From Escherichia coli (GTDB taxonomy: Bacteria; Pseudomonadota; Gammaproteobacteria; Enterobacterales; Enterobacteriaceae), in the NCBI RefSeq assembly GCF_003018255.1, contig NZ_CP027440.1: a stretch of 64,000 nucleotides of DNA; one strand, written 5' to 3'. Within the stretch, counting starts at the first letter, position 1; every line of letters starts with the position of its first letter. Both the position numbers and the translations under genes were made by a program. Under the pieces are notes generated by a model, which worked only from the letters and a program-made list of their open reading frames with translations, had not been told where the DNA came from and ran no database searches. This document shows positions 1 through 64,000 of this stretch, piece by piece.

Positions 1-21930: not shown

Positions 21931-22311
21931 TCAGGCAACCTGTACCGGAATCGCTTTCGCGGTACGTTTCATTTCATTGTCGCCTTCAAAATAGGCGACG
22001 TTGGGTCGCCAGGTGCGAGCTTCTTCATCTGGCATAGTAACGAAGCTGGCGATGATGACAATATCGCCGACGCTGGCGCAGTGGGCCGCCGCACCGTTAA
22101 CGGAAATAATTCTCGAACCGCGTTCTGCCGCGATGGCATAGGTGGAGAAACGCTTGCCGTTGGTCACATTCCAGATATCAATGGCTTCGTTTTCGAGAAT
22201 ACCAGCTGCGTCAAGAAAATCCTGGTCAATGGCGCAAGAACCTTCATAGTGCAGGTCCGCATGAGTCACTTTCACGCGGTGGAGTTTGCCCTGCAGCATC
22301 GTGCGAATCAT
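21931..22311 (-). CDS. panD: aspartate 1-decarboxylase proenzyme
   Basis: [33 protein letters not shown]... (Gly24-Ser25 self-processing site present). Confidence 0.95.
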
Positions 22312-22584
22312 AACTTCTACCTTTCTACCCTGTCGTTAACGAAGCAGGCGATGCCTGCTTTGAGGAAATTCTCACGCAGTATTGCCCGATTTTTGTTTAG
22401 TGTCTACTCATCTGACGGCATTTGCATCAGCAGTTTGCGTACCGTGCCGAAGCGTGCCATGTAACGCCTGTAACCAATTGAAATTTCTCTGAACGCTGCT
22501 CGGTAAACAATAAAGAGGCGGCTGACGACGGCGCGCCTTGACTGGATACTGCCTTCACGCAAGACAACACGGAAGGCAGGGAAG

Positions 22585-23517
22585 ATGGATGCACCGAGTA
22601 CCACACCGCATGACGCGGTATTTAAACAATTTTTAATGCATGCGGAAACGGCTCGTGACTTTCTGGATATCCATTTGCCAGCGGAACTACGCGAACTGTG
22701 TGACCTCGACACGCTGCATCTTGAGTCGGGGAGTTTTATTGAAGAAAGCCTGAAAGGGCACAGCACTGACGTGCTTTATTCCGTGCAAATGCAGGGTAAT
22801 CCCGGTTATTTGCATGTGGTGATTGAACATCAAAGCAAGCCGGATAAGAAAATGACCTTTCGCATGATGCGCTATGCCATTGCCGCCATGCACCGGCATC
22901 TGGAGGCGGATCACGATAAGCTGCCGCTGGTGGTGCCGATTCTGTTTTATCAGGGCGAGGCCACACCTTATCCGCTCTCAATGTGCTGGTTTGATATGTT
23001 TTACTCGCCGGAGCTGGCGCGACGCGTCTATAACAGTCCTTTTCCGCTGGTGGATATCACTATCACACCGGATGACGAAATCATGCAGCACCGGCGGATC
23101 GCGATTCTCGAACTACTGCAAAAGCATATTCGCCAGCGCGACTTAATGTTATTGCTGGAGCAACTGGTCACGCTGATTGACGAAGGGTACACTAGCGGAA
23201 GTCAGTTAGTTGCCATGCAAAACTATATGCTGCAACGCGGTCATACTGAACAAGCGGATTTGTTTTATGGTGTGTTGCGAGACAGGGAAACGGGAGGGGA
23301 GTCTATGATGACGCTGGCGCAGTGGTTTGAAGAGAGGGGAAGACAGGAGGAAAGGCAGGAGGTAAGACAGGAGGTAAGACAGGAGGTAATACAAGAGGTT
23401 AGACAGGAAGTAAGACAGGAATTCGCCCTGCGTTTTCTGAGTAAAGGGATGTCTCGGGAAGACGTTGCAGAGATGGCAAATTTACCTCTTGCTGAGGTTG
23501 ATAAGCTGATTAGCTAA
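22585..23517 (+). CDS. rpnC: Rpn-family (YhgA-like, PD-(D/E)XK) recombination-promoting nuclease with repeat-rich C-terminal tail
   Basis: 310-aa ORF MDAPSTTPHDAVFKQFLMHAETARDFLDIHLP...; N-terminal nuclease-like D...EHQ.K motif; C-terminal (E/Q)VRQ repeats; K-12 YadD is 300 aa as I recall. Confidence 0.9.
   Translation: MDAPSTTPHDAVFKQFLMHAETARDFLDIHLPAELRELCDLDTLHLESGSFIEESLKGHSTDVLYSVQMQGNPGYLHVVIEHQSKPDKKMTFRMMRYAIAAMHRHLEADHDKLPLVVPILFYQGEATPYPLSMCWFDMFYSPELARRVYNSPFPLVDITITPDDEIMQHRRIAILELLQKHIRQRDLMLLLEQLVTLIDEGYTSGSQLVAMQNYMLQRGHTEQADLFYGVLRDRETGGESMMTLAQWFEERGRQEERQEVRQEVRQEVIQEVRQEVRQEFALRFLSKGMSREDVAEMANLPLAEVDKLIS
23343..23426 (+). repeat. seven imperfect 12-bp tandem units inside rpnC encoding RQEE/RQEV repeats
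   Basis: GACAGGAGGTAA-like units read directly from sequence. Confidence 0.85.
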
Positions 23518-23585
23518 GTTATCTGCATTATCAGTTATAGCCAGATAATTGTTATTGTTAACTGACCAGATAATTAAGGGAACAT

Positions 23586-23838
23586 ATGGAAATAAAGACA
23601 CGGAGAGAAACCAGGCAGACGTTGGCGCAGTGGTTTGAAGAGAAGGGATTTCAGAAGGGATTTCAGAAGGGATTTCAGAAGGGATTTCAGAAGGGATATA
23701 AAGAGGGGATATAAAGAGGGGCTCCGGAAGGTAAGGCTGGCCCAGCGTCTTCTGAGTAAAGGAATGTCTCGGGAAGACGTTGCAGAGATGGCAACTTTAT
23801 CTCTTACAGAGGTTGATAAGCTAATTAACTCTAACTAA
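23586..23838 (+). pseudogene. orphan Rpn C-terminal tail cassette, frame-disrupted by a 13-bp tandem duplication
   Basis: SD-like AAGGGA + ATG 23586; MEIKTRRETRQTLAQWFEEKGFQKGFQKGFQKGFQKGYKEGI* in one frame, ...RLLSKGMSREDVAEMATLSLTEVDKLINSN* in the +1 frame; 4 x AGAAGGGATTTC and 2 x GATATAAAGAGGG. Confidence 0.6.
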
Positions 23839-23933
23839 GTTGTCTGCGTTATGAATAATCGCTTACAGACGTCATCGCCATGACGTGGGGTAAATTAATA
23901 ACTGGCGCCATCAGCCGTAGCGCCAGATAAGGA

Positions 23934-24785
23934 TTACGCCAGTTCGACGATTTTGTTGTCGATCAGGCGAGCATCGCCAAGCCAGGCGGCTACCAGAATC
24001 ACTGCCCGTTTGCTGTTTTCAGAGACTTCCTGCAACGTGTCGGCATCACGAATCTGAATATCATCGGCGCGGAAGCCTTTTTCATTCAGTTCTTGCCCGG
24101 CAATAGCAATAATTTCATCGAGATCCCGTTCCCCAGCCTGCAATTTGTCGGCAATTGAACTTAAAACTTTGTACAGACCGGGCGCAATTTTGCGTTGTTC
24201 CGCCGTCAGATAACCGTTACGGGAACTCAGCGCCAGACCGTCTTTGGCGCGCATAATTGGCACACCGATAATCTCAATATCAAAGCCCATATCAGCAACC
24301 ATTTTGCGGATCAGCGCCAGTTGCTGAAAATCTTTTTCACCGAAGCAGGCGATGTCCGGCTGGACCAGATTGAACAGCTTGCTGACAATCGTCGAAACGC
24401 CGCGAAAATGTCCCGGACGGCTGGCACCTTCCAGCATGGTGGAAAGACCGGGAACATCAACATAGGTGTGGGTTTCTGTACCGTTCGGGTAGATCTCTTT
24501 TACCGAAGGCGCGAAAACTAGATCCACTTTACGTTTGTTCAGCTTTTCGCAGTCCTCTTGCAAGGTCCGTGGATAACGTGCCAGATCTTCCGGGCGGTCA
24601 AACTGCATCGGGTTAACGAAAATACTGACCACTACCACATCGGCGCGGGCTTTGGCTTCGTCGACCAGCTTCATATGGCCATCGTGCAGGTTACCCATGG
24701 TGGGCACCAGCGCCACGCGCTTACCTTCCATACGCAGGCGGCGAATTTGCTGACGCAGCAGCGGCAGGGTTTCGATAATTAACAC
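23934..24785 (-). CDS. panC: pantoate--beta-alanine ligase
   Basis: (M)[36 protein letters not shown]...; first codon reads GTG. Confidence 0.95.
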
Positions 24786-24796
24786 AACGTCACTCC

Positions 24797-25591
24797 TTAA
24801 TGGAAACTGTGTTCTTCGCCCGGGTAAACGCCGGACTCCACTTCAGCCATATACTGCCGCACAGCCGCGCGGATGTCGCCCGTTTCGGCGAGGAAATTTT
24901 TAGCGAATTTAGGAATGTGGCCGCCGGTAATGCCGAACGCGTCGTGCATCACGAGGATCTGCCCGTCAGTGACGTTGCCTGCGCCAATGCCAATAACCGG
25001 GATCGCCAGTGCTTCGGTAATACGTTTTGCCAGTTCAACCGGCACGCATTCCAGCACCAGCAGCTGTGCCCCAGCAGCTTCTAATGCCAATGCATCGCTG
25101 AGCAGTTGATCGCCCGCTTCATCGCCGCGCCCCTGGACTTTGTAGCCACCGAAAATATTCACTGACTGTGGGGTTAGGCCTAAATGACCACAAACTGGAA
25201 CGGCACGTTCGGTCAGCATTTGTACGGTTTCCACCAGCCACTCACCGCCTTCAATTTTGACCATGTTGGCTCCGGCACGCATTACCGTTGCGGCGTTTTC
25301 AAAGGCTTGTTCCGGCGTGGCATACGCCATAAATGGCAGGTCAGCCAGCAGAAGGCAGTTTGGCGCGCCGCGACGCACAGCGGCGGTGTGATAGGCGATA
25401 TCGGCAACGGTAACCGGTAGCGTGGAGTCATGCCCCTGAACCGTCATGCCCAGTGAATCGCCTACCAGCATGACGTTAAGTCCTTCTTCGGCAAACAATT
25501 TTGCGAAGCTATAGTCGTAAGCGGTGATGGTTGCGAAACGTTTTTTGTCCTGCTTGCATTTCTGCAATGAAGCAATCGTGGTTGGTTTCAT
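24797..25591 (-). CDS. panB: 3-methyl-2-oxobutanoate hydroxymethyltransferase
   Basis: [34 protein letters not shown]... Confidence 0.95.
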
Positions 25592-25702
25592 AGCGTATCC
25601 TGATAAATGATGTTGTGCTGTCTCGCATTTTATCAGTCACATTGGTGGGGGCAATGATTTATCCGTATCGCACCGCCATTGTCTGGCGGTGCAATAGTGT
25701 TA

Positions 25703-26968
25703 TCAGGGGTAGGTAACCTGAAAAGTGCTGGTGGCTTTAAAATCCCCCGGTTCTATAGCAATATTACCGTCTTGTTTTAATGTAGCCTGGAAATGAAGAG
25801 GTTGTGAGGTACCGTTTCCTTTATCCGGGTAAATTCCTCCGGTAGTGTCATCTTCTGTTTCGTAATCTTTATAAACAGACGTTGAATCATTTGGTTTCAG
25901 TACCATTTGTGCACTTTTAGTGTTTTTTAAACCTTCAATCAGTACACCAACACCTTTTGCTGCGTTATTTCCTGTGAGTGTGTTAGCCAGAAGTTCTTTG
26001 CTTACACTGCCCACCTTGTTTGACATAAGTTTTGTTTCTATATTGCGAACACGAATACAGTTCTGTAGCGTGATATCAAAAGGAACCGCTGTTGCGCCAT
26101 TTTTTATTTGCGCAGGGCTATAATCACCCATTTTAACCGTTGAACCACTTACCGTTGGGCCACTAAGCGCCGCAGTAAAACAGGTAGGGTTTGTTAATAC
26201 GACATCTGTCAGGTCAAAGTCGATTTTAAGAAAATAGCTGTGTTCATTGATACCAATGCCAACACCATATCCTTTGAATGAGTAGAGATAGCTATCTGTT
26301 CTGGATAATGTTACCCGTTGGTTCGTTGTCGGGTTAAAGTCGGTATCGGTATAAAATTCAATCGTGAGAGTTTGCATAACGCCACCAACGGCCCAATATT
26401 TTTTGGTGCTGTTCGCGTTGTTGCAAGACCAATATAGTGTTTGCTCGCTTTGGCCTCGCCAGTTAAAATATTGTTCTTTAGAATCGCCAATATACATGCC
26501 TGATGGGTTGATATCAGTGAGTGTCTCTGTTGACCAAATGTTTGATATTACTAATGTGTAATACAGGCCTGGGACAGATGTCTTAAAGAGTTTATGCCCA
26601 CCATAACTTTTACCGGAATCAACCATTTTATTTTCAATACTCATTGGCGTGCCGCTTGCGTTACCACTTCTGTTACAGTAAAGAAAGCCGCCACCTGAAG
26701 CGGAATCTAACTGCGTCCATTTTAATGACACCCCGGTTGGGCCAAGTTGGGTTGGTTTATAAAAAACTAAATTATTGGTGCCTGAACCATACCGGAATTT
26801 GACGGTGACATCTCCATTGGGGCCTGTTTCTTTCCATTTTTGGTCTGATGGACCAACACCGGCATTATTCCCAACAACATAGCTGACGTTATTAGCTGCA
26901 CCAACACTTGCTGTATAACAACAAGAGCACAGTGCTAAAAAAAGAAAGTATCTGAAGAATATCTTCAT
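25703..26968 (-). CDS. yadC: fimbrial tip adhesin-like protein of the yad chaperone-usher operon
   Basis: signal peptide [24 protein letters not shown] after ATG 26968 with GGAG SD; C-terminal pilin-like domain; longer than the 412 aa I recall for K-12. Confidence 0.85.
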
Positions 26969-27017
26969 TTTTACTCCATTGTCATGCTGCAAGATAATGC
27001 TTGCAGCACTTTGTCTG

Positions 27018-27614
27018 TTATTCGTAGTAAATATCCACTAACACATGGCTTATAAGTTGGCCAGAGGTGACATTCAGCGCTGGATCGATTTTTTGCATTC
27101 GAGTGCTAAATTTCCAGGATGAATTGTTTAGTGCTGATGACATGACCGGATAAACGGAACGTGAGCTACCAGTTACGCCAGGAACGTTGAAGGTATTTGC
27201 CGGGTCCTGAATAGAGAATATAACTACCCCAACATTTTTAGCCCCGGTGTTGTCTTCATTGGCGAATATTTGACTGGAACCTGTCGCCATTACGCCACTG
27301 AGTGCGCGAAAATCAATATGTAACTGATTTAACACATTCCCTGTGCCCTGAAGTGTGCAGTCCTGTACTGTAATAGTGAACTCTTTTCCACCGGGGTGAT
27401 AATTTTCGGCTGAAATGTTTCCGGTAAAATCGCCCACGCCAACGACACCTAAATCAATATTTCCGTTGTTGCTGATTCCACTTTGGCAGGTGTTATTTTT
27501 TATATTTGCAACAATGTCAACATCCTGTCCTGCAACCACAGGGAAAGTGGTGCTGAATAGCAAAGACAGAAGCAGAATTGATTTTTTCATCAGATTACGT
27601 TGAGTGGGGCGCAT
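27018..27614 (-). CDS. yadK: fimbrial subunit (pilin-like)
   Basis: 198-aa ORF with signal peptide; AGGA SD before ATG 27614; alternative start 27590. Confidence 0.85.
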
Positions 27615-27640
27615 ATTTAGTTCCTGAATCGGTCTGCCTG

Positions 27641-28246
27641 TTAGTTATAAGTCACAGTAAATGTTGCCGGAGCGGTGAAATCACCCGCGGTGACATCTGT
27701 AACGGTTTTATCTTTCGCGACCACCAAAACAGCACTCATCGGGTAATCGACAACATCACCTCCCGTCGCACCAGCAATACTGACTTCTTCTGTTGCGGGG
27801 GTGACGCAACTGAATTGTTTTGCGCCGTTTTTACCTGGTGTGGACGTACTCCAGACCTCAACGGCGACTGCCGCTGCTTTTGCTGTTGCCGTTGATGCGT
27901 TAGCAAATCCAGGGCCGTTATTAGAATTACCTTCGCATAAGGCTCGTGGGGTCAACTTTATTTTGGCCTTTTTCCCGGGAATCCCCGCACAGTCTTTGAA
28001 CTGCAATTTGAAGGTTTTAATTTTAGTTTCGGCATTAATTTCAGAAATATATACATCACCGAAATTGATGGTGGACAGTTTAGCTGTACCGTCATCAGTC
28101 AACGTTGATGTACAGGTACCCATTTCTATGTCTGTAGTAACAGTCAGGCCAATACTATCAGTGGCCGCATGTGAGGAAATGGTTAACAGTGATGAAGCCA
28201 GAAATAGACTACCCGATAATCCATAACATAATTTTTTTAATATCAT
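27641..28246 (-). CDS. yadL: fimbrial subunit (pilin-like)
   Basis: MILKKLCYGLSGSLFLASSLLTISSHAATDS...; start chosen at ATG 28246 (AGGA SD upstream), ORF also open to 28255. Confidence 0.85.
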   Translation of the reverse strand: MILKKLCYGLSGSLFLASSLLTISSHAATDSIGLTVTTDIEMGTCTSTLTDDGTAKLSTINFGDVYISEINAETKIKTFKLQFKDCAGIPGKKAKIKLTPRALCEGNSNNGPGFANASTATAKAAAVAVEVWSTSTPGKNGAKQFSCVTPATEEVSIAGATGGDVVDYPMSAVLVVAKDKTVTDVTAGDFTAPATFTVTYN

Positions 28247-28260
28247 CATTGTCATCCTTG

Positions 28261-28833
28261 TTATTGATAGATGAAATTGAACGTTGCCTGTGCGCGAAAT
28301 TTCCCGGGTATGCCCTGTCCTGGGGTTGTTTCGCGCAGTGCGACAGTCATTTCCAGACCACTGGTGCTAATTTCTGTGGTTTTCCAGCGGATGTATTCCG
28401 CGCTATTGGGTTTCAGAAACGTATCGCCCGAAGTCTCTAATCTTTTAAATCCCATACCAATATTACTGGTTGTTGAGGAGGAGTCAGAAGATTGTGGAAT
28501 AATCAGCGATGTACTACCAGACTGATTTCCAGTCATTGTGGTATCAATCCAGCTAATTCCACTGCTACACCCACTGGCGACTAATTTGAAGTTGGCCTCA
28601 GATTGTGACGCTTTATTGACTATCTTATCCAGTCCCATCTTGGGGATTATCAGGGTATAACTATCATTGCCATTATCAACGACGTTTGAACCATTCAGCG
28701 ATGTCAGGGTGATGTTACATGTTGTCGCTTTCACGGTAGCGGTAAAATCGACATTAACATCCGTTGCAAATACAGATGGCGATAATAATAGCCCCATGAG
28801 TATTGCTATTTTATGTGGTGTGGTTTTTATCAT
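28261..28833 (-). CDS. yadM: fimbrial subunit (pilin-like)
   Basis: MIKTTPHKIAILMGLLLSPSVFATDV... signal peptide, pilin fold length. Confidence 0.85.
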   Translation of the reverse strand: MIKTTPHKIAILMGLLLSPSVFATDVNVDFTATVKATTCNITLTSLNGSNVVDNGNDSYTLIIPKMGLDKIVNKASQSEANFKLVASGCSSGISWIDTTMTGNQSGSTSLIIPQSSDSSSTTSNIGMGFKRLETSGDTFLKPNSAEYIRWKTTEISTSGLEMTVALRETTPGQGIPGKFRAQATFNFIYQ

Positions 28834-28849
28834 TGGAAGTCCCTTGTGG

Positions 28850-31450
28850 TTACTGTATCTGACAACGAAGTCCGTTCAGAATAATAGATTGCGCTATTTT
28901 TTCTGATGTCGTGTTTTGTTGGTAATGAGCAAAACAACTGACTGGTTTGCCCTCTTCAATCCAGGTAATTCGTATATTTCCTTCCTGCCCGATACCGCGA
29001 ACAAAGGCCTGACCACCCTGACCTACGTTGCCGATGATATTGTTTTGTTCATCATAAATATCCGCTGCAAATGGAATATTTTTACCATCGCTTCGCACGA
29101 TATTCATAATTGCCGATTGTCCCTGAACTGTTTCAAAATCAGCAAAGACGACGGCTCCCTGGCGCGGGACGGCGACAGTACTGGTGCTTTTCAATTCAAC
29201 ATCGTTTTCCAGATCGTTAATGTCCAGTGCGATACGGTTTTCATGGTATGGCGAAAGGGCGCTGGTCACACCATAACCCCAGCGGTCTACGGTGCTGTTT
29301 CCGTAGTTAATACGAGCGCCTTTTGCTCCTGGCGCCTGAATGACAGCCAGAGTGTCGGAATCACTAAAACTGTCATTACTGAACGTCAGCCCGCCGCTAT
29401 GTAACACAAATCCACCATCAGTATTGAGTGAGAATTGGCGACTATTATCACTGCTTGCTGAGGCTGAACCTGACAGAGTTCCCCACGGCGATTCATAACT
29501 GGCATAACCGCCGATATAACTCAGGTCATCACTGGATTTATTCATCATATAACCCGTGTTTACGCTGTAGCTGATGCGATTGGTATCGCTGTAACCACTA
29601 CTGCTGATATTGAGTTGGTTATTACCCTTAAAGTCGCTGTTTAATTGTGTATCAATACTCTGGAAGCCGGAGCTGCGGTGTTCCGTACCCAGTAAATTTT
29701 CTATTGGAATCGTGAAGCTGAGATAAATGCTATCGTCGGTTTGACCATCTTCATTCAACGAACGTTGAGCACTGATACTGTAACTGCCCCAGGACGCACT
29801 ATTGCTATAACCAATAGAGTAATTAGTACTGTTTTGCCCGGAGGCCCAGTAATCTGACCAGCTTCCCGAGAGATAAAATGAACCGTAATCCTTTTTCTCA
29901 AATTTCAGCGGTTGGTTGATACTGACCGTGACCTGATTTTTCATGCGCGAGTAATTGCGCATGGATTTAGGCTCAAGATCTTGCTCAGGATGTTCTACTT
30001 CATCAATCAGCGTCAGCGCATCATTGAGGCCCAGATAATGCTGGGTGGAGTAGCGATAGGCCGCGATATTTAATGATGTACTGGTATTTTCAAATAACTT
30101 GTTCCAGGAAATACGGTAGCTTTGTCCTTGATAGGTTTTATCGTCCGGAATGCTGACATTTGAGTGAGTAACATCGACAGAAAAAGCCCCCACGGGGGTA
30201 TTCATACCAAGCCCCAGCAATCCGGCGGTATAGTTATTATCAGTTAGCTGAATACCGGTATATCCTGTCAGGTAGTTATTCAAACCATAGTAGTAGCTGG
30301 CTTGAAATAAATTAGGCTCATCCTGGATACTGTCTTTTAAAACCTGACCGGCGCTAATATCCCAGCGACCAACGCCAGGGCGCAGCATTTGCACAACAGA
30401 TGAAAATGGCTGGGAGAACGTCCGTTTTGTGCCATCAGCTTCTTCGATAGTCACAATGAGATCACTGCCATAACCTGACGGGCTAAGATCATCAATGGCA
30501 AAGGCCCCTGGCGGCACCGTCGTTTCATAGATTTTATAACCATTTTGCATAACGGTTACTTTGGCATTGGTATTCGCTACGCCATGAATGATTGGCGCAA
30601 AACTGGCTAATACCGGAGGCAGCATTCGACTGTCACTGTATAAGCGAATACCGCGAATGCTGACTGAATCGAAGGTCTCGCCGGTCGTGTAAGATTCACC
30701 AATAACCAGTTGTGAACGTAGTGACGCAAGATCGCGTTGTAAATAGCGATTCTGAAAATCATAATCACTATGGACATTGGTCATCCAGTTGTAGTTACCT
30801 GAGGCACGTAACCGCCACGCGCCTAAGTTTATCCCACCGTTGAATGCCGCATAGATACTGTCATTTGTTCTGCCTGGACTTTCACTGTGATATCCATTGA
30901 GGTTGTAGGAAAGCATGGCTGCATTAATGCCATTTTCCCACAAAGAGGGATCAACATAGTTTTGATAATTCTTCATAATCCATGCCTGGGGGACGTCGAT
31001 ATCCAGGCGTTGATCGTTAACATCGTAACGAATGGATGATTGAGGGATCATTTCAGCCAGATTGAGGCAATCACCAAGATCTTCGTCTCGCTTAAGCAAA
31101 ATGGCTTTTTCGCTATTCTTGTCTGGTGAACTGATATGAAATTGCAATAAATTTTTCTGCGTAATGCAGGCCTGAGCGTTCTTTTTACCTTCAATAACAG
31201 TAAAAGCAATGCTTTGGCTCATGATAGGTTGATCGTTAACATACACACTGACATCGTAAATGCCTGGTAGTGTCGGGTTGCCTTCTGTATACCGACTAAG
31301 GTCGATATTTGAAGCATCCTTTCCCATCAGAAATGTATGGTCATATTCGACGAGTTCAGCGCATAAAGCACTGTTGCTATACAGCAGCGCGCAAAACGTG
31401 GCGATGCGGGTAAGGTGATTATGATATTTTTTAGTGGATTTAATAGTCAC
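28850..31450 (-). CDS. htrE: outer-membrane fimbrial usher
   Basis: translation from GTG 31450 (AGGAAG SD 5 nt upstream): (M)TIKSTKKYHNHLTRIATFCALLYSNSALCAE...; ~866 aa usher; ORF-track extension overlapping yadV rejected. Confidence 0.9.
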   Translation of the reverse strand: MTIKSTKKYHNHLTRIATFCALLYSNSALCAELVEYDHTFLMGKDASNIDLSRYTEGNPTLPGIYDVSVYVNDQPIMSQSIAFTVIEGKKNAQACITQKNLLQFHISSPDKNSEKAILLKRDEDLGDCLNLAEMIPQSSIRYDVNDQRLDIDVPQAWIMKNYQNYVDPSLWENGINAAMLSYNLNGYHSESPGRTNDSIYAAFNGGINLGAWRLRASGNYNWMTNVHSDYDFQNRYLQRDLASLRSQLVIGESYTTGETFDSVSIRGIRLYSDSRMLPPVLASFAPIIHGVANTNAKVTVMQNGYKIYETTVPPGAFAIDDLSPSGYGSDLIVTIEEADGTKRTFSQPFSSVVQMLRPGVGRWDISAGQVLKDSIQDEPNLFQASYYYGLNNYLTGYTGIQLTDNNYTAGLLGLGMNTPVGAFSVDVTHSNVSIPDDKTYQGQSYRISWNKLFENTSTSLNIAAYRYSTQHYLGLNDALTLIDEVEHPEQDLEPKSMRNYSRMKNQVTVSINQPLKFEKKDYGSFYLSGSWSDYWASGQNSTNYSIGYSNSASWGSYSISAQRSLNEDGQTDDSIYLSFTIPIENLLGTEHRSSGFQSIDTQLNSDFKGNNQLNISSSGYSDTNRISYSVNTGYMMNKSSDDLSYIGGYASYESPWGTLSGSASASSDNSRQFSLNTDGGFVLHSGGLTFSNDSFSDSDTLAVIQAPGAKGARINYGNSTVDRWGYGVTSALSPYHENRIALDINDLENDVELKSTSTVAVPRQGAVVFADFETVQGQSAIMNIVRSDGKNIPFAADIYDEQNNIIGNVGQGGQAFVRGIGQEGNIRITWIEEGKPVSCFAHYQQNTTSEKIAQSIILNGLRCQIQ

Positions 31451-31484
31451 GTTCTGCTTCCTGCTGTGGTATATCCTTGCCAGA

Positions 31485-32225
31485 TTAAAGGTTGGCGTTG
31501 CCTTCAATAGAGCCGCCAAAATCATTAATGGCGAAAAAATGCACTTTTGCAGAGCTTGTTCTGCCACTCATCCCATTTACCTTGATGACGTCGTTACTGA
31601 ACGGCGCAATCATTTTCACATCCAGGGGATAGCGTTTGCCGTTGGCTTCTAAATCACCACTGCTAAAAGAGACATAGTAGGGCGTAGGGTTATCAACGCG
31701 TAATGCCGCTTTGCCTTCAGATGTTGCCCAGGACCACTTCAGAGCCAATGGCGCATCAGATGGAATTCCACTCAATCCTTCCGGGCGATAGAACAGTTTT
31801 ATACGTGTACGAAATGCCAGTTGTAGCAGGCTTTGATTTGCTGCTTTTGCTGCATCGGGTTTTGGTGGAACTTCCAGTACGTTAAACCAGAACACACTTT
31901 CTCTGTCTTTTGGCAGAGCACTACTGGCGGTGTACATCAGTTTGATTGTTTGGCCACGTTTAGCATCAATACGTGATACTGGTGGCGTAGCGGTAAAGGG
32001 GACAGTAATACTGCCTGGTTCAGCGTTGTCATCTCCAGTATCTAACCAACTCTGAACCAGCAATGGGTTATTGCCTTTATTTTCCAGACGCACATTGACG
32101 CTTTTTTGTTCGCTTTTATAAACTACGCGTGTACCTGAAATTACGATGTCTGCAATAGCTGATGAGCTAAAAGCCATACAGCTCGCTAAGCACAATGCTG
32201 CGGTATGTTTAGTATTAAAAAACAT
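31485..32225 (-). CDS. yadV: periplasmic fimbrial chaperone (PapD-like)
   Basis: MFFNTKHTAALCLASCMAFSSSAIADIVISGTRVVY...; also known as ecpD. Confidence 0.9.
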   Translation of the reverse strand: MFFNTKHTAALCLASCMAFSSSAIADIVISGTRVVYKSEQKSVNVRLENKGNNPLLVQSWLDTGDDNAEPGSITVPFTATPPVSRIDAKRGQTIKLMYTASSALPKDRESVFWFNVLEVPPKPDAAKAANQSLLQLAFRTRIKLFYRPEGLSGIPSDAPLALKWSWATSEGKAALRVDNPTPYYVSFSSGDLEANGKRYPLDVKMIAPFSNDVIKVNGMSGRTSSAKVHFFAINDFGGSIEGNANL

Positions 32226-32333
32226 AAACCGTTCCTCACAGAGTTAATTAAAACAGGGAATAACGTTCAAAAATAAATATGTTTGATGTTATTCCCTATA
32301 TATATTCACCCAATCAATTTAGGTGGCTGATAT

Positions 32334-32924
32334 TTACTGGTAAGTAATGGTATATGCTGAGTTAGTTTTTACATAACCGGCAGTTGCTGCTTTGCTTGCA
32401 TCAGCACGAACATAGGATGCTTTAAAATCGTAGGTTGCAGTTTTAGACGTTGCATCCAGAGTTTTGCTGTAAACATCACCCGGATTATTAACCTGAACCT
32501 GCTTAATAGTGGAACCTTCAATATTATGCAGGGCAATATTCACACCATCAGATGGATTATTGATAGACATATCGTTATTCAGAGTACCTTTGCTATTGCT
32601 AAAGAACACGGAACCGAAAGTCATTTTTGCAGTAGTACCCGGAGCCGGGTTAGCTTTGCTGCAGTCAATAGTAATGCTGAATGGCTTAGCTTTAGCACCT
32701 ACGGTGGTATCCAGTACACCATCGGTGATTTCAGCAACAGTAGCGGTTTGCAGCAGGATCAAACCATCTTTGTTACCGCCATCAACACGAGCTTCACAGG
32801 TGTTATCAACGACCAGGCCGCTAATATTTAACTGACCACCGTCCATATCGTTAGCAGCAAATGCAGTACCAGCAGCCATTGCCAACATAATACCAGACAG
32901 CGCAAAACCTAATTTTTTAGACAT
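32334..32924 (-). CDS. yadN: major fimbrial subunit-like protein
   Basis: [32 protein letters not shown]...; first gene of the yad operon; ORF-track extension rejected. Confidence 0.88.
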
Positions 32925-33101
32925 AAAAATCCTTGAATAATATTCCATAGAGAGATAACCGCACCGCATGACGATAAGAGTCTGCTGCAATGCTGCGTAA
33001 CAAAATCGTTACTGTGTTAATGATGTTTGTCTGTTGTTTACCAACTATTACATTCATTCATCATCGGGATGGCTATTTTGCATAATGTGATAGCATATGC
33101 A

Positions 33102-33142
33102 ATTTAATTTTACTAAAAATAAAAGTTAGTAAAATTAAATTT
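33102..33142. promoter_or_regulatory. perfect 16-bp inverted repeat (AATTTAATTTTACTAA-N9-TTAGTAAAATTAAATT) in AT-rich yad operon upstream region
   Basis: read directly from sequence; lies ~180-220 bp upstream of yadN start and ~145 bp downstream of folK stop. Confidence 0.5.
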
Positions 33143-33285
33143 GAAAGCTAAGAGGGATAGTGTATGGCGTGAGAATTACGGGAAGGTATATTATATTTTC
33201 TAAAATTTTATTTATCTTAATGATATTGTTTTGGCAATAACTTGAGGTTGTTTTCAGAATATATTTATATTCACACGAATAATAA

Positions 33286-33765
33286 TTACCACTTATCTAA
33301 TTCATTAAAGCCTTTTGCCTGTAGAGCTTCAACTAATGATAAGCCATCAGGAAATAGCAATTCCGGCGCAATTTCAAACAGTGGCCACAGCATAAAGCCG
33401 CGATTTTTCATATCGTAGTGCGGAACGGTCAGACGTTCGGTATTTATTACTTCATTACCAAACAGCATGATGTCGAGATCCAGCGTGCGCGGTCCCCAGC
33501 GTTCAGCTTTACGGACGCGACCTTGCTGCAATTCGATACGCTGTGTGTGATTGAGTAGCTCTTCAGGGGCAAGAGTGGTTTTCAGCGCGACGGCTGCATT
33601 TAAGTAATCGGGTTGATCTTGCGGCCCCAGCGGTGGGGTGCGGTAAAACGAAGAAACAGCAAGAATGCGGCTTTCTGGAATATCGCCTAATGCTTTCAGG
33701 GCAGCATTGACCTGCTCCAGCGGAGAGGCCAGATTGCTGCCGATGGCAATATACGCCACTGTCAT
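33286..33765 (-). CDS. folK: 2-amino-4-hydroxy-6-hydroxymethyldihydropteridine pyrophosphokinase
   Basis: [61 protein letters not shown]... Confidence 0.95.
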
Positions 33766-35159
33766 GCGGTACCCTCACGACGCGGTGCGCGTTTGCGTGG
33801 ACGACGAGTACGGCGACGCGGTGACGGTTCTTCATCCAGTTCGTTAAGCATCCCTTTTTGGTCTGGTGGCGCGGAAACCTGGAACTCACCCCACCATTTC
33901 ACCAGACGTTGCAGTTCAGCGTTACGCTCAACTTCGGCTCGTAAGGCCAACAGGTCGTATGCCGCACGGAACTTAGGATGCTCCAGCAGTTTCCAGGCGC
34001 GTTTACCCTGACGTCGGGACATACGCAACTGCAACTGCCAGATATCGCGGGTTAACGTCGTCAGACGTTTCGGGATCGCCAGTGAACGACAGGCTTCGTC
34101 CAGCACGTCGTTCATCGCCAGCGCGAAAGCGTCGTGATAGGTCAGGCCGCTTTCCTGGGCGATCTTCTGTGCCGTCTCCAGCAGTGGGTACCAGAACATG
34201 GCGGCAAACAGGAACGCCGGGTTCACGCGCATATCGTTATGGATACGCGTATCGGTATTCTTCAGCACCTGTTCAATGATCCGCTCCATCGGGCTGTCGC
34301 CATTTTCCGTGAAGTAGCGGGTAATGGTCGGGAACAGCGGCTGGAACAGGTGATATTCACACAGCAGCTTATAGGTTTCGTAACCGTAGCCCGCTTGCAG
34401 CAGTTTCAAAGATTCTTCAAACAGACGTGCCGGTGGAATATCGTTCAGCAGGGTAGCCAGGCGAGGGATCGGTTCTGCGGTTTCAGGACTGATACGCATA
34501 CCCAATTTGGCGGCAAAACGTACCGCGCGCAGCATCCGTACCGGATCTTCACGGTAGCGCGTTTCCGGGTTACCAATCAGACGGATAACGCCGTCCTTCA
34601 GATCCTTCATGCCGCCAACGTAATCACGGACGGTAAAATCTGCCACGCTGTAATACAGGCTGTTGATAGTGAAATCGCGGCGCTGGGCGTCTTCTTCGAT
34701 GGAGCCGAAAATGTTGTCGCGCAGCAACATGCCGTTTTGCCCGCGTTGGGAGGTCGTGCGGTCGCTGACGTTACCTTCGTGATGTCCACGGAAGGTCGCA
34801 ACTTCGATAATCTCCGGGCCAAACATCACATGAGCCAGACGGAAACGGCGACCCACCAGGCGGCAGTTACGGAACAGTTTACGTACCTGTTCAGGCGTGG
34901 CGTTAGTGGTTACGTCAAAATCTTTCGGCTTTTTGCCAAGTAACAGGTCGCGCACGCCACCGCCAACCAGCCAGGCTTCGTATCCCGCTTTATTGAGCCT
35001 GTACATTACCTTCAGGGCATTTTCACTGATATCTTTGCGGGAAATAGCATGCTGCTCACGCGGGATCACCGTCACCTGTGGACGGGCGACTGCCTGTTCA
35101 GCCTCGCTTTCCTCGCGGCTTAGCACCTTGCGGCAAAAATTAGCGACTCGGGTAAAAAT
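33762..35159 (-). CDS. pcnB: poly(A) polymerase I
   Basis: translation (I->M)[42 protein letters not shown]...; no in-frame ATG at the N-terminus, start assigned to ATT at 35159-35157 following the known non-canonical AUU initiation of pcnB; 4-bp overlap with folK. Confidence 0.88.
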
Positions 35160-35218
35160 AGTACACCTCGGTAGTGTCAAACATCATTCAGGACAAAAAA
35201 ATAGCGGCTAATCATAGC

Positions 35219-36145
35219 TCAGCATGACGCATTTGAGAATGTTGAATTTACAATTGCCGACTCAGGCACGGCGGTAAGCCGCCAGTTTTTGACGGCTGAC
35301 TGAAGGATTTGCTCGACGCTGAAATCCTGCCAGTGTGCTTCTGCCTGCTGACCCAGAAATTGAAGTGCCGCGATTAGTACCGGGCGCGGATCGCCTTTCG
35401 GCAACGCAGGCGCATGATTCTGCTTGGAAAGTTTAGCGCCTTGTGTGTTAAGCGCCAGCGGTAAATGAATGTAATCTGGCACTTTCCAGCCAAAAAGCTG
35501 GTACAGCGAGATTTGCCGCACTGTCGGTTCGATCAAATCTGCCCCGCGGACAATTTCGCTCACGCCCTGGAAGTGATCATCCACCACCACCGCCAGGTTA
35601 TAGGCAAACAAACCATCACGGCGATGAATAATAAAATCTTCCCGCGCCAGTTTTTCGTTGGCGTGAATAATGCCGCGCAGCTGATCAGTAAATAGCGTGA
35701 CCGGATGCTGCTGGCGGATACGTACTGCGGCGTTGTCTGGTCCATGATGCAATTCCCGGCAATGACCGTCGTAAATACCGCCAATGCTTTGAATACGCGC
35801 GCGCGTGCAGGTGCAGTAATAACTTAGTCCTTGCTCATGTAACCAGGCGAGTGCTTCGCGATAGGCATCGTGACGTTGCGATTGCCAGAGAACGTCGCCG
35901 TCCCAGTGCAGACCGTAATGTTCCAGCTGGCGCAGGATAGTCTCTGCGGCACCGGGAACTTCACGAGGCGGGTCGATATCTTCAATGCGTACCAGCCAGC
36001 GACCTTGCCGGGCGCGAGCCTGTAAATAGCTGCCAAGCGCGGCAATCAGAGAGCCAAAATGAAGCTCGCCGGAAGGAGAGGGGGCAAAGCGGCCAATATA
36101 GTGTGTGTCTGTCATCTCGTTGAACAAAAAATAAGGCGGGAGCAT
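35219..36145 (-). CDS. gluQ: glutamyl-Q tRNA(Asp) synthetase
   Basis: [33 protein letters not shown]... (class I aaRS HIGH-like motif); formerly yadB. Confidence 0.9.
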
Positions 36146-36154
36146 TTCCCGCCT
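36120..36154 (-). terminator. dksA rho-independent terminator whose hairpin and U-tract overlap the gluQ start codon
   Basis: on the minus strand AGGCGGGAAATGCTCCCGCCT followed by TATTTTTTGTTC; the hairpin loop contains the gluQ ATG. Confidence 0.65.
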
Positions 36155-36181
36155 GTGGTAAACGTGATGGAACGGCTGTAT

Positions 36182-36637
36182 TTAGCCAGCCATTTGTTTT
36201 TCGCGAATTTCAGCCAGCGTTTTGCAGTCGATGCACAGATCGGCTGTCGGGCGCGCTTCCAGACGGCGAATACCAATTTCAACACCGCAGGATTCGCAGT
36301 AGCCGAAATCTTCGTCTTCCACTTTTTTCAGCGTCTTCTCGATCTTTTTGATCAGCTTACGCTCGCGATCGCGGTTACGCAGTTCGAGGCTGAACTCTTC
36401 TTCCTGGGCTGCACGGTCTACCGGGTCCGGGAAGTTGGCTGCTTCATCCTGCATATGTGTAACGGTGCGATCGACTTCATCCCTGAGTTGATTACGCCAT
36501 GCTTCCAGAATACGACGGAAGTGCGCCAGCTGGGCTTCATTCATATACTCTTCGCCCGGCTTCTCCTGATATGGTTCCACCCCAGCGATGGCGAGAATAC
36601 TCAGGGACGATGTTTTACGGTTTTGCCCTTCTTGCAT
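36182..36637 (-). CDS. dksA: RNA polymerase-binding transcription factor DksA
   Basis: [51 protein letters not shown]...; C4 zinc finger [25 protein letters not shown]. Confidence 0.95.
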
Positions 36638-36814
36638 GTTGCTTCTCCTTAACACGCACTATCGATCCCCATGTTCGGGGGAAAAATGAGGCCGCTATAA
36701 ATAGCAGATGCTTTTCCGGATAGCAATTATCTAAACGTAACACTTGACAACTGTGTGAGGAAAAGCGTATTTGCGCACGCGACCAGAATGTAAATTAACC
36801 AGTTACATACTTTA

Positions 36815-38064
<1,250 letters not shown>

Positions 38065-38137
38065 GTGAGGCACTCGGTTATGAATTACCGCGATGCTACA
38101 ATGTGGCGCGAAGAATGTTAACCCACTGGAGCGTTTT

Positions 38138-40567
38138 GTGTCGTCGTTGCCCGTTGCTGCCGTCTTACCTGAGTTACTTGCTGCTCTCGATTGTGCATCG
38201 CAGGTGTTATTAAGTGCGCCGACCGGGGCCGGGAAATCAACCTGGCTGCCGCTGCAACTGCTGGCGCATCCCGGCATTAACGGGAAAATTATCCTGCTGG
38301 AGCCGCGTCGTCTGGCGGCGCGTAACGTTGCGCAACGACTGGCGGAGCTGCTTAACGAAAAGCCAGGCGATACCGTTGGCTACCGGATGCGTGCGCAAAA
38401 CTGCGTCGGGCCGAATACCCGCCTGGAAGTGGTTACCGAAGGCGTGCTGACGCGGATGATCCAGCGTGACCCGGAACTGAGCGGTGTTGGATTGGTGATC
38501 CTTGATGAATTTCATGAGCGCAGCTTGCAGGCGGATTTGGCGTTGGCGCTGTTACTCGATGTGCAACAAGGTCTGCGTGATGACCTTAAACTGCTGATTA
38601 TGTCGGCTACGCTGGACAACGACCGCTTGCAGCAAATGCTGCCAGAAGCGCCCGTCGTCATCTCAGAAGGGCGCTCGTTTCCGGTTGAACGCCGTTATTT
38701 GCCGCTGCCCGCTCATCAGCGTTTTGACGAAGCCGTCGCGGTTGCCACCGCCGAAATGCTGCGTCAGGAAAGTGGATCATTACTGTTATTTTTACCTGGC
38801 GTCGGAGAAATTCAGCGTGTGCAGGAACAACTGGCTTCACGCATCGGCAGTGATGTGTTGCTCTGCCCGCTGTATGGCGCGTTGTCGCTGAACGATCAGC
38901 GAAAAGCGATCCTCCCGGCACCGCAAGGGATACGTAAAGTGGTGCTGGCGACCAATATTGCTGAAACCAGTTTAACCATCGAAGGTATTCGTCTGGTGGT
39001 GGATTGTGCCCAGGAGCGTGTGGCGCATTTTGATCCGCGTACAGGGCTTACGCGGCTGGTTACTCAACGCGTTAGTCAGGCGTCGATGACGCAACGTGCC
39101 GGGCGTGCCGGGCGTCTGGAGCCGGGTATCTGCCTGCATTTAATCGCCAAAGAACAAGCAGAACGCGCTGCCGCGCAAAGTGAACCGGAGATCTTACAAA
39201 GCGATCTTTCCGGTTTGCTGATGGAATTACTGCAATGGGGATGCAGCGATACGGCGCAGATGAGCTGGCTGGATCAACCGCCAACGGTGAATCTACAGGC
39301 CGCGAAACGGCTGTTACAAATGCTGGGGGCGCTGGAGGGTGAACGGCTTAGCGCACAAGGGCAAAAAATGGCAGTGCTGGGTAGCGATCCGCGTTTAGCG
39401 GCAATGCTGGTTAGCGCGAAGAACGACGACGAAGCTGCTACCGCGGCAAAAATTGCCGCCATTCTCGAAGAGCCGCCACGGATGGGCAATAGTGACCTGG
39501 GCGTGGCGTTTTCGCGCAATCAACCCGCCTGGCAGCAACGTAGTCAGCAACTGTTAAAACGCTTAAACGTACGCGGCGGTGAGGCAGACAGTTCGCTTAT
39601 CGCGCCGCTACTTGCCGGGGCGTATGCCGATCGCATTGCTTGTCGCCGTGGGCAAGATGGACGCTATCAACTGGCAAACGGCATGGGGGCGATGCTCGAT
39701 GCCGACGATGCGCTAAGCCGCTACGAATGGTTGATCGCACCGTTATTATTGCAGGGCAGCGCCTCGCCGGATGCGCGGATTTTACTGGCGCTACCGGTCG
39801 ATATCGATGAATTAGTACAACGCTGTCCGCAGCTGGTACAGCAGTCGGACACCGTGGAATGGGATGACGCGCAAGGCACGCTGAAAGCCTGGCGTCGGCT
39901 GCAAATCGGTCAGTTGACGGTGAAAGTGCAGCCACTGGCGAAACCCTCGGAAGACGAGTTGCATCAGGCGATGCTTAACGGCATCCGTGATAAAGGTTTA
40001 AGCGTGCTCAACTGGACGGCGGAAGCGGAACAGCTACGCTTGCGTTTGTTATTCGCCGCAAAGTGGTTGCCGGAATATGACTGGCCAGCGGTTGATGATG
40101 AGAGTTTGTTGGCGACGCTGGAAACGTGGCTACTGCCGCATATGAGCGGCGTGCATTCACTACGCGGCCTGAAATCACTCGACATTTATCAGGCGCTACG
40201 CGGATTACTTGATTGGGGAATGCAGCAACGTCTGGATAGTGAATTGCCTGCGCATTACACTGTGCCGACGGGAAGCCGGATCGCCATTCGTTATCATGAA
40301 GATAAACCGCCCGCGCTGGCGGTGAGAATGCAGGAGATGTTTGGTGAGGCCACCAATCCGACGATCGCCCAGGGGCGCGTGCCGCTGGTGCTGGAGTTGC
40401 TTTCCCCTGCCCAAAGGCCATTACAAATCACACGAGATTTGAGCGCCTTCTGGAAAGGAGCGTACCGTGAGGTGCAAAAAGAGATGAAAGGGCGTTATCC
40501 CAAACATGTCTGGCCGGACGACCCGGCAAATACTGCACCGACGCGACGGACGAAAAAGTATTCGTGA
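38138..40567 (+). CDS. hrpB: ATP-dependent RNA helicase HrpB (DEAH-box)
   Basis: from GTG 38138: (M)SSLPVAAVLPELLAALDCASQVLLSAPTGAGKSTWLP...; DEFH box ILDEFHERS. Confidence 0.9.
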   Translation: MSSLPVAAVLPELLAALDCASQVLLSAPTGAGKSTWLPLQLLAHPGINGKIILLEPRRLAARNVAQRLAELLNEKPGDTVGYRMRAQNCVGPNTRLEVVTEGVLTRMIQRDPELSGVGLVILDEFHERSLQADLALALLLDVQQGLRDDLKLLIMSATLDNDRLQQMLPEAPVVISEGRSFPVERRYLPLPAHQRFDEAVAVATAEMLRQESGSLLLFLPGVGEIQRVQEQLASRIGSDVLLCPLYGALSLNDQRKAILPAPQGIRKVVLATNIAETSLTIEGIRLVVDCAQERVAHFDPRTGLTRLVTQRVSQASMTQRAGRAGRLEPGICLHLIAKEQAERAAAQSEPEILQSDLSGLLMELLQWGCSDTAQMSWLDQPPTVNLQAAKRLLQMLGALEGERLSAQGQKMAVLGSDPRLAAMLVSAKNDDEAATAAKIAAILEEPPRMGNSDLGVAFSRNQPAWQQRSQQLLKRLNVRGGEADSSLIAPLLAGAYADRIACRRGQDGRYQLANGMGAMLDADDALSRYEWLIAPLLLQGSASPDARILLALPVDIDELVQRCPQLVQQSDTVEWDDAQGTLKAWRRLQIGQLTVKVQPLAKPSEDELHQAMLNGIRDKGLSVLNWTAEAEQLRLRLLFAAKWLPEYDWPAVDDESLLATLETWLLPHMSGVHSLRGLKSLDIYQALRGLLDWGMQQRLDSELPAHYTVPTGSRIAIRYHEDKPPALAVRMQEMFGEATNPTIAQGRVPLVLELLSPAQRPLQITRDLSAFWKGAYREVQKEMKGRYPKHVWPDDPANTAPTRRTKKYS

Positions 40568-40660
40568 AGACCAAAGCAAATTTGAGAGATATCTTCTTCT
40601 GTCTTGCAACAGAAGAACAGAAAATCGGGCTTTTGCGCCTGAATATTGCGGAGAAAAAGC

Positions 40661-43192
40661 ATGGCCGGGAATGACCGCGAGCCAATTGGACGCAAAGGGA
40701 AACCGACGCGTCCGGTCAAACAAAAGGTAAGCCGTCGTCGTTACGAAGATGACGATTACGACGATTATGATGACTATGAGGATGAAGAACCGATGCCGCG
40801 CAAAGGTAAGGGCAAAGGCAAAGGGCGTAAGCCTCGTGGCAAACGCGGCTGGCTATGGCTGCTGCTAAAACTGGCTATCGTTTTTGCCGTGCTGATCGCC
40901 ATTTACGGCGTTTATCTCGATCAAAAAATTCGCAGCCGTATTGATGGCAAGGTCTGGCAATTGCCCGCGGCAGTTTATGGCCGAATGGTCAACCTTGAGC
41001 CAGACATGACCATCAGCAAGAACGAAATGGTGAAGCTGCTGGAGGCGACCCAGTATCGTCAGGTGTCGAAAATGACCCGTCCTGGCGAATTTACCGTGCA
41101 GGCCAACAGCATTGAGATGATCCGCCGTCCGTTTGATTTCCCGGACAGTAAAGAAGGGCAGGTGCGTGCGCGTCTGACCTTTGATGGCGATCATCTGGCG
41201 ACGATCGTCAATATGGAGAACAACCGTCAGTTTGGTTTCTTCCGTCTTGATCCGCGCCTGATCACCATGATCTCCTCGCCAAACGGTGAGCAGCGTTTGT
41301 TTGTGCCGCGCAGTGGTTTCCCGGATTTGCTGGTGGATACTTTGCTGGCGACAGAAGACCGCCATTTCTACGAGCATGATGGGATCAGTCTCTACTCCAT
41401 CGGACGTGCGGTGCTGGCAAACCTGACCGCCGGACGCACGGTGCAGGGTGCGAGTACGCTGACGCAACAGCTGGTGAAAAACCTGTTCCTCTCCAGCGAG
41501 CGCTCTTACTGGCGTAAAGCGAACGAAGCTTACATGGCGCTGATCATGGACGCGCGTTACAGCAAAGACCGTATTCTTGAGCTGTATATGAACGAGGTGT
41601 ATCTCGGTCAGAGCGGCGACAACGAAATCCGCGGCTTCCCGCTGGCGAGCTTGTATTACTTTGGTCGCCCAGTAGAAGAATTGAGCCTCGACCAGCAGGC
41701 GCTGTTGGTGGGTATGGTGAAAGGGGCGTCCATCTACAATCCGTGGCGTAACCCGAAACTGGCGTTGGAGCGACGTAATCTGGTACTGCGTCTGCTGCAA
41801 CAGCAACAGATTATTGATCAAGAACTCTATGACATGTTGAGTGCACGTCCGCTGGGGGTTCAGCCGCGCGGTGGGGTGATCTCTCCACAGCCAGCCTTTA
41901 TGCAACTGGTGCGTCAGGAGCTGCAGGCAAAACTGGGCGATAAGGTAAAAGATCTCTCCGGCGTGAAGATCTTCACTACCTTTGACTCGGTGGCCCAGGA
42001 CGCGGCAGAAAAAGCCGCCGTGGAAGGCATTCCGGCACTGAAGAAACAGCGTAAGTTGAGCGATCTTGAAACCGCGATTGTGGTCGTCGACCGCTTTAGT
42101 GGTGAAGTTCGTGCGATGGTTGGAGGTTCTGAGCCGCAGTTTGCGGGCTACAACCGTGCGATGCAGGCGCGTCGTTCGATTGGTTCCCTTGCAAAACCAG
42201 CGACTTATCTGACGGCCTTAAGCCAGCCGAAAATCTATCGCCTGAACACGTGGATTGCGGATGCGCCAATCGCGCTACGTCAGCCGAATGGCCAGGTCTG
42301 GTCACCGCAGAACGATGACCGTCGTTATAGCGAAAGCGGCAGAGTGATGCTGGTAGATGCGTTGACCCGTTCGATGAACGTGCCGACGGTGAATCTGGGC
42401 ATGGCGTTGGGGCTGCCTGCGGTTACGGAGACCTGGATTAAACTGGGTGTGCCGAAAGATCAACTGAATCCAGTTCCAGCAATGTTGTTGGGGGCGTTGA
42501 ACTTAACGCCAATCGAAGTGGCGCAGGCGTTCCAGACCATCGCCAGCGGTGGTAACCGTGCTCCGCTTTCTGCACTGCGTTCGGTAATCGCGGAAGATGG
42601 CAAGGTGCTGTATCAGAGCTTCCCGCAGGCGGAACGCGCTGTTCCGGCGCAGGCGGCGTATCTGACACTATGGACCATGCAGCAGGTGGTACAACGTGGT
42701 ACGGGGCGTCAGCTTGGGGCGAAATACCCGAACCTGCATCTGGCAGGGAAAACAGGGACTACCAACAATAACGTAGATACCTGGTTTGCGGGCATTGACG
42801 GCAGTACGGTGACCATCACCTGGGTAGGCCGTGATAACAACCAACCGACCAAATTGTATGGAGCCAGCGGGGCAATGTCGATTTATCAGCGTTATCTGGC
42901 TAACCAGACGCCAACACCGCTGAATCTTGTTCCGCCAGAAGATATTGCAGATATGGGCGTGGACTATGACGGCAACTTTGTTTGCAGCGGTGGCATGCGT
43001 GTCTTGCCGGTCTGGACCAGCGATCCGCAATCGCTGTGCCAGCAGAGTGAGATGCAGCAGCAGCCGTCAGGCAATCCGTTTGATCAGTCTTCTCAGCCGC
43101 AGCAACAGCCGCAACAGCAACCTGCTCAGCAAGAGCAGAAAGACAGCGACGGTGTAGCCGGTTGGATCAAGGATATGTTTGGTAGTAATTAA
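40661..43192 (+). CDS. mrcB: penicillin-binding protein 1B (bifunctional glycosyltransferase/transpeptidase)
   Basis: [43 protein letters not shown]...; acidic N-terminal tract, Q/P-rich C-terminus. Confidence 0.95.
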
Positions 43193-43208
43193 CGTCTAAG
43201 CGTGACAT

Positions 43209-43240
43209 ACCGGATGGCGAGTAGCCATCCGGTAAAATAA
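43209..43240 (+). terminator. hairpin ACCGGATGGC-GAGTA-GCCATCCGGT downstream of mrcB
   Basis: perfect 10-bp stem; followed by AAAATAA rather than a T-run, so strength uncertain. Confidence 0.45.
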
Positions 43241-43349
43241 CATCCCACCCAAAGTATTAACCCTTTCTTTTCATCTGGTTGTTTATTAACCCTTCAGGAA
43301 CGCTCAGATTGCGTACCGCTTGCGAACCCGCCAGCGTTTCGAATATTAT

Positions 43350-43392
43350 CTTATCTTTATAATAATCATTCTCGTTTACGTTATCATTCACT
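43350..43392 (+). promoter_or_regulatory. Fur box-like sequence in fhuA promoter region
   Basis: TTTATAATAATCATTCTC and GTTATCATTCAC resemble the GATAATGATAATCATTATC Fur consensus, 20-60 bp upstream of fhuA ATG. Confidence 0.55.
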
Positions 43393-43411
43393 TTATATCA
43401 GAGATATACCA

Positions 43412-45601
43412 ATGGCGCGTTCCAAAACTGCTCAGCCAAAACACTCACTGCGTAAAATCGCAGTTGTAGTAGCCACAGCGGTTAGCGGCATGTCTGTTTA
43501 TGCACAGGCAGCGGTTGAACCGAAAGAAGACACTATCACCGTTACCGCTGCACCTGCGCCGCAAGAAAGCGCATGGGGACCGGCTGCAACTATTGCGGCG
43601 AAGCACTCTGCTACTGCGACTAAAACGGATACACCAATTGAAAAAACGCCGCAGTCTATTTCGGTTGTGACAAATGAAGAGATGCAGATGCATCAATTTC
43701 AGTCTGTAAAAGAAGCATTAGGTTATACACCTGGCGTTACGGTTAGCAGTCGTGGTGCTTCTAATACATATGATTTTGTTATTATTCGTGGTTTCTCATC
43801 TGTTGGTCTGAATCAAAATAATTACCTTGATGGACTAAAACTTCAGGGCAACTTTTATAACGATGCTGTGATTGATCCTTACATGCTCGAGAGGGTTGAA
43901 CTGATGCGCGGGCCGACGTCTGTTCTCTATGGGAAAAGTAATCCTGGTGGGATTATTTCTATGGTGAGTAAGCGTCCGACAACTGAACCCCTGAAAGAAA
44001 TTCAGTTTAAAATGGGGACGGATAATCTGTTTCAGACCGGATTCGATTTCAGTGATGCGCTGGATGATAACGGTGAGTTCTCCTACCGTTTGACTGGCCT
44101 CGCACGCTCAACAAACGAACAGCAGAAAAACTCTGAATCTCAGCGTTATACCATTGCTCCATCATTCTCATGGCGTCCAGACGACAAAACCAATTTTACT
44201 TTCCTGTCCTATTTTCAGAACGAACCAGAAACGGGTTATTACGGTTGGTTGCCGAAAGAGGGGACCGTTGAGCCATTGCCTAATGGTAAGCGTCTACCGA
44301 CTGACTTCAATGAAGGTGCATCGAATAATACATACTCCCGTAACCAGAAAATGGTGGGATATAGTTTTGAACATGGTTTTAATGACACCTTCACCGTGCG
44401 TCAGAATCTGCGTTTCAGTGAAATGAAAACCTCACAGAAAAGTGTTTATGGCACAGGGATTGCCAGCGATGGTCATACCCTAAACCGCGGGACAGTGGTG
44501 GATAATGAGCGTCTGCAAAACTTTAGCGTTGATACCCAACTTGAAAGTAAATTTGCTACAGGTGAAGTCGAGCATACTTTGCTGACAGGGGTAGACTTCA
44601 TGCGTATGCGCAATGATATCAATGCCAGCTTTGGATCTGCACCATCCATCGATCTTTATAACAAATATCATCCTGAATACTTTGCATTTGGTAACGCAGA
44701 GCCATACCAAATGAATGAAAGCAAACAAACAGGTATTTATGTTCAGGATCAGGCGGAATGGAATAAATGGGTATTCACTCTGGGGGGACGCTACGATTGG
44801 TCTAAGCAAGCGACCACTGTTCGTGAAAACTCTTATACGCCGACTGAAGGTTATATTGAGCGTAATGATCATCAGTTCACCTGGCGCGGTGGTGTAAACT
44901 ACTTATTCGATAATGGTATTTCACCTTACTTTAGTTATAGCCAGTCCTTTGAACCGAGTGCTTTCGATCTGTGGAGCAACCCGCGCGTTTCCTATAAGCC
45001 ATCGAAAGGTGAACAGTATGAAGCTGGCGTAAAATATGTTCCGAATGATATGCCGGTCGTTGTTACGGGCGCAGTCTATCAATTGACGAAAACAAATAAC
45101 CTGACAGCAGACCCAACAAACCCGTTAGCGCAAGTCCCAGCAGGTGAGATTCGCGCTCGTGGTGTGGAACTTGAAGCAAAAGCGGCGTTAAATGCCAATA
45201 TTAACTTGACGGCTTCTTATACCTACACAGATGCGGAATACACCAAAGACACCAATCTCAAAGGTAAAACTCCAGAACAAGTACCGGAGCATATGGCATC
45301 TCTCTGGGGGGATTATACCTTCAATGAAGGGCCGCTTTCTGGTTTAACATTGGGAACAGGTGGTCGTTTTATTGGTTCCAGCTATGGTGATCCGGCGAAC
45401 ACTTTTAAAGTGGGTAGCGCAGCTGTAATGGATGCTGTTGTAAAATATGATCTGGCACGCTTTGGTATGGCGGGATCCAGCCTTGCTGTGAACGTCAACA
45501 ATTTGCTCGATCGTGAGTATGTTGCCAGTTGCTTCCAGACCTATGGCTGCTTCTGGGGCGCAGAACGTCAGGTCGTTGCAACCGCAACCTTCCGTTTCTA
45601 A
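43412..45601 (+). CDS. fhuA: ferrichrome outer-membrane TonB-dependent transporter, divergent (mosaic) allele
   Basis: 729-aa ORF; signal peptide, TonB box DTITVTA, plug and 22-strand barrel, C-terminal ...ATATFRF; central part differs strongly from the K-12 protein as I recall it. Confidence 0.93.
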   Translation: MARSKTAQPKHSLRKIAVVVATAVSGMSVYAQAAVEPKEDTITVTAAPAPQESAWGPAATIAAKHSATATKTDTPIEKTPQSISVVTNEEMQMHQFQSVKEALGYTPGVTVSSRGASNTYDFVIIRGFSSVGLNQNNYLDGLKLQGNFYNDAVIDPYMLERVELMRGPTSVLYGKSNPGGIISMVSKRPTTEPLKEIQFKMGTDNLFQTGFDFSDALDDNGEFSYRLTGLARSTNEQQKNSESQRYTIAPSFSWRPDDKTNFTFLSYFQNEPETGYYGWLPKEGTVEPLPNGKRLPTDFNEGASNNTYSRNQKMVGYSFEHGFNDTFTVRQNLRFSEMKTSQKSVYGTGIASDGHTLNRGTVVDNERLQNFSVDTQLESKFATGEVEHTLLTGVDFMRMRNDINASFGSAPSIDLYNKYHPEYFAFGNAEPYQMNESKQTGIYVQDQAEWNKWVFTLGGRYDWSKQATTVRENSYTPTEGYIERNDHQFTWRGGVNYLFDNGISPYFSYSQSFEPSAFDLWSNPRVSYKPSKGEQYEAGVKYVPNDMPVVVTGAVYQLTKTNNLTADPTNPLAQVPAGEIRARGVELEAKAALNANINLTASYTYTDAEYTKDTNLKGKTPEQVPEHMASLWGDYTFNEGPLSGLTLGTGGRFIGSSYGDPANTFKVGSAAVMDAVVKYDLARFGMAGSSLAVNVNNLLDREYVASCFQTYGCFWGAERQVVATATFRF

Positions 45602-45651
45602 TTTTTTCTTTGGGGCACGGATTTCCGTGCCCGCTTCACAAGTTGGCTGTT

Positions 45652-46449
45652 ATGCAGGAATACACGAATCATTCCGATACCACTTTTGCACTGCGTAATA
45701 TCTCCTTTCGTGTGCCAGGGCGCACGCTTTTGCATCCGCTGTCGTTAACCTTTCCTGCCGGGAAAGTGACTGGTTTGATTGGTCACAACGGTTCTGGTAA
45801 ATCCACTCTGCTCAAAATGCTTGGCCGTCATCAGCCACCGTCGGAAGGCGAAATTCTTCTTGATGCCCAGCCGCTGGAAAGCTGGAGCAGCAAAGCGTTC
45901 GCCCGCAAAGTGGCTTATTTGCCGCAGCAGCTTCCTCCGGCAGAAGGGATGACCGTGCGTGAACTGGTGGCGATTGGTCGTTACCCGTGGCATGGCGCAC
46001 TGGGGCGCTTTGGTGCGGCAGATCGCGAAAAGGTCGAAGAGGCGATTTCGCTGGTTGGCTTAAAACCGCTGGCGCATCGGCTGGTCGATAGTCTCTCTGG
46101 CGGCGAACGTCAGCGGGCGTGGATCGCTATGCTGGTGGCGCAGGATAGCCGTTGTCTGTTGCTCGACGAACCGACCTCGGCGCTGGATATCGCCCACCAG
46201 GTTGATGTGCTGGCGCTGGTGCATCGTTTAAGTCAGGAACGTGGTCTGACGGTCATTGCCGTGCTGCACGATATTAATATGGCTGCGCGCTACTGTGATT
46301 ATCTGGTCGCCCTGCGCGGTGGTGAAATGATTGCTCAGGGAACGCCTGCGGAAATTATGCGCGGCGAAACCCTCGAAATGATTTATGGCATCCCGATGGG
46401 TATTCTGCCGCATCCGGCGGGTGCTGCACCTGTGAGTTTTGTTTATTGA
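45652..46449 (+). CDS. fhuC: ferric hydroxamate ABC transporter ATP-binding protein
   Basis: MQEYTNHSDTTFALRNISFRVPGRTLLHPLSLTF...; Walker A GHNGSGKST. Confidence 0.95.
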   Translation: MQEYTNHSDTTFALRNISFRVPGRTLLHPLSLTFPAGKVTGLIGHNGSGKSTLLKMLGRHQPPSEGEILLDAQPLESWSSKAFARKVAYLPQQLPPAEGMTVRELVAIGRYPWHGALGRFGAADREKVEEAISLVGLKPLAHRLVDSLSGGERQRAWIAMLVAQDSRCLLLDEPTSALDIAHQVDVLALVHRLSQERGLTVIAVLHDINMAARYCDYLVALRGGEMIAQGTPAEIMRGETLEMIYGIPMGILPHPAGAAPVSFVY

Positions 46450-47339
46450 TGAGCGGCTTACCTCTTATTTCGCGCCGCCGACTGTTAACGGCGATGGCGC
46501 TTTCTCCGTTGTTATGGCAGATGAATACCGCCCACGCGGCGATTATTGATCCCAATCGTATTGTGGCGCTGGAGTGGTTGCCGGTGGAATTACTGCTGGC
46601 GCTCGGCATCGTGCCTTACGGCGTGGCGGACACCATCAACTATCGCCTGTGGGTCAGCGAACCGCCATTGCCGGACTCAGTGATTGACGTTGGTTTGCGT
46701 ACAGAACCCAACCTTGAACTGCTGACCGAAATGAAACCGTCGTTTATGATCTGGTCGGCAGGATATGGCCCTTCACCAGAAATGCTGGCACGTATTGCGC
46801 CGGGGCGCGGATTTAACTTCAGCGACGGCAAACAGCCGCTGGCGATGGCGCGTAAATCACTGACGGAAATGGCAGATTTACTTAACCTGCAAAGCGCAGC
46901 AGAAACGCATTTAGCGCAATATGAAGACTTTATCCGCAGCATGAAACCCCGCTTTGTGAAGCGTGGTGCACGCCCGTTATTGCTGACGACGCTTATCGAT
47001 CCGCGCCATATGTTGGTCTTCGGTCCAAACAGCTTGTTCCAGGAAATTCTTGATGAGTACGGCATCCCAAATGCCTGGCAAGGGGAAACCAACTTCTGGG
47101 GCAGTACCGCCGTCAGTATCGATCGTCTGGCGGCGTATAAAGACGTTGATGTGCTCTGTTTTGATCACGACAACAGCAAAGACATGGATGCGCTAATGGC
47201 AACCCCGCTGTGGCAGGCCATGCCGTTTGTCCGTGCAGGACGTTTTCAGCGCGTTCCGGCGGTCTGGTTCTATGGCGCGACGCTTTCGGCAATGCACTTT
47301 GTGCGTATTCTGGATAACGCCATCGGAGGTAAAGCGTGA
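46449..47339 (+). CDS. fhuD: ferric hydroxamate periplasmic binding protein
   Basis: MSGLPLISRRRLLTAMALSPLLWQMNTAHA... ; ATG overlaps fhuC stop. Confidence 0.93.
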   Translation: MSGLPLISRRRLLTAMALSPLLWQMNTAHAAIIDPNRIVALEWLPVELLLALGIVPYGVADTINYRLWVSEPPLPDSVIDVGLRTEPNLELLTEMKPSFMIWSAGYGPSPEMLARIAPGRGFNFSDGKQPLAMARKSLTEMADLLNLQSAAETHLAQYEDFIRSMKPRFVKRGARPLLLTTLIDPRHMLVFGPNSLFQEILDEYGIPNAWQGETNFWGSTAVSIDRLAAYKDVDVLCFDHDNSKDMDALMATPLWQAMPFVRAGRFQRVPAVWFYGATLSAMHFVRILDNAIGGKA

Positions 47340-49318
47340 GTAAACGAATTGCGCTTTTTCCGGCGTTATTGCTGGCGCTGCTGGTGATTGTCGCTACGGC
47401 GCTCACCTGGATGAACTTCTCGCAGGCGTTGCCGCGCAGCCAGTGGGCGCAGGCCGCCTGGTCGCCGGATATTGACGTCATCGAGCAGATGATTTTTCAC
47501 TACAGCTTGTTGCCGCGTCTGGCGATTTCGCTGCTGGTGGGCGCGGGCCTGGGGCTGGTGGGCGTGCTGTTTCAGCAAGTGCTGCGTAACCCGCTGGCGG
47601 AACCGACGACGTTGGGCGTTGCAACAGGCGCGCAACTGGGGATTACCGTCACTACGCTCTGGGCGATCCCAGGTGCTATGGCGAGCCAGTTTGCTGCGCT
47701 GGCAGGGGCTTGCGTTGTTGGCTTAATTGTCTTTGGCGTCGCGTGGGGGAAACGGCTGTCGCCGGTAACGCTGATCCTCGCGGGGCTGGTAGTGAGCCTT
47801 TATTGTGGGGCAATCAATCAGTTACTGGTTATCTTCCATCACGACCAGCTACAAAGCATGTTCCTGTGGAGCACCGGAACGCTGACGCAAACCGACTGGG
47901 GCGGCGTTGAGCGTTTATGGCCGCAGCTGCTGGGCGGCGTGATGCTGACGTTATTGCTACTTCGCCCGTTAACCCTGATGGGGCTTGATGATGGCGTGGC
48001 GCGCAATCTCGGTCTGGCCTTGTCGCTGGCGCGTCTGGCGGCGCTGTCGCTGGCGATAGTCATCAGTGCGCTGCTGGTGAATGCAGTGGGGATTATCGGC
48101 TTTATCGGGTTGTTCGCGCCGCTGCTGGCAAAAATGCTGGGGGCGCGGCGTCTGCTGCCACGGTTAATGCTGGCGTCGCTGATTGGTGCGTTAATTCTGT
48201 GGCTTTCTGATCAAATCATCCTCTGGCTGACTCGCGTGTGGATGGAAGTTTCCACCGGTTCGGTCACTGCGTTGATCGGTGCGCCGCTGCTACTGTGGCT
48301 GCTGCCGCGTTTACGCAGCATTAGCGCGCCGGATATGAAGGTCAACGATCGTGTCGCGGCTGAACGCCAACATGTGCTGGCGTTTGCCCTCGCGGGCGGC
48401 GTGCTGCTGTTGATGGCTGTGGTAGTGGCGCTGTCGTTTGGTCGTGATGCGCACGGCTGGACGTGGGCGAGCGGGGCGTTGCTCGAGGATTTAATGCCCT
48501 GGCGCTGGCCGCGAATTATGGCGGCGCTGTTTGCGGGCGTCATGCTGGCGGTGGCGGGCTGTATTATTCAGCGGCTGACCGGAAACCCGATGGCAAGCCC
48601 GGAAGTGCTGGGGATTAGCTCCGGCGCGGCGTTTGGCGTGGTGTTGATGCTGTTTCTGGTGCCGGGTAATGCCTTTGGCTGGCTGTTACCTGCAGGCAGT
48701 CTCGGCGCGGCGGTGACGCTGTTGATCATTATGATCGCCGCCGGACGCGGTGGATTTTCCCCACACCGCATGTTACTGGCGGGGATGGCGTTAAGTACCG
48801 CGTTCACCATGCTTTTGATGATGTTGCAGGCAAGTGGTGACCCGCGAATGGCGCAAGTGCTGACCTGGATCTCCGGTTCGACCTACAACGCGACCGATGC
48901 GCAGGTCTGGCGCACGGGAATTGTGATGGTAATTTTGCTGGCGATTAACCCGCTGTGCCGCCGCTGGCTGACCATTTTACCGCTGGGCGGTGATACCGCA
49001 CGAGCCGTAGGAATGGCGCTGACGCCGACGCGAATTGCGCTGCTGCTATTAGCGGCTTGCCTGACGGCGACCGCGACGATGACTATTGGACCGTTGAGTT
49101 TTGTTGGTTTAATGGCACCGCATATTGCGCGGATGATGGGTTTTCGACGGACGATGCCACACATCGTAATTTCGGCGCTGGTGGGTGGTTTACTGCTGGT
49201 GTTCGCTGACTGGTGTGGGCGGATGGTATTGTTTCCATTCCAGATCCCGGCGGGGCTGCTGTCAACCTTTATCGGCGCGCCATATTTTATCTATTTGTTG
49301 AGAAAGCAGAGCCGTTAA
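47336..49318 (+). CDS. fhuB: ferric hydroxamate ABC transporter permease (fused duplicated permease)
   Basis: 660-aa polytopic ORF from GTG 47336 overlapping fhuD stop. Confidence 0.95.
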   Translation: MSKRIALFPALLLALLVIVATALTWMNFSQALPRSQWAQAAWSPDIDVIEQMIFHYSLLPRLAISLLVGAGLGLVGVLFQQVLRNPLAEPTTLGVATGAQLGITVTTLWAIPGAMASQFAALAGACVVGLIVFGVAWGKRLSPVTLILAGLVVSLYCGAINQLLVIFHHDQLQSMFLWSTGTLTQTDWGGVERLWPQLLGGVMLTLLLLRPLTLMGLDDGVARNLGLALSLARLAALSLAIVISALLVNAVGIIGFIGLFAPLLAKMLGARRLLPRLMLASLIGALILWLSDQIILWLTRVWMEVSTGSVTALIGAPLLLWLLPRLRSISAPDMKVNDRVAAERQHVLAFALAGGVLLLMAVVVALSFGRDAHGWTWASGALLEDLMPWRWPRIMAALFAGVMLAVAGCIIQRLTGNPMASPEVLGISSGAAFGVVLMLFLVPGNAFGWLLPAGSLGAAVTLLIIMIAAGRGGFSPHRMLLAGMALSTAFTMLLMMLQASGDPRMAQVLTWISGSTYNATDAQVWRTGIVMVILLAINPLCRRWLTILPLGGDTARAVGMALTPTRIALLLLAACLTATATMTIGPLSFVGLMAPHIARMMGFRRTMPHIVISALVGGLLLVFADWCGRMVLFPFQIPAGLLSTFIGAPYFIYLLRKQSR

Positions 49319-49324
49319 TAGAAT

Positions 49325-49345
49325 GCCTCGCCCGGTGGGCGAGGC
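49325..49345. terminator. hairpin GCCTCGCCC-GGT-GGGCGAGGC between convergent fhuB and hemL
   Basis: perfect 9-bp GC-rich stem between the two stop codons. Confidence 0.55.
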
Positions 49346-49352
49346 AAAATCA

Positions 49353-50633
49353 TCACAACTTCGCAAACACCCGACGTGCAGCATCGATGGTGTTATTGAT
49401 ATCTTCCATGCTGTGCGCCACGGACATAAAGCCCGCTTCAAACGCTGACGGTGCCAGATAAACACCTTCGTCCAGCATCATATGGAAGAAACGCTTAAAG
49501 CGTTCCACGTCACAGGCCATCACATCCTGATAGCACGTCACGGACTCGGCGTCGGTAAAGAAAATACCGAACATGCCGCCAACGTGGTTTACCACCAGCG
49601 GAATTCCGGCTTCTTCTGCCGCTTCCAGCAGACCTTCTGCCAGACGTGTTGTCAGCTCATCCAGCGTCTCGTGAACGCCCGGCTGTGCGACTTCATTCAG
49701 ACAGGCGAAACCAGCTGCCATCGCAATCGGGTTACCGGAAAGCGTACCCGCCTGATAGACCGGACCAGTCGGGGCCAGCGCATCCATTACATCACGACGA
49801 CCACCGAATGCGCCTACCGGCATTCCACCGCCGATGATTTTGCCGAGGCAGGTTAAATCTGGCACTACGCCGTAATAATCCTGTGCGCCAGCTAGCGCTA
49901 CGCGGAAACCGGTCATCACTTCATCGATGATCAGCAACGCGCCAAATTCGTCACACAGCGCACGCAGACCTGGCAGGAACTCTGGCAGCGGTGGAACGCA
50001 GTTCATATTGCCTGCCACCGGCTCGACGATAATACAGGCAATCTCATGCGGGTACTGTTCGAACGCGGCGCGTACAGAGGCCAGATCGTTATAAGTACAG
50101 GTTAAGGTATGTTTGGCGAAATCTGCCGGAACACCCGGCGAGTTTGGCTGGCCTAACGTGAGTGCGCCAGAACCGGCTTTCACCAGCAGGCAGTCAGCGT
50201 GACCGTGGTAACAACCTTCAAATTTAATGATTTTGTCGCGACCGGTAAAACCACGGGCCAGGCGGATTGCGCTCATGGTCGCTTCAGTGCCGGAGTTCAC
50301 CATGCGCACCATATCCATGGTCGGGACCAGTTCGGTCACCAGTTGCGCCATTTTCACTTCCATTTCGGTCGGTGCACCAAAGCTTAAACCACGCTCGGCG
50401 GCTTCAATCACGGCATTGCGGATCGCCGGATGGTTATGGCCCAGCACCATCGGCCCCCAGGAACCGACATAATCGATATAGGCTTTGCCATCAACATCGT
50501 ACAGATAAGCGCCGTCCGCTTTTTCGATAAACAGTGGAGTGCCGCCCACGCCAGTAAAGGCGCGAACAGGGGAGTTCACACCGCCAGGGATCAGCTCGCG
50601 CGCTGCGCTGTAAAGATTTTCAGACTTACTCAT
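49353..50633 (-). CDS. hemL: glutamate-1-semialdehyde 2,1-aminomutase
   Basis: [43 protein letters not shown]... Confidence 0.96.
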
Positions 50634-50839
50634 GGAGGGTTCCTGATTCGTAGAAAAAGTGAATGGCTGCTATTCTATGTTATTCATAACAAGTTAAATA
50701 CTCGTCAAACATCAGGCTGCTTGTACTGGTGCAATCCTGATTTCTTAGAGTATAAAAGTTTTGTGCATTTGAAACATTACGCTTTGCAAAGGATTTTCAT
50801 GGAACGTGCGAGTAAAATGCCGTCATCTTATTTGTATGA

Positions 50840-52279
<1,440 letters not shown>

Positions 52280-52360
52280 ACGAAATACCAGGGTATTAGA
52301 TAATGGCGATTATTATTGGGTTAGAATTTGCCCAATTGCCGATGTCGTTTGGAGCAAAAT

Positions 52361-52705
52361 ATGAGTGATGACGTAGCACTGCCGCTGGAGTTTACCGACG
52401 CAGCAGCCAACAAAGTTAAAAGCCTGATCGCTGACGAAGATAACCCGAATCTGAAATTACGCGTGTATATTACCGGTGGCGGTTGCAGCGGCTTCCAGTA
52501 TGGTTTCACCTTTGATGATCAGGTGAACGAAGGCGATATGACCATCGAAAAACAGGGCGTTGGCCTGGTGGTTGATCCGATGAGCCTGCAATATCTGGTC
52601 GGCGGTTCCGTTGACTATACCGAAGGTCTGGAAGGTTCTCGTTTCATCGTGACCAACCCGAACGCGAAAAGCACCTGCGGTTGCGGTTCTTCCTTTAGCA
52701 TCTAA
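52361..52705 (+). CDS. erpA: iron-sulfur cluster insertion protein ErpA (A-type carrier)
   Basis: [47 protein letters not shown]...CGCGSSFSI. Confidence 0.95.
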
Positions 52706-52717
52706 TCTGTTGTTCAT

Positions 52718-52740
52718 GTGCCGGATAAACTATCCGGCAC
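52718..52740. terminator. hairpin GTGCCGGATA-AAC-TATCCGGCAC between convergent erpA and yadS
   Basis: perfect 10-bp stem read from sequence. Confidence 0.55.
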
Positions 52741-52751
52741 ATCTTCTCTCT

Positions 52752-53375
52752 TCAACGCCCATTCTCATCCAGCGCAAACGTCGGTAGCTTAAGATGCCAA
52801 CGAATAGCCGCCAGCCGAATCAATAGCGTCACGACCATGCCCATCATACTGGCTGTTTCCAGTGGTACGGAAAATGTGTAATAAGCCGTAGCGTGGACAA
52901 TACCGCCGATAATACAGGCTGTTGCGTAGATTTCTGTACGTAAAATCATGGGGATCTCGCGGGCAAGTACATCACGAATGATCCCGCCGCCAACGCCAGT
53001 AATGACGCCCATACAAACCGCGATTAACGGACCGGCTTCCGCATTAAAGGCTTTATTCACGCCAATGCCGACAAACACTGCCAGACCAACGGCGTCCAGC
53101 ACCGGCAACATCCATTTTGGTAAGCGTCTTGGCTGGCGCACCAGCACGATGGTCAGCATGCTGGTGACCATTGCAACGACCAGATCGGTGGGATCTTTCA
53201 CCCAAAATACCGGGCCGTGATCCAGCGCCATGTCGCGAATTGTTCCGCCGCCTACTGCGGTAACCACGCCCAATACCAGAACACCAAAAGGGTCCATACG
53301 CAATTTTCCGGCTAACAAAACGCCAGAGATAGCAAATACCGCTGTGCCGACTATATCCAGCCAATAGACGAGCAT
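52752..53375 (-). CDS. yadS: UPF0126 inner membrane protein
   Basis: 207-aa polytopic membrane ORF MLVYWLDIVGTAVFAISGVLLAGK... Confidence 0.9.
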   Translation of the reverse strand: MLVYWLDIVGTAVFAISGVLLAGKLRMDPFGVLVLGVVTAVGGGTIRDMALDHGPVFWVKDPTDLVVAMVTSMLTIVLVRQPRRLPKWMLPVLDAVGLAVFVGIGVNKAFNAEAGPLIAVCMGVITGVGGGIIRDVLAREIPMILRTEIYATACIIGGIVHATAYYTFSVPLETASMMGMVVTLLIRLAAIRWHLKLPTFALDENGR

Positions 53376-53412
53376 TGTTCAATCCCCACTGAGCACCTGA
53401 AAAGGTCAGGCA

Positions 53413-54213
53413 TTAATCTACCTGTGAAAGCGCATTACAGAGCTGTTGTGCAGCGAGGATAATACGTGGGCTTGCACGTTCAAACCAGTCACTCGTGAGA
53501 GGAATAACGGGAATTTTGAGCTGTTCACCCCAGTATTGTTTGATTTTAGGAATTTGGTCCGGTCCGCCTGTAATGACAATCGCCTGTGGCGCGCGTGCTA
53601 ACACCTGTTCGCGGCTAACTTGCGGCCAGGGAACCCGGCTGTCTTTAAAGATGTTTTCTCCGCCACAAACTTCGAGTACCTGGTTTTGAATCGACTCTTT
53701 TCCACTAGTAAATGGCGGATTAATGCCGAATTGCAGAAAAACACGTTTTTTAGGTTTATCAGCATATTGCGCTTTCAATTGCGCGTACTGGTCCAGCAGG
53801 GATTGCGCGGCTTGTTCGGCCTTATCCGGTTGCGGACTCCAGGGGACCAGTTGACGTAACGCATTGGCAATTTGTTCAATGCTTGTCGCATCGACCCACA
53901 TCACTTTTATTCCCAGAGAAGCCAGCTGGTCAACCTGCCGCTCGGCATTACCTCCACGCCAGGCAATCACCAGATCGGGTTTCAGCGCCACAATGCGTTC
54001 CAGATTCATCCCCTGCCAGGTGGAAACCTGCTCAATTTTTTGCGCTTGTGGAGGATAGTCGGAATAGCTGCTGACCCCAACCGGCGTGATCCCGGCGGCA
54101 AAGGCAAGTTCAGTGTTGGCGGGAGAAAGCGTGATGACGCGCGGCGCGGCGTTGAGCCACAGCGGCGCGAGAAAAGACAGGGCGACCAGCGCCCTGAACA
54201 GTGACTTAGCCAT
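53413..54213 (-). CDS. btuF: vitamin B12 periplasmic binding protein
   Basis: [41 protein letters not shown]...; ORF-track extension rejected. Confidence 0.92.
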
Positions 54214-54904
54214 GTGCCAGTTTCTGCACCAGTGACTCAACCATCAGGCTGGACTGTTTAGCGGCAACAGCCAGGAACTCATCGAAGCTAAGATGAGACT
54301 GTTGATCGGCCACGTCGGAAATGGCGCGTACGACAACAAACGGGACGTTGAAATTGTGGCAGACATGGGCGATTGCCGTCGCTTCCATCTCTACAGCAAT
54401 GGCCTGTGGGAAGTTGTGGCGGATTTTCGCCAGACCAACAGAACCATTGATGAAAGCGTCGCCGCTGACAATCAGGCCACGTACAGCGTTTAGATTCAGT
54501 TCGGCAATGCAGGCCTCAGCGGCAGCGATCAGTTTATCGTCAGCTTTAAAGCCTGCCGGGCAGCCTGGTAACTGGCCGTATTCATAACCAAATGCCGTGA
54601 CATCCGCGTCGTGATAACGCGCTTCGTCCGAGACAACGATATCGCCCACTTTCAGTGTTGGTGCCAGGCCACCGGCAGAACCGGTGTTAATAATCACATC
54701 TGGCTTGCAGTGTTCCAACAGCAAAGTGGCACCCAGCGCCGCAGCGACTTTACCGATGCCCGATTTCAGAAGCGCAACCTCGGTTCCATTCAGTTGGCCG
54801 GTATAGATTTCGCAACCGCCGAGACTGATAGTTTGACGGTTTTCGATTTTGTCACGCAGTAGCGTAACTTCTTCTTCCATTGCACCAATGATGCCGATTT
54901 TCAT
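54206..54904 (-). CDS. mtnN: 5'-methylthioadenosine/S-adenosylhomocysteine nucleosidase
   Basis: [53 protein letters not shown]...; 8-bp overlap with btuF start. Confidence 0.95.
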
Positions 54905-54987
54905 AGATTTACTCGCGATAAGCCCGATTTGAAGGCATAGTTTACCATGCGCTTACGGGGAAGCGTATTTCTCACGCGGGAGAGGAC

Positions 54988-56505
54988 ATGGCACAGATTG
55001 ATTTCCGAAAAAAAATAAACTGGCATCGTCGTTACCGTTCACCGCAGGGCGTTAAAACCGAACATGAGATCCTACGGATCTTCGAGAGCGATCGCGGGCG
55101 TATCATCAACTCTCCGGCAATTCGTCGTCTGCAACAAAAAACCCAGGTTTTTCCACTGGAGCGCAATGCCGCCGTGCGCACGCGTCTTACCCACTCGATG
55201 GAAGTCCAGCAGGTGGGGCGCTACATCGCCAAAGAAATTTTAAGCCGTCTGAAAGAGCTTAAATTACTGGAAGCATACGGCCTGGATGAACTGACCGGCC
55301 CCTTTGAAAGCATTGTTGAGATGTCATGCCTTATGCACGATATCGGCAATCCGCCGTTTGGTCATTTTGGCGAAGCGGCGATAAATGACTGGTTTCGCCA
55401 GCGTTTGCACCCGGAAGATGCCGAAAGCCAGCCTCTGACTGACGATCGCTGCAGCGTGGCAGCACTACGTTTACGGGACGGGGAAGAACCGCTTAACGAG
55501 CTGCGGCGCAAAATACGTCAGGACTTATGTCATTTTGAGGGGAATGCACAAGGCATTCGTCTGGTGCATACATTGATGCGGATGAATCTCACCTGGGCAC
55601 AGGTTGGCGGTATTTTAAAATATACTCGTCCGGCGTGGTGGCGTGGTGAAACGCCTGAGACACATCACTATTTAATGAAAAAGCCGGGTTATTATCTTTC
55701 TGAGGAAGCCTATATTGCCCGGTTGCGTAAAGAACTTAATTTGGCGCTTTACAGTCGTTTTCCATTAACGTGGATTATGGAAGCTGCCGACGACATCTCC
55801 TATTGTGTGGCAGACCTTGAAGATGCGGTAGAGAAAAGAATATTTACCGTTGAGCAGCTTTATCATCATTTGCACGAAGCGTGGGGCCAGCATGAGAAAG
55901 GTTCGCTCTATTCGCTGGTGGTTGAAAATGCCTGGGAAAAATCACGCTCAAATAGTTTAAGCCGCAGTACGGAAGATCAGTTTTTTATGTATTTACGGGT
56001 AAACACCCTAAATAAACTGGTACCCTACGCGGCACAACGATTTATTGATAATCTGCCTGCGATTTTCGCCGGAACGTTTAATCATGCATTATTGGAAGAT
56101 GCCAGCGAATGCAGTGATCTTCTAAAGCTATATAAAAATGTCGCTGTAAAACATGTATTTAGCCATCCAGATGTCGAGCAGCTTGAATTGCAGGGCTATC
56201 GGGTCATTAGCGGATTATTAGAGATTTATCGCCCTTTATTAAGCCTGTCGTTATCAGACTTTACTGAACTGGTAGAAAAAGAACGGGTGAAACGTTTCCC
56301 TATTGAATCGCGCTTATTCAACAAACTCTCGACGCGCCATCGGCTGGCCTATGTCGAGGCTGTCAGTAAATTACCGTCAGATTCTCCTGAGTTTCCGCTA
56401 TGGGAATATTATTACCGTTGCCGCCTGCTGCAGGATTATATCAGCGGTATGACCGACCTCTATGCGTGGGATGAATACCGACGTCTGATGGCCGTAGAAC
56501 AATAA
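54988..56505 (+). CDS. dgt: deoxyguanosinetriphosphate triphosphohydrolase
   Basis: [55 protein letters not shown]...; HD-domain motifs. Confidence 0.95.
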
Positions 56506-56561
56506 CCAGGCTTTTGTAAAGACGAACAATAAATTTTTACCTTTTGCAGAAACTTTAGTTC

Positions 56562-56589
56562 GGAACTTCGCGCTATAAAACGAATCTGA
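56562..56589 (+). promoter_or_regulatory. sigma-E type promoter of degP (GGAACTT-N16-TCTGA)
   Basis: GGAACTT at 56562-56568 and TCTGA at 56585-56589 with 16-nt spacer, ~45 bp upstream of degP ATG. Confidence 0.7.
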
Positions 56590-56634
56590 AGAACACAGCA
56601 ATTTTGCGTTATCTGTTAATCGAGACTGAAATAC

Positions 56635-58059
56635 ATGAAAAAAACCACATTAGCACTGAGTGCACTGGCTCTGAGTTTAGGTTTGGCGTTATCTCCGCTC
56701 TCTGCAACGGCGGCTGAGACTTCTTCAGCAACGACAGCCCAGCAGATGCCAAGCCTTGCACCGATGCTCGAAAAGGTGATGCCTTCAGTGGTCAGCATTA
56801 ACGTAGAAGGTAGCACAACCGTTAATACGCCGCGTATGCCGCGTAATTTCCAGCAGTTCTTCGGTGATGATTCTCCGTTCTGCCAGGAAGGTTCTCCGTT
56901 CCAGAGCTCTCCGTTCTGCCAGGGGGGCCAGGGCGGTAATGGTGGCGGCCAGCAACAGAAATTCATGGCGCTGGGTTCCGGCGTCATCATTGATGCCGAT
57001 AAAGGCTATGTCGTCACCAACAACCACGTTGTTGATAACGCGACGGTGATTAAAGTCCAGCTGAGCGATGGCCGTAAGTTCGACGCGAAGATGGTTGGCA
57101 AAGATCCGCGCTCTGATATCGCGCTGATCCAGATCCAGAACCCGAAAAATCTGACCGCAATTAAGATGGCGGATTCTGATGCACTGCGCGTGGGTGATTA
57201 CACCGTAGCAATTGGTAACCCGTTTGGTCTGGGCGAGACGGTAACTTCCGGGATTGTCTCTGCGCTGGGGCGTAGCGGCCTGAATGCTGAAAACTACGAA
57301 AACTTCATCCAGACCGATGCAGCGATCAACCGTGGTAACTCCGGTGGTGCGTTGGTTAACCTGAACGGCGAACTGATCGGTATCAACACCGCGATCCTCG
57401 CACCGGACGGCGGCAACATCGGTATCGGTTTTGCTATCCCGAGTAACATGGTGAAAAACCTGACCTCGCAGATGGTGGAATACGGCCAGGTGAAACGCGG
57501 TGAGCTGGGTATTATGGGGACTGAGCTGAACTCCGAACTGGCGAAAGCGATGAAAGTTGACGCCCAGCGCGGTGCTTTCGTAAGCCAGGTTCTGCCTAAC
57601 TCCTCCGCTGCAAAAGCGGGCATTAAAGCGGGTGATGTGATCACCTCACTGAACGGTAAGCCAATCAGCAGCTTTGCCGCCCTGCGTGCTCAGGTGGGTA
57701 CTATGCCGGTGGGCAGCAAACTGACCCTGGGCTTACTGCGCGACGGTAAGCAGGTTAACGTGAACCTGGAACTGCAGCAGAGCAGCCAGAATCAGGTTGA
57801 TTCCAGCTCCATCTTCAACGGCATTGAAGGCGCTGAGATGAGCAACAAAGGCAAAGATCAGGGCGTGGTAGTGAACAACGTGAAAACGGGCACTCCGGCT
57901 GCGCAGATCGGCCTGAAAAAAGGTGATGTGATTATTGGCGCGAACCAGCAGGCAGTGAAAAACATCGCTGAACTGCGTAAAGTTCTCGACAGCAAACCGT
58001 CTGTGCTGGCACTGAACATTCAGCGCGGCGACAGCACCATCTACCTGTTAATGCAGTAA
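56635..58059 (+). CDS. degP: periplasmic serine endoprotease/chaperone DegP (HtrA)
   Basis: MKKTTLALSALALSLGLALSPLSATAAETSSATTAQQMPSLAPMLEKVMPSVVSINVEG...; GNSGGAL catalytic-serine motif, two PDZ domains. Confidence 0.96.
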   Translation: MKKTTLALSALALSLGLALSPLSATAAETSSATTAQQMPSLAPMLEKVMPSVVSINVEGSTTVNTPRMPRNFQQFFGDDSPFCQEGSPFQSSPFCQGGQGGNGGGQQQKFMALGSGVIIDADKGYVVTNNHVVDNATVIKVQLSDGRKFDAKMVGKDPRSDIALIQIQNPKNLTAIKMADSDALRVGDYTVAIGNPFGLGETVTSGIVSALGRSGLNAENYENFIQTDAAINRGNSGGALVNLNGELIGINTAILAPDGGNIGIGFAIPSNMVKNLTSQMVEYGQVKRGELGIMGTELNSELAKAMKVDAQRGAFVSQVLPNSSAAKAGIKAGDVITSLNGKPISSFAALRAQVGTMPVGSKLTLGLLRDGKQVNVNLELQQSSQNQVDSSSIFNGIEGAEMSNKGKDQGVVVNNVKTGTPAAQIGLKKGDVIIGANQQAVKNIAELRKVLDSKPSVLALNIQRGDSTIYLLMQ

Positions 58060-58065
58060 TCTCCC

Positions 58066-58100
58066 TCAACCCCTTCCTGAATACGGGAAGGGGTTCTCCT
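58066..58100 (+). terminator. hairpin AACCCCTTCC-TGAATAC-GGGAAGGGGTT downstream of degP
   Basis: perfect 10-bp stem followed by CTCCTT. Confidence 0.55.
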
Positions 58101-58213
58101 TACAATCTGTGAACTTCGCCACAACTCCATACATCTTCATCATCCTTTGGGCATTTGCACAATGCCGTACGTTACGTACTTCCTTATGCTAAGCCGTGCA
58201 TAACGGAGGACTT

Positions 58214-59371
58214 ATGGCTGGCTGGCATCTTGATACCAAAATGGCGCAGGATATCGTAGCACGTACCATGCGCATCATCGATACCAATATCAACGTAATG
58301 GATGCCCGCGGGCGAATTATCGGCAGCGGCGATCGTGAGCGTATTGGTGAATTGCACGAAGGAGCATTGCTGGTACTTTCACAGGGACGAGTCGTCGATA
58401 TCGATGACGCGGTGGCACGTCATCTGCACGGTGTGCGGCAGGGGATTAATCTACCGTTACGGCTGGAAGGTGAAATTGTCGGCGTAATTGGCCTGACAGG
58501 TGAACCAGAGAATCTGCGTAAATATGGCGAACTGGTCTGCATGACGGCTGAAATGATGCTGGAACAGTCGCGGTTGATGCACCTGTTGGCGCAGGATAGC
58601 CGTTTGCGGGAAGAACTGGTGATGAACCTCATTCAGGCTGAGGAGAATACTCCCGCACTTACTGAATGGGCGCAACGGCTGGGGATCGATCTCAATCAAC
58701 CGCGAGTGGTGGCTATTGTTGAGGTCGACAGCGGTCAGCTTGGCGTGGGCAGCGCAATGGCGGAGTTACAGCAACTGCAAAATGCGCTGACTACGCCCGA
58801 GCGTAATAATCTGGTGGCGATTGTCTCGCTAACCGAAATGGTGGTGTTGAAACCGGCGTTGAACTCTTTTGGGCGCTGGGACGCAGAAGATCATCGTAAG
58901 AGAGTTGAACAACTGATTACCCGCATGAAAGAGTATGGCCAGTTGCGTTTTCGCGTTTCGCTGGGCAACTATTTTACCGGTCCTGGCAGTATTGCCCGAT
59001 CCTATCGTACGGCGAAAACGACGATGGTAGTGGGGAAACAGCGGATGCCAGAAAGTCGCTGCTATTTTTATCAGGATCTGATGTTACCTGTGTTACTCGA
59101 CAGTTTGCGTGGCGACTGGCAGGCCAACGAACTGGCGCGACCGCTGGCGCGGCTGAAAGCGATGGATAATAACGGCTTGCTGCGACGTACGCTGGCGGCG
59201 TGGTTTCGCCATAACGTGCAGCCGCTGGCAACGTCAAAGGCGCTGTTTATTCATCGTAATACCCTGGAGTATCGGCTTAATCGTATATCGGAACTCACAG
59301 GCTTAGATCTGGGGAATTTTGATGACAGGTTATTGTTGTATGTGGCGTTACAACTGGATGAACAGCGATAG
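58214..59371 (+). CDS. cdaR: carbohydrate diacid regulator CdaR
   Basis: MAGWHLDTKMAQDIVARTMRIIDTNINVMDARGRIIGSGDRERIGELHEG...; C-terminal HTH. Confidence 0.92.
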   Translation: MAGWHLDTKMAQDIVARTMRIIDTNINVMDARGRIIGSGDRERIGELHEGALLVLSQGRVVDIDDAVARHLHGVRQGINLPLRLEGEIVGVIGLTGEPENLRKYGELVCMTAEMMLEQSRLMHLLAQDSRLREELVMNLIQAEENTPALTEWAQRLGIDLNQPRVVAIVEVDSGQLGVGSAMAELQQLQNALTTPERNNLVAIVSLTEMVVLKPALNSFGRWDAEDHRKRVEQLITRMKEYGQLRFRVSLGNYFTGPGSIARSYRTAKTTMVVGKQRMPESRCYFYQDLMLPVLLDSLRGDWQANELARPLARLKAMDNNGLLRRTLAAWFRHNVQPLATSKALFIHRNTLEYRLNRISELTGLDLGNFDDRLLLYVALQLDEQR

Positions 59372-59485
59372 GGTAAAAATAGTAAATGCCGGGAAATATG
59401 CTCGTCTTAATTCAAGTTGCATGTACGGCGACTCGAATTATTCAGCGTATACTTTACCCGGCTGGCAGAATGGCAATATGCAAAA

Positions 59486-59872
59486 TTATTTACGTGTCAG
59501 CTTTTCTAAATCTGCTTCTATCTCGCTGATTTTATTGGTCACCACTGACTCCAGGTGACGCAAGTCGTCGAGAATTTTACGCTTAAGGTCAACTTCGCTA
59601 CGATCACGCTGGCAGATTTGATCAAGCTCATCAATGATATAACGAAGATTAGGGCTGATTTCCTGAACTTCTTTATATCCCTGGCCAATACCATCGGCGA
59701 CCACCGTTTTGCGCTGACGCGGATATTTAAACTTCACACTCTTGGCGAAAAACTCGCCTTTATCTTTCTGAAAATAGATTTTCAAAATATCGTTATTGGC
59801 TTCCTGCCGGAGGCTGTAACGATCAATTTCCTCAGGATTGGTAATGCCCAAACTTTTCAGATTGTCGTACAT
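59486..59872 (-). CDS. yaeH: UPF0325 protein YaeH
   Basis: [55 protein letters not shown]... Confidence 0.9.
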
Positions 59873-60029
59873 AGTTGTACCTCAAAAGAGTCAGTAATTG
59901 TGCTTATCTTAGCATTTCGCCTGGCGGTTTAGCTCGACGGAGATCGCAGGAAGCCTTTTCTTCCAGACTTTTATCATGGCCTAAAAATCAAAAAATTACC
60001 TGCTTTATTCTGATAAGAGAATTCGCTTT

Positions 60030-60842
60030 CTACACCAGTTCCAGGATTGTCACTTCCGGGCGGCAATTCAGACGCAAGCCATACAAACTTCCGACACCCC
60101 GAGTCGTGTAAATTTGTCGCTCACCAAAGGCATTTAAACCGGCGGCGTAGCGTTTATCTTCTATGGGCGCAAAAGGCTCACCAACCAACGGTATGCGTAA
60201 CTGCCCGCCGTGGGTGTGACCACAGAGCATCAGATCCCACTTTTCATTACGCATGACTTCTTTGCTGTCGGGATTATGCGCCAGCACCAGTCGTGGCAGA
60301 TTTGCTTCGCTGGCGGGAGGCGGTTTGCATTGTCCGGTCCATAAATCACCCGTGCCAACCAGTTCAAATTGCTGCTTTTGAGTGGTGATTAGCATGGCTT
60401 CGTTAAATAACACCGTGATCCCCGCCGATTTTAATGCCTCGCCAATTAAGCGATTTTTCTCTGTACCAACAGGGCGATCGTGGTTGCCGTAACAGGCAAA
60501 TGTCGGCGCACATTCGGCAAGGGAGGAGAGTACGTCACTAAACGCCGAAAAATTCAGCTGCATATCAAATAATACGTAATCGCCGCCCAGCAATATCAAA
60601 TCGGGCTTTTGTGCTACGCCAAGAGCAATTGCGTCAGAAATCAGGCTTAAAGGAACAAAACGAGAGTAATGGAGATCTGCCAGAAAAAGGATTTTGAAAG
60701 GAGCAGCGTTGTCTTTAAAAAAGGCGAGGCGGTGACGGATTAATTCAAGCCAGCCAGGTTCCCAATAATGCATATAGCTGAGGCTTGATCCGGCAGCTAA
60801 CGTCGCAGCGGCTGCCTGTAAAAAACGCCTGCGTGTGATCAT
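60030..60842 (-). CDS. yaeI: calcineurin-like metallophosphoesterase with twin-arginine signal
   Basis: MITRRRFLQAAAATLAAGSSLSYMHYWEPGW...; GDxxDR/GNHD metallophosphatase motifs (LGGDYV, GNHD); adjacent upstream ATG at 60845 also possible. Confidence 0.88.
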   Translation of the reverse strand: MITRRRFLQAAAATLAAGSSLSYMHYWEPGWLELIRHRLAFFKDNAAPFKILFLADLHYSRFVPLSLISDAIALGVAQKPDLILLGGDYVLFDMQLNFSAFSDVLSSLAECAPTFACYGNHDRPVGTEKNRLIGEALKSAGITVLFNEAMLITTQKQQFELVGTGDLWTGQCKPPPASEANLPRLVLAHNPDSKEVMRNEKWDLMLCGHTHGGQLRIPLVGEPFAPIEDKRYAAGLNAFGERQIYTTRGVGSLYGLRLNCRPEVTILELV

Positions 60843-60894
60843 CATCCATCCCTGCAAAAAATCGGGCAGCGTCATGCTGCCCGTGTACTGATTT

Positions 60895-61719
60895 TTAGTC
60901 GATGGTACGCAGCAGTTCGTTAATGCCGACTTTGCCGCGAGTTTTCGCGTCAACTTTCTTAACGATAACTGCACAATAAAGGCTGTATTTGCCATCTTTC
61001 GACGGCAGGTTGCCAGAAACAACCACCGAACCAGCCGGAACGCGACCGTAGTGGATTTCGCCGGTTTCACGGTCGTAAATACGGGTGCTCTGACCAATGT
61101 ATACGCCCATAGAGATGACGGAACCTTCTTCGACAATCACCCCTTCAACCACTTCAGAGCGTGCACCGATGAAGCAATTATCTTCAATAATGGTCGGGTT
61201 AGCCTGCAGCGGCTCCAGCACGCCGCCGATGCCTACACCGCCAGACAGATGGACGTTTTTACCAATTTGTGCACAGGAACCGACAGTGGCCCAGGTATCA
61301 ACCATAGTGCCTTCATCAACATATGCGCCGATGTTGACGTAAGACGGCATCAGCACGGTGTTACGGGCAATAAATGCACCCTGACGTACCGCCGCTGGTG
61401 GCACAACGCGGAAGCCTTCTTTCTGAAAACGCGCTTCGTCGTAGTCGGCGAATTTCATCGGCACTTTATCGAAGTAGCGGCTTTCTGCCCCTTCGATCAC
61501 CTGATTATCATTAATACGGAAAGAGAGCAGCACCGCTTTTTTCAACCACTGATGCGTCACCCACTGACCGTCAATTTTTTCCGCTACACGCAGTGCGCCG
61601 GAATCCAGCAGGGCGATCACCTGATTTACCGCTTCGCGGGTTACGGTGTCTGCATTGGCTGGCGTGATCTCGGCACGGCGTTCAAAAGCGGTTTCAATAA
61701 TGTTCTGTAACTGCTGCAT
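60895..61719 (-). CDS. dapD: 2,3,4,5-tetrahydropyridine-2,6-dicarboxylate N-succinyltransferase
   Basis: [53 protein letters not shown]... Confidence 0.96.
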
Positions 61720-61749
61720 TGTTAAACTCTTTTCATATCAGTAAACACA

Positions 61750-64000
<2,251 letters not shown>

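What the first reader, a model, noticed from the sequence alone, without database searches (positions are those of the whole stretch)
23292..23517. Internal Shine-Dalgarno plus in-frame ATG inside rpnC could express the C-terminal tail as a separate ~70-aa protein
Within rpnC a strong SD-like GGGAGGGGAG (23292-23301) lies 3-4 nt upstream of tandem in-frame ATG codons (23305, 23308), exactly at the start of the conserved TLAQWFEE tail. The downstream orphan cassette has the same arrangement (SD + ATG at 23586). This is the organisation expected for an intragenic small protein co-encoded with the nuclease. I recall literature describing Rpn family proteins as toxic nucleases restrained by small proteins translated from internal starts in the same frame, with roles in phage defence; that recollection should be verified before relying on it.
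Basis: partly seen in the sequence, partly recalled or inferred. Interest (0 to 1): 0.6.

Follow-up and report, generated by a model that had tools for sequence, protein, structure and literature searches.

The report
Known antitoxin start inside rpnC
The ribosome-binding site and in-frame ATGs inside the E. coli nuclease gene rpnC are real, but they are the already published start of RpnC-S, a small antitoxin made from within the toxin gene, so the finding is correct and not new.

Summary
GGGAGGGGAG lies at 23292-23301. ATG 23305 and ATG 23308 are in frame with rpnC (22585-23517) and give a 70- or 69-aa product of about 8.3 kDa. This Shine-Dalgarno (SD) site is the strongest before any of 473 internal in-frame ATGs in the window.

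Meydan et al. 2019 and Zhong et al. 2023 (PNAS) showed internal initiation in all five K-12 rpn genes. They detected tagged RpnC-S. They showed that the short RpnS proteins are antitoxins for the long RpnL nucleases. The window is base-for-base identical to K-12 around this start site.

In 64 homologues the Met and its SD are conserved. The family-wide start corresponds to ATG 23308. ATG 23305 is an extra codon in Escherichia RpnC.

The downstream "orphan" (23586-23838) is the published rpnC-Ss second copy. Here a 13-nt tandem duplication shifts its frame, leaving a 42-aa stub. The few genomes that share the duplication list it as a 'transposase'; the two whose records I opened mark it a frameshifted pseudogene.

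Anti-phage activity has been shown only for a plasmid paralogue, not for RpnC.

Novelty: already known. Interest: low.

The parts
22585..23517 (+). rpnC (yadD) full-length CDS, RpnC-L, 310 aa: PD-(D/E)XK nuclease toxin
   Evidence: ORF list. Pfam Transposase_31 PF04754 over residues 7-207, E=6.4e-87. NCBIfam TIGR01784 Rpn family, 275 bits against a cutoff of 52. RefSeq annotates rpnC between panD and panC. The RpnA catalytic residues D11, D63, E82, Q84, R94 and the PDDEI motif align to identical residues D10, D62, E81, Q83, R93 and PDDEI.
23125..23334 (+). Codons 181-250: stretch of suppressed synonymous variation that runs up to and through the internal start. Inferred to hold the internal promoter, 5' UTR and ribosome-binding site of the short transcript.
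   Evidence: In 12 RpnC orthologues the mean pairwise synonymous difference is 0.058 here and 0.200 in codons 1-180 (Mann-Whitney p=1.8e-7, sequences not independent). This agrees with Meydan 2019 Fig. S4 for yadD and with the internal transcription start reported by Zhong 2023.
23165..23193 (+). Weak candidate internal sigma-70 promoter (TGGTCA, 17 nt, TACACT; 8 of 12 matches). Speculative.
   Evidence: Found only by a relaxed scan. The standard scan found no plus-strand promoter in 22300-23950.
23292..23301 (+). Internal Shine-Dalgarno sequence GGGAGGGGAG
   Evidence: Sequence. Energy -10.8 kcal/mol, rank 1 of 473. GGG GAG at 23296-23301 aligns with RpnA codons K240 and E241, whose mutation, together with M244L, abolished RpnA-S. 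Unpaired in the centroid RNA fold.
23305..23307 (+). First in-frame ATG (M241), specific to Escherichia RpnC among the homologues sampled (also ATG in L071 and in three Pseudocitrobacter genes)
23308..23310 (+). Second in-frame ATG (M242): the family-conserved internal start, homologous to RpnA M244
   Evidence: Met in this column in 61 of 64 homologues. Aligns to RpnA M244. Position 1 of the tail profile aligns to residue 1 of the crystallised RpnA-S chain 7TH0_A.
23305..23517 (+). rpnC-S small ORF (70 aa, or 69 aa from 23308), the intragenic antitoxin
   Evidence: AlphaFold2 model with mean pLDDT 87.8 and helices at 4-46, 51-57 and 62-69. The tail profile hits RpnA-S 7TH0 at E=2.8e-12.
23340..23420 (+). 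12-nt tandem repeat (6.8 copies of AAGACAGGAGGT) encoding the four-residue repeats RQEV/RQEE in helix 1. Copy number varies between strains.
   Evidence: TRF. RpnC-S is 50, 58, 60, 66, 70 or 74 aa in other E. coli strains. In 52 of 64 homologues the tail length is 1 mod 4.
23576..23581 (+). SD-like AAGGGA of the downstream cassette
   Evidence: Energy -5.3 kcal/mol. The same energy was computed at the cassette start in all 12 E. coli cassettes examined.
23586..23838 (+). rpnC-Ss, the stand-alone second copy of the antitoxin, frameshifted here. The first ORF 23586-23714 gives 42 aa. The C-terminal two-thirds continues in the +1 frame to 23838.
   Evidence: ORFs. Alignment with intact 65-75-aa alleles. 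Strain E04, identical over the whole cassette, and strain JNE112863 (one fewer 12-nt unit, a third 13-nt copy) are both annotated 'transposase, frameshifted' pseudogene.
23641..23697 (+). 12-nt repeat (GFQK, 4.8 copies) in the orphan cassette
   Evidence: TRF. There are 1-2 copies in the related intact alleles that carry this unit, and 3-4 in the frameshifted ones.
23693..23718 (+). Two tandem copies of the 13-nt unit GGGATATAAAGAG. The extra copy causes the frameshift.
   Evidence: The exact configuration occurs in only 3 of 5,426 complete E. coli genomes, and 2 more align at 95.7%, one of them confirmed to carry three copies.

Best explanation
This is the internal translation start of rpnC-S. 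RpnC-S is the small antitoxin encoded in frame inside the toxic PD-(D/E)XK nuclease gene rpnC, a gene-within-a-gene toxin-antitoxin pair.

Ribosomes bind GGGAGGGGAG (23292-23301). They initiate at ATG 23308, the family-conserved codon, and/or ATG 23305. The published data indicate that this happens mainly on a shorter transcript that starts inside rpnC.

The product of 69 or 70 aa is a three-helix protein. Its long first helix carries the four-residue repeats. It pairs through that helix with the identical segment of full-length RpnC-L and blocks the nuclease's DNA-damaging activity. Both proteins are read from the same DNA, so their repeat numbers always match.

Shown in the literature for K-12 rpnC: the initiation peak, the tagged small protein, and repeat-number-specific suppression of SOS induction. 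Shown here: this window is identical to K-12 at the start site; the start codon and SD are conserved across the family; the tail is homologous to the crystallised RpnA-S; the nuclease active-site residues are intact. Inferred: the same expression and antitoxin action occur in this strain, with the complex architecture taken from the RpnA work. Not shown for RpnC anywhere: phage defence.
For: Coordinates and reading frame.

The SD is the strongest of 473 internal in-frame ATG contexts in the window and is stronger than rpnC's own start.

The window is identical to K-12 rpnC from 23280 to 23335, with two synonymous differences in the 100 nt before that.

In 64 full-length homologues at 44-100% identity, a Met is always present at this site. 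Its SD has a median energy of -8.5 kcal/mol, against -1.5 for 670 other internal ATGs. 94% of the conserved sites reach -5 or lower, against 6% of the others.

Window M242 aligns with RpnA M244. Window G238 and E239 align with RpnA K240 and E241, the residues mutated to abolish RpnA-S.

The tail profile hits PDB 7TH0 (RpnA-S) at E=2.8e-12, starting at residue 1. The AlphaFold2 model is a three-helix protein with pLDDT 87.8.

The 12-nt repeat array is present, and RpnC-S lengths vary between strains in steps of 4 aa.

Synonymous variation is suppressed in codons 181-250. The SD region is unpaired in the centroid fold.

Literature: PMC10400941; bioRxiv 10.1101/520783; PMC5350276 for RpnC toxicity and SOS induction.
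Against: No expression data exist for this strain or for this QEVR-repeat allele. The K-12 allele has KGIE/KGIQ repeats.

No convincing internal promoter was found by consensus scanning. Only an 8-of-12 match turned up.

Foldseek against the PDB did not retrieve 7TH0. It gave only weak helix-turn-helix matches with E>0.5.

Pfam DUF4351, which labels RpnS in some species, does not match these tails. PADLOC has no model for this protein.

In the paper, the start-site knock-out mutations were made for RpnA, RpnB, RpnP2 and the C. difficile gene, but are not reported for RpnC. The comparative statistics use phylogenetically related sequences, so the p-values are inflated.
Confidence: 0.9

Rival explanations
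1. The small protein is made from the internal start, but its main role is something other than neutralising RpnC-L. It could be a helix-turn-helix-like DNA-binding regulator of the locus, or a phage sensor.
For: The weak structural neighbours of the model are DNA-binding helix-turn-helix domains such as KorB, DeoR, resolvase and TrpR. Some tails hit HTH_7 or HTH_3 weakly. Zhong 2023 notes an HHpred relation to HTH motifs and allows for housekeeping roles. Many type II antitoxins also act as autorepressors (general knowledge).
Against: Published RpnC-S blocks RpnC-L SOS induction in a manner specific to repeat number. RpnA-S blocks RpnA-L DNA cleavage in vitro and forms a complex with it (section headings and Fig. 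4 legend of PMC10400941). All Foldseek E-values exceed 0.5. A regulatory role would add to the antitoxin role rather than replace it.
Confidence: 0.05
2. The SD-like run is only a by-product of coding for Gly-Gly-Glu, or a translational pause site. In this strain, little or no protein is initiated at 23305 or 23308.
For: SD-like hexamers do occur by chance inside genes. No expression data exist for this strain. No clear internal promoter was found.
Against: The sequence is identical to K-12, where initiation peaks and the tagged product were seen. The Met and SD are conserved in 64 of 64 homologues even though the amino acids encoded by the SD codons differ (GGE, HKE, HEE, QKE). Rare codons are used to spell the SD.
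Confidence: 0.03
3. The small C-terminal species arises by proteolytic cleavage of RpnC-L rather than by internal initiation.
For: For RpnC specifically, the paper does not report a start-codon or ribosome-binding-site knock-out.
Against: Initiation-inhibitor profiling peaks mark initiating ribosomes, not cleavage. Knock-outs abolished the small protein for RpnA and for the C. difficile Rpn, and start-site mutant constructs lacking RpnB-S and RpnP2-S were built and used in the toxicity assays. RpnS proteins were detected at higher levels than RpnL proteins, and for RpnA and RpnD only the small form was seen.
Confidence: 0.01

Closest known systems
RpnC-L / RpnC-S of E. coli K-12 MG1655 (rpnC = yadD, b0132); Zhong et al. 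2023 PNAS, Meydan et al. 2019
   Same: Same gene at the same panD-panC locus. Same SD, the same tandem ATGs and the same MMTLAQWFEE start, with identical DNA from 23280 to 23335. Same domain organisation.
   Different: The alleles differ in the hypervariable helix. The window has RQEE/RQEV repeats and a 70-aa small protein. K-12 has KGIE/KGIQ and 60 aa. K-12 has no downstream second copy.
RpnA-L / RpnA-S (crystal structure PDB 7TH0)
   Same: Paralogue with 53% identity over the nuclease domain. The internal Met (M244) and the ribosome-binding-site codons align exactly with window M242 and G238/E239. The tail profile matches 7TH0 at E=2.8e-12. The predicted three-helix layout has a long first helix.
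   Different: RpnA-S is 49 aa with no repeat expansion, and the tail sequences are divergent. In vitro cleavage inhibition and complex formation were shown for RpnA, not for RpnC.
rpnC-Ss and rpnE-Ss (ypaA): stand-alone downstream copies of the small gene
   Same: The cassette at 23586-23838 sits directly downstream of rpnC. It has its own SD and ATG and the TLAQWFEE...SKGMSREDVAEM tail, as described for some E. coli strains. A cassette covering at least 80% of it is present in about 1,261 of 5,426 complete genomes.
   Different: In this window a 13-nt duplication shifts the frame. Only a 42-aa N-terminal fragment is encoded, and in strain E04, identical over the whole cassette, it is annotated as a pseudogene.
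Other in-frame genes-within-genes (Cas10d/Cas11d, ArcB-C) and classical type II toxin-antitoxin pairs
   Same: A short protein translated from an in-frame internal start modulates the long protein. A protein antitoxin binds a protein toxin.
   Different: Here the antitoxin is a subsequence of the toxin, not a separate adjacent gene. Specificity is set by a shared repeat-length helix.

Membership tests
RpnL-RpnS intragenic toxin-antitoxin (Zhong et al. 2023) | The long protein has an N-terminal YhgA-like PD-(D/E)XK nuclease domain (Pfam PF04754 / TIGR01784 / COG5464) | tested here: met
   PF04754 over residues 7-207, E=6.4e-87. TIGR01784 at 275 bits, cutoff 52.
RpnL-RpnS intragenic toxin-antitoxin (Zhong et al. 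2023) | Nuclease active-site residues are retained (RpnA D11, D63, E82, Q84) | tested here: met
   BLASTP alignment with K-12 RpnA shows D10, D62, E81 and Q83 identical, plus R93 and PDDEI. The residue list comes from Kingston 2017.
RpnL-RpnS intragenic toxin-antitoxin (Zhong et al. 2023) | An in-frame internal start codon with an SD at the beginning of the variable C-terminal tail, at the position validated for RpnA-S | tested here: met
   Conserved in 64 of 64 homologues. M242 aligns to RpnA M244.
RpnL-RpnS intragenic toxin-antitoxin (Zhong et al. 2023) | The small protein is actually translated (initiation-inhibitor ribosome-profiling peak, tagged small species) | not testable with these tools
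   Shown for K-12 rpnC in the literature. The window DNA is identical at the site. No data exist for this strain.
RpnL-RpnS intragenic toxin-antitoxin (Zhong et al. 2023) | The tail is homologous to the RpnA-S three-helix bundle (PDB 7TH0) | tested here: met
   A profile of 63 tails hits 7TH0_A at E=2.8e-12 over chain residues 1-48. The AlphaFold2 model has three helices and pLDDT 87.8. Foldseek did not list 7TH0, so the support is from sequence profile and secondary structure, not from a fold-search hit.
RpnL-RpnS intragenic toxin-antitoxin (Zhong et al. 2023) | Four-residue (12-nt) repeats that start 8-20 residues after the initiating Met and vary in number between strains | tested here: met
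   A 12-nt array of 6.8 copies at 23340-23420, starting about 12 residues after the Met. E. coli RpnC-S lengths are 50, 58, 60, 66, 70 and 74 aa. Tail length is 1 mod 4 in 52 of 64 homologues.
RpnL-RpnS intragenic toxin-antitoxin (Zhong et al. 2023) | An internal promoter or transcription start gives a short transcript | tested here: inconclusive
   No plus-strand consensus promoter. Only an 8-of-12 candidate at 23165-23193. Suppressed synonymous variation in codons 181-250 is compatible with one. A transcription start is reported from dRNA-seq in the literature.
RpnL-RpnS intragenic toxin-antitoxin (Zhong et al. 2023) | RpnS neutralises RpnL toxicity or SOS induction | not testable with these tools
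   Published for K-12 RpnC, where only matching repeat numbers work. Not tested for this allele.
Anti-phage defence system | Reduces plaquing or infection by phage | not testable with these tools
   Shown only for plasmid RpnP2-LS in the literature. There is no PADLOC model hit for RpnC-L or RpnC-S.
Pfam DUF4351 (PF14261), the label of stand-alone RpnS in some species | Match to the PF14261 profile | tested here: not met
   No DUF4351 hit for the full protein, for the 70-aa tail, or for any of 63 homologous tails. This is not a defining feature of RpnS according to the paper, which says 'in some species'.
rpnC-Ss (stand-alone downstream antitoxin copy) | An intact ORF of about 65-75 aa with its own SD and ATG directly downstream of rpnC | tested here: not met
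   Position, SD, ATG and homology are all met. The ORF, however, is interrupted after 42 codons by a 13-nt duplication. It is annotated a frameshifted pseudogene in strains E04 and JNE112863.

The most novel reading that the evidence does not exclude
The 13-nt unit GGGATATAAAGAG in the downstream rpnC-Ss copy might be a slippage-prone switch that turns a second, non-cognate antitoxin on and off. One copy is in frame; two and three copies are out of frame and both are seen in nature; four copies would restore the frame. The 42-aa helix-1-only fragment might act as a decoy partner for RpnC-L or RpnC-S. Separately, the QEVR repeat allele places three consensus AGGAGGT sites and seven rare AGA/AGG codons inside the shared helix. 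That could tune the ratio of long to short protein at the level of translation.
Probability: 0.05. Interest if true: 0.4.

Novelty: already known. Interest (0 to 1): 0.1.

Why it matters
The biology is interesting: an antitoxin nested in frame inside its toxin, with specificity set by a repeat-length helix. It has been in print since 2019 and 2023, for this very gene.

This re-analysis adds little. It gives an independent comparative confirmation that the start codon and SD are conserved in 64 enterobacterial homologues. It shows that the second ATG is the ancestral start. It describes this strain's allele, which has a QEVR-type repeat helix and a recently frameshifted second antitoxin copy.

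The practical lesson concerns annotation. RefSeq still lists only the long CDS, and it labels the downstream copy 'transposase' or 'hypothetical protein'.

Tried and rejected
1. phmmer of full-length RpnC against PDB sequences found nothing relevant; the best hits were LapB and TrpR at E>0.2. The link to 7TH0 appeared only with a profile of 63 tails. In that search the higher-ranked pentatricopeptide and designed-repeat hits are artefacts: many individually non-significant repeat matches summed together.

2. Foldseek of the AlphaFold2 model against the PDB gave only weak helix-turn-helix neighbours (E>0.5) and did not list 7TH0. It is uninformative for a 70-aa helical protein dominated by one long helix.

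3. PADLOC had no model hit for RpnC-L or RpnC-S. The one hit to RmrA (E=0.0025, 14.6 bits), for an intact rpnC-Ss, was dismissed as noise.

4. Pfam on the tails found no DUF4351. The scattered weak hits (Yae1_N, DUF2802, HTH_7) reflect repeat or helical composition.

5. The consensus promoter scan found no plus-strand site in rpnC. A relaxed scan gave one 8-of-12 candidate, which I do not rely on.

6. The RNA fold of 23200-23345 shows no special structure (z=+1.2). It was used only to note that the SD is unpaired.

7. A supplement look-up for the exact RpnC-S N-terminus found no supplementary text held. Which of the two ATGs is used therefore remains an inference from homology.

8. I considered reading the orphan's two ORFs as a programmed frameshift. 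I rejected this because intact single-copy alleles exist, because 2-copy and 3-copy variants occur only in a handful of near-identical genomes, and because the two RefSeq records I opened (E04, JNE112863) mark them as frameshifted pseudogenes.

Full report
**Where we are.** The window is Escherichia coli DNA at the yadE-panD-rpnC-panC-panB locus. The ORF 22585-23517 (+) encodes a 310-aa protein. Pfam Transposase_31 (YhgA-like, PF04754) covers residues 7-207 at E=6.4e-87. NCBIfam places it in TIGR01784, 'Rpn family recombination-promoting nuclease'. RefSeq calls the same gene rpnC in the nearest genome, which is 99.7% identical over the 1.5 kb searched, and in K-12.

**Check of the observation.**
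- GGGAGGGGAG is at 23292-23301.
- ATG 23305 and ATG 23308 are in frame with rpnC.
- The stop is at 23515-23517.
- The product begins MMTLAQWFEE. It is 70 aa and 8.4 kDa, or 69 aa and 8.3 kDa from the second ATG.

I scored the anti-Shine-Dalgarno pairing energy upstream of every internal in-frame ATG in all window ORFs of at least 150 aa, 473 sites in total. The two rpnC ATGs rank first, at -10.8 kcal/mol. The median for internal sites is -2.4, and rpnC's own start scores -8.4. The SD is spelled with the rare codons GGA, GGG and GAG. Their joint probability from the window's codon usage is about 0.004. The feature is therefore real and not what chance would give.

**What it is.**

Meydan et al. 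[quoted passage not shown] Zhong et al. 2023 (PNAS, PMC10400941) reported the following:
- Onc112 and retapamulin peaks in rpnC.
- Chromosomally SPA-tagged RpnC-S detected by immunoblot.
- A transcription start inside every rpn gene.
- RpnS proteins acting as antitoxins that block the toxic RpnL nucleases.
- For RpnC specifically, RpnC-S suppresses RpnC-L-dependent SOS induction only when both carry the same number of four-residue repeats.

The window is identical to K-12 MG1655 rpnC over the 56 aligned bases from 23280 to 23335. That stretch includes the SD, both ATGs and the first nine codons of the small protein. Only two synonymous differences occur in the 100 bases before it.

**Independent comparative test.** A scan of one genome per species returned 73 loci encoding relatives. 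Of these, 63 were full length. Together with the window they gave 64 proteins at 44-100% identity.
- All 64 have a Met at this site. In 61 it is in the column of window M242. In three Pseudocitrobacter genes it is in the M241 column.
- The Met is preceded by GGAG, AAGGAG or GAGGAGG 6-9 nt upstream. The median energy is -8.5 kcal/mol, against -1.5 for 670 other internal ATGs in the same genes. 94% of the conserved sites reach -5 or lower, against 6% of the others. The Mann-Whitney p is 5e-37, but the sequences are related, so this is not a true probability.
- The amino acids encoded under the SD differ between lineages (GGE, HKE, HEE, QKE) while the purine-rich motif persists. That points to selection on the RNA signal.
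- Window M242 aligns with RpnA M244. Window G238 and E239 (GGG GAG, 23296-23301) align with RpnA K240 and E241. Those are exactly the residues Zhong et al. changed to abolish RpnA-S.

The family-wide start is therefore ATG 23308. ATG 23305 is an additional codon in Escherichia RpnC. Which one is used here cannot be decided from sequence.

Among 12 RpnC orthologues, synonymous diversity falls from 0.200 in codons 1-180 to 0.058 in codons 181-250 (p=1.8e-7). This fits an embedded promoter, 5' UTR and ribosome-binding site. I could not locate the promoter convincingly.

**The small protein.** A profile of 63 homologous tails matches the crystallised RpnA-S (PDB 7TH0_A, 49 aa) at E=2.8e-12, and the match starts at residue 1. 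The AlphaFold2 model has mean pLDDT 87.8. It has a long helix at residues 4-46 followed by two short helices at 51-57 and 62-69. This agrees with the published three-helix bundle, whose first helix forms the dimer interface and holds the repeats. Foldseek gave only weak helix-turn-helix neighbours.

The 12-nt array at 23340-23420 has 6.8 copies and encodes RQEE/RQEV repeats. Other E. coli strains have RpnC-S of 50, 58, 60, 66, 70 and 74 aa. In 52 of 64 homologues the tail length is 1 mod 4. This is the published four-residue quantisation.

The nuclease part looks active. The residues equivalent to RpnA D11, D63, E82, Q84, R94 and the PDDEI motif are all identical.

**Mechanism.** The long protein is a PD-(D/E)XK DNA endonuclease. 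When over-produced it is toxic and induces the SOS response (Kingston 2017). The short protein is translated from 23308 and/or 23305. It binds the identical C-terminal segment of the long protein through helix 1 and blocks it. Both are read from one DNA segment, so repeat numbers always match.
- Shown for K-12 RpnC: translation of the small protein and repeat-specific suppression of SOS induction.
- Shown only for RpnA: inhibition of DNA cleavage in vitro and complex formation.
- Inferred for this allele: all of the above.
- Shown only for plasmid RpnP2: phage defence. PADLOC has no model for the family.

**The downstream cassette.** A cassette covering at least 80% of it occurs in 1,261 of 5,426 complete E. 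coli genomes. K-12 lacks it.

In other strains it is an intact ORF of 65-75 aa. In this window the 13-nt unit GGGATATAAAGAG is present twice (23693-23718). The frame shifts, and the ORF stops after 42 codons at 23712-23714. The closest intact allele, from strains 266917_2 and SB0258h1, has the same C-terminus but two GFQK units and one 13-mer. The window has four GFQK units and two 13-mers.

The exact window configuration is found in only 3 of 5,426 genomes. Two more align at 95.7%; one of them, JNE112863, is confirmed to carry three copies of the 13-mer. All five are labelled 'transposase' in the hit list. The two whose records I opened, E04 and JNE112863, are annotated as frameshifted pseudogenes. 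So the second copy is a recent pseudogene in a small clade. It does not parallel the intragenic start in function.

**Verdict.** It is already known, so interest is low. The residual unknowns are all experimental:
- which ATG is used;
- where the internal promoter lies;
- whether chromosomal RpnC defends against any phage;
- whether the truncated orphan or its slippage-prone 13-mer has any role.

Noticed in passing
window 23693-23718 (within 23586-23838): A tandem duplication of the 13-nt unit GGGATATAAAGAG frameshifts the downstream rpnC-Ss copy. Strain JNE112863 has three copies, and intact alleles have one. The 13-mer has therefore slipped at least twice in a small clade. Four copies would restore the frame.
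   Followed up: partly
window 23641-23697: The orphan's 12-nt GFQK unit is expanded to 4.8 copies. The related intact alleles that carry this unit have 1-2 copies. So repeat expansion is continuing in a copy that is already a pseudogene.
   Followed up: partly
window 23340-23420: The QEVR repeat unit CAGGAGGTAAGA contains the consensus SD AGGAGGT. Three of the five AGGAGGT heptamers in the whole 64-kb window lie here (23357, 23369, 23381). Seven of the nine Arg codons in RpnC-S are the rare AGA or AGG. No start codon follows these SD-like sites. A possible effect on elongation or on the ratio of long to short protein was not tested. The K-12 allele (KGIE repeats) lacks this feature.
   Followed up: partly
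window 23125-23334: Synonymous variation among 12 RpnC orthologues is suppressed over about 70 codons ending just past the internal start. The suppressed stretch is much wider than an SD alone. This suggests that the internal promoter and 5' UTR are embedded here. Only a weak TGGTCA/17/TACACT candidate (23165-23193) was found.
   Followed up: partly
window 23541-23550 and 23566-23575: A 10-bp direct repeat, CCAGATAATT, occurs twice, 25 bp apart, in the spacer between rpnC and the orphan cassette, just upstream of the orphan's SD. Its function is unknown.
   Followed up: no
window 23555-23527 (minus strand): A sigma-70-like site (ATAACA, 17 nt, GATAAT; 9 of 12 matches) points antisense into the 3' end of rpnC. 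The scan found 3 such sites in this 1.65-kb region, against 1.8 expected by chance, so it may be nothing.
   Followed up: no
window 23902-23926: A GC-rich hairpin with a T-run on the minus strand, immediately after the panC stop, is probably the panC terminator. No terminator-like site separates rpnC from the orphan cassette on the plus strand, so the two are probably co-transcribed.
   Followed up: no
L084 (E. coli ws5-3) 522-1393 and 1462-1671: In this strain rpnC itself is annotated as frameshifted, while a 69-aa downstream Ss ORF remains open. RefSeq annotates only part of that ORF. This would be a case of the toxin decaying while an antitoxin copy survives.
   Followed up: no
L066 (contig CALXDF010000219.1): A 4.3-kb contig binned as an 'uncultured Oscillospiraceae' metagenome-assembled genome carries a 97%-identical 3' part of E. 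coli rpnC. It is most likely a mis-binned E. coli contig.
   Followed up: no
RefSeq annotations of the locus (L001, L003, L004, L078-L083): The same downstream small gene is variously named 'RpnC/YadD family protein', 'hypothetical protein', 'transposase' or 'ISNCY family transposase'. The intragenic rpnC-S is not annotated in any record examined, K-12 included.
   Followed up: yes

Follow-up and report, generated by a model that had tools for sequence, protein, structure and literature searches.

A tandem array of seven 12-bp units in the rpnC (yadD) gene of Escherichia coli is, with a probability that we put at about 0.85, the hypervariable four-amino-acid repeat of the RpnC toxin-antitoxin pair, in which it sets the pairing of the nuclease toxin RpnC-L with the antitoxin RpnC-S. 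The array is the one already published for this pair (Zhong et al., PNAS 2023, PMC10400941; commentary, PMC10400984), and its recovery here is a rediscovery. In the published system, the antitoxin RpnS is made from an internal start within the gene of the RpnL nuclease toxin, and its first helix contains the repeat (PMC10400941). The repeat is of interest as the specificity determinant of a toxin-antitoxin pair whose antitoxin is translated inside the toxin gene, an arrangement in which one slippage event re-keys toxin and antitoxin together. To this, the present analysis adds a unit-level picture of two adjacent expandable sub-arrays, of the IEKG type and the RQEV type, with 2 to 10 units in total in E. 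coli; the location of the changes in runs of identical units; and a pseudogenized rpnCSs copy with an expanding 13-bp unit.

The rpnC gene and its 12-bp array

The stretch of DNA that was analyzed, here called the window, comprises 64,000 nucleotides of E. coli contig NZ_CP027440.1. The gene and its array lie as follows.

22585 to 23517, plus strand: rpnC (yadD), the full-length reading frame (310 aa), which specifies RpnC-L, a PD-(D/E)XK nuclease toxin (open reading frame list, Pfam, NCBIfam, and synteny)
23341 to 23424, plus strand: 12-bp array of seven units, (R/I)QE(E/V/F), from residue 13 of RpnC-S (Tandem Repeats Finder, units in codon register, 2 to 10 units among strains)

In the window, rpnC is flanked by panD and panC, and RefSeq annotates rpnC at the same position in E. 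coli genomes. Residues 7 to 207 of the protein match Pfam PF04754 (Transposase_31/YhgA-like; E = 6e-87), and with 275 bits the protein is above the cut-off of 52 for NCBIfam TIGR01784 (Rpn family). The nuclease motifs read as intact, with D10, D62, E81, Q83, and PDDEI162 corresponding to D11, D63, E82, Q84, and D165 of RpnA, which are the residues mutated by Kingston et al. 2017. Judged from its sequence, RpnC is an Rpn protein with an N-terminal Transposase_31/PD-(D/E)XK domain and its catalytic residues. A PADLOC 2.0 search (PADLOC-DB 2.0) of the region returned no matching Rpn model, and a sequence search of full-length RpnC against PDB chains gave chance-level matches only, RpnA-S not being among them.

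Tandem Repeats Finder reports the array at 23340 to 23420 with a period of 12, 6.8 copies, 85% matches, and a score of 120. Its lag-12 self-identity is 60/72, compared with a window-wide mean of 19.7 (standard deviation, 4.5) for 84-bp segments, and comparable values are found in the window only here and in the array of the adjoining cassette. In codon register, the units are AGACAGGAGGAA, AGGCAGGAGGTA, AGACAGGAGGTA, AGACAGGAGGTA, ATACAAGAGGTT, AGACAGGAAGTA, and AGACAGGAATTC, encoding RQEE RQEV RQEV RQEV IQEV RQEV RQEF. The sequence-only reading that preceded this work had described a seven-unit, in-frame 12-bp array inside rpnC with exactly this peptide; it had placed the array at 23343 to 23426, which is the same array but 2 bases out of register.

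Across alleles, the rpnC array consists of two adjacent sub-arrays, IEKG-type units followed by RQEV-type units. The window allele lacks the former and is expanded in the latter. An i/i+4 stripe of hydrophobic or glycine residues is kept in every unit type, namely, RQEV, IEKG, and the KGFQ type of the neighboring cassette.

The K-12-type allele (locus L011, O16:H48) encodes 300 aa, the length that the sequence-only reading had given for K-12. That reading had taken the difference from 310 aa to be consistent with variation in repeat number. Repeat number accounts for +12 aa, in the form of three extra units of the other type, but the net difference of +10 aa also includes a loss of 2 aa at the C terminus, where the alleles end in KLIS and KVINLI.

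The predicted antitoxin RpnC-S

Three features of the rpnC tail bear on the antitoxin.

23293 to 23307, plus strand: predicted internal translation start of the antitoxin RpnC-S, with a Shine-Dalgarno sequence GGAGG (23293 to 23297), a 7-nt spacer, and ATG at 23305 (ATGATG, codons of M241 and M242 of the full-length protein), from reading the sequence
23305 to 23517, plus strand: RpnC-S reading frame, 70 aa, nested in frame in rpnC (translation, AlphaFold2, and Foldseek)
23425 to 23514, plus strand: conserved C-terminal part of RpnS (ALRFLSKGMSREDVAEMANLPLAEVDKLIS), comprising the end of helix 1 and two short helices, helix-turn-helix-like (alignment, model, and Foldseek)

An in-frame internal start with a ribosome-binding site is thus predicted at 23293 to 23307, and the peptide that begins the tail, MMTLAQWFEE, is kept in 27 of the 27 alleles examined. 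For the rpnC gene of MG1655 (K-12), internal initiation and the RpnC-S protein were demonstrated experimentally by ribosome profiling and SPA tagging (PMC10400941). A consensus scan of the plus strand upstream of the internal start and upstream of the cassette found no sigma-70-like promoter, so that the internal transcript reported for K-12 finds no support in the sequence. That the tail is also made alone, from an internal start, as the antitoxin of the full-length nuclease had been missed by the sequence-only reading.

The published rule is that the repeats, of one hydrophobic and three charged or glycine residues, begin 8 to 20 residues after the start methionine of RpnS (PMC10400941). In RpnC-S, the units begin at residue 13, and each combines one hydrophobic residue with three that are polar or charged; this position and composition fit the rule, and the RQEE, RQEV, IQEV, and RQEF units are accordingly four-amino-acid repeats of the RpnL/RpnS kind. 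The window gene further agrees with the published RpnC in the gene itself, in its panD-panC locus, in the tail start MMTLAQWFEE with its internal Shine-Dalgarno sequence and ATG codon, in 12-bp units of this composition that begin 12 residues after the internal methionine, in a unit number that varies among strains, and in the presence of a downstream rpnCSs copy.

An alignment of 56 tail sequences contained 20 invariant columns, most of them within the conserved C-terminal part. RpnC-S was modeled twice as a monomer with AlphaFold2, from a deep, gappy alignment in one run and from a shallow set of aligned long alleles in the other. The models are all-helical (mean pLDDT, 69 to 70; residues 31 to 70 at 72 to 87), with predicted helices at residues 24 to 46, 51 to 57, and 62 to 69, and both runs place a low-confidence break, or kink, at residues 17 to 23, inside the repeat. 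Among the Foldseek matches listed, the highest TM-scores were to 7th0, a crystal structure entitled "E. coli RpnA-S" (target-normalized TM, 0.85; root mean square deviation, 1.1 Å; 44 columns; E-value of 1.8, not significant). The lack of significance is expected, because the domain has only 46 residues. The fold of RpnS in the RpnA-S crystal structure consists of a long first helix and a compact bundle of three helices, and it is residues 31 to 70 of the models that superpose on 7th0. The other matches were to helix-turn-helix domains, including those of the DeoR, resolvase, and LuxR types, all with nonsignificant E-values, and Pfam HTH_3 matches the tail weakly. A sequence search of the 70-aa tail against PDB chains gave chance-level matches only and did not find RpnA-S, and the tail had no matching family model in the Pfam library. 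Precomputed protein-database annotation places PF27070.1 on many Rpn tails.

Copy number among strains

To survey variation, 60 genomes spread by rank were drawn from 5,424 E. coli genomes; 20 loci of these were sequenced, and 27 loci were sampled in all. The 60-genome sample contains arrays of 2, 3, 4, 6, 7, 8, 9, or 10 units, with RpnC lengths from 290 to 322 aa and every allele in frame. A comparison of 105 non-redundant tails gave length differences in multiples of 4 aa for 100 of them. In the live gene, changes were seen as whole 12-bp units only, and none of the 27 loci carries a frameshifted rpnC. The array had been proposed to be a hotspot in which copy number changes while the frame is kept, a proposal that invariance across strains would have contradicted; the 2 to 10 units in the sample bear the proposal out.

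The changes fall in runs of identical units. AGACAGGAGGTA is present once, twice, or three times in L025, the window, and L021, respectively; AGACAAGAGGTA is present once in L004 and three times in L005; and ATTGAGAAGGGA is present twice in L007 and four times in L008. Because gains and losses in runs of identical units point to slippage or unequal recombination, the mechanism of copy-number change would most likely be slipped-strand mispairing or unequal recombination between identical neighboring units.

Within one haplotype, array change outpaces point mutation. Six near-identical local haplotypes have 5 SNP columns in 3.66 kb, none of them between 21953 and 24005 and hence none in rpnC or the cassette, yet all three arrays differ. 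The pairs L021/L023 and L022/L024 show zero SNP differences over 3.66 kb and are 1 or 2 repeat events apart. The clade with the frameshifted rpnCSs and the window share a common local haplotype, not a clonal genome (best match of the 25-kb flank, 99.4%, in DETEC-S792). The 301-bp tail segment from 23230 to 23530, which includes the array, recurs with 100% identity in independent complete genomes, those of DA33135 and JNE112863 among them.

The downstream rpnCSs cassette

Downstream of rpnC lies a second, smaller gene copy with arrays of its own.

23586 to 23838, plus strand: rpnCSs, a stand-alone second copy of the RpnC-S gene, a frameshifted pseudogene in the window (open reading frames at 23586 to 23714 and 23635 to 23838)
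23641 to 23697, plus strand: second 12-bp array, in rpnCSs (AGAAGGGATTTC; four KGFQ units and then KGYK; Tandem Repeats Finder, 4.8 copies, 100% identity)
23694 to 23719, plus strand: two copies of the 13-bp unit GGATATAAAGAGG in rpnCSs (Tandem Repeats Finder, 23689 to 23721, period 13, 2.5 copies)

The cassette is homologous to the rpnC tail in blocks of 31 nt (94%), 88 nt (91%), and 18 nt after the stop codon, with block identities of 89 to 94%. An orphan cassette with a different 12-bp unit in four copies had been reported from the sequence, and this array is real. Three further points had escaped that reading: the array of rpnC comprises two sub-arrays; the orphan cassette is the described rpnCSs (PMC10400941, Fig. 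2I), frameshifted here; and the system as a whole had already been published.

The 13-bp unit GGATATAAAGAGG consists of a unit of the 12-bp type plus one G from a G-run. Its off-register duplication shifts the frame and brings in a TAA at 23712, which makes rpnCSs a pseudogene: frame 0 stops at 23712 to 23714, with the C-terminal domain still encoded in the +1 frame, up to 23838. The window thus contains a homologous cassette whose reading frame is broken in place of a stand-alone rpnCSs gene. An intact rpnCSs of 65 to 71 aa is present in L001 to L008, L012, L025, and L027, and RefSeq labels rpnCSs as frameshifted in five related genomes. DA33135 is among the strains with an intact copy. In contrast to the published rpnCSs, therefore, the window copy is inactivated by the 13-bp duplication, which itself varies in copy number. 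There is one copy in L025 and L001; two in the window, L021, L023, and L026; and three in L022 and L024. The KGFQ units number 1, 2, 3, or 4 in related genomes. The exact cassette with the 13-bp duplication also occurs in strain E04, with close variants in four more genomes. The main text of PMC10400941 makes no mention of an RQEV-type allele accompanied by an rpnCSs inactivated in this way.

With one copy of the 13-bp unit the frame is open, and with two or more the TAA is in frame, so that the unit is formally like that of a contingency locus (one copy open, two or three closed). Changes in its copy number might shift the frame reversibly and so switch the stand-alone antitoxin copy by phase variation, in which case an orphan antitoxin would phase-vary next to a length-tuned toxin-antitoxin pair. 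We hold this to be very doubtful; a one-copy revertant carrying the derived GGGG variant was not present among the 60 best matches. More modestly, the unit can be read as a natural experiment suggesting that slippage of Rpn arrays is blind to frame (here the register slipped by one base within a G-run) and that the 12-bp unit of live arrays is maintained by selection alone. Frame-blind slippage bears on the question of dodecamer expansion raised by Zhong et al., who speculate on a role for RpnL itself (PMC10400941). The expanding, off-register 13-bp unit in a dead rpnCSs favors simple slippage plus selection over a frame-aware mechanism.

The KGFQ and KGYK units of rpnCSs match Pfam Yae1_N (E = 1.6e-5, below the family cut-off) and NCBIfam FliH models (E down to 1.3e-6, far below the cut-offs). 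Glycine stripes with a four-residue period on a helix are a motif type of helix-helix packing. Such a stripe is what the units share with the GxxxG/AxxxG repeats of FliH and YscL and with the Yae1_N motif; the likeness is one of composition and period alone, with no relation in function or context.

Proposed pairing specificity and alternative readings

In the proposed explanation, rpnC would encode the full-length PD-(D/E)XK DNA endonuclease RpnC-L, and an internal ribosome-binding site and the ATG at 23305 would yield, in the same frame, the 70-aa RpnC-S. Identical to the C-terminal tail of RpnC-L, RpnC-S would bind RpnC-L and block its toxicity. The repeats, with a V or F every four residues in the RQEV type, would lie in the long first helix of the tail, which would form the dimer interface. 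In standard helix geometry, four helical residues correspond to about 6 Å and 40 degrees of rotation. Since each unit adds four helical residues, only partners with equal unit numbers would pair, and since one stretch of DNA encodes toxin and antitoxin alike, a change in copy number would affect both at once. Such a matched change would keep the pair working while insulating it from other RpnS proteins, such as those of paralogues, the downstream rpnCSs, and possible phage mimics. Selection would remove out-of-frame products from the live gene.

The central step has been demonstrated for the K-12 allele. Addition of one KGIE unit to K-12 RpnC-S abolished neutralization of RpnC-L unless RpnC-L carried the unit too (PMC10400941, Fig. 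4D). In the RpnA pair, RpnA-S bound RpnA-L and inhibited DNA cleavage by it in vitro (PMC10400941). An effect of tail length on partner specificity, put forward in the sequence-only reading for future work, had therefore already been examined for RpnC with a positive outcome. The specificity role of the RpnC repeat was established in 2023, and the finding opens no new question; a follow-up of the literature on the repeat mechanism found nothing beyond PMC10400941 and its commentary. The window allele differs from the one used in that experiment in that it has seven RQEV-type units instead of IEKG/KGIE units; by analogy, we infer that it would behave like the K-12 IEKG-type allele. Phage pressure may drive the repeat variation. 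Anti-phage activity among Rpn proteins has been shown only for the plasmid-borne RpnP2, and not for RpnC.

The array could instead be a neutral, slippage-prone, low-complexity linker in which any length is tolerated and copy number has no functional meaning. The confinement of changes to runs of identical units agrees with this idea, as do the differences that near-identical haplotypes show in both arrays (KGFQ and 13-bp) of the frameshifted rpnCSs; variation in a dead gene copy implies that mutation pressure alone can generate variation. A one-unit mismatch, however, abolished neutralization in vivo (PMC10400941, Fig. 4D), the live gene is restricted to whole 12-bp units, and the i/i+4 stripe persists in RQEV, IEKG, and KGFQ units alike. 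A neutral linker is very unlikely on these grounds.

The repeat might also act as a DNA-recognition spacer, its number setting the contact distance in a dimeric nuclease and thereby target preference, as in HsdS of EcoR124I and EcoR124II. The analogy with the TAEL repeats of HsdS was drawn by Zhong et al. (PMC10400941), and the two systems share in-frame 12-bp units of 4 aa, a helical spacer, and a change of specificity with one unit. The TAEL repeat, however, sets the gap in the recognized DNA (N6 versus N7), whereas the demonstrated effect of the Rpn repeat is on the pairing of toxin and antitoxin proteins. That the variable tail may set DNA preference was suggested by Kingston et al. 2017, and the tail resembles a helix-turn-helix in the Foldseek and HTH_3 matches noted above. 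Those Foldseek matches are all nonsignificant, purified RpnA showed little if any sequence specificity (Kingston et al. 2017), and RpnS-RpnL pairing is the only property on which repeat number has a measured effect (PMC10400941), and we consider a spacer role highly improbable. A spacer role could hold alongside toxin-antitoxin pairing.

As in the contingency loci of Neisseria and Haemophilus, the repeats in rpnC are coding and tandem, differ in copy number between strains, and change much faster than point mutation; an on/off phase-variation switch nevertheless has almost no probability, given a 12-bp unit that, being a multiple of three, tunes length and not expression, alleles of 290 to 322 aa that are all in frame, and no frameshifted rpnC in 27 loci. 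The mark of a phase-variable contingency locus, a unit that is not a multiple of three with both states in the population, was not found, and the length of the unit, together with the intact alleles, rules out phase variation of rpnC itself. An assembly or sequencing artefact, which might be suspected because many Rpn tail fragments in public data break off at contig edges, which suggests a region hard to assemble from short reads, has just as little probability and is ruled out by the 301-bp tail segment shared by independent complete genomes, while the cassette with the 13-bp duplication likewise recurs.

At its 3' side, the rpnC-rpnCSs unit ends at a further element.

23902 to 23926, minus strand: terminator-like hairpin behind the convergent panC gene, where the rpnC-rpnCSs unit has its 3' boundary (consensus scan only)

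This putative terminator is kept in all loci, including those that lack the cassette.

The rpnC gene and its predicted nested antitoxin

The rpnC gene (yadD) contains a 12-bp tandem array near its 3' end and lies between two pan genes.

21931-22311, - strand: panD, one flank of rpnC
22585-23517, + strand: rpnC ORF, 933 bp, 310 aa, from the ORF list
23341-23424, + strand: array of seven units in codon register, translated as RQEE RQEV RQEV RQEV IQEV RQEV RQEF
23934-24785, - strand: panC, the other flank of rpnC

In Tandem Repeats Finder the array spans 23340-23420, with period 12, 6.8 copies, 85% matches, and a score of 120. The lag-12 self-identity of the array was 60/72; the full set of 84-bp segments in the window gave 19.7 ± 4.5, and the only lag-12 outliers were this array and that of the downstream cassette. 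These measures agree with the codon units that the array is real, and its peptide is exactly the one given by the sequence-only reading. The same tail sequence was found in independent genomes, which rules out an artefact.

All E. coli genomes examined carry the annotation rpnC or "Rpn family recombination-promoting nuclease" at the panD-panC position. Residues 7 to 207 of RpnC matched Pfam PF04754 (Transposase_31, YhgA-like; E=6e-87), and the whole protein passed the NCBIfam Rpn-family model TIGR01784. The nuclease motif is complete (D10, D62, E81, Q83, and PDDEI162), its residues being the counterparts of RpnA D11, D63, E82, Q84, and D165, which were mutated by Kingston et al. in 2017 (PMC5350276). 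Within the gene, GGAGG at 23293-23297 is followed after 7 nt by ATGATG at 23305, the predicted internal start of the antitoxin RpnC-S. This protein of 70 aa has the N-terminus MMTLAQWFEERG, kept in all alleles examined, and its first repeat unit is at residue 13.

AlphaFold2 models of RpnC-S were all-helical. Among the Foldseek matches listed from the PDB, 7th0 ("Escherichia coli RpnA-S") had the top TM-scores, with a target-normalised TM of 0.85 and an rmsd of 1.1 Å over 44 columns; for a domain this small, its E-value was not significant. The remaining matches listed were helix-turn-helix domains, a resemblance also noted from HHpred by Zhong et al. (PMC10400941). That resemblance is the sole argument for an HsdS-like DNA-spacing role of the repeat, which is very improbable given that RpnA has little sequence specificity (PMC5350276).

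Correspondence with the published RpnL/RpnS system

RpnS has been described as a small protein identical in sequence to the tail at the C-terminus of RpnL, the full-length nuclease, and as the antitoxin of toxic RpnL, the tail carrying four-amino-acid "dodecamer repeats" (Zhong et al., PNAS 2023, PMC10400941). In its crystal structure RpnA-S forms a dimer of three-helix bundles, with the insertion point within the long first helix. When a KGIE unit was added to RpnC-S, it no longer counteracted RpnC-L unless RpnC-L had the same extra unit; a commentary summarizes the same points (PMC10400984). The comparison of tail length with partner specificity proposed from the sequence alone is therefore already in the literature. 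The mismatch experiment contradicts a reading of the array as neutral linker polymorphism, as does the strictly conserved i/i+4 stripe.

The window rpnC appears to fit each sequence-level feature of the RpnL/RpnS system. The 12-bp array phenomenon was published in detail in 2023 for rpnC itself, and its detection here is a rediscovery. Specific to the window are a member of the RQEV-expanded class of alleles and an rpnCSs probably inactivated by slippage, rpnCSs being the stand-alone second copy of the RpnC-S gene; this is a minor variant and not a new kind of system, useful as an illustration of the mutational process.

Copy-number variation among strains

Of 5,426 complete E. coli genomes, 5,424 gave a match to a 301-bp query spanning the tail of rpnC. 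Sixty records were sampled in even steps down the match ranking; 20 loci were read in sequence and the others were assigned by alignment signature. Relative to the query, the match spans differed in steps of 12.

Repeat units in rpnC (records of 60)
2 units: 1
3 units: 5
4 units (K-12 type included): 37
6 units: 6
7 units: 6
8 units: 3
9 units: 1
10 units: 1

RpnC is 290 to 322 aa long across this range of 2 to 10 units. In the protein database, the anchors WFEE and LSKG lay 12, 16, 20, 24, 28, 32, 40, or 44 aa apart in 100 of 105 non-redundant tails. The reading of the array made beforehand was thus essentially right, including its prediction that copy number varies among strains. The 12-bp unit rules out phase variation of rpnC. 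Many public RpnC tails in the protein list were partial, from very short contigs or contig ends, which suggests that the rpnC tail region or its paralogues often break short-read assemblies; repeat counts from draft genomes need care.

The array consists of two adjoining sub-arrays, IEKG/MEKG-type and then RQEV-type. K-12 has KG-IEKG-IQQG-RQEV-SQEF, E2348/69 has eight IEKG-type units, and the window has seven RQEV-type units and no IEKG/MEKG-type units. The 310 aa here versus 300 aa for K-12 had also been taken as consistent with variation in repeat number. The window allele does have three more units, but it has two residues fewer at the extreme C-terminus, so the difference is not simply one of copy number.

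Changes within runs of identical units

Among 27 E. coli rpnC loci used for comparison (L001-L027), alleles one or two units apart differed within runs of identical units: AGACAGGAGGTA occurs once in L025, twice in the window, and three times in L021; AGACAAGAGGTA once in L004 and three times in L005; and ATTGAGAAGGGA twice in L007 and four times in L008. Point substitutions sit in older units (IQEV, TQEV, and SQEF). This pattern is what would be expected from slipped-strand mispairing or unequal exchange of identical neighbours.

The local haplotype of the window is common to five other genomes. The 3.66-kb panD-panB stretch has only 5 SNP columns, with none within 21953-24005, and indel polymorphism was confined to three tandem arrays.

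Repeat units in the shared haplotype (rpnC, KGFQ, 13-bp)
Window: 7, 4, 2
E04 (L021): 8, 4, 2
200164 (L023): 7, 3, 2
JNE112863 (L022): 7, 3, 3
JNE23-011 (L024): 7, 4, 3
2017.09.02CC (L026): 7, 2, 2

Without any SNP difference over the 3.66 kb, E04 is separated from 200164 by two repeat events, and JNE112863 from JNE23-011 by one. Because the best identity to the window over a 25-kb flank was only 99.4%, the five genomes are not clonal with it, and the comparison is one of a shared local haplotype.

The rpnCSs cassette

The downstream cassette is rpnCSs, and as the sequence-only reading had it, it carries a different 12-bp unit in four copies (KGFQ).

23586-23838: rpnCSs cassette
23694-23706 and 23707-23719: two copies of the 13-bp unit GGATATAAAGAGG

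Homology between rpnCSs and the rpnC tail lies in three blocks: one of 31 nt with 94% identity, one of 88 nt with 91% identity, and one after the stop. The repeat arrays of the two are unrelated. The cassette query was at least 80% covered in approximately 1,443 of 5,426 genomes; K-12, O157:H7, and E2348/69 are without it. In L013 (strain 19KM1803, locus 856-1746), RpnC is 296 aa and ends in AEMATLSLTEVDKLINSN, the rpnCSs C-terminus, with no cassette downstream, and it looks as though a deletion had fused the body of rpnC with the tail of rpnCSs. Both rpnCSs deletion and rpnC-rpnCSs fusion are in Zhong et al. (PMC10400941).

In other strains rpnCSs is intact: the ORF is 65 to 71 aa long and contains the KGFQ unit once or twice; L001, for instance, has MEIKTRRETRQTLAQWFEEKGFQKGYKEGLQKVRLAQRLLSKGMSREDVAELANLPLAEIDKLINSN. 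In the window, the 13-bp duplication causes a frameshift with TAA at 23712 and breaks the cassette, leaving no intact stand-alone rpnCSs ORF; RefSeq labels the gene "frameshifted" in the five genomes that have this local haplotype as well. The 13-bp unit consists of a 12-bp-type unit and an extra G from a G-run; this run is GGGG in the derived haplotype versus GGGA in intact alleles. The copy number of the 13-bp unit is one, two, or three among otherwise near-identical haplotypes, and this out-of-frame repeat is itself expanding, also in L021-L024 and L026. The array is thus shown to mutate in steps that need not be in frame, and to do so still in a dead gene; we therefore argue that selection, not mechanism, holds live arrays to multiples of 12. 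A reversible on/off switch of rpnCSs, intact with one copy of the unit and not with two or more, is unlikely; no revertant was seen among the best 60 cassette matches.

Where rpnCSs is intact (L001-L008, L012, L025, and L027), it has 3 to 6 KGFQ/KGYK units and the adjoining rpnC array has 6 to 9, and the two never match in unit type or number. Because of this mismatch, under the published matching rule, intact rpnCSs should not neutralise the resident RpnC-L.

Other sequence features

GGAGG, a Shine-Dalgarno-like motif, occurs in each of the first four RQEV-type units (23341-23388), as AGGAGGT in three. These sites are spaced by 12 nt, 36 to 80 nt downstream of the internal RpnC-S start; that they could alter how ribosomes pause or initiate on this message is pure speculation. 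An antisense ORF of 62 aa (23206-23394, - strand, beginning MYYLLSYLLSYLLPFLL) arises from the reverse complement of the repeat; it is almost certainly no gene but a by-product of the array. A promoter-like site at 23527-23555 (- strand, ATAACA-17-GATAAT, 9/12 matches) is aimed antisense into the rpnC 3' end and is a consensus match only; 3 such sites were found versus 1.8 expected in shuffles.

In L010 (O157:H7 strain 2571), which lacks the cassette, the rpnC-panC intergenic region is 298 bp, with about 220 extra bases containing TTATGTAAGCTCCTGGGGATT that presumably resemble the ERIC/IRU intergenic repeat. Elsewhere in the window, an ordinary 303-bp tandem repeat lies at 1436-2298 (2.8 copies, 79% identical); to judge by position and translation, it probably encodes the three lipoyl domains of aceF, the E2 subunit of pyruvate dehydrogenase. 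Short imperfect repeats at 5862-5969, inside an ORF at 5127-6884 (- strand), encode a His/Asp-rich stretch, DDDDHDHHHHDDDDYHHHD; the 585-aa product is secreted-looking, has QRQ..SASPEQRQVF segments repeated further along, and is unrelated to the rpnC array.

Follow-up and report, generated by a model that had tools for sequence, protein, structure and literature searches.

Between the stop codon of rpnC and the convergent gene panC, the Escherichia coli DNA analysed here (a window of 64,000 nucleotides from contig NZ_CP027440.1 of assembly GCF_003018255.1, to which all positions refer) contains an interval of 416 bp (23518-23933) in which the 3' end of rpnC appears to be present a second time, interrupted by a short tandem duplication. 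The question raised by this locus is what the interval represents: a small gene which has been inactivated, a store of sequence for the exchange of the rpnC tail, or an element which is turned on and off by its own repeats. The rpn genes encode small RpnS proteins from internal starts, and the full-length nuclease, which is toxic, is blocked by those which have been tested (Zhong et al., PNAS 2023, PMC10400941). An antitoxin role has been demonstrated for RpnA, RpnB, and RpnC_S; RpnS binds to the long nuclease via a helix, the length of which is set by repeats of 4 amino acids (12 bp), and RpnL toxicity is blocked only when the repeat number matches (PMC10400941). The crystal structure of RpnA_S is a bundle of three helices, of which the first is long and forms the dimer interface.

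In the window, rpnC (yadD, encoding RpnC_L) is an intact gene for an Rpn-family PD-(D/E)XK nuclease of 310 amino acids. It is found in the open reading frame list at 22585-23517 on the plus strand, ends with a TAA at 23515-23517, and is flanked by panD and by the convergent panC (23934-24785, minus strand). A protein identical to its product is deposited as WP_053290698.1 and annotated as 'Rpn family recombination-promoting nuclease/putative transposase'. The antitoxin module resident in rpnC, the small-protein frame rpnC_S, is the intragenic stretch from 23305 to 23517 on the same strand, which begins with MMTLAQWFEE, comprises 70 amino acids, and is preceded by GGGAGGGGAG; judged by the K-12 expression data in PMC10400941, it would be expressed in the strain of the window as well. 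A 12 bp array inside rpnC (23340-23420, plus strand; AAGACAGGAGGT, 6.8 copies according to TRF) encodes 4 amino acid repeats of the RQEV type.

The rpnC stop is followed by a spacer and leader of 68 bp (23518-23585, plus strand), which is specific to the cassette, has no counterpart in K-12, and includes an SD-like AAGGGA at 23576-23581 in front of an ATG at 23586. Starting with residue 20 of the frame opened by this ATG, within the 8-20 residues from the initiator Met at which RpnS repeats set in, four perfect 12 bp units AGAAGGGATTTC (23641-23688, plus strand) encode KGFQ repeats; TRF extends this array over 23641-23697 with a period of 12, 4.8 copies, 100% matches, and a score of 114. The frameshifting lesion consists of two tandem 13 bp units GATATAAAGAGGG (23695-23720, plus strand; copies at 23695-23707 and 23708-23720), which TRF reports with a period of 13, 2.5 copies, and a score of 59. 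The second 13-mer yields an in-frame TAA at 23712-23714, so that a 5' frame of 42 amino acids remains in the open reading frame list (23586-23714, plus strand), reading MEIKTRRETRQTLAQWFEE(KGFQ)4KGYKEGI up to the stop. The 3' half of the module, which translates to GLRKVRLAQRLLSKGMSREDVAEMATLSLTEVDKLINSN followed by a stop (23721-23838, plus strand), is now in the +1 frame, and the conserved tail ...RLAQRLLSKGMSREDVAEMATLSLTEVDKLINSN with its stop at 23836-23838 belongs to an open reading frame covering 23635-23838. The positions given in the preliminary description for the SD-like motif, the ATG, the 12 bp units, the two 13 bp copies, and the TAA all agree with the sequence. Its proposal that the cassette is a second copy of the rpnC 3' end was borne out when the alignment was run: the rpnC tail (23280-23545) and the cassette (23570-23865) share a mean column identity of 82% at the DNA level, and the homology extends about 17 bp beyond both stops. 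Likewise, deletion of one 13-mer in silico gave a continuous frame of 79 amino acids, the predicted length being about 79, and this protein equals the natural intact alleles save for the number of repeat units.

The cassette is rpnC_Ss, which has already been published (PMC10400941) as a second RpnC_S copy which some E. coli carry downstream of rpnC, with 4 amino acid repeats which vary between strains and with losses through deletion or through fusion with rpnC. What distinguishes the copy in the window from the published gene is its inactivation by an out-of-frame 13 bp duplication, which is not mentioned in the main text of PMC10400941. An uninterrupted frame for the whole RpnS module is absent from the window cassette, which makes it a pseudogene member of the family. 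The favoured reading, to which a probability of roughly 85% is attached, is thus that the interval is a pseudogenised rpnC_Ss (23586-23838, plus strand), a lineage-specific allele of an antitoxin-like orphan gene which is already known. RpnC_Ss may be given an antitoxin role by analogy, and its function would have been lost in the window lineage.

Intact versions of the gene elsewhere carry much of this reading. The cassette of CMZE046 contains an open reading frame of 67 amino acids with one KGFQ unit (WP_000404124.1, "RpnC/YadD family protein"), those of 746, 2014C-3338, and GPEC1258 contain one of 71 amino acids with two units (WP_000404121.1), and that of EC17GD31 one of 75 amino acids with three units. 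All of these carry the same leader, ATG, and tail as the window cassette, and the 3' half in the window is identical to that of WP_000404121.1. The SD and ATG are conserved, the reading frame is intact in nearly all cassette-bearing genomes examined, and the place of the cassette, which directly follows rpnC in the same orientation and precedes panC, was constant in all 14 genomes from which cassette-bearing loci were retrieved. In strain E04 the 416 bp interval is 100% identical to that of the window, and PGAP annotates a frameshifted 'transposase' pseudogene at the corresponding positions. These intact alleles together with the PGAP call support the earlier suggestion that a small stand-alone gene consisting of the tail only was inactivated by strand slippage. 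The interval is better labelled rpnC_Ss (pseudogene) than "transposase". For the intact gene the PGAP labels are inconsistent, being "RpnC/YadD family protein", "hypothetical protein", "transposase", or "ISNCY family transposase".

The occurrence of the cassette was surveyed with its leader region (23528-23622): of 5426 complete E. coli genomes, 1555 (28.7%) contained it, at identities of at least 94.7%, always on the chromosome and nearly always once per genome. The remaining 71% are without the cassette, among them K-12, in which rpnC and panC are separated by 73 bp. The K-12 spacer of about 70 bp given in the preliminary description and the supposition that the cassette is strain-specific were thereby both confirmed, and the suggested survey of the interval across E. 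coli revealed variation in presence as well as in the copy numbers of the 12 bp and 13 bp units. A search in about 5.8 billion proteins retrieved stand-alone homologues of 55-86 amino acids from E. coli, E. marmotae, and other Escherichia. These homologues show great diversity in their repeats. Intact alleles have 0, 1, 2, or 3 KGFQ units, other forms have a doubled KGYKEGLQ unit or units of the AYQE type, and RQEV-type units, which are usual in rpnC itself, occur in some stand-alone homologues such as that of Nissle 1917. With four KGFQ units the window lineage has the highest number met in the analysis. Repeat numbers were taken from direct sequence retrieval, the end-points of megablast matches being only approximate.

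Comparisons at the protein level place the repaired protein in the same family. It matches positions 213-273 of the 273 positions of TIGR01784 (Rpn family) with an E value of 1.3e-9, which falls short of the cutoff for whole proteins, as the cassette comprises the tail alone, and a precomputed PF27070 hit is attached to many of its homologues. An hmmscan of the repaired protein against Pfam-A gave no match to DUF4351 (PF14261), the domain quoted as annotation of stand-alone RpnS genes, and returned only Yae1_N (E = 3.4e-5, driven by the repeats) and weak HTH matches; Yae1_N and a further match to FliH were dismissed as compositional effects of the KGxQ repeat. AlphaFold2 predicted for the repaired protein of 79 amino acids a long helical region with short breaks (residues 6-53) followed by two short helices, at a moderate mean pLDDT of 67.7. 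With this model Foldseek found nothing significant in the PDB (E values of 3 or higher), and phmmer and hmmsearch of PDB sequences with the cassette protein returned designed repeat proteins only and no match to RpnA_S. The cassette shares with RpnA_S, RpnB_S, and RpnC_S a homologous domain with a start of the TLAQWFEE type, a long helix, predicted for the cassette, which bears the repeats, and the SKGMSREDVAE...DKLI part. It differs from them in being a separate gene, whereas their starts are internal to the rpn genes so that they necessarily co-vary with the toxin. An analogous layout is found in ypaA (rpnE_Ss) of E. coli K-12, where a stand-alone RpnS module also lies right after its parent rpn gene and the SPA-tagged protein has been detected; in the main text of PMC10400941, RpnE_Ss (YpaA) is the only stand-alone protein for which detection by tagging is described. 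Unlike the cassette, ypaA lies at another locus, is intact in K-12, and originated independently from RpnE according to phylogeny (PMC10400941).

The cassette could also serve as a silent donor for the recombinational replacement of the rpnC tail, in which case it would be untranslated and the frameshift irrelevant. In P0018 and P0020 a tail of the cassette type (...GGESMMTLAQWFEEKGFQKGFQKGYKEGLRKV...INSN) directly continues the RpnC body; such fusions are also reported in PMC10400941, and these two alleles confirm the route of deletion and fusion given there. Repeat types are mosaic, Nissle having KGIE-type repeats in rpnC and RQEV-type repeats in the cassette while the window has the reverse arrangement, and the second tail of CMZE046 bears a patch, ANLPLAE, resembling the first. 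Nevertheless, as the two tails are direct repeats, the DNA between them would be removed by a crossover in a single and irreversible step. The 110 nucleotides following the repeats group by position, with 17-21 differences between first and second tails and 0-14 among second tails. Because of this clustering, conversion between the two tails is occasional rather than pervasive, and concerted evolution as the dominant process was rejected on the same grounds. The conserved SD and ATG of the cassette and its reading frame, intact in nearly all genomes examined, argue for a translated gene. The analogous RpnE_Ss is synthesised in K-12 (PMC10400941), and recombinase sites are not evident. A dedicated donor is for these reasons considered unlikely. 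The notion of a spare cassette for exchange, put forward in the preliminary description, stands as far as one-way deletion or fusion and an occasional patchy conversion are concerned, and finds no evidence where a dedicated switching system is implied.

A 47 bp probe across the duplication junction matched just 5 of the 5426 complete genomes. These genomes, complete and independent of one another, come from China, Viet Nam, Mali, and Japan, which excludes an artefact of assembly as the source of the duplication. The 13-mer is present in two copies in E04, 200164, and 2017.09.02CC, and in three in JNE23-011 and JNE112863. Over the 1.3 kb of rpnC and panC flanks, which were compared for the window and all carriers save JNE112863, only 0-2 nucleotides differ among E04, 200164, 2017.09.02CC, JNE23-011, and the window; the nearest intact allele (2014C-3338 / GPEC1258) differs by 18-19 nucleotides over the same length. 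Because the carriers share these near-identical flanks, a single origin of the duplication is the parsimonious reading. All duplicated alleles have a G right after the array, GAGGGGCTCC, and all single-copy alleles examined in complete genomes have an A at this site, GAGGGACTCC. A construct with a single 13-mer copy and the G had no perfect match in the 5426 complete genomes, and two contigs from human gut metagenomes carry a single-copy G allele in a different allele background. As such alleles do occur, the substitution is plausible as a separate first step.

A likely order of events, with replication slippage as the presumed mechanism, would then be the following. A synonymous change from GGA to GGG (A to G, turning GAGGGAC into GAGGGGC) at the end of the dodecamer array, where it is degenerate, would have created a run of four G, and hence a GGG microhomology at a spacing of 13 nucleotides in place of the native register of 12. 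Slippage would next have duplicated 13 bp, giving the +1 shift, the TAA, and the stub of 42 amino acids. After this single event the arrays would have kept slipping, the 12-mer to 2, 3, or 4 copies and the 13-mer to 2 or 3. The loss of rpnC_Ss could be tolerated because rpnC retains the intragenic RpnC_S and because most complete genomes manage without the cassette.

Continued slippage is suggested by the repeat numbers of the broken alleles. The window and E04 both have four 12-mers and two 13-mers, and E04 has one 12 bp unit more than the window in the rpnC array; 200164 has three 12-mers and two 13-mers, 2017.09.02CC two and two, JNE23-011 four and three, and JNE112863 three and three. The five carriers and the window thus represent five distinct combinations of the two cassette arrays, and with the rpnC array as the third all six differ pairwise, and none of them is in frame. 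Two 12-mer units are found in the ancestral-like intact allele, and an intact allele with four units was not seen among those analysed. The expansions of the array most probably postdate the breakage of the gene, which would attribute them to mutational instability and not to selection on the rpnC_Ss protein. For the diversity of the repeats in Rpn tails, this change of the arrays after inactivation suggests that a large share stems from a high intrinsic rate of slippage or recombination and not from phage-imposed selection alone. A more far-reaching version, by which the arrays of rpnC and rpnC_Ss are locally hypermutable regardless of any selection on the proteins, perhaps driven by the RpnC nuclease and with the 13-mer as a slow ON/OFF switch, is held to be improbable; the nuclease as the driver of array instability is a speculation of Zhong et al. 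(PMC10400941).

The age of the broken allele bears on the same point. Over 40 kb the carriers share 98.7-99.0% identity with the window (98.76% for E04) in a mosaic fashion, long runs with 0-1 differences per 2 kb being broken by patches with 189-275. The best match to the window over 24 kb, DETEC-S792 with 99.5%, has an intact cassette with two units. As the carriers are mosaic in this way and span three continents, the allele is not brand new, and the inactivation, which had been called recent, is so only in a relative sense. The persistence of the broken allele in mosaic and dispersed strains fits neutrality and would also be compatible with a residual role.

A rival to simple inactivation is that the 13 bp array acts as a phase-variable switch, in which slippage between 1, 2, 3, and 4 copies toggles the orphan antitoxin-like gene and so tunes the RpnC defence. 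The 13-mer resembles the repeats of simple-sequence contingency loci in that it lies within a reading frame, has a unit length which is not a multiple of 3, and varies between 2 and 3 copies among genomes with near-identical flanks, and the adjacent 12-mer array is clearly unstable. It differs from them in having 2-3 copies only, in an ON state not observed in the lineage, and in being a lineage-specific accident which the gene does not otherwise conserve. The repeat numbers of known contingency loci are far above 2-3 copies, which counts against a switch here. All five carriers among the 5426 genomes and the window itself are OFF, with 2 or 3 copies, and neither a 1-copy nor a 4-copy allele was found in the carrier background among the complete genomes; the two single-copy G alleles retrieved by the metagenome scan both belong to the other background. 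In addition, the lesion is limited to one rare lineage while about 1550 genomes bear alleles which do not switch. A phase switch is on these grounds regarded as very unlikely. That the frameshifted allele yields a functional product, either the 42 amino acid stub as a dominant-negative or decoy or a 67 amino acid protein with RRDF repeats started at TTG 23635, can practically be dismissed, since, even though the SD, the ATG, and the repeat region of helix 1 are intact, the +1 frame is open over 23635-23838 with RRDF fitting the scheme of one hydrophobic and three charged residues, and the allele persists in several genetic backgrounds, the stub is without the predicted helices 2 and 3 (the conserved SKGMSREDVAE...DKLI part), the TTG is without an SD, stops block the frame to the tail in the 3-copy alleles so that the lineage as a whole conserves no alternative product, and no +1 slippery site could be read from the sequence upstream of the TAA, for which reasons programmed +1 frameshifting and translation of the RRDF frame were rejected.

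The KGFQ-type repeats of the window cassette and the RQEV-type repeats of the resident RpnC are uncoupled in type and in number, which suggests that the cassette may not neutralise the neighbouring RpnC. A precedent for functional consequences of such 12 bp changes, cited in PMC10400941, is given by HsdS of EcoR124I and EcoR124II, where gain or loss of 12 bp (4 amino acids, TAEL) in a helical spacer alters the specificity. HsdS differs from Rpn in belonging to another protein family and in its function, which concerns the spacing in the target DNA of type I restriction.

The sequences on both sides of the cassette were inspected as well. A local alignment of the spacer and leader (23518-23619) with rpnC upstream of its tail scored 16, which is not significant against a mean of 14.7 for shuffled sequences, and a blastn "distant" search revealed no paralogous copy of the leader elsewhere in E. 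coli. On the plus strand, the interval from rpnC to the ATG contains neither a sigma-70 consensus site nor a terminator, and the cassette is assumed to be co-transcribed with rpnC and rpnC_S. Between the cassette and the convergent panC lies a GC-rich hairpin (23902-23926), terminator-like for the minus strand, which probably works in both directions. A short inverted repeat, ACGTCAT-CGCC-ATGACGT, can be read from the sequence in the 3' flank of the cassette (23869-23886) and is polymorphic between strains.

The four-amino-acid units encoded by the 12-bp repeats differ between the Rpn nuclease gene rpnC and the cassette rpnC_Ss, the stand-alone second copy situated between rpnC and panC, and they differ also between strains. 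In Nissle 1917 the repeats of rpnC are of the KGIE type and those of the cassette of the RQEV type, whereas in the window RQEV-type repeats are found in rpnC and KGFQ-type repeats in the cassette. The repeat types of the two positions appear to be exchanged between Nissle 1917 and the window. Fusion alleles were found in the protein homologues P0018 and P0020, where the rpnC body (...RDRETGGESMMTLAQWFEE) runs on into a tail of the cassette type (KGFQKGFQKGYKEGLRKV...INSN). These two are direct cases of recombination between both TLAQWFEE regions which removed the cassette. The repeat array of rpnC itself contains two perfect 12-bp units (GTAAGACAGGAG) in the window (23340-23420) and three in strain E04, despite the cassette and its flanks being identical in the two. 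The tail of the toxin gene and the cassette are therefore both changing, over an equally short timescale.

The synonymous change which is thought to predispose the array to the 13-bp slippage, the G4 variant GAGGGGCTCC, occurs by itself in single-copy cassette alleles of two human gut metagenome contigs (L021, 10332-10352, and L022, 4774-4794), and the allele background of these cassettes differs from that of the window lineage.

The 3' flank of the cassette varies among strains as well, as seen when positions 23860-23900 of the window are compared with three other cassette loci (L002, L003, and L004). In the window lineage this flank is CAGACGTCATCGCCATGACGTGGGGTAAATTAATAAC, which includes a hairpin with a 7-bp stem and has an end resembling K-12, and in many other carriers of the cassette it is CAGATAACGTGGCAATGAATAAC. 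The distance from the cassette stop to panC is about 280 bp in 2018-05-2CC (L009, 1563-1839) versus about 95 bp elsewhere, and an additional insertion 3' of the cassette seems likely in this strain. On a larger scale, comparison of the window with other carriers of the duplication yielded sharp recombination patches at about 26000-28000 and 36000-38000. In the yad fimbrial adhesin region, 2017.09.02CC and JNE23-011 show 189 differences per 2 kb from the window, and around dksA-sfsA-thpR, E04 and 200164 show 275 per 2 kb. Almost no differences between the window and these carriers were present in the stretches adjoining both patches.

In Nissle 1917 (L011, 1347-1544) and ETEC1748 (L013) the cassette is labelled by PGAP as 'incomplete; missing N-terminus'. 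Both cassettes have a normal leader and ATG, an unbroken reading frame (65 or 73 amino acids), and repeats of the RQEV/AYQE type, and the label is probably an annotation artefact arising from comparison with full-length Rpn models. Throughout RefSeq E. coli this one small gene goes by the PGAP names 'RpnC/YadD family protein', 'hypothetical protein', 'transposase', and 'ISNCY family transposase'.

Follow-up and report, generated by a model that had tools for sequence, protein, structure and literature searches.

The interval between folK and panB (25703-33285, minus strand) in the window, by which we mean the whole 64-kb stretch of Escherichia coli DNA that was analysed, contains an intact seven-gene yad chaperone-usher operon in the order yadN-yadV-htrE-yadM-yadL-yadK-yadC. 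All seven open reading frames are full length, and they are flanked by panB (24797-25591) and folK (33286-33765). A remnant of the Rpn-family/transposase kind is located beyond panBC. The genes and the features around them are the following:

25450-25702, minus strand: 5' end of panB and yadC-panB intergenic region, one edge of the segment that diverges from K-12 (identity to K-12 drops here from about 0.95 to 0.84)
25703-26968, minus strand: yadC, tip adhesin, 421 aa from its ATG
26984-27009, minus strand: predicted intercistronic RNA hairpin between yadK and yadC, 10-bp stem (-15.8 kcal/mol, z = -3.2 against shuffles)
27018-27614, minus strand: yadK, minor fimbrial subunit, 198 aa (open reading frame; PGAP 'fimbrial-like protein', WP_001247918.1)
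27641-28249, minus strand: yadL, minor fimbrial subunit, 202 aa (Pfam PF00419; PGAP YadL)
28261-28833, minus strand: yadM, minor fimbrial subunit, 190 aa (Pfam PF00419)
28850-31450, minus strand: htrE, outer-membrane usher, 866 aa, GTG start (PapC_N, Usher, PapC_C; PGAP WP_000153309.1)
31485-32225, minus strand: yadV (ecpD), periplasmic chaperone, 246 aa (Pfam; PGAP fimbrial chaperone)
32334-32924, minus strand: yadN, major pilin, 196 aa (Pfam PF00419; PGAP start)
32925-33285, minus strand: yadN upstream regulatory region, 27.5% GC (alignment of six haplotypes)
33101-33141, no strand assigned: perfect 16-nt inverted repeat with 9-nt spacer, candidate operator with the core TTTACT-N13-AGTAAA
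33286-33440, minus strand: 3' end of folK into which the divergence spills over (sliding identity; FolK protein alignment)

The gene identities given by Pfam agree with the RefSeq annotation of a near-identical record. HtrE matches PapC_N, Usher (E 4e-160) and PapC_C, and both PapD-like chaperone domains are present in YadV (PapD_N, E 2e-44; PapD_C, E 3e-18). The Fimbrial domain PF00419 is found in YadN, YadM, YadL and the C-terminal part of YadC. YadK has no Pfam match at E <= 1e-3, and its L014 orthologue has a weak PF00419 match on record. For yadN the ATG start is preferred over the TTG of a 218-aa reading frame, as AAGGA-N5-ATG is kept in all haplotypes. YadC is a two-domain adhesin, with an N-terminal receptor-binding domain and, C-terminally, a pilin domain. 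With a chaperone, an usher, pilins and a two-domain tip adhesin, the operon is one of classical chaperone-usher fimbriae, and its folK-panB position, gene order and HtrE-orthologous usher identify it as Yad. The usher groups inside the HtrE clade of Escherichia (bootstrap support 100%); it is 99% identical to HtrE of CFT073 and Nissle, 87% to that of K-12, 84% to type III, 74% to type IV and 63% to Salmonella. By homology, the YadV chaperone and the HtrE usher would assemble a fibre of the major pilin YadN, with YadM, YadL and YadK as probable adaptors and YadC at the tip, where its N-terminal lectin domain would bind the receptor.

The original prediction described the yad block as more AT-rich than its neighbours, and the computed values bear this out. 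The yad genes individually have 41-45% GC (GC3 36-45%), compared with 54.8% in panB, 52.2% in panC, 55.5% in pcnB and 49.4% in folK (GC3 48-61%). The block as a whole has 42.9% GC against 52.3% in the remaining window and is the lowest-GC 7.6-kb stretch of the 64 kb.

The second part of the prediction concerned YadC, for which the following segments can be distinguished:

26897-26968, minus strand: signal peptide, roughly residues 1-24
26192-26896, minus strand: lectin domain, roughly residues 25-259
25703-26191, minus strand: pilin domain, residues 260-421
26114-26930, minus strand: recombinant lectin-domain cassette, about 20% divergent from the otherwise near-identical operon of strain 104

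YadC has 421 aa from the ATG at 26968, and the K-12 protein has 412 aa from the equivalent ATG, just as the prediction had it. Alignment resolves the nine additional residues into three indels, all in the N-terminal domain: four residues gained right after the signal peptide, six gained at residues 40-45 (PSDQKW) and one lost near residue 149. One could argue that the difference merely reflects start-codon annotation, since PGAP is inconsistent in this respect: it gives 421 aa in strains 200164 and 104, 428-429 aa from a TTG in Nissle, LF82, B20123 and CFT073, and 416 aa in K-12, where the start lies further upstream. With the homologous GGAG-preceded ATG as the start in every allele, however, the lengths stay at 421 and 412 aa and the three indels are true ones, so that we regard an annotation artefact as extremely improbable. 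The 429-aa form from the TTG at 26992, which the prediction had allowed for, is itself unlikely. This codon is without a Shine-Dalgarno sequence and lies within the stem of the predicted hairpin, on its 3' arm, whereas the ATG has GGAG 5 nt upstream and this GGAG comes after the hairpin. Other haplotypes have a weaker or a different hairpin, and K-12 and E4742 have none. The lectin domain has no Pfam family and no sequence-detectable PDB relative, and its fold matches chaperone-usher receptor-binding domains. Those of UclD, GafD, Abp1D, MrkD, AtfE and LpfD (F17-like and related) share 5-16% identity with it, over about 150 of 235 aligned residues.

To call YadC a length variant is correct as far as length goes but understates the divergence, as nucleotide identity to the K-12 type is only about 79% over the whole operon. 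In sliding comparisons with K-12 the flanks are 95-100% identical and the yad block 55-85%. The Yad proteins are 60-87% identical to those of K-12, and dS is 0.8-1.6 compared with 0.01-0.28 in the flanking genes. Omega against K-12 is 0.04-0.22 in all seven genes, which is purifying selection. Sequence comparison places the operon in a CFT073-type haplotype distinct from that of K-12, which is carried by about 10% of 5,426 complete E. coli genomes and in which YadC usually has 420-421 aa. CFT073 and Nissle share the RefSeq accessions of their Yad proteins, and identity to Nissle is 99% for HtrE, 98.8% for YadV, 98% for YadN, 96% for YadK (77% to K-12) and 95% for YadL (68% to K-12). YadM is only 81% identical to that of CFT073, Nissle and LF82, with 72-77% nucleotide identity over 28300-28700, and is a distinct allele within the CFT073-type backbone; it is found at 95% identity or more in 184 of the 5,426 genomes. 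The differences in yadM and in the promoter region, which are smaller than the lectin exchange described below, are common to a poultry-associated lineage. The divergence does not stop at the operon: the last ~18 residues of FolK vary between yad haplotypes, and dS of panB is raised relative to panC and pcnB.

What sets the window apart from its nearest relatives is only the YadC lectin domain, which has been cleanly exchanged. Against strain 104, 176 of 869 nt differ inside the patch and 10 of 10,232 nt outside it (Fisher p about 2e-187). The first and last differences, at 26114 and 26930, correspond to YadC residues 22-284. This lectin-only replacement is the most recent event visible at the yad locus of the window. 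The cassette is rare: across the 5,426 genomes it is found exactly in three, at 95-99% identity in 13 and at 90-95% in 300. Against CFT073 YadC, the lectin half has 74% protein identity and a dS of 0.65, and the pilin half 98% and 0.10; identity to the K-12 lectin domain is 52%. The suggestion that YadC is an allelic variant of the adhesin thus holds on alignment to the K-12 and CFT073/Nissle alleles, with the changes located in the receptor-binding domain, and the window allele may have an altered binding specificity. Gene-wide positive selection is not visible in the YadC lectin domain, where omega is 0.28-0.38. CFT073 YadC binds xylose and annexin A2 (PMC6921372), and the K-12 and CFT073 alleles are the only ones with published binding to D-xylose-containing glycans or annexin A2. 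Variability of the lectin domain and two yad subtypes in B2 were described in 2026 (PMC13245861).

The upstream region of yadN is also an allele of its own. It differs by ~15% from the CFT073 allele, is found at 99% identity or more in 77 genomes and at 80-90% in 481. The inverted repeat within it has its centre 197 bp upstream of the yadN ATG, and none of 1,000 dinucleotide-preserving shuffles reaches its 16 nt (maximum 12). Type II, K-12, type III and Escherichia sp. E4742 all keep the half-sites and spacing of TTTACT-N13-AGTAAA, and in the 64-kb window the element occurs once only. A scan for sigma-70 promoters performed no better than chance. The locus has the AT-richness of H-NS-silenced loci, both in the block (42.9% GC) and in the intergenic region (27.5%). 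The high-affinity H-NS nucleation motif, which we take to be TCGATAAATT, has one match in the block and none upstream (at most 2 mismatches), compared with about 11 expected from composition. Such a motif is not required for H-NS binding, which weakens this test. Repression of yad by H-NS has been shown experimentally for CFT073, where it acts on the yadN promoter region, and for EC958, and is cited for K-12 (PMC13245861). Because of these precedents, silencing of the window allele is plausible by analogy. H-NS would then most likely keep the operon silent, and cues from the host or the environment would lift the repression, as in those three strains.

The original prediction went further and read the AT-richness as a sign of horizontally acquired DNA. 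A recent island between panB and folK, silenced as foreign, would account for a GC content about 9 points below the flanks and for the 27.5% GC of the upstream region, as well as for the sharp edges in the comparison with K-12, and AT-rich acquired DNA is typically silenced by H-NS (PMC13245861, discussion). The composition is indeed atypical, as in an island, but hallmarks of mobility and a patchy presence with an empty site were not found: there are no tRNA genes between 15 and 45 kb in the window, no direct repeats bracketing the yad block and no annotated integrase. Every E. coli haplotype examined has a yad operon at this same folK-panB site, including a fourth type with six genes, and so do two non-coli Escherichia genomes. 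The usher finds a match in 5,227 of the 5,426 genomes, and a minority of genomes carry yad deletions. According to Wurpel 2013, Yad is core-associated and has its syntenic counterpart in Salmonella Sta at the identical site, with the Sta usher StaC clustering with Yad in the usher phylogeny (PMC3559732), although Salmonella ushers, the next-nearest named relatives, have only 62-63% identity. The sharp edges mark where alleles change, not where DNA was inserted. Furthermore, GC3 is ~0.40 in every yad haplotype although synonymous sites between haplotypes are saturated, which makes the low GC a lasting feature of the locus rather than the trace of a recent import. An island origin does not fit these observations, and we consider it very unlikely. 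It is similarly hard to see the operon as a decaying cryptic remnant without current function. Yad is cryptic in K-12 under laboratory conditions (cited in PMC3559732 and PMC13245861), and other lineages carry decayed operons that have a 730-aa usher, lack genes or contain IS insertions. In the window all seven reading frames are full length and omega is low throughout. For the CFT073-type operon, induction in serum and attenuated infection upon deletion are published (PMC13245861). This leaves such decay with a very small probability.

What is harder to judge is the source of the divergence. The CFT073-type haplotype or the lectin cassette might have introgressed from an Escherichia-like species through homologous recombination in panB and folK, instead of being an old polymorphism of E. 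coli. In line with this, dS of htrE between haplotypes ranges from 1.4 to saturation, which is on a par with the values for alleles of other species and is 5-10 times that of the flanks; the divergence reaches into panB and folK by ~150-250 bp, which fits recombination end-points; and the usher tree nests alleles of other species among the E. coli types. This nesting has a bootstrap support of only 64%, however, and among the non-coli alleles sampled none comes near type II, with 85-88% protein identity at best. Introgression and old polymorphism are hard to tell apart at saturated synonymous sites, and we hold introgression to be unlikely, though less so than the readings above. Part of the high dS could also stem from synonymous sites changing faster in an AT-rich locus with poor expression; the haplotypes would then be younger than they appear. 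Taken together, we consider it highly probable that the window carries a core-associated chromosomal Yad operon of the CFT073 haplotype, a lectin recombinant at an old polymorphic locus, probably silenced by H-NS. Its several haplotypes, with synonymous sites saturated between them, occupy the folK-panB site in common, and homologous recombination reshuffles them there.

The relationship to named Yad systems can be stated on this basis. The Yad of UPEC CFT073, whose proteins are those of Nissle 1917, is like the window in site, seven-gene order, usher backbone and 421-aa YadC, but differs in the lectin domain, in YadM and in the upstream region (about 85% identity). K-12 shares the locus, the architecture, the low GC (41.7%) and the upstream TTTACT-N13-AGTAAA element, but has another haplotype and the shorter YadC. 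ST131 EC958, of the second B2 subtype (PMC13245861), has its operon at the same locus with a K-12-type usher that is 88% identical to that of the window, but its YadC (417 aa) is only 63% identical and its upstream region differs, with a palindrome of another class.

A broader reading would make yad a long-lived polymorphism hot-spot with at least 4 or 5 haplotypes, at least as old as the Escherichia species splits and kept by selection on a surface organelle. The lectin, yadM and promoter modules would be shuffled, the low GC actively maintained, and TTTACT-N13-AGTAAA would be the operator of a factor that counteracts H-NS. We put this forward tentatively, as a possibility we rate somewhat short of even. 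E. coli has other hypervariable surface-antigen loci between conserved genes, such as the fimA/fimH alleles and the rfb region. Like yad, these have old allele classes at a fixed site, breakpoints in housekeeping genes and exchange of exposed domains. If the hot-spot reading is true, the divergent six-gene type IV may be present in phylogroups that have been reported as 'Yad-negative' on the basis of an 80% threshold in usher identity.

The operon of the window is largely described already: it is an ordinary AT-rich Yad cluster with a rare recombinant adhesin domain, and the current understanding of the Yad system is unchanged by it. It holds a lesson for annotation, namely that low GC together with H-NS silencing does not imply recent horizontal acquisition. 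The window also provides a concrete case in which the receptor-binding domain is exchanged alone between otherwise identical yad operons. Yad is among the most widespread E. coli fimbriae and has recently been tied to bladder and bloodstream infection. Blockers of xylose or annexin A2 binding have been proposed as anti-adhesion agents, and the underlying experiments used single alleles. Given the low identity of the window lectin domain to those of CFT073 and K-12, results on ligands and inhibitors may not transfer between strains.

The seven genes of the yad chaperone-usher operon are intact in the window, and our gene calls agree with those given by RefSeq for an E. coli record one base off the block. 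Pfam domains identify YadV as a PapD-type chaperone and HtrE as a PapC-type usher, and YadN, YadM and YadL contain pilin domains, as does YadC in its C-terminal 160 residues.

Features of the yad region, with base composition
24797-25591, panB, flanking gene, 54.8% GC
25703-33285, minus strand, yadN-yadV-htrE-yadM-yadL-yadK-yadC, individual genes 41-45% GC with GC3 of 36-45%
33101-33141, perfect inverted repeat of 16 nt, spacer 9 nt, centre 197 bp upstream of the yadN ATG
33286-33765, folK, flanking gene, 49.4% GC

The original prediction described the block as more AT-rich than its neighbours, and the GC content computed gene by gene bears this out, the flanking genes lying at 49.4-55.5% (panC 52.2%, pcnB 55.5%). 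The block as a whole has 42.9% GC against 52.3% elsewhere in the window and is the minimum among the 7.6-kb stretches in the 64 kb; the yadN-folK intergenic region falls to 27.5%. An Rfam search gave no family match inside the block. The sole Rfam family match of the window is the HtrA 5' UTR thermometer (RF02700, 77 bits) on the plus strand at 56595-56640.

The entire operon of the window is a haplotype distinct from that of K-12. Protein identity to K-12 ranges from 60% for YadC through YadL (68%), YadM (76%), YadK (77%), YadV (86%) and YadN (86%) to 87% for HtrE. The yad genes have a dS of 0.8-1.6 and the flanking genes, whose proteins are 98-100% identical, of 0.01-0.28. The edges of this divergence are sharp and reach about 150-250 bp into the 5' end of panB and the 3' end of folK, so that the last ~18 residues of FolK vary with the yad haplotype. 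This hypervariable tail (folK 3' end, 33286-33440) has five versions among seven genomes. At least four backbones, defined by their ushers, are found at the folK-panB site.

Usher-defined backbones of the yad operon
Type I: K-12, EC958, PF9285
Type II: the window, Nissle, LF82, B20123
Type III: WP5-S18, FDAARGOS_1285
Type IV: a six-gene operon with an usher 74-76% identical to those of the other types

One more E. coli usher cluster was seen at 86% identity. The RefSeq accessions of all seven Yad proteins are the same in CFT073 and Nissle, which makes type II the CFT073 type. When the types were counted by usher nucleotide identity in 5,426 complete genomes, type I was found in 3,301 and type II in 559 (10.3%), with 1,366 others at 60-80% identity. 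Type IV is represented by a Logan contig (ERR9384698, L021:6243-13229), with matches in 461 of the 5,426 complete E. coli genomes. In PMC13245861 an HtrE identity threshold of 80% was used and some phylogroups were reported as Yad-negative; since the type IV usher would miss this threshold, these phylogroups may carry type IV. A decayed type II operon is present in GCA_014582805.1 (L022:4164-9421), where gene calls are missing at the yadN/yadV and yadM/yadL positions and the usher is cut to 730 aa, a form common to many database entries.

The original prediction interpreted the low GC content as a sign of horizontal acquisition. A recently acquired island is not borne out by our results, given that the site is occupied in other Escherichia, mobility hallmarks are absent and GC3 is stable. 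Two non-coli Escherichia assemblies, among them Escherichia sp. E4742, have the same seven-gene operon between folK and panB, and type IV occupies this site too. No tRNA gene (15-45 kb), annotated integrase or bracketing direct repeat was found. Across all E. coli types and both other Escherichia genomes GC3 lies at 0.38-0.42, compared with 0.58-0.60 in the flanks; as it stays constant although synonymous sites between yad haplotypes are saturated, the low GC is a stable property of the locus. Wurpel et al. 2013 (PMC3559732) classified Yad as core-associated, matched it to Sta of Salmonella, which occupies the identical locus, and inferred that Yad was present in the common ancestor. The outgroup comparison covered the contexts of named protein matches. 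The next named usher relatives are from Salmonella, at 62-63% identity. An usher scan of species-representative genomes, with peptide patterns that were too specific, returned only an E. coli contig and a fragment in a mislabelled MAG. This fragment, on a contig of 3.6 kb with the label 'MAG: Proteobacteria bacterium' (JAEWKH010000045.1), encodes part of an usher that matches the window HtrE at 100% identity; the contig probably derives from E. coli and was binned into the metagenome-assembled genome.

Among E. coli types the dS of htrE runs from 1.4 to saturation, equal to or above the dS to the alleles of other species (1.4-2.0), while the flanks show a between-species dS of only 0.15-0.35 (higher in panB). 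A bootstrapped NJ tree unites all Escherichia ushers in a single clade (100%) whose interior is almost star-like, and places the alleles of other species among the E. coli types with a support of just 64%. The htrE divergence and the shape of the tree suggest that the yad haplotypes are old. An old polymorphism maintained at the yad locus and ancient introgression are both compatible with these data. The neighbourhood of the block also varies. Between panD and panC (22585-23830) we find a gene for an Rpn-family recombination-promoting nuclease and a frameshifted transposase remnant, in a stretch that differs among strains in length and sequence; against strain 200164 it has an indel of 12 nt near 23652. 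The panC gene is frameshifted and annotated as a pseudogene in Nissle 1917 (L004:6731-7583) and CFT073 (L023:8466-9318), and is intact in the window.

Within type II the operon is a mosaic. The htrE, yadV, yadK and yadL genes of the window are 95-100% identical to those of Nissle, LF82 and B20123, and divergence from these strains is confined to four places. One is the stretch of yadC that encodes the lectin domain; in the others identity falls to 72-77% (most of yadM), 88% (part of yadN) and 82-86% (upstream region). In 184 genomes the yadM allele recurs at 95% identity or more, and in 77 the upstream allele at 99% or more; both are shared with a lineage associated with poultry, to which strain 104 belongs. 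Over 24300-35400 strain 104 is near-identical to the window save for a patch at 26114-26930, corresponding to YadC residues 22-284, which holds 176 differences in 869 nt, the 10,232 nt outside the patch having 10 (Fisher p ~2e-187). Identity is 74% in the lectin domain (dS 0.65) and 98% in the pilin domain (dS 0.10). The receptor-binding domain of YadC has been cleanly exchanged by homologous recombination. The cassette is rare in its exact form, with 3 genomes carrying it, 13 at 95-99% identity and 300 at 90-95%. With an omega of 0.28-0.38 the lectin domain is more relaxed than the usher (0.04), but the value does not exceed 1, and gene-wide positive selection on this domain was not seen. A PDB sequence search with YadC returned no match. 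The idea that the window comes from strain 200164 itself was ruled out: the block of that strain is one base off, but its flanks are mosaic (98.4% over 23.7 kb), and the genome nearest to the window is that of DETEC-S792 (99.3% identical). Across sfsA-thpR-hrpB (36500-38500) strain 200164 is up to ~30% per 500 nt off the window, which is itself 98-99% identical to K-12 there; this stretch is a further recombination mosaic nearby.

YadC was originally proposed to be a length variant of the adhesin. The difference is real, since translation from the ATG at 26968 gives a YadC of 421 aa, and from a TTG one of 429 aa, against 412 aa from the homologous ATG in K-12. It is a minor part of the divergence, the whole operon being another haplotype, and length as an allele-defining trait was ruled out because 420-421 aa is typical of the type II class. 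Alignment with the K-12 allele supports a variant adhesin allele and places the indels in the N-terminal domain: the 9-residue excess over K-12 is the sum of four residues gained at the signal-peptide junction, six gained at positions 40-45 (PSDQKW) and one lost near residue 149. Both insertions map to the first loop of the mature protein, the lowest-confidence part of the model. A GGAG stands in front of the ATG at 26968, with a spacing of 5 nt. For the TTG at 26992 there is no Shine-Dalgarno sequence, and this codon falls inside the 3' arm of a 10-bp hairpin. The yadN ATG at 32924 is preceded by a conserved AAGGA; we therefore take YadC to be 421 aa long and YadN 196 aa. PGAP lengths of YadC vary by strain: K-12 is given 416 aa, strains 200164 and 104 have 421 aa, and Nissle, LF82, B20123 and CFT073 have 428-429 aa. 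The yadK-yadC RNA hairpin (26984-27009, 10-bp stem, -15.8 kcal/mol, z = -3.2) sits just 5' of the yadC Shine-Dalgarno sequence, is weaker or different in other haplotypes and absent in K-12, and might tune adhesin stoichiometry.

The high-affinity motif of H-NS is TCGATAAATT. At two mismatches or fewer the block has 1 match to TCGATAAATT where ~11 +/- 3.4 are expected from composition, and outside the block there are 1.26 per kb. A poverty of CG dinucleotides may contribute to this depletion, which we count neither for nor against silencing by H-NS. A scan for sigma-70 promoters and terminators over 25400-33500 found 22 promoter-like sites where 19 +/- 4.4 are expected, a count near chance, and gave nothing convincing upstream of yadN. 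Experimental evidence comes from PMC13245861 (PLoS Pathog 2026), in which mutation of hns in CFT073 raised yad promoter activity more than 100-fold, the whole yad gene set was derepressed in CFT073 and EC958, and published ChIP data put H-NS on the region; for K-12 that study cites Korea 2010 and Larsonneur 2016. Given the CFT073 backbone and the AT-rich upstream region, the window allele is, by analogy, likely to be silenced by H-NS as originally predicted. Its promoter differs by ~15% from the CFT073 allele tested.

PMC13245861 identified no mechanism beyond H-NS de-repression and hypothesised an antagonising regulator. The palindrome at 33101-33141 is a candidate operator for it. An inverted repeat of this length was reached in 0 of 1,000 dinucleotide-preserving shuffles. 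K-12, type III, Escherichia sp. E4742 and each of the five type II operons keep the half-sites and spacing of its core, TTTACT-N13-AGTA(A/G)A, while the inner bases vary; this core occurs once in the 64-kb window and in 8 of 20,000 shuffles. EC958, GCA_902385855.1 and type IV have another palindrome at a similar position.

The observation behind the original prediction is confirmed, and its interpretation is partly supported. Yad prevalence and the conservation of the major subunit, of the chaperone and of the usher compared with the variable minor subunits and adhesin are reported in PMC13245861, together with variation centred on the YadC lectin domain, B2 subtypes EC958 and CFT073 and inter-phylogroup recombination. 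CFT073 YadC binds D-xylose and annexin A2 (PMC6921372). In view of these reports our finding is already known in kind, and the only increments made here are the exact breakpoints of a lectin-only swap, the backbone census, the combination of saturated dS with a stable low GC3, the spill of divergence into FolK and the start-codon call.

Follow-up and report, generated by a model that had tools for sequence, protein, structure and literature searches.

Conserved arms of an AT-rich inverted repeat beside a candidate yadN promoter in Escherichia coli

Introduction

A long perfect inverted repeat lies between folK and the Yad fimbrial operon of Escherichia coli, which raises the question of whether it is a control element of the operon or a product of mutation with no function of its own. 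Yad fimbriae have recently been tied to tissue colonisation by extraintestinal pathogenic E. coli in bloodstream infection, and they are serum-induced. No palindrome or inverted repeat at this site is mentioned in the accessible literature. We analyzed the repeat (hereafter the dyad) in a 64-kb stretch of E. coli DNA (64,000 nucleotides, hereafter the window) and compared it with the alleles found in 5,426 complete E. coli genomes. A preliminary description of the window had proposed that the dyad could be a regulator-binding site, a cruciform-prone element or a weak terminator.

Results

A non-random inverted repeat in the folK-yadN spacer

The genes in this part of the window, named after the RefSeq annotation of an identical genome, are all encoded on the minus strand in the order pcnB, folK, a 361-bp spacer, yadN, yadV, and htrE. 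The folK gene occupies positions 33286-33765; read in the direction of transcription, its stop codon precedes the dyad by 145 nt. The yadN gene (32334-32924) encodes the major Yad fimbrial subunit, a protein with the Pfam domain PF00419 that is 99% identical to an E. coli fimbrial protein, and its ATG at 32924 lies 177-217 nt downstream of the dyad. The spacer between them (32925-33285) has a G+C content of 29.6%, locally 22-29%, and about 25% in the flanks of the dyad. The AT-rich intergenic region of about 360 bp noted in the preliminary description, with folK and yadN on its two sides, is thus borne out by the annotation.

The dyad is a perfect 16+9+16 inverted repeat. On the plus strand it consists of the yadN-side arm AATTTAATTTTACTAA (33101-33116), which is promoter-proximal in the direction of transcription, the 9-nt loop AAATAAAAG (33117-33125), whose length is fixed and whose sequence is free, and the folK-side arm TTAGTAAAATTAAATT (33126-33141), which pairs with the other arm at 16 of 16 positions. 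Extension is blocked by C33100 opposite T33142. The palindrome had therefore been recognized correctly, although its coordinates had been given one position too high (33102-33142 instead of 33101-33141). No other perfect inverted repeat in the window with a loop of at most 20 nt is as long; the next-longest has 12-bp arms and is G+C-rich. The dyad is non-random: when the 361-bp spacer was shuffled 3000 times with its dinucleotides preserved, a single shuffle gave an arm of 13 bp, and none gave one of 14 bp. The sense-strand RNA hairpin has a predicted energy of -16.2 kcal/mol (z = -6.9 against shuffled sequence) and the DNA hairpin one of -10.8 kcal/mol (z = -5.7), with a single G-C pair among the 16 pairs of the stem.

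Within the window, neither the arm nor the core TTTACTWA-N-TWAGTAAA recurs elsewhere, and across the 5,426 complete genomes the dyad arms occupy one place per genome. A repeated or mobile element, such as a REP, a MITE, or the end of an IS, was rejected on these grounds. Scanning the dyad against Rfam 15 with a permissive E-value returned only chance matches of the eukaryotic snoRNA type, far below the gathering threshold. A 46-codon upstream open reading frame that overlaps the yadN start is present only in the window and in B2-type alleles, and for this reason we discarded it as a possible coupling element.

Allele families of the spacer

The spacer was found to be hypervariable. The 5' end of yadN was matched in 4,070 of the 5,426 genomes, while the spacer of the window could be aligned in only 559, and between deep allele families about half of the aligned spacer positions differ. 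The window allele (at least 99% identical) was present in 76 genomes, many of them from poultry strains including O78:H4 avian pathogenic E. coli (APEC). The B2-type allele of CFT073, UTI89, Nissle, and 536 is about 82-85% identical to that of the window and was present in about 480 genomes. The other families are the K-12 type (about 1,300 genomes), the B1 type (about 1,400), the E57-like alleles (several hundred), the 2CC type (about 71), and the ST131, SCU313, and O6:H16-type families (about 1,230). A scan of metagenomes added few new alleles.

The flanks of the dyad carry indels of 10-11 bp, whereas the 41-bp element itself is free of indels in all families except the ST131-like one, and TTTAC-N15-GTAAA is constant over nine haplotypes. 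The degree of pairing varied among alleles. The dyads of the window and of O170:H18 are complementary at 16 of 16 positions, as are those of E2348/69 and Z1323, in which G:C replaces T:A at arm position 3; in CFT073 and UTI89 the same position is a T.C mismatch (15/16). The 2CC dyad is perfect over 17 of 17 pairs and has an unrelated loop (ATCAGGG). Pairing is less complete in E57 (16/17, with a perfect core of 15 bp), K-12 (14/17, with a perfect core of 11 bp and a 3-nt loop), and B1 (13/17, with a core of 7 bp). In ST131-like alleles, the yadN-side arm has been lost to a 10-bp deletion, which leaves a core of 5-6 bp, CTTAA or ACTTAA-N7-TTAAG(T). Perfect dyads of at least 16 bp were found in only about 160 genomes (about 3%). 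Within the B2-type family, the compensated E2348 form occurs in 12 genomes, and 467 genomes lie 1-3 mismatches from the 64-nt query, mostly with the mismatched CFT073 form.

A significant hairpin (z < -4) was predicted for the window, CFT073, E2348, 2CC, E57, and K-12 alleles, and none was predicted for the B1 (z = -0.8) and ST131 (z = 0.1) alleles. The dyad is degraded or missing in about half of the strains, and about half of the genomes that carry the locus have no significant hairpin. Conservation across yad loci, which the preliminary description had proposed as a check on its reading, was therefore found in part: the window, B2, K-12, E57, and 2CC alleles retain the dyad with compensatory changes, the B1 dyad is decayed, and only a core of 5-6 bp is left in the ST131 and SCU313 types.

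A genome scan at species level with YadN gave a single locus, from E. coli, and loci of other species were reached through a protein search followed by contig look-ups. E. fergusonii keeps only the folK-side arm, and an inverted repeat of at least 7 bp is absent. E. albertii and Pseudocitrobacter corydidari share with E. coli the layout of pcnB, folK, a spacer, and a fimbrial operon. Their major subunit is only about 50% identical, their spacers of 505-508 bp are unrelated, and no dyad was found in these spacers.

Conserved arms and maintained complementarity

The arms of the window allele differ from those of K-12, B1, 2CC, and E57 at 4-7 of 32 positions (12-22%), compared with 143-149 of 271 positions (about 54%) in the remainder of the spacer (Fisher p = 1e-4 for the window against K-12 and 3e-6 for the window against 2CC). 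Divergence is thus 2-4 times lower in the arms than elsewhere in the spacer. In the same comparisons the loop differs at 44-67% of its positions, and between allele families in general it diverges by 33-89%. The yadN-side arm has a mean column identity of 0.87, ranking 13th of 351 sliding 16-column windows in the spacer alignment, and the folK-side arm one of 0.84 across families. Only the ribosome-binding-site region and a folK-proximal block are better conserved, and the dyad arms form one of about five conserved islands in the spacer. In B1 the arm sequence is still conserved though its complementarity has decayed. Template switching between the arms would not by itself cause such slow divergence, which points to purifying selection.

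On the nine distinct haplotypes, 87% of cells are paired (87.1% and 86.5% for the two strands), and shifting the partner columns by one, two, or three positions lowers this share to 21-63%. Covariation scored 0.111, compared with 0.053 for shuffles, of which 2 in 500 reached the observed score; the opposite strand gave the same result. Three pairs are changed on both sides, T:A to A:T twice and T:A to G:C once, with the limits that both T:A/A:T flips separate the same two deep clades, so that few independent events are involved, and that arm position 3 is simply variable, with three states per side and pairing in 4 of 9 haplotypes. The window and 2CC dyads are both perfect despite four arm differences, which make up exactly two complementary pairs; this would arise by chance with a probability of 3e-3, which drops to 4e-4 when the identity of the substituted base is taken into account. 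Apparent paired indels between window-type and K-12-type arms were an artefact that disappeared in an ungapped alignment, where the change is an A:T to T:A flip.

All mismatches in the imperfect alleles are transversions (A.G, T.C, and A.A), and no G-U wobble was found among them on either strand. Since these changes keep the A+T content and include no wobble, a constraint at the level of DNA fits better than one at the level of RNA. As read from the alignments, then, the arms are conserved and their complementarity has been kept through paired changes.

A candidate promoter next to the dyad and published reporter data

We scanned 11 allele families for sigma-70-like sites with our own position-weight matrix. 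The candidate yadN -35 element, TTGCAT, lies at 33097-33102 on the minus strand (TTGTTC in K-12 and TGGATA in ST131) and overlaps the last two bases of the dyad. The candidate -10 element, CAAAAT, lies at 33075-33080 on the same strand (CACAAT in K-12, B1, and E. fergusonii, and TACATT in ST131). The two are spaced by 16 nt, and the same alignment position is among the top matches in 10 of the 11 families, the exception being E2348. On the sense strand, this is the only promoter-like site in the scan that is conserved in position. The candidate is weak (score 3.7-5.6, with E2348/69 lacking the -11 A), and a stricter scan returned no minus-strand site that passed its criteria, the candidate included. 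Its -10 element is contained in both published active reporter fragments. We infer from position and conservation that this is the probable yadN promoter; if it is, the dyad would span about -33 to -73 relative to the predicted start.

The CFT073 Pyad-lux fragment was amplified with the primers CTTAATTTTTTAAAGTTAATTTTAC and AAAGCAGATAACAGCATTGCATGATG (PMC13245861). By our mapping it runs from 12 bp upstream of the dyad to 26 nt before the ATG. It gave about 200 units in the wild type, about 19,000-20,000 in an hns mutant (about 100-fold), and about 230-370 with hns supplied in trans, and it was serum-induced (PMC13245861). Fragments containing the dyad therefore carry an H-NS-repressed promoter. 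Expression of yadN has also been reported, from an association study and a GFP reporter, to differ between alleles of this upstream region. The K-12 and B1-type GFP fusions begin in the middle of the dyad, at TTAATTTTGAATTAAG[T/A]AAATTTAA, and are still active, with differing outputs. Because both reporter fragments start at or inside the dyad and are active, a promoter lies at or downstream of it, and as the mid-dyad fusions show, basal activity from a plasmid does not depend on an intact dyad.

In the ST131 strain EC958, yad is still H-NS-repressed and serum-induced, with a reported serum induction of 4-fold in EC958 and 15-fold in CFT073. As EC958 has only the 5-6-bp core, these responses do not require the full dyad. 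Binding of H-NS at yadN has been reported in three K-12 data sets, and over-production of SlyA raises yadN 2.4-fold (PMC5797941). H-NS binding at yadN has been reported in CFT073 as well, and the K-12 spacer has been listed as an H-NS-associated 'promoter island' (PMC3661553). Temperature and oxygen are reported to affect Yad expression. A Reg-Seq preprint lists yadN as a target, without a result for it.

Comparison with regulator sites and structural elements

The dyad offers two inverted half-sites, AANTTAANTTTNCTNAA, at a fixed spacing that is conserved among alleles and lost with the dyad in the ST131 type, and we infer that it may be a protein-binding site. A site for SlyA was rejected because the spacing is wrong: each arm reads TTA-N7-TAA, while the SlyA motif is TTA-N6-TAA (motif from PMC5797941). 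LmiA was likewise set aside, as it is reported not to bind the yadN promoter. Compared with the motifs of Lrp, CRP, FNR, ArcA, OmpR, and CpxR, the dyad shows no clear match, and we could assign no specific regulator to it. It is AT-rich DNA inside an H-NS-bound and H-NS-repressed region, an assignment that holds for the region and not for the individual site. The arm ends, TTAAATT, agree by eye at 7 of 10 positions with the high-affinity H-NS motif, TCG(T/A)T(A/T)AATT, a weak resemblance in AT-rich DNA. For a sequence-specific dimer, the same change in both half-sites would not rescue binding, which argues against such a regulator; symmetric compensatory changes are instead a prediction of a hairpin or of templated mutation. 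The latter has its own mark here, since imperfect and perfect versions of one repeat are found at the same site together with changes that raise complementarity, as expected of a quasipalindrome hotspot.

The preliminary description had suggested a weak bidirectional terminator that would separate folK from yadN. An intrinsic (Rho-independent) one would at least be in a suitable place, with a stable hairpin downstream of the folK stop codon. Its stem has the single G-C pair, however, and is followed by GCATATGC on the sense strand and by TGAAAGCT on the other, neither of which is a T-run, and a terminator scan of 32800-33400 returned 0 sites. In K-12-type alleles, a hairpin directly behind the folK stop is more terminator-like, having a 10-bp stem and then TTTTCT. 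We rejected this class, and we give the terminator reading hardly any credence.

The absence of an intrinsic terminator-like site in this interval suggests that pcnB-folK transcription probably ends by Rho within the spacer. An untranslated C-rich, G-poor tract of the rut-like kind was found on the sense (minus) strand at 33122-33199 (the richest 78 nt hold 20 C and 3 G), and it runs into the folK-side arm and the loop. GC skew over the tract is +0.6 on the plus strand. C exceeds G in this tract in all 12 alleles examined, and also downstream of folK in E. fergusonii, E. albertii, and Pseudocitrobacter. The segment from the dyad to yadN is balanced (C = 33, G = 32). The accessible Term-seq supplements contain no 3'-end entries for folK or yadN.

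Inverted repeats upstream of a fimbrial operon also recall fimS-type switches. These enclose an invertible promoter segment of about 300 bp, whereas the spacer here is 9 nt and the neighbours are folK and yadN, with no adjacent recombinase gene. As Yad is moreover reported not to be phase-variable, an invertible promoter switch was rejected.

Discussion

What, then, is the dyad? We favour the reading that the yadN promoter has in it a conserved upstream element, AT-rich and dyad-symmetric, that acts at the level of DNA, probably as a preferred contact for H-NS or an anti-silencer, and we put the probability of this reading at roughly 40%. The conserved arms, the fixed geometry, the adjacency to the promoter, the H-NS-repressed reporter, and the effects of natural alleles make an upstream element the most likely interpretation. 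The same conserved arms, adjacency, and repression lend support, short of proof, to the control element envisaged in the preliminary description. In the mechanism we propose, proteins with an affinity for AT-rich DNA would meet in the dyad two inverted copies of its half-site, set a fixed distance apart. The silencer H-NS might preferentially nucleate or form bridges there and so cover the -35 and UP-element region. On induction, the alpha subunits of RNA polymerase or anti-silencers of the SlyA/LeuO type might compete for the same DNA. Perfection of the palindrome is probably not itself the selected feature; in the rare window allele it most likely arose as template switching corrected a quasipalindrome whose sequence is under constraint.

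Such a correction could also be the whole explanation. A neutral, AT-rich quasipalindrome with no function of its own may have been made more perfect again and again by template switching during replication, when one arm serves as the template for the nascent strand of the other. Perfection of quasipalindromes by template switching is established in E. coli (PMC7202029), and the same mechanism has been proposed for the excess and conservation of perfect inverted repeats in Proteobacteria (PMC5941160). This account explains the paired changes and the scattered perfect alleles well: alleles at the same site grade from perfect (window, E2348, and 2CC) to decayed (K-12, B1, and ST131), the replacement of the common T.C mismatch of CFT073 by the G:C pair of E2348 has the signature of a templated event, and the many locus-carrying genomes with no significant hairpin fit it too. 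However, templated correction homogenises the arms of one molecule and should not lower divergence between lineages, yet divergence is lowered in the arms, and the B1 arms are conserved despite their decayed complementarity. The second substitution between E2348 and CFT073, a C to G change just outside the arm, is also not the base templated by the other arm, so a single template switch for this pair of alleles was rejected. We regard the neutral account as possible but doubtful.

An RNA hairpin in the pcnB-folK 3' UTR, serving as a pause site or as 3'-end protection in a Rho-dependent zone that insulates yadN, seems unlikely to us. Its stability (-12 to -16 kcal/mol, z about -6 to -7), the C-rich, G-poor tract directly 5' of the dyad on the sense strand, the lack of an intrinsic terminator, and the report that bicyclomycin, a Rho inhibitor, raises yadN in K-12 all fit it. 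Rho is, however, coupled with H-NS silencing, which would explain the bicyclomycin effect equally well, and the series of alleles includes no G-U wobble intermediates and pairs equally on both strands. Moreover, the C-rich tract persists where the hairpin is absent, both in ST131-type alleles and in other species, and the hairpin is therefore not its necessary partner. A cruciform acting as a supercoiling sensor, whose extrusion would alter the geometry of the yadN promoter with temperature, osmolarity, or oxygen, is very unlikely, even though the window palindrome is perfect, has AT-rich flanks and a stable DNA hairpin, keeps its complementarity by paired changes, and sits at a locus that responds to temperature and oxygen. 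The 9-nt central spacer disfavours extrusion, many alleles are imperfect, and H-NS alone already accounts for the environmental responses.

The upstream-element reading that we prefer places the dyad among familiar systems, none of which it matches in full. It shares its locus and regulation with the H-NS-silenced promoters of cryptic chaperone-usher operons (yad, elf, sfm, and yeh) and their H-NS nucleation and anti-silencer (SlyA, LeuO) sites: the spacer is AT-rich, the promoter is strongly H-NS-repressed, and yadN rises on SlyA over-production. It differs from the SlyA motif in the TTA-TAA spacing within its arms, and alleles without the dyad are still silenced; H-NS sites are also not normally long perfect palindromes. 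UP elements are A/T tracts at -40 to -60 that are contacted by the C-terminal domain of the alpha subunit and are not palindromic. The position of the dyad fits such an element, and its sense strand carries a T-tract followed by an A-tract (TTTTATTTTTAGTAAAA), while its match to the UP-element consensus is only partial. Like the quasipalindrome hotspots of E. coli thyA and the lacZ QP reporters, the site shows a series of alleles from imperfect to perfect, but here the arms are conserved between lineages as well, which the mutational mechanism does not predict. As at Rho-dependent terminators, a C-rich untranslated tract is followed by a stable stem-loop with no intrinsic terminator nearby; here the hairpin is missing in many alleles that keep the tract. 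The dyad is thus an uncharacterised member of a familiar class of cis-elements at a locus with known regulation.

A structure-dependent switch, in the form of a hairpin, a cruciform, or a symmetric bridging site for a nucleoid protein, that sets how tightly Yad is silenced is an improbable extension of these ideas. If it were true, differences in the perfection of the dyad would explain differences among strains in the inducibility of Yad, along a series that is perfect in the APEC, E2348, and 2CC types, has one mismatch in CFT073, is decayed in B1, and is absent in ST131; the 15-fold and 4-fold serum inductions reported for CFT073 and EC958 would be one instance of such a difference. If the dyad proves neutral, it would offer a clear case of quasipalindrome correction in nature, from bacteria in a wild population. 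Both published reporter constructs begin at or inside the dyad. Its arms are concrete targets for mutagenesis, and its alleles provide a natural series for the tuning of fimbrial expression in cis between pathotypes.

Allelic diversity of the folK-yadN spacer

Across E. coli, the spacer (window 32925-33285) between folK and yadN, which encodes the major Yad fimbrial subunit, is a mosaic in which at least seven families of deeply diverged alleles occur, with about 50% of positions differing from one family to another. The allele carried by the window is rare, occurring in 76 of the 5,426 complete genomes, and is frequent among poultry strains. About five islands are conserved in the spacer, namely the region around the ribosome-binding site, the 5' UTR and -10 block, the arms of the 16+9+16 dyad, a GTATGG motif and a folK-proximal block. 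The ST131-type alleles contain a long run of G on the + strand, corresponding to a run of C on the sense strand (L007 ~1700-1760, compared with L009, two loci from other E. coli strains). A 5-bp length variant was found near this run, with one form in 134 genomes and the other in 419.

Besides the dyad, the perfect inverted repeats of the window whose arms measure 11-12 bp are those at 5086-5114, 5901-5929, 10379-10406, 43208-43234 and 52716-52742, and all of them are G+C-rich. The repeat at 5086-5114 has A6 and T6 flanks, as in a bidirectional intrinsic terminator.

Sequences downstream of folK

The block TTTTCAGAATATATTTATATTC lies shortly past the folK stop codon (33251-33272) and was kept in every allele. 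It includes a small palindrome, GAATATA-AA-TATATTC, at 33257-33272. The equivalent region of the K-12-type alleles contains a 10-bp hairpin, TATTTATATT-CGC-AATATAAATA, followed by TTTTCT on the sense strand, an arrangement that looks like a folK terminator. Further downstream of folK, the minus (sense) strand at 33122-33199 is rich in C and poor in G, with 20 C and 3 G in 78 nt. All alleles have kept this composition, as have E. fergusonii, E. albertii and Pseudocitrobacter; in its base content the tract resembles a Rho-loading site.

Promoter-like sites in the spacer

Upstream of the dyad, we found a TATAAT sequence on the minus strand (33190-33195) that matches the -10 consensus perfectly and is accompanied by a weak -35 element. 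Its ATAAT was retained across nearly all alleles. The site may represent a second, distal yadN promoter, which would transcribe the dyad. Because it falls outside both published yadN reporter fragments, such a promoter is still compatible with the reporter constructs. Three further promoter-like sites (33169-33197, 33231-33260 and 33242-33271) were located on the + strand, directed away from yadN and into the folK antisense strand. They were not in excess in the spacer, as 2.5 were expected from shuffled sequences, and they are consistent with the label of 'promoter island' given to this spacer.

The leader and start of yadN

A 46-codon upstream ORF (32917-33057, minus strand) ends 4 nt beyond the yadN ATG. 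It was present only in the window and B2-type alleles and was absent from the K-12, B1, 2CC, E57 and ST131 types; given this restriction, the ORF is probably not functional. The yadN leader of the B2-type alleles also contains a 9-bp inverted repeat, GCATTGCAT-N15-ATGCAATGC (spacer positions 38-70 in locus L010), of which the window allele has only a part. Two strains that are unrelated to each other, carrying a 2CC-type and an ST131-type allele respectively, have an IS1 insertion right at the beginning of yadN (L006 603-1300 and L009 749-1446), which separates the gene from its promoter region.

A different fimbrial operon beside folK in other species

A chaperone-usher operon other than yad was found at the same site, adjoining folK, in E. 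albertii (L070 996-1500) and Pseudocitrobacter corydidari (L071 993-1500). Its major subunit shares ~50-54% identity with YadN, and the spacer, of ~505 bp, is unrelated in sequence. The presence at one site of a different operon, with so divergent a subunit and an unrelated spacer, suggests that the position beside folK is a replaceable fimbrial cassette.

Follow-up and report, generated by a model that had tools for sequence, protein, structure and literature searches.

Poly(A) polymerase I (PAP I) of Escherichia coli is encoded by pcnB, whose translation begins at AUU, a start that limits PAP I synthesis (PMC2939334, PMC3561954, PMC9764084, PMC5499595, PMC4245954, bioRxiv 10.1101/063800). 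Papers on this start credit Binns & Masters (2002, Mol Microbiol 44:1287; cited in PMC2939334, PMC3561954, PMC9764084), who, as related in the same citing papers, showed AUU initiation experimentally and obtained more expression with AUG. PAP I is present at 30-50 molecules per cell (PMC3561954) and is toxic in excess (PMC2939334, PMC3561954). Only pcnB and infC are confirmed AUU starts in E. coli (bioRxiv 10.1101/063800, PMC5499595, PMC4245954), and the discrimination of IF3 against the infC start is established (PMC5499595).

Here, I show how the pcnB locus found on the minus strand of a 64,000-nucleotide stretch of E. coli DNA (contig NZ_CP027440.1; hereafter the window) compares with this picture. 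With a probability of about 0.93, the gene starts at the non-canonical AUU that is well known from pcnB of E. coli. The original prediction had placed the start at the ATT 35159-35157, an assignment now supported by the curated K-12 record, the PGAP annotation, the literature, and the comparative and Shine-Dalgarno (SD) analyses; its further claim that AUU keeps poly(A) polymerase levels low agrees with what the papers cited above report. The AUU start of pcnB is thus already known, being both published and database-curated, and nothing here changes that picture; the modest detail added is that the family shows no variation in the exact triplet, the SD and their spacing, all of which are also kept in a reduced genome (L086, see below).

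The coordinates given in the original prediction for the upstream TTG and for the ATT are all correct on the minus strand, and the pcnB frame is indeed open as far as that TTG, being bounded upstream by the TGA 35186-35184, with the TTG two codons on (features in Table 1). Read from the TTG, the open reading frame (33762..35180, minus strand) encodes 472 aa; read from the ATT, 465 aa. Between the two codons the frame reads ACA CTA CCG AGG TGT ACT, and after the ATT it continues as TTT ACC CGA GTC GCT AAT TTT TGC CGC AAG GTG CTA, the beginning of the 465-aa PcnB of E. coli. The statement that no ATG or GTG lies in frame nearby stands for ATG, the earliest being codon 52 (35006-35004), and fails for GTG, which occurs at codon 12, 33 nt 3' of the ATT, as well as at codons 29 and 31 (35075 and 35069). 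The overlooked GTG12 matters as a rival start because many automatic callers choose it. A run of about 18 codons devoid of ATG and GTG is in itself not improbable; the case for the ATT rests on conservation.

Table 1. Features at and around the pcnB start, in positions of the window.
Feature	Coordinates	Strand	Basis or remark
pcnB CDS, poly(A) polymerase I, 465 codons + stop, ATT start	33762..35159	-	ORF listing, K-12/PGAP, NF008634
ATT (AUU) initiation codon	35157..35159	-	sequence, annotation, conservation
Shine-Dalgarno GAGGTG	35164..35169	-	followed by 4-nt spacer TACT, 35163-35160
Upstream in-frame TTG, rival start, 472 aa	35178..35180	-	ORF listing
In-frame GTG, codon 12, rival start, 454 aa, within SD-like AAGGTG	35124..35126	-	sequence
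Codons 1-18, conserved N-terminal peptide	35106..35159	-	80-species comparison
Codons 19-28, hypervariable linker from N-terminal peptide to catalytic domain	35076..35105	-	amino-acid entropy
Codons 34-46, the other block in which synonymous diversity is very low	35022..35060	-	invariant core CGC AAA GAT, 35031-35039
Sigma-70 promoter-like site, TTCTCA-17 nt-TATGAT	35211..35239	-	consensus scan

Annotation and protein families agree on both the identity of the gene and its first residue. The comparison with the curated K-12 start that had been called for gives the same ATT: in NC_000913.3, b0143 (157729..159126, 1398 nt) has it as first codon, and in an identical E. coli genome PGAP calls the same 1398-nt pcnB CDS, ATT first. 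The NCBIfam equivalog NF008634 matches the PcnB of the window with 997.1 bits (cut-off 702), residues 1-464 corresponding to profile positions 1-468 of 469, with profile position 1 aligned to the ATT-encoded residue 1; the pcnB model TIGR01942 scores 523 bits (cut-off 305.65). The domains PolyA_pol (PF01743), PolyA_pol_RNAbd (PF12627) and PolyA_pol_arg_C (PF12626) are all present, according to precomputed matches, in a 100%-identical 465-aa database protein (P0002). The PDB entries 3AQK-3AQN, named 'Poly(A) polymerase', cover PcnB residues 28/29-442, the crystal constructs beginning at 28/29. The gene order gluQ - pcnB - folK is common to the window, K-12 and PGAP annotations, and is also found at two of the distant loci described below (L084 and L087).

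The comparative set comprised the pcnB loci of 80 Enterobacteriaceae species, at 86-100% protein identity. The codon aligned to the start is ATT in 80/80 species, and GAGGTG occupies positions -10 to -5 in 80/80. Upstream of the ATT the nearest in-frame stop lies anywhere between -15 and -177, and positions -1 to -4 vary with no codon periodicity, the codon preceding the ATT being one that would encode T, N, I, A or P. Downstream, codons 2-11 are invariant at the amino-acid level, their sole five variable nucleotides being all synonymous third positions. Since codons 2-11 vary only synonymously and positions -1 to -4 lack periodicity, protein-coding constraint begins at the ATT; the conserved coding sequence reaches 11 codons 5' of GTG12, the first canonical codon after the ATT, and no canonical start accounts for the conserved N-terminal residues across species. 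Of the 19 conserved Ile columns of pcnB, 18 mix ATT and ATC, codon 1 alone being fixed as ATT; the start triplet is selected as a triplet and not as an Ile codon. The N-terminus of PAP I may be processed, and purified enzyme is reported to lack its first residues. Further into the protein, codons 19-28 show an amino-acid entropy of 1.4-1.6 bits versus <0.2 elsewhere; a propeptide and a disordered, poorly conserved region of PcnB have been described (PMC12140428).

Within E. coli, 5424 of 5426 complete genomes contain the 501 nt around the start, many chromosomes with 100% identity. No difference is seen in the 61-nt start region of 5416 of these 5424, the one variant that was inspected differing at -2 only, and none of the 5426 genomes has ATG at the pcnB start codon.

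For every in-frame candidate, the pairing energy of the preceding 20 nt with the 16S 3' end was calculated. The strongest SD pairing of all is that of the ATT, at -9.8 kcal/mol (GAGGUG, 6 bp, 4-nt spacer, with the GAGG core 6 nt away), followed by GTG29 (35075; -4.5 kcal/mol), ATG52 (35006; -4.0), the TTG at 35180 (-2.3) and GTG12 at 35126 (-0.1). In an identical genome (L090) the pcnB SD ranks as the 6th strongest of 47 annotated neighbouring genes, whose median is -5.7 kcal/mol. The pcnB ribosome binding site has been called 'poor' (PMC3561954, PMC9764084), a quality that is not reproduced by the pairing energy. Other nearby non-ATG genes, namely fhuB (GTG), panC (GTG) and speD (TTG), are also among those with the strongest SDs. 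This suggests that weak start codons are compensated by strong SDs.

Distant orthologues were taken, with their DNA, as representatives from a 50%-identity library. The arrangement GAGGTG-N4-ATT is kept in an orthologue at 67% identity to E. coli PcnB (L084) and in another at 62% from a 1.08-Mb genome (L086), for which the NCBI start is ATT; at 55% (L085) the sequence reads GAGGAT...ATT ATT. Lower in the series, an orthologue at 54% identity (L087) has ATC at the aligned position, with the in-frame N-terminal peptide IRRVIELCKKVIG and no canonical start; at 53% (L089) an ATG stands directly before ATT TTC; and at 52% (L088) there is a plain ATG with no N-terminal peptide. The sites of the two variants lie some 70-85 nt upstream of the ATG called at 1001 in L087 and at 76-84 in L089. 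The ATC of the former and the ATG ATT TTC of the latter are natural start-codon variants within one conserved N-terminal peptide, and this peptide can still be recognised at 54-67% identity, its replacements there being conservative. Because it is kept at 67% and 62% identity, and ATG is used at 52-53%, the non-canonical start of pcnB is old but lineage-restricted, which is consistent with the AUU that, according to a remark in PMC3561954, Binns & Masters saw in many Proteobacteria.

Two other codons of the frame compete with the ATT in databases, and the sequence of the window by itself forbids neither. Were translation to begin at the upstream TTG, the ATT would simply encode an internal Ile; the window has this TTG in a frame that stays open from the TGA 35186 on, many database entries are 472 aa long, among them the main Salmonella enterica cluster with ATG at the same -21, and UUG is named as the pcnB start codon in the introduction of one paper (PMC3561954), a mention that reflects an older annotation. 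Yet the TTG is not preceded by an SD, only 26/80 species share the TTG that the window has at -21, and in 43/80 no ATG, GTG or TTG occurs in frame from the upstream stop to the ATT, the stop falling in many species between -15 and -27. Moreover, the seven added codons bear no protein constraint: outside positions -3 to -1, which encode T, N, I, A or P, they consist of the SD itself. An Ile codon of the usual kind would alternate between ATT and ATC, as the other 18 columns do; curated annotation and literature likewise put the start at the ATT, and initiation at the TTG is regarded as very improbable. The same holds, to the same degree, for GTG12, from which a 454-aa protein beginning MLSREE would be made, the sequence 5' of it becoming an untranslated leader. 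It is the first in-frame canonical codon 3' of the ATT, it is GTG in 80/80 species despite Val being 4-fold degenerate, and automatic callers settle on it, as in P0003 and numerous entries of 454 aa; against it stand its negligible SD pairing, the literature that has AUU as the start, and an NF008634 profile that takes in residues 5' of it. It would also drop 11 constrained codons, those from 2 to 11 being amino-acid invariant with changes at synonymous third positions only, and the peptide they belong to, recognisable through conservative replacements at 54-67% identity, bears a coding signature.

A shorter PAP I isoform might also be made besides the one initiated at AUU, either from ATG52, by way of the internal sigma-S promoter pS1, or from codon 29. 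This reading builds on a report of pS1, located 3' of the ATT and active with sigma-S, and of two bands in anti-PAP I Western blots, for which an AUG-initiated truncated form was speculated (PMC2939334); in addition, 73/80 species have ATG as codon 29, though E. coli has GTG. However, in none of the 80 species does an SD precede codon 29 (median pairing -1.5 kcal/mol, every value being above -7), the pairing before ATG52 is weak and only 2-3 nt from the codon, a scan of 34940-35160 for a sigma-70-type promoter corresponding to pS1 found none, and the truncated form is unproven according to its own authors (PMC2939334). Such an isoform is therefore considered improbable, if less so than either of the two rival starts. 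Codon 29 as an internal start (35073-35075; ATG in 73/80, GTG in Escherichia, ATT in 3) was rejected, no species having an SD there. Another candidate set aside is an out-of-frame uORF of 15 codons (35140-35187, minus strand), which opens with a tandem ATG ATG at 35187, crosses the ATT and ends at the TAA within GCT AAT; it has no SD, its position is not conserved across species, and it is probably due to chance.

The initiation region of pcnB is peculiar also at the codon level. Among the 80 species, 7 of the 12 amino-acid-invariant degenerate columns of codons 1-12 have an invariant codon, versus 6/264 in the remainder of pcnB (Fisher p = 5.5e-8, to be taken as indicative only, the species being related). 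The invariant codons are 1, 2, 4, 5, 7, 9, 12, 41-43 and only three others gene-wide, so that the adjacent codons 41-43, CGC AAA GAT, make up 3 of the 6 outside codons 1-12. Synonymous codon entropy is 0.15-0.38 in the blocks 35124-35159 and 35022-35060 versus a gene mean of 0.95, and the rest of pcnB is almost saturated at synonymous sites. Such blocks might betray an undescribed cis-acting element of the initiation region beyond the SD and the AUU, a reading that I hold to be rather unlikely and that, if true, could tune the efficiency with which the weak AUU is used. The blocks could reflect an mRNA structure, a site bound by a protein or an sRNA, an element for standby or pausing (AAGGUG of codons 11-12), pS1, or the requirements of AUU initiation. 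The hexamer AAGGTG (35124-35129), SD-like and internal to the coding region, includes the invariant GTG12; SD-like pause sites in pcnB are mentioned in PMC3561954, and the hexamer could serve for pausing or standby and not as a start.

As for mRNA structure, RNAalifold gives a candidate 13-bp helix between codons 5-9 and codons 41-46 (-10.4 kcal/mol), which is 99.8% paired; both of its arms being invariant, it yields no covariation information. In the two distant orthologues L084 and L086, as read manually, about three of its pairs are broken in each with no compensatory change, and the long-range helix is thus an unsupported candidate. A local hairpin of codons 5-19, taken from the minimum free energy fold of E. 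coli, was likewise discarded, its outer stem being broken in 29-33 of 75 sequences and shuffled sequences scoring equally. The leader shows no unusual structure, folding no more than shuffled sequence (z = +0.83); an Rfam scan of 34700-35600 returned no family at E<=1, and a search of the published literature for sRNA regulation of the pcnB mRNA found nothing.

Upstream of the gene, the consensus scan returned one sigma-70 promoter-like site, versus 0.3 expected, which overlaps the gluQ stop (35219-35221). As GAGCTATGATTAGCCGCTATTTTTTTGTCC around this site is conserved in many genera while the flanks vary, it probably corresponds to pB, which has been published as the major promoter of pcnB and lies 5' of the ATT (PMC2939334). 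The TAAACT that forms the -10 element of the sigma-S promoter pS2 was found at 35430-35435, which fits the start sites reported 263-265 nt upstream of the ATT (PMC2939334). The start of gluQ itself is annotated in two ways: in curated K-12 it is the ATG 36145 (minus strand; 927 nt, 308 aa, MLPPYFLF...), and in PGAP it lies at 36115 (minus strand), 10 codons later (897 nt, MTDT...), the latter having the weakest SD pairing of the 47 neighbouring genes (-1.8 kcal/mol).

Public collections hold four N-termini for this one gene (P0002, P0003, P0013, P0105): 465 aa from the ATT (P0002), 472 aa from the upstream TTG or, in Salmonella, an ATG (P0013), 454 aa from GTG12 (P0003), and 447 aa from ATG19. 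The ATT is used by NCBI/PGAP entries only, and the gene callers applied to metagenomes fall back on GTG12 or ATG19. In Salmonella (L022 diarizonae, L023 arizonae) an in-frame ATG stands at -21, where E. coli has TTG, and the main cluster of Salmonella PcnB, with 2921 members, has its 472 aa annotated from that codon. GAGGTG-N4-ATT is intact there and no SD precedes the -21 ATG; the annotated pcnB start may be wrong in Salmonella. The gene is a classic example of how ORF finders limited to ATG, GTG and TTG give a wrong N-terminus, and the relevance of the locus lies mainly in annotation quality. A literature search for published TIS-profiling results on pcnB found only reference-list mentions.

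The codon, the SD, their spacing, the invariance of these in 80 species and the coding constraint from the ATT onwards are direct observations of this analysis; the AUU initiation they point to would, in the best-supported account, which is the one already published, run as follows. The GAGGUG would recruit the 30S subunit through its 6 bp with the 16S 3' end, and the 4-nt spacer would put the AUU into the P site, where the initiator tRNA would read it poorly, with a third-position mismatch, the protein thus beginning with fMet and not with Ile. AUU being a poor initiation codon against which IF3 discriminates, few initiation events would succeed and, because of this, PAP I would be scarce; by analogy with infC, I infer that in the particular case of pcnB it may be discrimination by IF3 that sets the limit. 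Along with other controls, the AUU start holds PAP I down to a few dozen molecules in each cell.

Among known systems, pcnB of K-12 (b0143) is the same gene, with leader, SD, ATT and first codons identical to those of the window, and with the same CDS length, synteny and family; nothing relevant to the start differs, the lineage of the window being non-K-12 and 100% identical to, e.g., NZ_CP029164. A rare ATT start that also attenuates expression is described for ebpA of Enterococcus faecalis (PMC4447247), although gene, organism and protein are unrelated. In infC of E. coli, as in pcnB, an AUU start holds expression down. The two differ in that infC, which encodes IF3, is autoregulated, its product being the discriminator itself, whereas pcnB does not encode IF3, so that any IF3 dependence would make pcnB a passive reporter of IF3 activity and not a feedback loop. 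They differ also in breadth, since infC has AUU, AUC or AUA in essentially all bacteria (PMC5499595), whereas the non-canonical start of pcnB is lineage-restricted, as the ATG of the orthologues at 52-53% identity shows.

Follow-up and report, generated by a model that had tools for sequence, protein, structure and literature searches.

The closest described counterpart of the junction analysed here is the dksA terminator of Shigella flexneri (Caballero et al. 2012, BMC Microbiol 12:226; PMC3542578). The window, by which is meant the entire stretch of 64,000 nucleotides of Escherichia coli DNA that was analysed (contig NZ_CP027440.1), contains this very element, flanked by the same genes. In S. 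flexneri, dksA and gluQ-rs share a transcript. When the dksA promoters had been omitted, a lacZ fusion gave baseline activity, from which it follows that gluQ-rs lacks a promoter of its own under the conditions of that study. Deletion of the intergenic region led to a 10-fold increase in reporter lacZ activity, and mutations that disrupt the stem of the terminator increased downstream lacZ activity more than 2-fold. As the effect of the stem mutations was only slightly over 2-fold, against 10-fold for the deletion, another element in the spacer or the reporter junction itself may contribute. The stem-loop described in the legend to Figure 4A of the same paper (-14.7 kcal/mol by mfold) carries a candidate AUG in its loop and is followed by a second one 27 nt downstream, as is the case in the window. 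The authors already reported that the AUG in the loop is not the initiator and that no obvious Shine-Dalgarno (SD) sequence precedes the real start. Compared with the S. flexneri terminator, the window carries the E. coli version, with a few single-nucleotide differences beside the element (TAAATAC/TAATTAC and AACGAG/AAAGAG).

The dksA-gluQ junction and its hairpin

Among the genes on the minus strand of the E. coli window are sfsA, dksA, gluQ and pcnB. RefSeq annotation was transferred from the loci L001 and L002, using window = 37901 - locus coordinate. The features of the junction are the following:

36182..36637, minus strand: dksA coding sequence, 151 aa plus TAA stop codon (36184..36182) (open reading frame list, RefSeq)
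36116..36181, minus strand: dksA-gluQ intergenic region of 66 nt (RefSeq annotations)
36134..36154, minus strand: terminator stem-loop AGGCGGGA/AAUGC/UCCCGCCU (fold, terminator scan, conservation, S. flexneri stem mutants)
36143..36145, minus strand: in-frame ATG in the loop, start of the old 308-aa model, unused (Edman sequencing, N-terminomics, conservation)
36124..36133, minus strand: terminator U-tract TATTTTTTGT (Term-seq 3' end equivalent to 36130)
36113..36115, minus strand: true initiation codon of gluQ (gluQ-rs, yadB) (Edman sequencing, N-terminomics, RefSeq, PDB)
35219..36115, minus strand: gluQ coding sequence, 298 aa plus stop codon, tRNA glutamyl-Q(34) synthetase (RefSeq, PDB 1NZJ/4A91)

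The 66-nt spacer is the 3' untranslated region of dksA and, in read-through transcripts, also the leader of gluQ. A query of 501 nt over the junction was found in 5424 of 5426 complete genomes, with 100% identity to ChlosBP-23-1 and 98% to K-12. The 49-nt segment with the hairpin occurs as an exact 49-mer in 4984 of 5421 genomes, and in the sampled E. coli RefSeq genomes no feature is annotated over it. Relative to K-12, the spacer contains AACGAG for AAAGAG before the true gluQ ATG (window 36119, minus strand) and TAAATAC for TAATTAC past the dksA stop codon (36178..36177, minus strand). At the other end of gluQ, a promoter-like site (35239..35211) overlaps the end of the gene, and the RefSeq start of pcnB, encoding poly(A) polymerase I, is an ATT codon (35159..35157, minus strand). 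The non-canonical AUU start of pcnB is known to limit its translation.

The hairpin starts 27 nt past the stop codon of dksA and spans 36154..36134 of the minus strand, where the sequence reads AGGCGGGA-AAUGC-UCCCGCCU, followed by TATTTTTTGTTC at 36133..36122. Its stem consists of 8 bp, six of them G-C and two A-U, and closes a loop of 5 nt; directly 3' of it lies TATTTTTTG, with 7 T in 9 nt. The isolated hairpin has a folding energy of -14.5 kcal/mol (z = -4.0), a stability reached by none of 200 dinucleotide shuffles. In a scan with a terminator consensus it ranked best within 35000..37600. When sites of equal quality were defined by at least 8 pairs, at least 6 of them G-C, and at least 6 T of 8, only three were present in the 64-kb window, both strands counted, as opposed to 0.53 +/- 1.15 in shuffled sequences, and the hairpin is therefore beyond chance. 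Pair probabilities in the stem were 0.86-1.0 in all upstream contexts tried, which ranged from 30 to 250 nt. The reading frame from the ATG in the loop is open (35219..36145, 308 aa) and in frame with gluQ.

Two further folds were considered and rejected. In the window, the minimum free energy (MFE) fold of the junction contains a flanking helix between CAUCACGUU (36168..36160) and AACGAGAUG (36121..36113) that would hide the true start codon. It was rejected as a conserved feature: it needs the A-to-C substitution specific to the window, K-12 having AAAGAG at this place; its upstream flank diverges between genera; and the z-score of the 111-nt context is weak (-1.9 in the window, -1.0 in K-12). 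As an observation on this strain, the substitution at 36119 yields a predicted 9-bp helix with one mismatch to 36168..36160, which is strain-specific and of doubtful significance. The MFE fold of K-12 pairs the U-tract with AAGAGAUG by weak A-U and G-U pairs and is not significant.

A total of 80 dksA loci, one genome per species, were taken from Enterobacterales, Vibrio, Photobacterium and Shewanella, and 77 of these were analysed for spacer and SD sequence. Each of the 77 loci has a hairpin in the spacer that separates dksA from gluQ, and the MFE z-score of the spacer is below -2 in 91% of them (median -3.5). Across 27 Enterobacteriaceae, GGCGGG and CCCGCC are the only invariant columns of the spacer, while the loops vary freely. 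The outer stem pairs covary in this set (A-U, U-A, C-G), with 82% of cells paired versus approximately 50% after a shift of the 3' partners by 1-3 columns. Beyond the Enterobacteriaceae, different stable hairpins replace the sequence at the equivalent position. Those of 39 Enterobacterales outside this family (within loci L025-L072), among them Erwinia, Pantoea, Yersinia, Serratia, Photorhabdus, Xenorhabdus, Providencia and Proteus, are even more stable, with a median of -19.7 kcal/mol. In none of the 39 do the 9 nt after the hairpin include 6 or more T; these structures may be non-canonical terminators or RNA-stability hairpins and not classical intrinsic terminators.

Termination and read-through in E. 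coli

Using Term-seq, Adams et al. (2021; PMC7815308) located a 3' end in E. coli at MG1655 160097(-), with the sequence ...CUCCCGCCUUAUU, also given as ...CCGCCUUAUU. This position equals 36130 of the window, inside the U-tract. Supplementary file 1, in which each growth condition has its own sheet, lists it three times, and it was seen in at least two of the three conditions. Its count amounts to 3,097,035 in LB at OD 0.4 and to 254,767 on a later sheet, for another growth condition; in the LB OD 0.4 sheet, the former value is exceeded within the first approximately 75 rows by a single entry, a tRNA 3' end. DirectRNA-seq coverage over 800 nt up- and downstream of the site was 250/62, and 250/72 upon addition of bicyclomycin (PMC7815308). 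Downstream coverage is about 25% of that upstream, which is a rough ratio and not a termination efficiency. The Rho score of 1.16 is marked "No" in supplementary file 3, the coverage ratio being unaltered by bicyclomycin, and the intrinsic terminator score of 7.47 exceeds 3, the value above which termination is taken to be intrinsic (PMC7815308). In the same table, the 3' end is assigned to the class "internal", 15 nt within gluQ, because the old 308-aa gluQ model was used there.

Five hallmarks of Rho-independent termination are present at the junction: a GC-rich stem-loop with a U-tract directly 3' of it, as seen in the sequence and its fold, and, from the literature, 3' ends in the U-tract, independence of Rho and, in S. 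flexneri, a lowering of downstream expression that depends on the stem. The element is the leaky, Rho-independent terminator of dksA, as has already been published. The first-pass annotation of this DNA had described a GC-rich hairpin that has an ATG in its loop and a U-tract behind it, and such a structure is indeed present, with 8 bp and -14.5 kcal/mol. It had also taken the hairpin to be the dksA terminator, which is borne out by the S. flexneri reporters (PMC3542578) and the E. coli Term-seq and DirectRNA-seq data (PMC7815308). The proposed dependence of gluQ on read-through is supported by the baseline activity of the S. flexneri lacZ fusion without dksA promoters (PMC3542578), and the low ratio of GluQ to DksA set in this way by the S. 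flexneri experiments (PMC3542578) and the E. coli data (PMC7815308). Three checks had been suggested along with these claims, and each has been answered: 3'-end mapping for termination and read-through by the published Term-seq end at the equivalent of 36130 (PMC7815308), the RNA folding energy by the value of -14.5 kcal/mol at z = -4.0, and stem-disrupting reporter mutations by the more than 2-fold rise in downstream lacZ in S. flexneri (PMC3542578).

The alternative that survives best is a terminator that is conditional, in which a riboswitch-like fold or a trans-acting factor on GGCGGGA/UCCCGCC would couple gluQ to growth phase or stress. Caballero et al. raised this possibility themselves, having seen a 20-fold increase in the stationary phase of an RT-PCR product spanning the spacer, next to 1.3-fold for the dksA and gluQ amplicons (PMC3542578). 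The approximately 12-fold lower Term-seq count on the second sheet compared with LB at OD 0.4 would also fit, with the proviso that normalisation may differ (PMC7815308), and so would the stem core, which does not vary among 27 genera, in contrast to the divergent flanks. However, an invariant GC stem is expected of any terminator under purifying selection, and no alternative fold competed with the stem in upstream contexts of 30 to 250 nt. Folding and conservation revealed no antiterminator or aptamer upstream of the terminator of the kind that defines a riboswitch or attenuator, and the authors of PMC3542578 did not find a riboswitch either. A search of Rfam at E <= 10 returned nothing except a chance match to a snoRNA inside dksA. 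The stability of the stem in all contexts, the unconserved flank upstream of the hairpin and the negative Rfam result together argue for a constitutive terminator, and a conditional one is considered unlikely. If it were true, glutamyl-queuosine modification of tRNA-Asp would be linked to the DksA stress regulon.

Less probable still is a hairpin that serves mainly as an RNA-stability or processing element, guarding the 3' end of the dksA mRNA from exonucleases, and not in termination. Such a role would suit the 39 other Enterobacterales in which an equally stable hairpin is never followed by at least 6 T in the next 9 nt, as well as the unusually high Term-seq count at the site. In E. coli, however, a canonical U-tract, with 7 T in 9 nt, comes directly after the hairpin. 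The 3' end is situated within this tract, has an intrinsic score of 7.47 and is unaffected by Rho inhibition, and removal or disruption of the hairpin boosts the activity of a downstream transcriptional fusion. The two roles are not mutually exclusive. Taken jointly, the readings that a factor responsive to growth phase or stress acts on the hairpin and increases read-through in stationary phase, or that the highly abundant RNA ending here includes a stable fragment of the dksA 3' end with its own function, are given a small chance, on a par with that of the conditional terminator.

Some further observations concern the abundance of this 3' end. The Term-seq count at window 36130 (3.1 million, LB OD 0.4) is comparable with that of a tRNA 3' end and roughly 10-fold the count at the rpsT terminator. 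The filter rule of Adams et al. for supplementary file 3 asks for a mapped transcription start at most 200 nt upstream (PMC7815308), and since 160097(-) was kept in this file, such a start should be present by that rule. There may be an internal transcription start inside dksA, and a short RNA of high abundance could arise from the dksA 3' end. The mapped 3' tail past the stem is short (UUAUU). Among the rows listed in the RIL-seq-based and Hfq-CLASH supplements, no sRNA from the dksA 3' end is reported; gluQ entries are absent from the rows listed of both the sRNA-prediction table (RIL-seq data) and the Hfq-CLASH table, and the dksA rows listed concern the sfsA-dksA spacer in the former and the dksA coding sequence in the latter. 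The Hfq-CLASH chimeras ArcZ-dksA and GcvB-dksA map to the dksA coding region (equivalent to approximately 36580..36633 and 36346..36417) and are unrelated to the terminator. In the sfsA-dksA spacer, a small hairpin at 36707..36692 is followed by a T-run (CTGCTATTTATAGCGG CCTCATTTTT, minus strand). The 3' end of this structure, near 36685, lies 47 nt upstream of the dksA ATG; an "orphan" Term-seq 3' end, seen in one growth condition, maps to the same place (MG1655 160652). The structure could be the terminator of sfsA or an attenuator in the dksA leader.

The start codon of gluQ and its translation

Edman sequencing of GluQ-RS produced with its native upstream region gave TDTQYIGRFAP (PMC3542578). 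The protein came from a T7/pET construct and not from native expression, and later N-terminomics in K-12 agrees with the result: the N-terminal peptide of gluQ identified in E. coli K-12 in 2026 is MTDTQYIGR (PMC13245402 Table S1). The latter study flags a 10-aa N-terminal truncation of UniProt P27305, which shortens the protein from 308 to 298 aa and places initiation at MG1655 160082. In the three RefSeq genomes that were opened, the RefSeq/PGAP start of gluQRS is likewise the second ATG, at window 36115. The PDB entries 1NZJ and 4A91 hold the 298-aa form, which begins with MTDTQ, residues 1-298 of the chain corresponding to residues 11-308 of the query. The true ATG at 36115 is located 30 bases beyond the one in the loop and 18 nt past the stem, outside the hairpin.

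The comparison between species points in the same direction. Most loci have an ATG in alignment with residue 1 of the 298-aa protein; an in-frame start codon in the hairpin loop was encountered only in E. coli and E. albertii among approximately 80 species compared. The divergent Escherichia isolate AF16 has an identical stem with the loop AATTA, and several genera carry in-frame stop codons within or just past the hairpin, ahead of the conserved ATG. The loop ATG as the start of gluQ is an old annotation error; the codon is unused and is a lineage-specific accident of the loop sequence.

These results dispose of the part of the first-pass annotation that concerned translation. Its premise that gluQ starts at the loop ATG is refuted by Edman sequencing, N-terminomics, RefSeq, the PDB entries and the lack of conservation. 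As gluQ starts at 36115, downstream of the U-tract, this tract encodes no gluQ codons, let alone codons 4-7 as had been stated; even in the 308-aa frame it would correspond to the last base of codon 4 and to codons 5-8 (TAT TTT TTG TTC). The N-terminus maps to 36115, and neither the functional start nor a functional SD sequence lies within the hairpin, as an occluded start would require. The structured initiation region that was thought to limit translation fares no better, the true start being predicted to be as accessible as that of dksA in 69 species.

Initiation at both codons, mostly at 36115 and with a minor 308-aa proteoform made from the loop ATG when the hairpin is melted or bypassed, would be in keeping with a loop ATG that is fully unpaired in the predicted ensemble and exactly conserved within E. 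coli, by the 49-mer present in 4984 of 5421 genomes. Each experiment, however, returned a single N-terminus (Edman; N-terminomics); the sequence of the terminator determines the 10-residue extension, which is unconserved beyond E. coli and E. albertii, and the window has a non-synonymous change in it (FNE versus FKE in K-12). Such a second proteoform is therefore hardly to be expected. The least probable reading, in which gluQ starts solely at the loop ATG to give 308 aa, the hairpin both terminates dksA transcription and occludes initiation, and the U-tract is coding, can appeal to the frame that is open from 36145, to an SD-like AGG/GGGA just upstream (PMC3542578) and to UniProt P27305 still listing 308 aa (PMC13245402 Table S1), but is practically untenable in the light of the second ATG found by both Edman sequencing and N-terminomics, the 298-aa form in RefSeq and the PDB, the absence of the loop ATG from AF16 and all other hairpin-bearing genera, the in-frame stop codons that separate the hairpin from the conserved ATG in several genera, and the burial of the putative SD sequence in the stem.

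With initiation at 36115, gluQ and dksA differ clearly in their ribosome-binding sites. A strong SD sequence, AAGGAG, precedes dksA in the window. An SD-like 4-mer was present upstream of gluQ in 2 of the 77 loci and upstream of dksA in 69, and the median energy of the duplex with the anti-SD sequence was 0 for gluQ against -7.4 kcal/mol for dksA. Predicted accessibility of the initiation region over 69 species was 0.52 for gluQ and 0.49 for dksA. A structured initiation region of gluQ was rejected on this ground, its predicted accessibility equalling or exceeding that of dksA. Judged from the sequences, the conserved lack of an SD motif would explain weak translation of gluQ better than structure does, and it probably contributes to low synthesis of GluQ-RS.

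The preferred account is that of a leaky Rho-independent dksA terminator, with gluQ expressed by read-through from 36115 and the loop ATG unused, and it is regarded as highly probable. RNA polymerase coming from the dksA promoters would transcribe the 8-bp hairpin (36154..36134) and then the U-tract, in which most transcripts would end, at approximately 36130. The minority that reads through would be the sole source of gluQ mRNA, and from this RNA GluQ-RS would be translated starting at the ATG at 36115, behind a leader that is A/U-rich, devoid of an SD sequence and not unusually structured. Two attenuators in series, the leaky terminator and the weak ribosome-binding site, would thus hold GluQ-RS low relative to DksA.

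Significance and comparison with known systems

That dksA has this terminator, that gluQ depends on read-through and that its start codon was misassigned has been known since 2012 and was later confirmed by genome-wide 3'-end mapping and N-terminomics. The analysis consequently has little weight as a discovery; it is of some practical use. The 308-aa GluQ persists in UniProt and in older GenBank models, as a consequence of which the 3' end at the terminator seems "internal" to gluQ in some datasets, and the same model led the first-pass annotation to an attractive but wrong mechanism. Modest new information comes from the 77 loci: the dksA-gluQ spacer is structured throughout, across Enterobacterales, Vibrio, Photobacterium and Shewanella, the start of gluQ almost never has an SD sequence, and the U-tract is often missing in Enterobacterales outside the Enterobacteriaceae. 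The comparison of species and the conserved absence of the SD sequence extend the account of Caballero et al. (PMC3542578) and do not alter it.

Terminators between co-transcribed genes are also known from T1, upstream of dnaG in the rpsU-dnaG-rpoD operon, and from recA-recX (both cited in PMC3542578), and these are likewise intrinsic. In cases of the dnaG and recX type the distal gene is reached only via read-through, at a fixed low ratio, as is gluQ. The SD sequence of dnaG is unusual or weak, in which it resembles gluQ. As rpsU-dnaG-rpoD and recA-recX involve other genes and other sequences, the likeness is one of logic and not of homology. A second class of comparable systems comprises start codons that are sequestered in hairpins, as in translational operators and RNA thermometers, where the AUG is held in a stable stem-loop as it is in the window. 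Unlike in those systems, the AUG in the hairpin of the window is non-functional, and the true start of gluQ lies outside of it, predicted to be as accessible as that of dksA.

Follow-up and report, generated by a model that had tools for sequence, protein, structure and literature searches.

Class E3 fhuA in Escherichia coli, a standing allele class with a deeply diverged central block between E. coli-typical gene ends

We analyzed a window of 64,000 nucleotides from Escherichia coli (contig NZ_CP027440.1 of NCBI RefSeq assembly GCF_003018255.1), focusing on fhuA, which lies downstream of mrcB and heads the fhuACDB operon. Phages of the T1, T5, and phi80 types enter through FhuA, as do colicin M, microcin J25, albomycin, and a rifamycin derivative. 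The fhuA gene in the window is intact, is correctly annotated, and belongs to an already described class, the FhuA cluster E3 defined by Wang, Chen, Zhu, White, and Koster in 2018 (bioRxiv 10.1101/320069). The features of the locus are the following.

40661 to 43192, plus strand: mrcB, the upstream flank; 97.3% nucleotide identity and a dS of 0.12 to K-12, which is normal E. coli divergence.
43193 to 43411, plus strand: mrcB-fhuA intergenic region (promoter side); E. coli-typical and outside the replaced block.
43412 to 45601, plus strand: fhuA coding sequence, an open reading frame of 729 amino acids, class E3; the annotated fhuA of NZ_AP025214.2 is 100% identical.
43412 to 43578, plus strand: shared E. 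coli 5' end of fhuA, 167 nt, matching K-12 at every position (100%), synonymous sites included; it comprises the signal peptide (residues 1 to 33) and the first ~22 mature residues, among them the TonB box DTITV, and contains the left crossover interval.
43579 to 45541, plus strand: E3 block, with the remaining plug, the entire barrel, and all surface loops; its right flank is the shared 3' end.
44450 to 44491, plus strand: truncated loop L4 (GTGIASDGHTLNRG), 17 amino acids shorter than in K-12 and lacking the Cys318-Cys329 pair; Indel 3 of Wang et al.
44654 to 44701, plus strand: tip of loop L5, with a 7-amino-acid deletion relative to K-12 and 38% identity; Indel 4 (coordinates from coarse topology).
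44822 to 44848, plus strand: tip of loop L6, with a 5-residue insertion (PTEGY region) and 29% identity; Indel 5 of Wang et al.
44954 to 45001, plus strand: tip of loop L7, with 2 extra residues and 21% identity; Indel 6 of Wang et al.
45110 to 45130, plus strand: tip of loop L8, of the same length as in K-12, with 2 of 7 residues identical.
45542 to 45601, plus strand: shared E. coli 3' end of fhuA, the last 19 codons and the stop codon, holding the right crossover interval.
45652 to 49318, plus strand: fhuC, fhuD, and fhuB, the downstream operon genes; 96.4 to 97.0% nucleotide identity and a dS of 0.12 to 0.15 to K-12, again normal divergence.

The product scored 1411.3 bits against the NCBIfam FhuA equivalog NF007465 (cut-off, 803), with residues 1 to 729 aligned to positions 1 to 726 of the 726-position profile. 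It also matched TIGR01783 (TonB-dependent receptor) with 576 bits and has the architecture of a plug and a 22-strand barrel; PF07715 and PF00593 were found on a cluster representative 95% identical to the window FhuA. The TonB box is the same as in K-12. Residues Y277, W279, R114, and Y149 (precursor numbering) do not vary among the 45 FhuA sequences compared, which represent all classes; in mature numbering, these are Y244 and W246 in L3 and R81 and Y116 in the plug. We take R81 to be a ferrichrome-contact residue. A role in ferrichrome binding has been described for Y244 and W246 (PMC10373560), and a preprint on phage T5 places Y116 in the ferrichrome pocket. From the equivalog match, the TonB box, and these residues, we infer that ferrichrome transport is retained in E3 FhuA.

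The boundaries of the divergent segment are sharp. Against a K-12-type locus (L001), the hrpB, mrcB, and fhuCDB flanks are 95 to 100% identical per 100-bp window, and the mrcB-fhuA intergenic region differs from K-12 by 7 SNPs, at 43206 to 43254 and at 43396. Positions 43397 to 43578 are 100% identical, mismatches are dense from 43579 to 45541, and none then follows until 45605. An earlier note, made from the sequence alone, had placed a divergent center at 43590 to 45530 and described a protein of 729 rather than 747 amino acids with K-12-matching ends. The mapped junctions fall within ~11 nt of that estimate, and both the length difference and the matching ends were confirmed, the portions of fhuA shared with K-12 being the first 55 and the last 19 codons. 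Within the E3 block, 28.6% of positions mismatch K-12, against 3.1% outside it (Fisher P = 5e-226), corresponding to ~70% nucleotide and ~75% amino acid identity, so that uniformly high identity to K-12 along the gene, which would have spoken against the note, is contradicted. The window allele and K-12 fhuA (class E1) thus have in common the gene, the operon, the signal peptide, the TonB box, the last 19 residues, and the ferrichrome-contact region of L3 but differ throughout the center.

The center is also AT-richer than its surroundings, as the note had claimed, with a GC content of 0.446 compared to 0.551 in mrcB and 0.560 in fhuC and a GC content at third codon positions (GC3) of 0.41 compared to 0.56 to 0.70 in the flanks. 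Given that the K-12 fhuA center is itself AT-richer than its own flanks (GC, 0.509; GC3, 0.54), this dip is only in part specific to the E3 allele. Misassembly can produce such abrupt shifts in identity and composition, but an assembly chimera or contamination does not account for the fhuA of this window: hundreds of independent complete genomes show the identical arrangement, always single copy, chromosomal, and between mrcB and fhuC.

To be precise about frequency, 562 of the 5,426 complete E. coli genomes (10.4%) carry the E3 block. The 5', middle, and 3' thirds of the block, used separately as probes, each detected 562 genomes, with all three together and no hybrids. All 8 E3 carriers that were sampled had identical junctions, and classes E2 and E4 have the 5' anchor in common with them. 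E3 is internally diverse (up to ~2%), falls into several haplotype groups, and occurs in many hosts and backgrounds. The earlier note had read the mosaic as an event of this strain; it is instead a standing E. coli allele class carried by about one-tenth of the genomes. The class census of the complete genomes was ~3,667 for E1, ~1,068 for E2, 562 for E3, and 91 for E4. Ends that had been called K-12-like are actually typical of E. coli and common to E1, E2, E3, and E4: the 5' end has the same sequence in the E4 representative and a near-identical one in E2. In comparison, the 5' ends of E. coli and Salmonella are 87.5% identical at the nucleotide level, and those of the Salmonella clusters S1 and S2 are 98% identical to each other.

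A further 81 genomes fell into an 80 to 90% identity band. Their interpretation as E3/E1 hybrids was ruled out by the equal counts of 562 for the subsegments, and they are probably members of class E4 matched over short conserved pieces. E4 was located through weak matches in the plug region; a megablast search of E. coli genomes with an Enterobacter-type fhuA, aimed at the same class, returned eight weak matches only.

Assignment to E3 follows from both relationship and indel pattern. The window FhuA is 94.5 to 95% identical in amino acid sequence to S2 representatives, 77% identical to E1, S1, and E2, and 67% identical to E4, and its closest relative outside E. coli is the Salmonella cluster S2, as described for E3. 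It lacks the L4 and L5 insertions present in E1, S1, and E2 and contains the L6 and L7 insertions. In ST410, an ancestral "alternative FhuA allele" has been reported under accession number WP_000124383.1 (Feng et al. 2019, PMC6715731); this protein is the annotated fhuA product in two loci of our set (L088 and L089). The window allele is ~98 to 99% identical at the nucleotide level to the alleles encoding it and shares the indel signature, the sister relation to S2, and the locus with the E3 of Wang et al. and the ST410 allele, making it a haplotype within E3 with no essential difference. To the known class we add the coordinates of the junctions, its frequency among complete genomes, the finding that the block is indivisible, the silent-site dating, and a GC3 anomaly.

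Loops were delimited by the order of strands and turns in an AlphaFold2 model of the window FhuA, built with an alignment of 45 sequences, and cross-checked with the loops of Wang et al. on structure 1QFF; the model has a mean pLDDT of 53 (below 50 in the plug) and was used solely as a coarse partition. Between E3 and E1, amino acid change is concentrated in the loops, as are 28 of the 32 gap positions. The note had reported that the Cys-Cys segment of L4 was replaced by a shorter one, and this is borne out by the alignment: where K-12 reads ...GVCSDPANAYSKQCAALAPADKGHYLAR..., the window reads ...GIASDGHTLNRG..., and the 17-amino-acid deletion takes out Cys318 and Cys329 (mature numbering) and with them the disulfide of the longer K-12 loop. 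The tips of L5 to L8 are 21 to 38% identical to K-12, while L3 is 97% identical. Judged from this alignment, the ferrichrome-binding regions are kept and L4 to L8, the loops that phages use, are remodeled.

For K-12 FhuA, one report indicates that T1 depends on L4 and phi80 partly so and that L8 is needed by T5, phi80, and SO1-like phages (PMC10373560). The FhuA of Salmonella enterica serovar Typhimurium, a cluster S2 protein of 729 amino acids that is 95% identical to the window FhuA without gaps, cannot import microcin J25. In another account, T1 and T5 infect strain DH10B and not strain Nissle, whose FhuA is 89% similar with 82 of 753 residues different, and a section heading states that expression of DH10B FhuA makes Nissle susceptible. 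ESBL E. coli without the L4 residues is still killed by a pb5-endolysin fusion, and loss of L4 alone therefore does not predict the loss of binding by T5 pb5. The T5 preprint reports that S. Typhimurium is insensitive to T5 and does not adsorb it; we set this aside as evidence on E3, since the FhuA of the strains used there is described as 96 to 100% identical to E. coli FhuA, which is at odds with an S2 protein. Our literature search found no experiment on E3 E. coli FhuA, and Wang et al. call the phenotypes of their own clusters unverified. On the loop comparison, altered phage and microcin susceptibility of E3 strains is likely, and a change in bacteriocin susceptibility through the replaced loops is plausible. 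Whether FhuA-targeting phages or microcins work on a strain thus plausibly depends on its fhuA class. About one-third of E. coli genomes have an fhuA class other than the K-12 class, which underlies nearly all receptor studies and to which every solved FhuA structure (1BY3, 2FCP, 1QFF, and 8A60) belongs. For the window itself the practical message is modest: it holds a common, described variant.

To place the center in time, we compared E1, E3, S1, and S2 in a four-way test. With NG86 dS saturated and hence undefined wherever E3 was compared, we used divergence at 4-fold-degenerate sites instead. Within species, the gene ends and flanks show K4 values of 0.01 to 0.16, compared to a dN of 0.18 to 0.19 and a K4 of 1.1 to 1.6 in the center. 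Between E1 and S1, the center has a dN of 0.045 and a K4 of 0.85 (flanks, K4 of 0.70 to 0.76), on a par with the flanking genes; between E3 and S2, it has a dN of 0.030, a K4 of 1.73, and a p4 of 0.68, about twice the silent divergence of the flanks. Over both comparisons the flanks have a K4 of 0.69 to 0.79. Salmonella mirrors E. coli: S1 and S2 have Salmonella ends in common, just as E1 to E4 have E. coli ends, and the same classes segregate at the syntenic site as E1/E3 in one species and S1/S2 in the other. The ends therefore group by species and the centers by class, a phylogenetic incongruence within one gene.

This incongruence bears on whether recombination is needed at all, for the ends could be constrained and the center could have diverged in place under fast positive selection on a phage receptor. 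Wang et al. cite fhuA as positively selected, amino acid change is highest in the surface loops, and between genera the silent divergence of the 5' end (K4, 0.23 to 0.34) is below that of the flanks, all of which would suit such a scenario. However, silent sites between E3 and E1 are saturated in plug, transmembrane strands, and loops alike (p4, 0.65 to 0.68) and nearly unchanged in the ends (p4, 0.03 to 0.08); positive selection does not raise synonymous divergence thirtyfold at a sharp boundary, nor would it sort ends by species and centers by class. We regard divergence without recombination as scarcely credible.

It also appears highly improbable that this strain, or strains closely related to it, recently received the center from Salmonella or some other named genus of enterics. 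The best non-E. coli protein match is indeed S. enterica FhuA of cluster S2, with 95% identity over an equal length of 729 amino acids, no gaps, near-identical surface loops, and a syntenic site between mrcB and fhuC, and the composition of the block is unlike that of its flanks. At the DNA level, however, identity between the two is only 79.6%, silent sites are saturated, and divergence exceeds that of the flanking genes; S2 has a GC3 of 0.57 rather than 0.41, and its gene ends are Salmonella specific. A search of ~100,000 GTDB species representatives for a donor gave a best non-E. coli nucleotide identity of 80.3%, with third-position identity of 0.44 to 0.51, and the spread of E3 over many backgrounds with its own internal diversity likewise speaks against a recent arrival. 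The note had proposed to look for the closest donor lineage; the nearest non-E. coli sequences are those of Salmonella S2 and Citrobacter sp. Res13, each at only ~80% DNA identity with saturated third positions, and by this comparison no donor is identifiable. Of the proposed homologous recombination with a divergent donor, the recombinational mosaic including the surface loops stands, and a donor that can be named (best match, ~80% of nucleotides) does not.

Given that divergence between species within a class is no smaller than that of the flanks, recent transfer is excluded, and both classes seem to date back to the Escherichia-Salmonella split or earlier. Calling E3 the divergent allele is a K-12-centered view, since its protein distance to Salmonella is like that of the flanking genes (dN of 0.030 versus 0.037 to 0.050). 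Lelliottia, Citrobacter, and Trabulsiella likewise each contain several deep fhuA classes at the same syntenic site. FhuA identity correlates with MrcB identity in class A (Spearman, 0.85), a result that does not discriminate because cross-class controls are equally strong (0.73 to 0.89); in class B the correlation is 0.41 (P = 0.07), with clear exceptions. Class B relatives are out of species-distance order, Phytobacter and Buttiauxella being closer to K-12 than Citrobacter is, indicating that lateral exchange between genera occurred at some times.

Taken together, it is very probable that the window holds the known class E3 fhuA as one of several old, cassette-like central versions that are moved by homologous recombination and most plausibly kept by pressure from phages, colicin M, and microcins. 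E3 FhuA would be a TonB-dependent transporter of ferrichrome that retains the plug, the barrel, and the regions in contact with ferrichrome and has a remade outer face, with L4 truncated, L5 shortened, L6 and L7 lengthened, and L8 resequenced. In E. coli, Salmonella, and other Enterobacteriaceae, fhuA would then constitute a cassette-like polymorphism, with deeply diverged centers of ~1.96 kb coexisting in a species and whole cassettes passing between strain backgrounds by homologous recombination, for which the conserved gene ends and the flanking genes serve as anchors. The classes would be old, as divergence between genera within a class equals or exceeds that of neighboring genes. We observed directly where the junctions lie, how frequent the block is in the population, which class it belongs to, how deep the divergence runs, and where the changes fall; the maintaining force is most plausibly frequency-dependent selection, in which a rarer surface variant would be spared by phages, colicin M, and microcins that had adapted to the prevalent one. 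Comparable deep allele classes, swapped between conserved flanks, discordant with the species tree, and exposed to phages and immunity, are found at other hypervariable surface-protein loci of enterobacteria, such as ompC, fliC, and the O-antigen cluster. Relative to these loci, the unit of exchange in fhuA is an internal 1.96-kb segment of one gene, with the junctions inside the coding sequence.

The low GC3 of both rare E. coli classes is the remaining puzzle. It is 0.41 in E3 and 0.38 in E4, compared to 0.53 to 0.54 in the common E. coli classes and 0.53 to 0.67 in the nearest relatives elsewhere, and the E3 value is below that of every other member of its own class (0.48 to 0.67). Together with the excess of silent divergence between E3 and S2, this means that a simple vertical history, with E3 as the E. 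coli branch of the S2 lineage, does not fit perfectly. One answer would be ancient acquisition of E3, and perhaps E4, from an unsampled, lower-GC relative of Escherichia, with later spread by recombination; GC3 values under E. coli norms and under all sampled relatives of each class, the silent excess over the flanks, and one junction pair in all E3 carriers, which fits a single founding event, are consistent with it. Still, the GTDB species representatives include no low-GC donor, and the dN to S2 is no larger than that of vertically inherited neighbors, so that the donor would have to match E. coli in its closeness to Salmonella and still differ greatly in base composition; a single pair of junctions would equally result from a sweep through the species by one recombinant haplotype of an old polymorphism. 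We consider such an acquisition unlikely.

The classes might instead be a true trans-species polymorphism that predates the Escherichia-Salmonella split and was kept by descent in both genera, with recombination homogenizing everything on either side of the center, as far in as codon 55 at the start of the gene and the last 19 codons at its end, and the low GC3 of E3 and E4 arising in place, a reading that we hold to be possible though rather doubtful. Under it, rare diverged alleles would seldom meet a recombination partner, would escape GC-biased gene conversion, and would drift to mutational equilibrium. The scientific value that remains in the locus lies in how old the classes seem to be and in the shift of the rare ones toward AT. 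If the trans-species reading is true, the fhuA locus would offer a natural experiment on the determinants of bacterial GC content.

The window between 38 and 50 kb corresponds to the hrpB-mrcB-fhuACDB-hemL segment of E. coli, in which fhuA is placed as follows:

43412-45601, + strand, fhuA, 729 aa

Using the K-12-type locus NZ_CP026344 (L001) as the reference and windows of 100 bp, we found that the genes flanking fhuA are 95 to 100% identical per window and that positions 43397-43578 are 100% identical. Mismatches and indels are densely packed over 43579-45541 (referred to as the E3 block here), and 3' of 45541 similarity is back to the ordinary E. coli level, with the first further mismatch at 45605. 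Among aligned bases, 28.6% are mismatched in the block versus 3.1% outside it (Fisher p = 5e-226). The GC content is 0.446 in the block, 0.551 in mrcB, and 0.560 in fhuC, and the third-position GC (GC3) is 0.41 in the block and 0.56-0.70 in the flanks; the center of K-12 fhuA is also somewhat AT-richer than the K-12 flanks (GC, 0.509; GC3, 0.54). Alignment, GC content, and protein comparison bear out in every particular the earlier note's observation of a mosaic, AT-richer, and shorter fhuA with a replaced loop. Elsewhere in the segment, K-12 is longer by ~100-150 bases at each of two intergenic indels, between hrpB and mrcB (window ~40562-40609) and between fhuB and hemL (~49319-49350).

Relative to K-12, protein alignment shows a 17-amino-acid deletion in surface loop L4, with loss of both cysteines, a deletion of 7 amino acids in L5, 5 inserted residues in L6, and two additional residues in L7. 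This pattern is exactly that by which Wang et al. (bioRxiv 10.1101/320069) defined classes E3/S2, that is, L4 and L5 insertions absent and L6 and L7 insertions present. These authors divided FhuA into clusters E1 to E4 in E. coli and S1 and S2 in Salmonella, found that the fhuA tree conflicts with the species and fhuCDB trees, located 6 of 6 indels and 1 of 2 substitution fragments at loop apices, and proposed recombination, leaving phenotypic effects to future tests. In addition, Feng et al. (PMC6715731) described WP_000124383.1, which annotation assigns to the E3 genes of two of our comparison loci (L088 and L089), as the allele carried by most ST410 strains; in the B4/H24RxC clone, recombination replaced it with an allele <74% identical to it in DNA. 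The window allele thus falls into fhuA class E3 of E. coli, which had been described before; the exact protein of the window allele is listed in public databases under the name E. coli FhuA (652 contigs). The 90%-identity protein cluster that holds it also has 265-aa FhuC members, which looks like a clustering artifact of adjacent genes.

A megablast of fhuA against 5,426 complete E. coli genomes yielded 562 genomes at ≥95% identity, the remainder being at ~76%. When each third of the E3 block (5', middle, and 3') served as a separate probe, it matched 562 genomes, and no E3/non-E3 hybrid was detected in this set; the block is thus inherited as one unit. All eight E3 carriers sampled across haplotype groups, hosts, and countries have the same two switch points. 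In E2 and E4, divergence from K-12 starts at the same 5' point, and the 167-nt 5' end of an E4 representative is 100% identical; the "K-12-like ends" are thus simply E. coli ends. A strain-specific replacement, as the earlier note had it, does not fit an allele that constitutes a common class:

FhuA classes in complete E. coli genomes (class-specific probes)
E1-like (K-12 type): ~3,667 genomes, ~68%
E2-like (749/752 aa): ~1,068 genomes, ~20%
E3 (window allele): 562 genomes, 10.4%
E4 (731 aa): 91 genomes, 1.7%

Diversity inside E3 is uneven, with 228 carriers at ≥99% and 334 at 95-99% identity in the 5' third (43579-44200) and 560 of 562 at ≥99% in the 3' 540 bp (45000-45541). In strain Br_112_kylling (L094:2973-4489), annotation calls the E3-type gene a pseudogene with a frameshift; it falls ~670 bp short of the intact length, and the middle probe matched it over just 18% of the probe length. 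In Ecol_AZ162 (L095:1-2781), fimbrial usher and fimbrial protein genes, not mrcB, lie directly 5' of fhuA, and in another comparison locus (L008) similarity is wholly lost ~140 bp 5' of the fhuA start (window ~43273), which suggests that an insertion point of variable content adjoins fhuA in some strains. Two small records, from strains 1217KP and 1218KP (NZ_JBTLFU010000002.1 and NZ_JBTLFV010000003.1), were counted among plasmid places; their fhuA is ~77% identical to the Enterobacter type, and contamination, or misassignment of contigs from another genus, may account for them.

Between E3 and E1, amino acid changes cluster at the sites on which surface ligands would be expected to exert selection. 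The plug has an identity of 0.79, the strands 0.76, and the loop tips 0.66; the loop coordinates are coarse, their strand order coming from a low-confidence model in agreement with the crystal-structure assignment of Wang et al. Of 32 gap positions, 28 fall within loops, and the tips of L5 to L8 are merely 21-38% identical, while L3 (97%) and L10 (93%) are conserved. Fast adaptive change of the loops alone is nevertheless ruled out, since 4-fold sites are saturated alike in the plug (divergence p4, 0.68), barrel strands (0.65), and loop tips (0.65) versus 0.03-0.08 in the shared gene ends. The comparison of four alleles, E1, E3, S1 (747 aa, 93% to K-12), and S2, points to recombination instead. 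Within species (E1-E3 and S1-S2), flanks and both gene ends are near-identical (4-fold divergence K4, 0.01-0.16) and the centers share ~75% of amino acids (dN, 0.18-0.19; K4, 1.1-1.6). Between species, the E1-S1 center (dN, 0.045; K4, 0.85) is about level with the flanks, and dN of the E3-S2 center (0.030) is equal to or below that of mrcB (0.037) and fhuC (0.050). The ends therefore group by species and the centers by class, an incongruence inside one gene that implies recombination.

The closest protein outside E. coli is a 729-aa Salmonella enterica FhuA, 95% identical without gaps, and the matches at this level include one labeled serovar Typhimurium; a genuine Salmonella locus (L003) carries an S2-type fhuA between mrcB and fhuC. 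A recent import from Salmonella is ruled out by the DNA of the centers, which is only 79.6% identical with saturated 4-fold sites (p4, 0.68; K4, 1.73), above the K4 of 0.69-0.79 (dS, ~1.0-1.3) of the flanking genes between the two species. Among ~100,000 species, each represented by one genome, no match exceeded 80.3% DNA identity. Of the earlier interpretation, recombination and the involvement of loops stand; the strain-specific replacement from a divergent donor does not. No donor lineage can be named. The four-allele distances show that neither class passed recently between Escherichia and Salmonella, and both class lineages appear to be at least as old as the split of these genera.

The fhuA polymorphism is family-wide. 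Enterobacteriaceae carry at least three deep fhuA classes at the same syntenic site, several of them within single genera: all three in Lelliottia (differing classes in loci L012, L048, and L076) and more than one each in Citrobacter and Trabulsiella, with FhuC meanwhile 88-94% identical. Two loci named Trabulsiella odontotermitis (L015 and L069), which are separate species representatives in GTDB, have different deep classes, and FhuC is >90% identical to that of E. coli in most of the Lelliottia and T. odontotermitis loci. The deep classes may be a persisting ancestral polymorphism or the product of ancient transfers; class-B relatives do not follow the order of species distance, indicating that some lateral exchange occurred.

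Besides class age, the point of remaining interest is the unusually low silent-site GC of both rare E. coli classes:

GC3 of fhuA classes and neighboring genes
E3, rare E. coli class (window 43579-45541): 0.41
E4, rare E. coli class (representative L100:3500-5468): 0.38
E1 and E2, common E. coli classes: 0.53-0.54
Closest E3/E4 relatives in other genera: 0.53-0.67
Neighboring E. coli genes: 0.56-0.70

Possibly, E3 and E4 both came from an unsampled low-GC relative; alternatively, rare, highly diverged alleles may evade GC-biased gene conversion and drift to mutational equilibrium. The low GC3 of E3 probably makes the silent distance between E3 and S2 appear larger as well.

Regarding function, the window protein matches the curated FhuA equivalog profile over its full length (1411 bits; cutoff, 803), its TonB box is the same as in K-12, and Y244 and W246, two L3 residues that contact ferrichrome, do not vary among FhuA classes, so that ferrichrome transport is likely retained. 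In K-12 FhuA, L3, L11, beta7, and beta9 bind ferrichrome, L4 is needed by T1 and partly by phi80, and L8 by T5, phi80, and SO1-like phages (PMC10373560); unlike K-12, the window allele has a truncated L4 and a resequenced L8 tip. The literature attributes microcin J25 resistance of S. Typhimurium, whose FhuA is 95% identical to that of the window, to its own FhuA, and E. coli fhuA restores sensitivity. T1 and T5 infect DH10B; strain Nissle, with an FhuA 89% similar to that of DH10B (82 of 753 residues differ), is not infected by them, and a section heading of the report on these strains states that expression of DH10B FhuA makes Nissle susceptible. By analogy with these cases and given the L4 and L8 changes, susceptibility to K-12-adapted FhuA phages and microcin J25, which the earlier note expected to change, is probably altered. 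Two points temper this expectation. All solved FhuA structures and a large 2026 receptor screen are based on the K-12 class. In ESBL E. coli without the L4 residues, a pb5-endolysin fusion was still effective.
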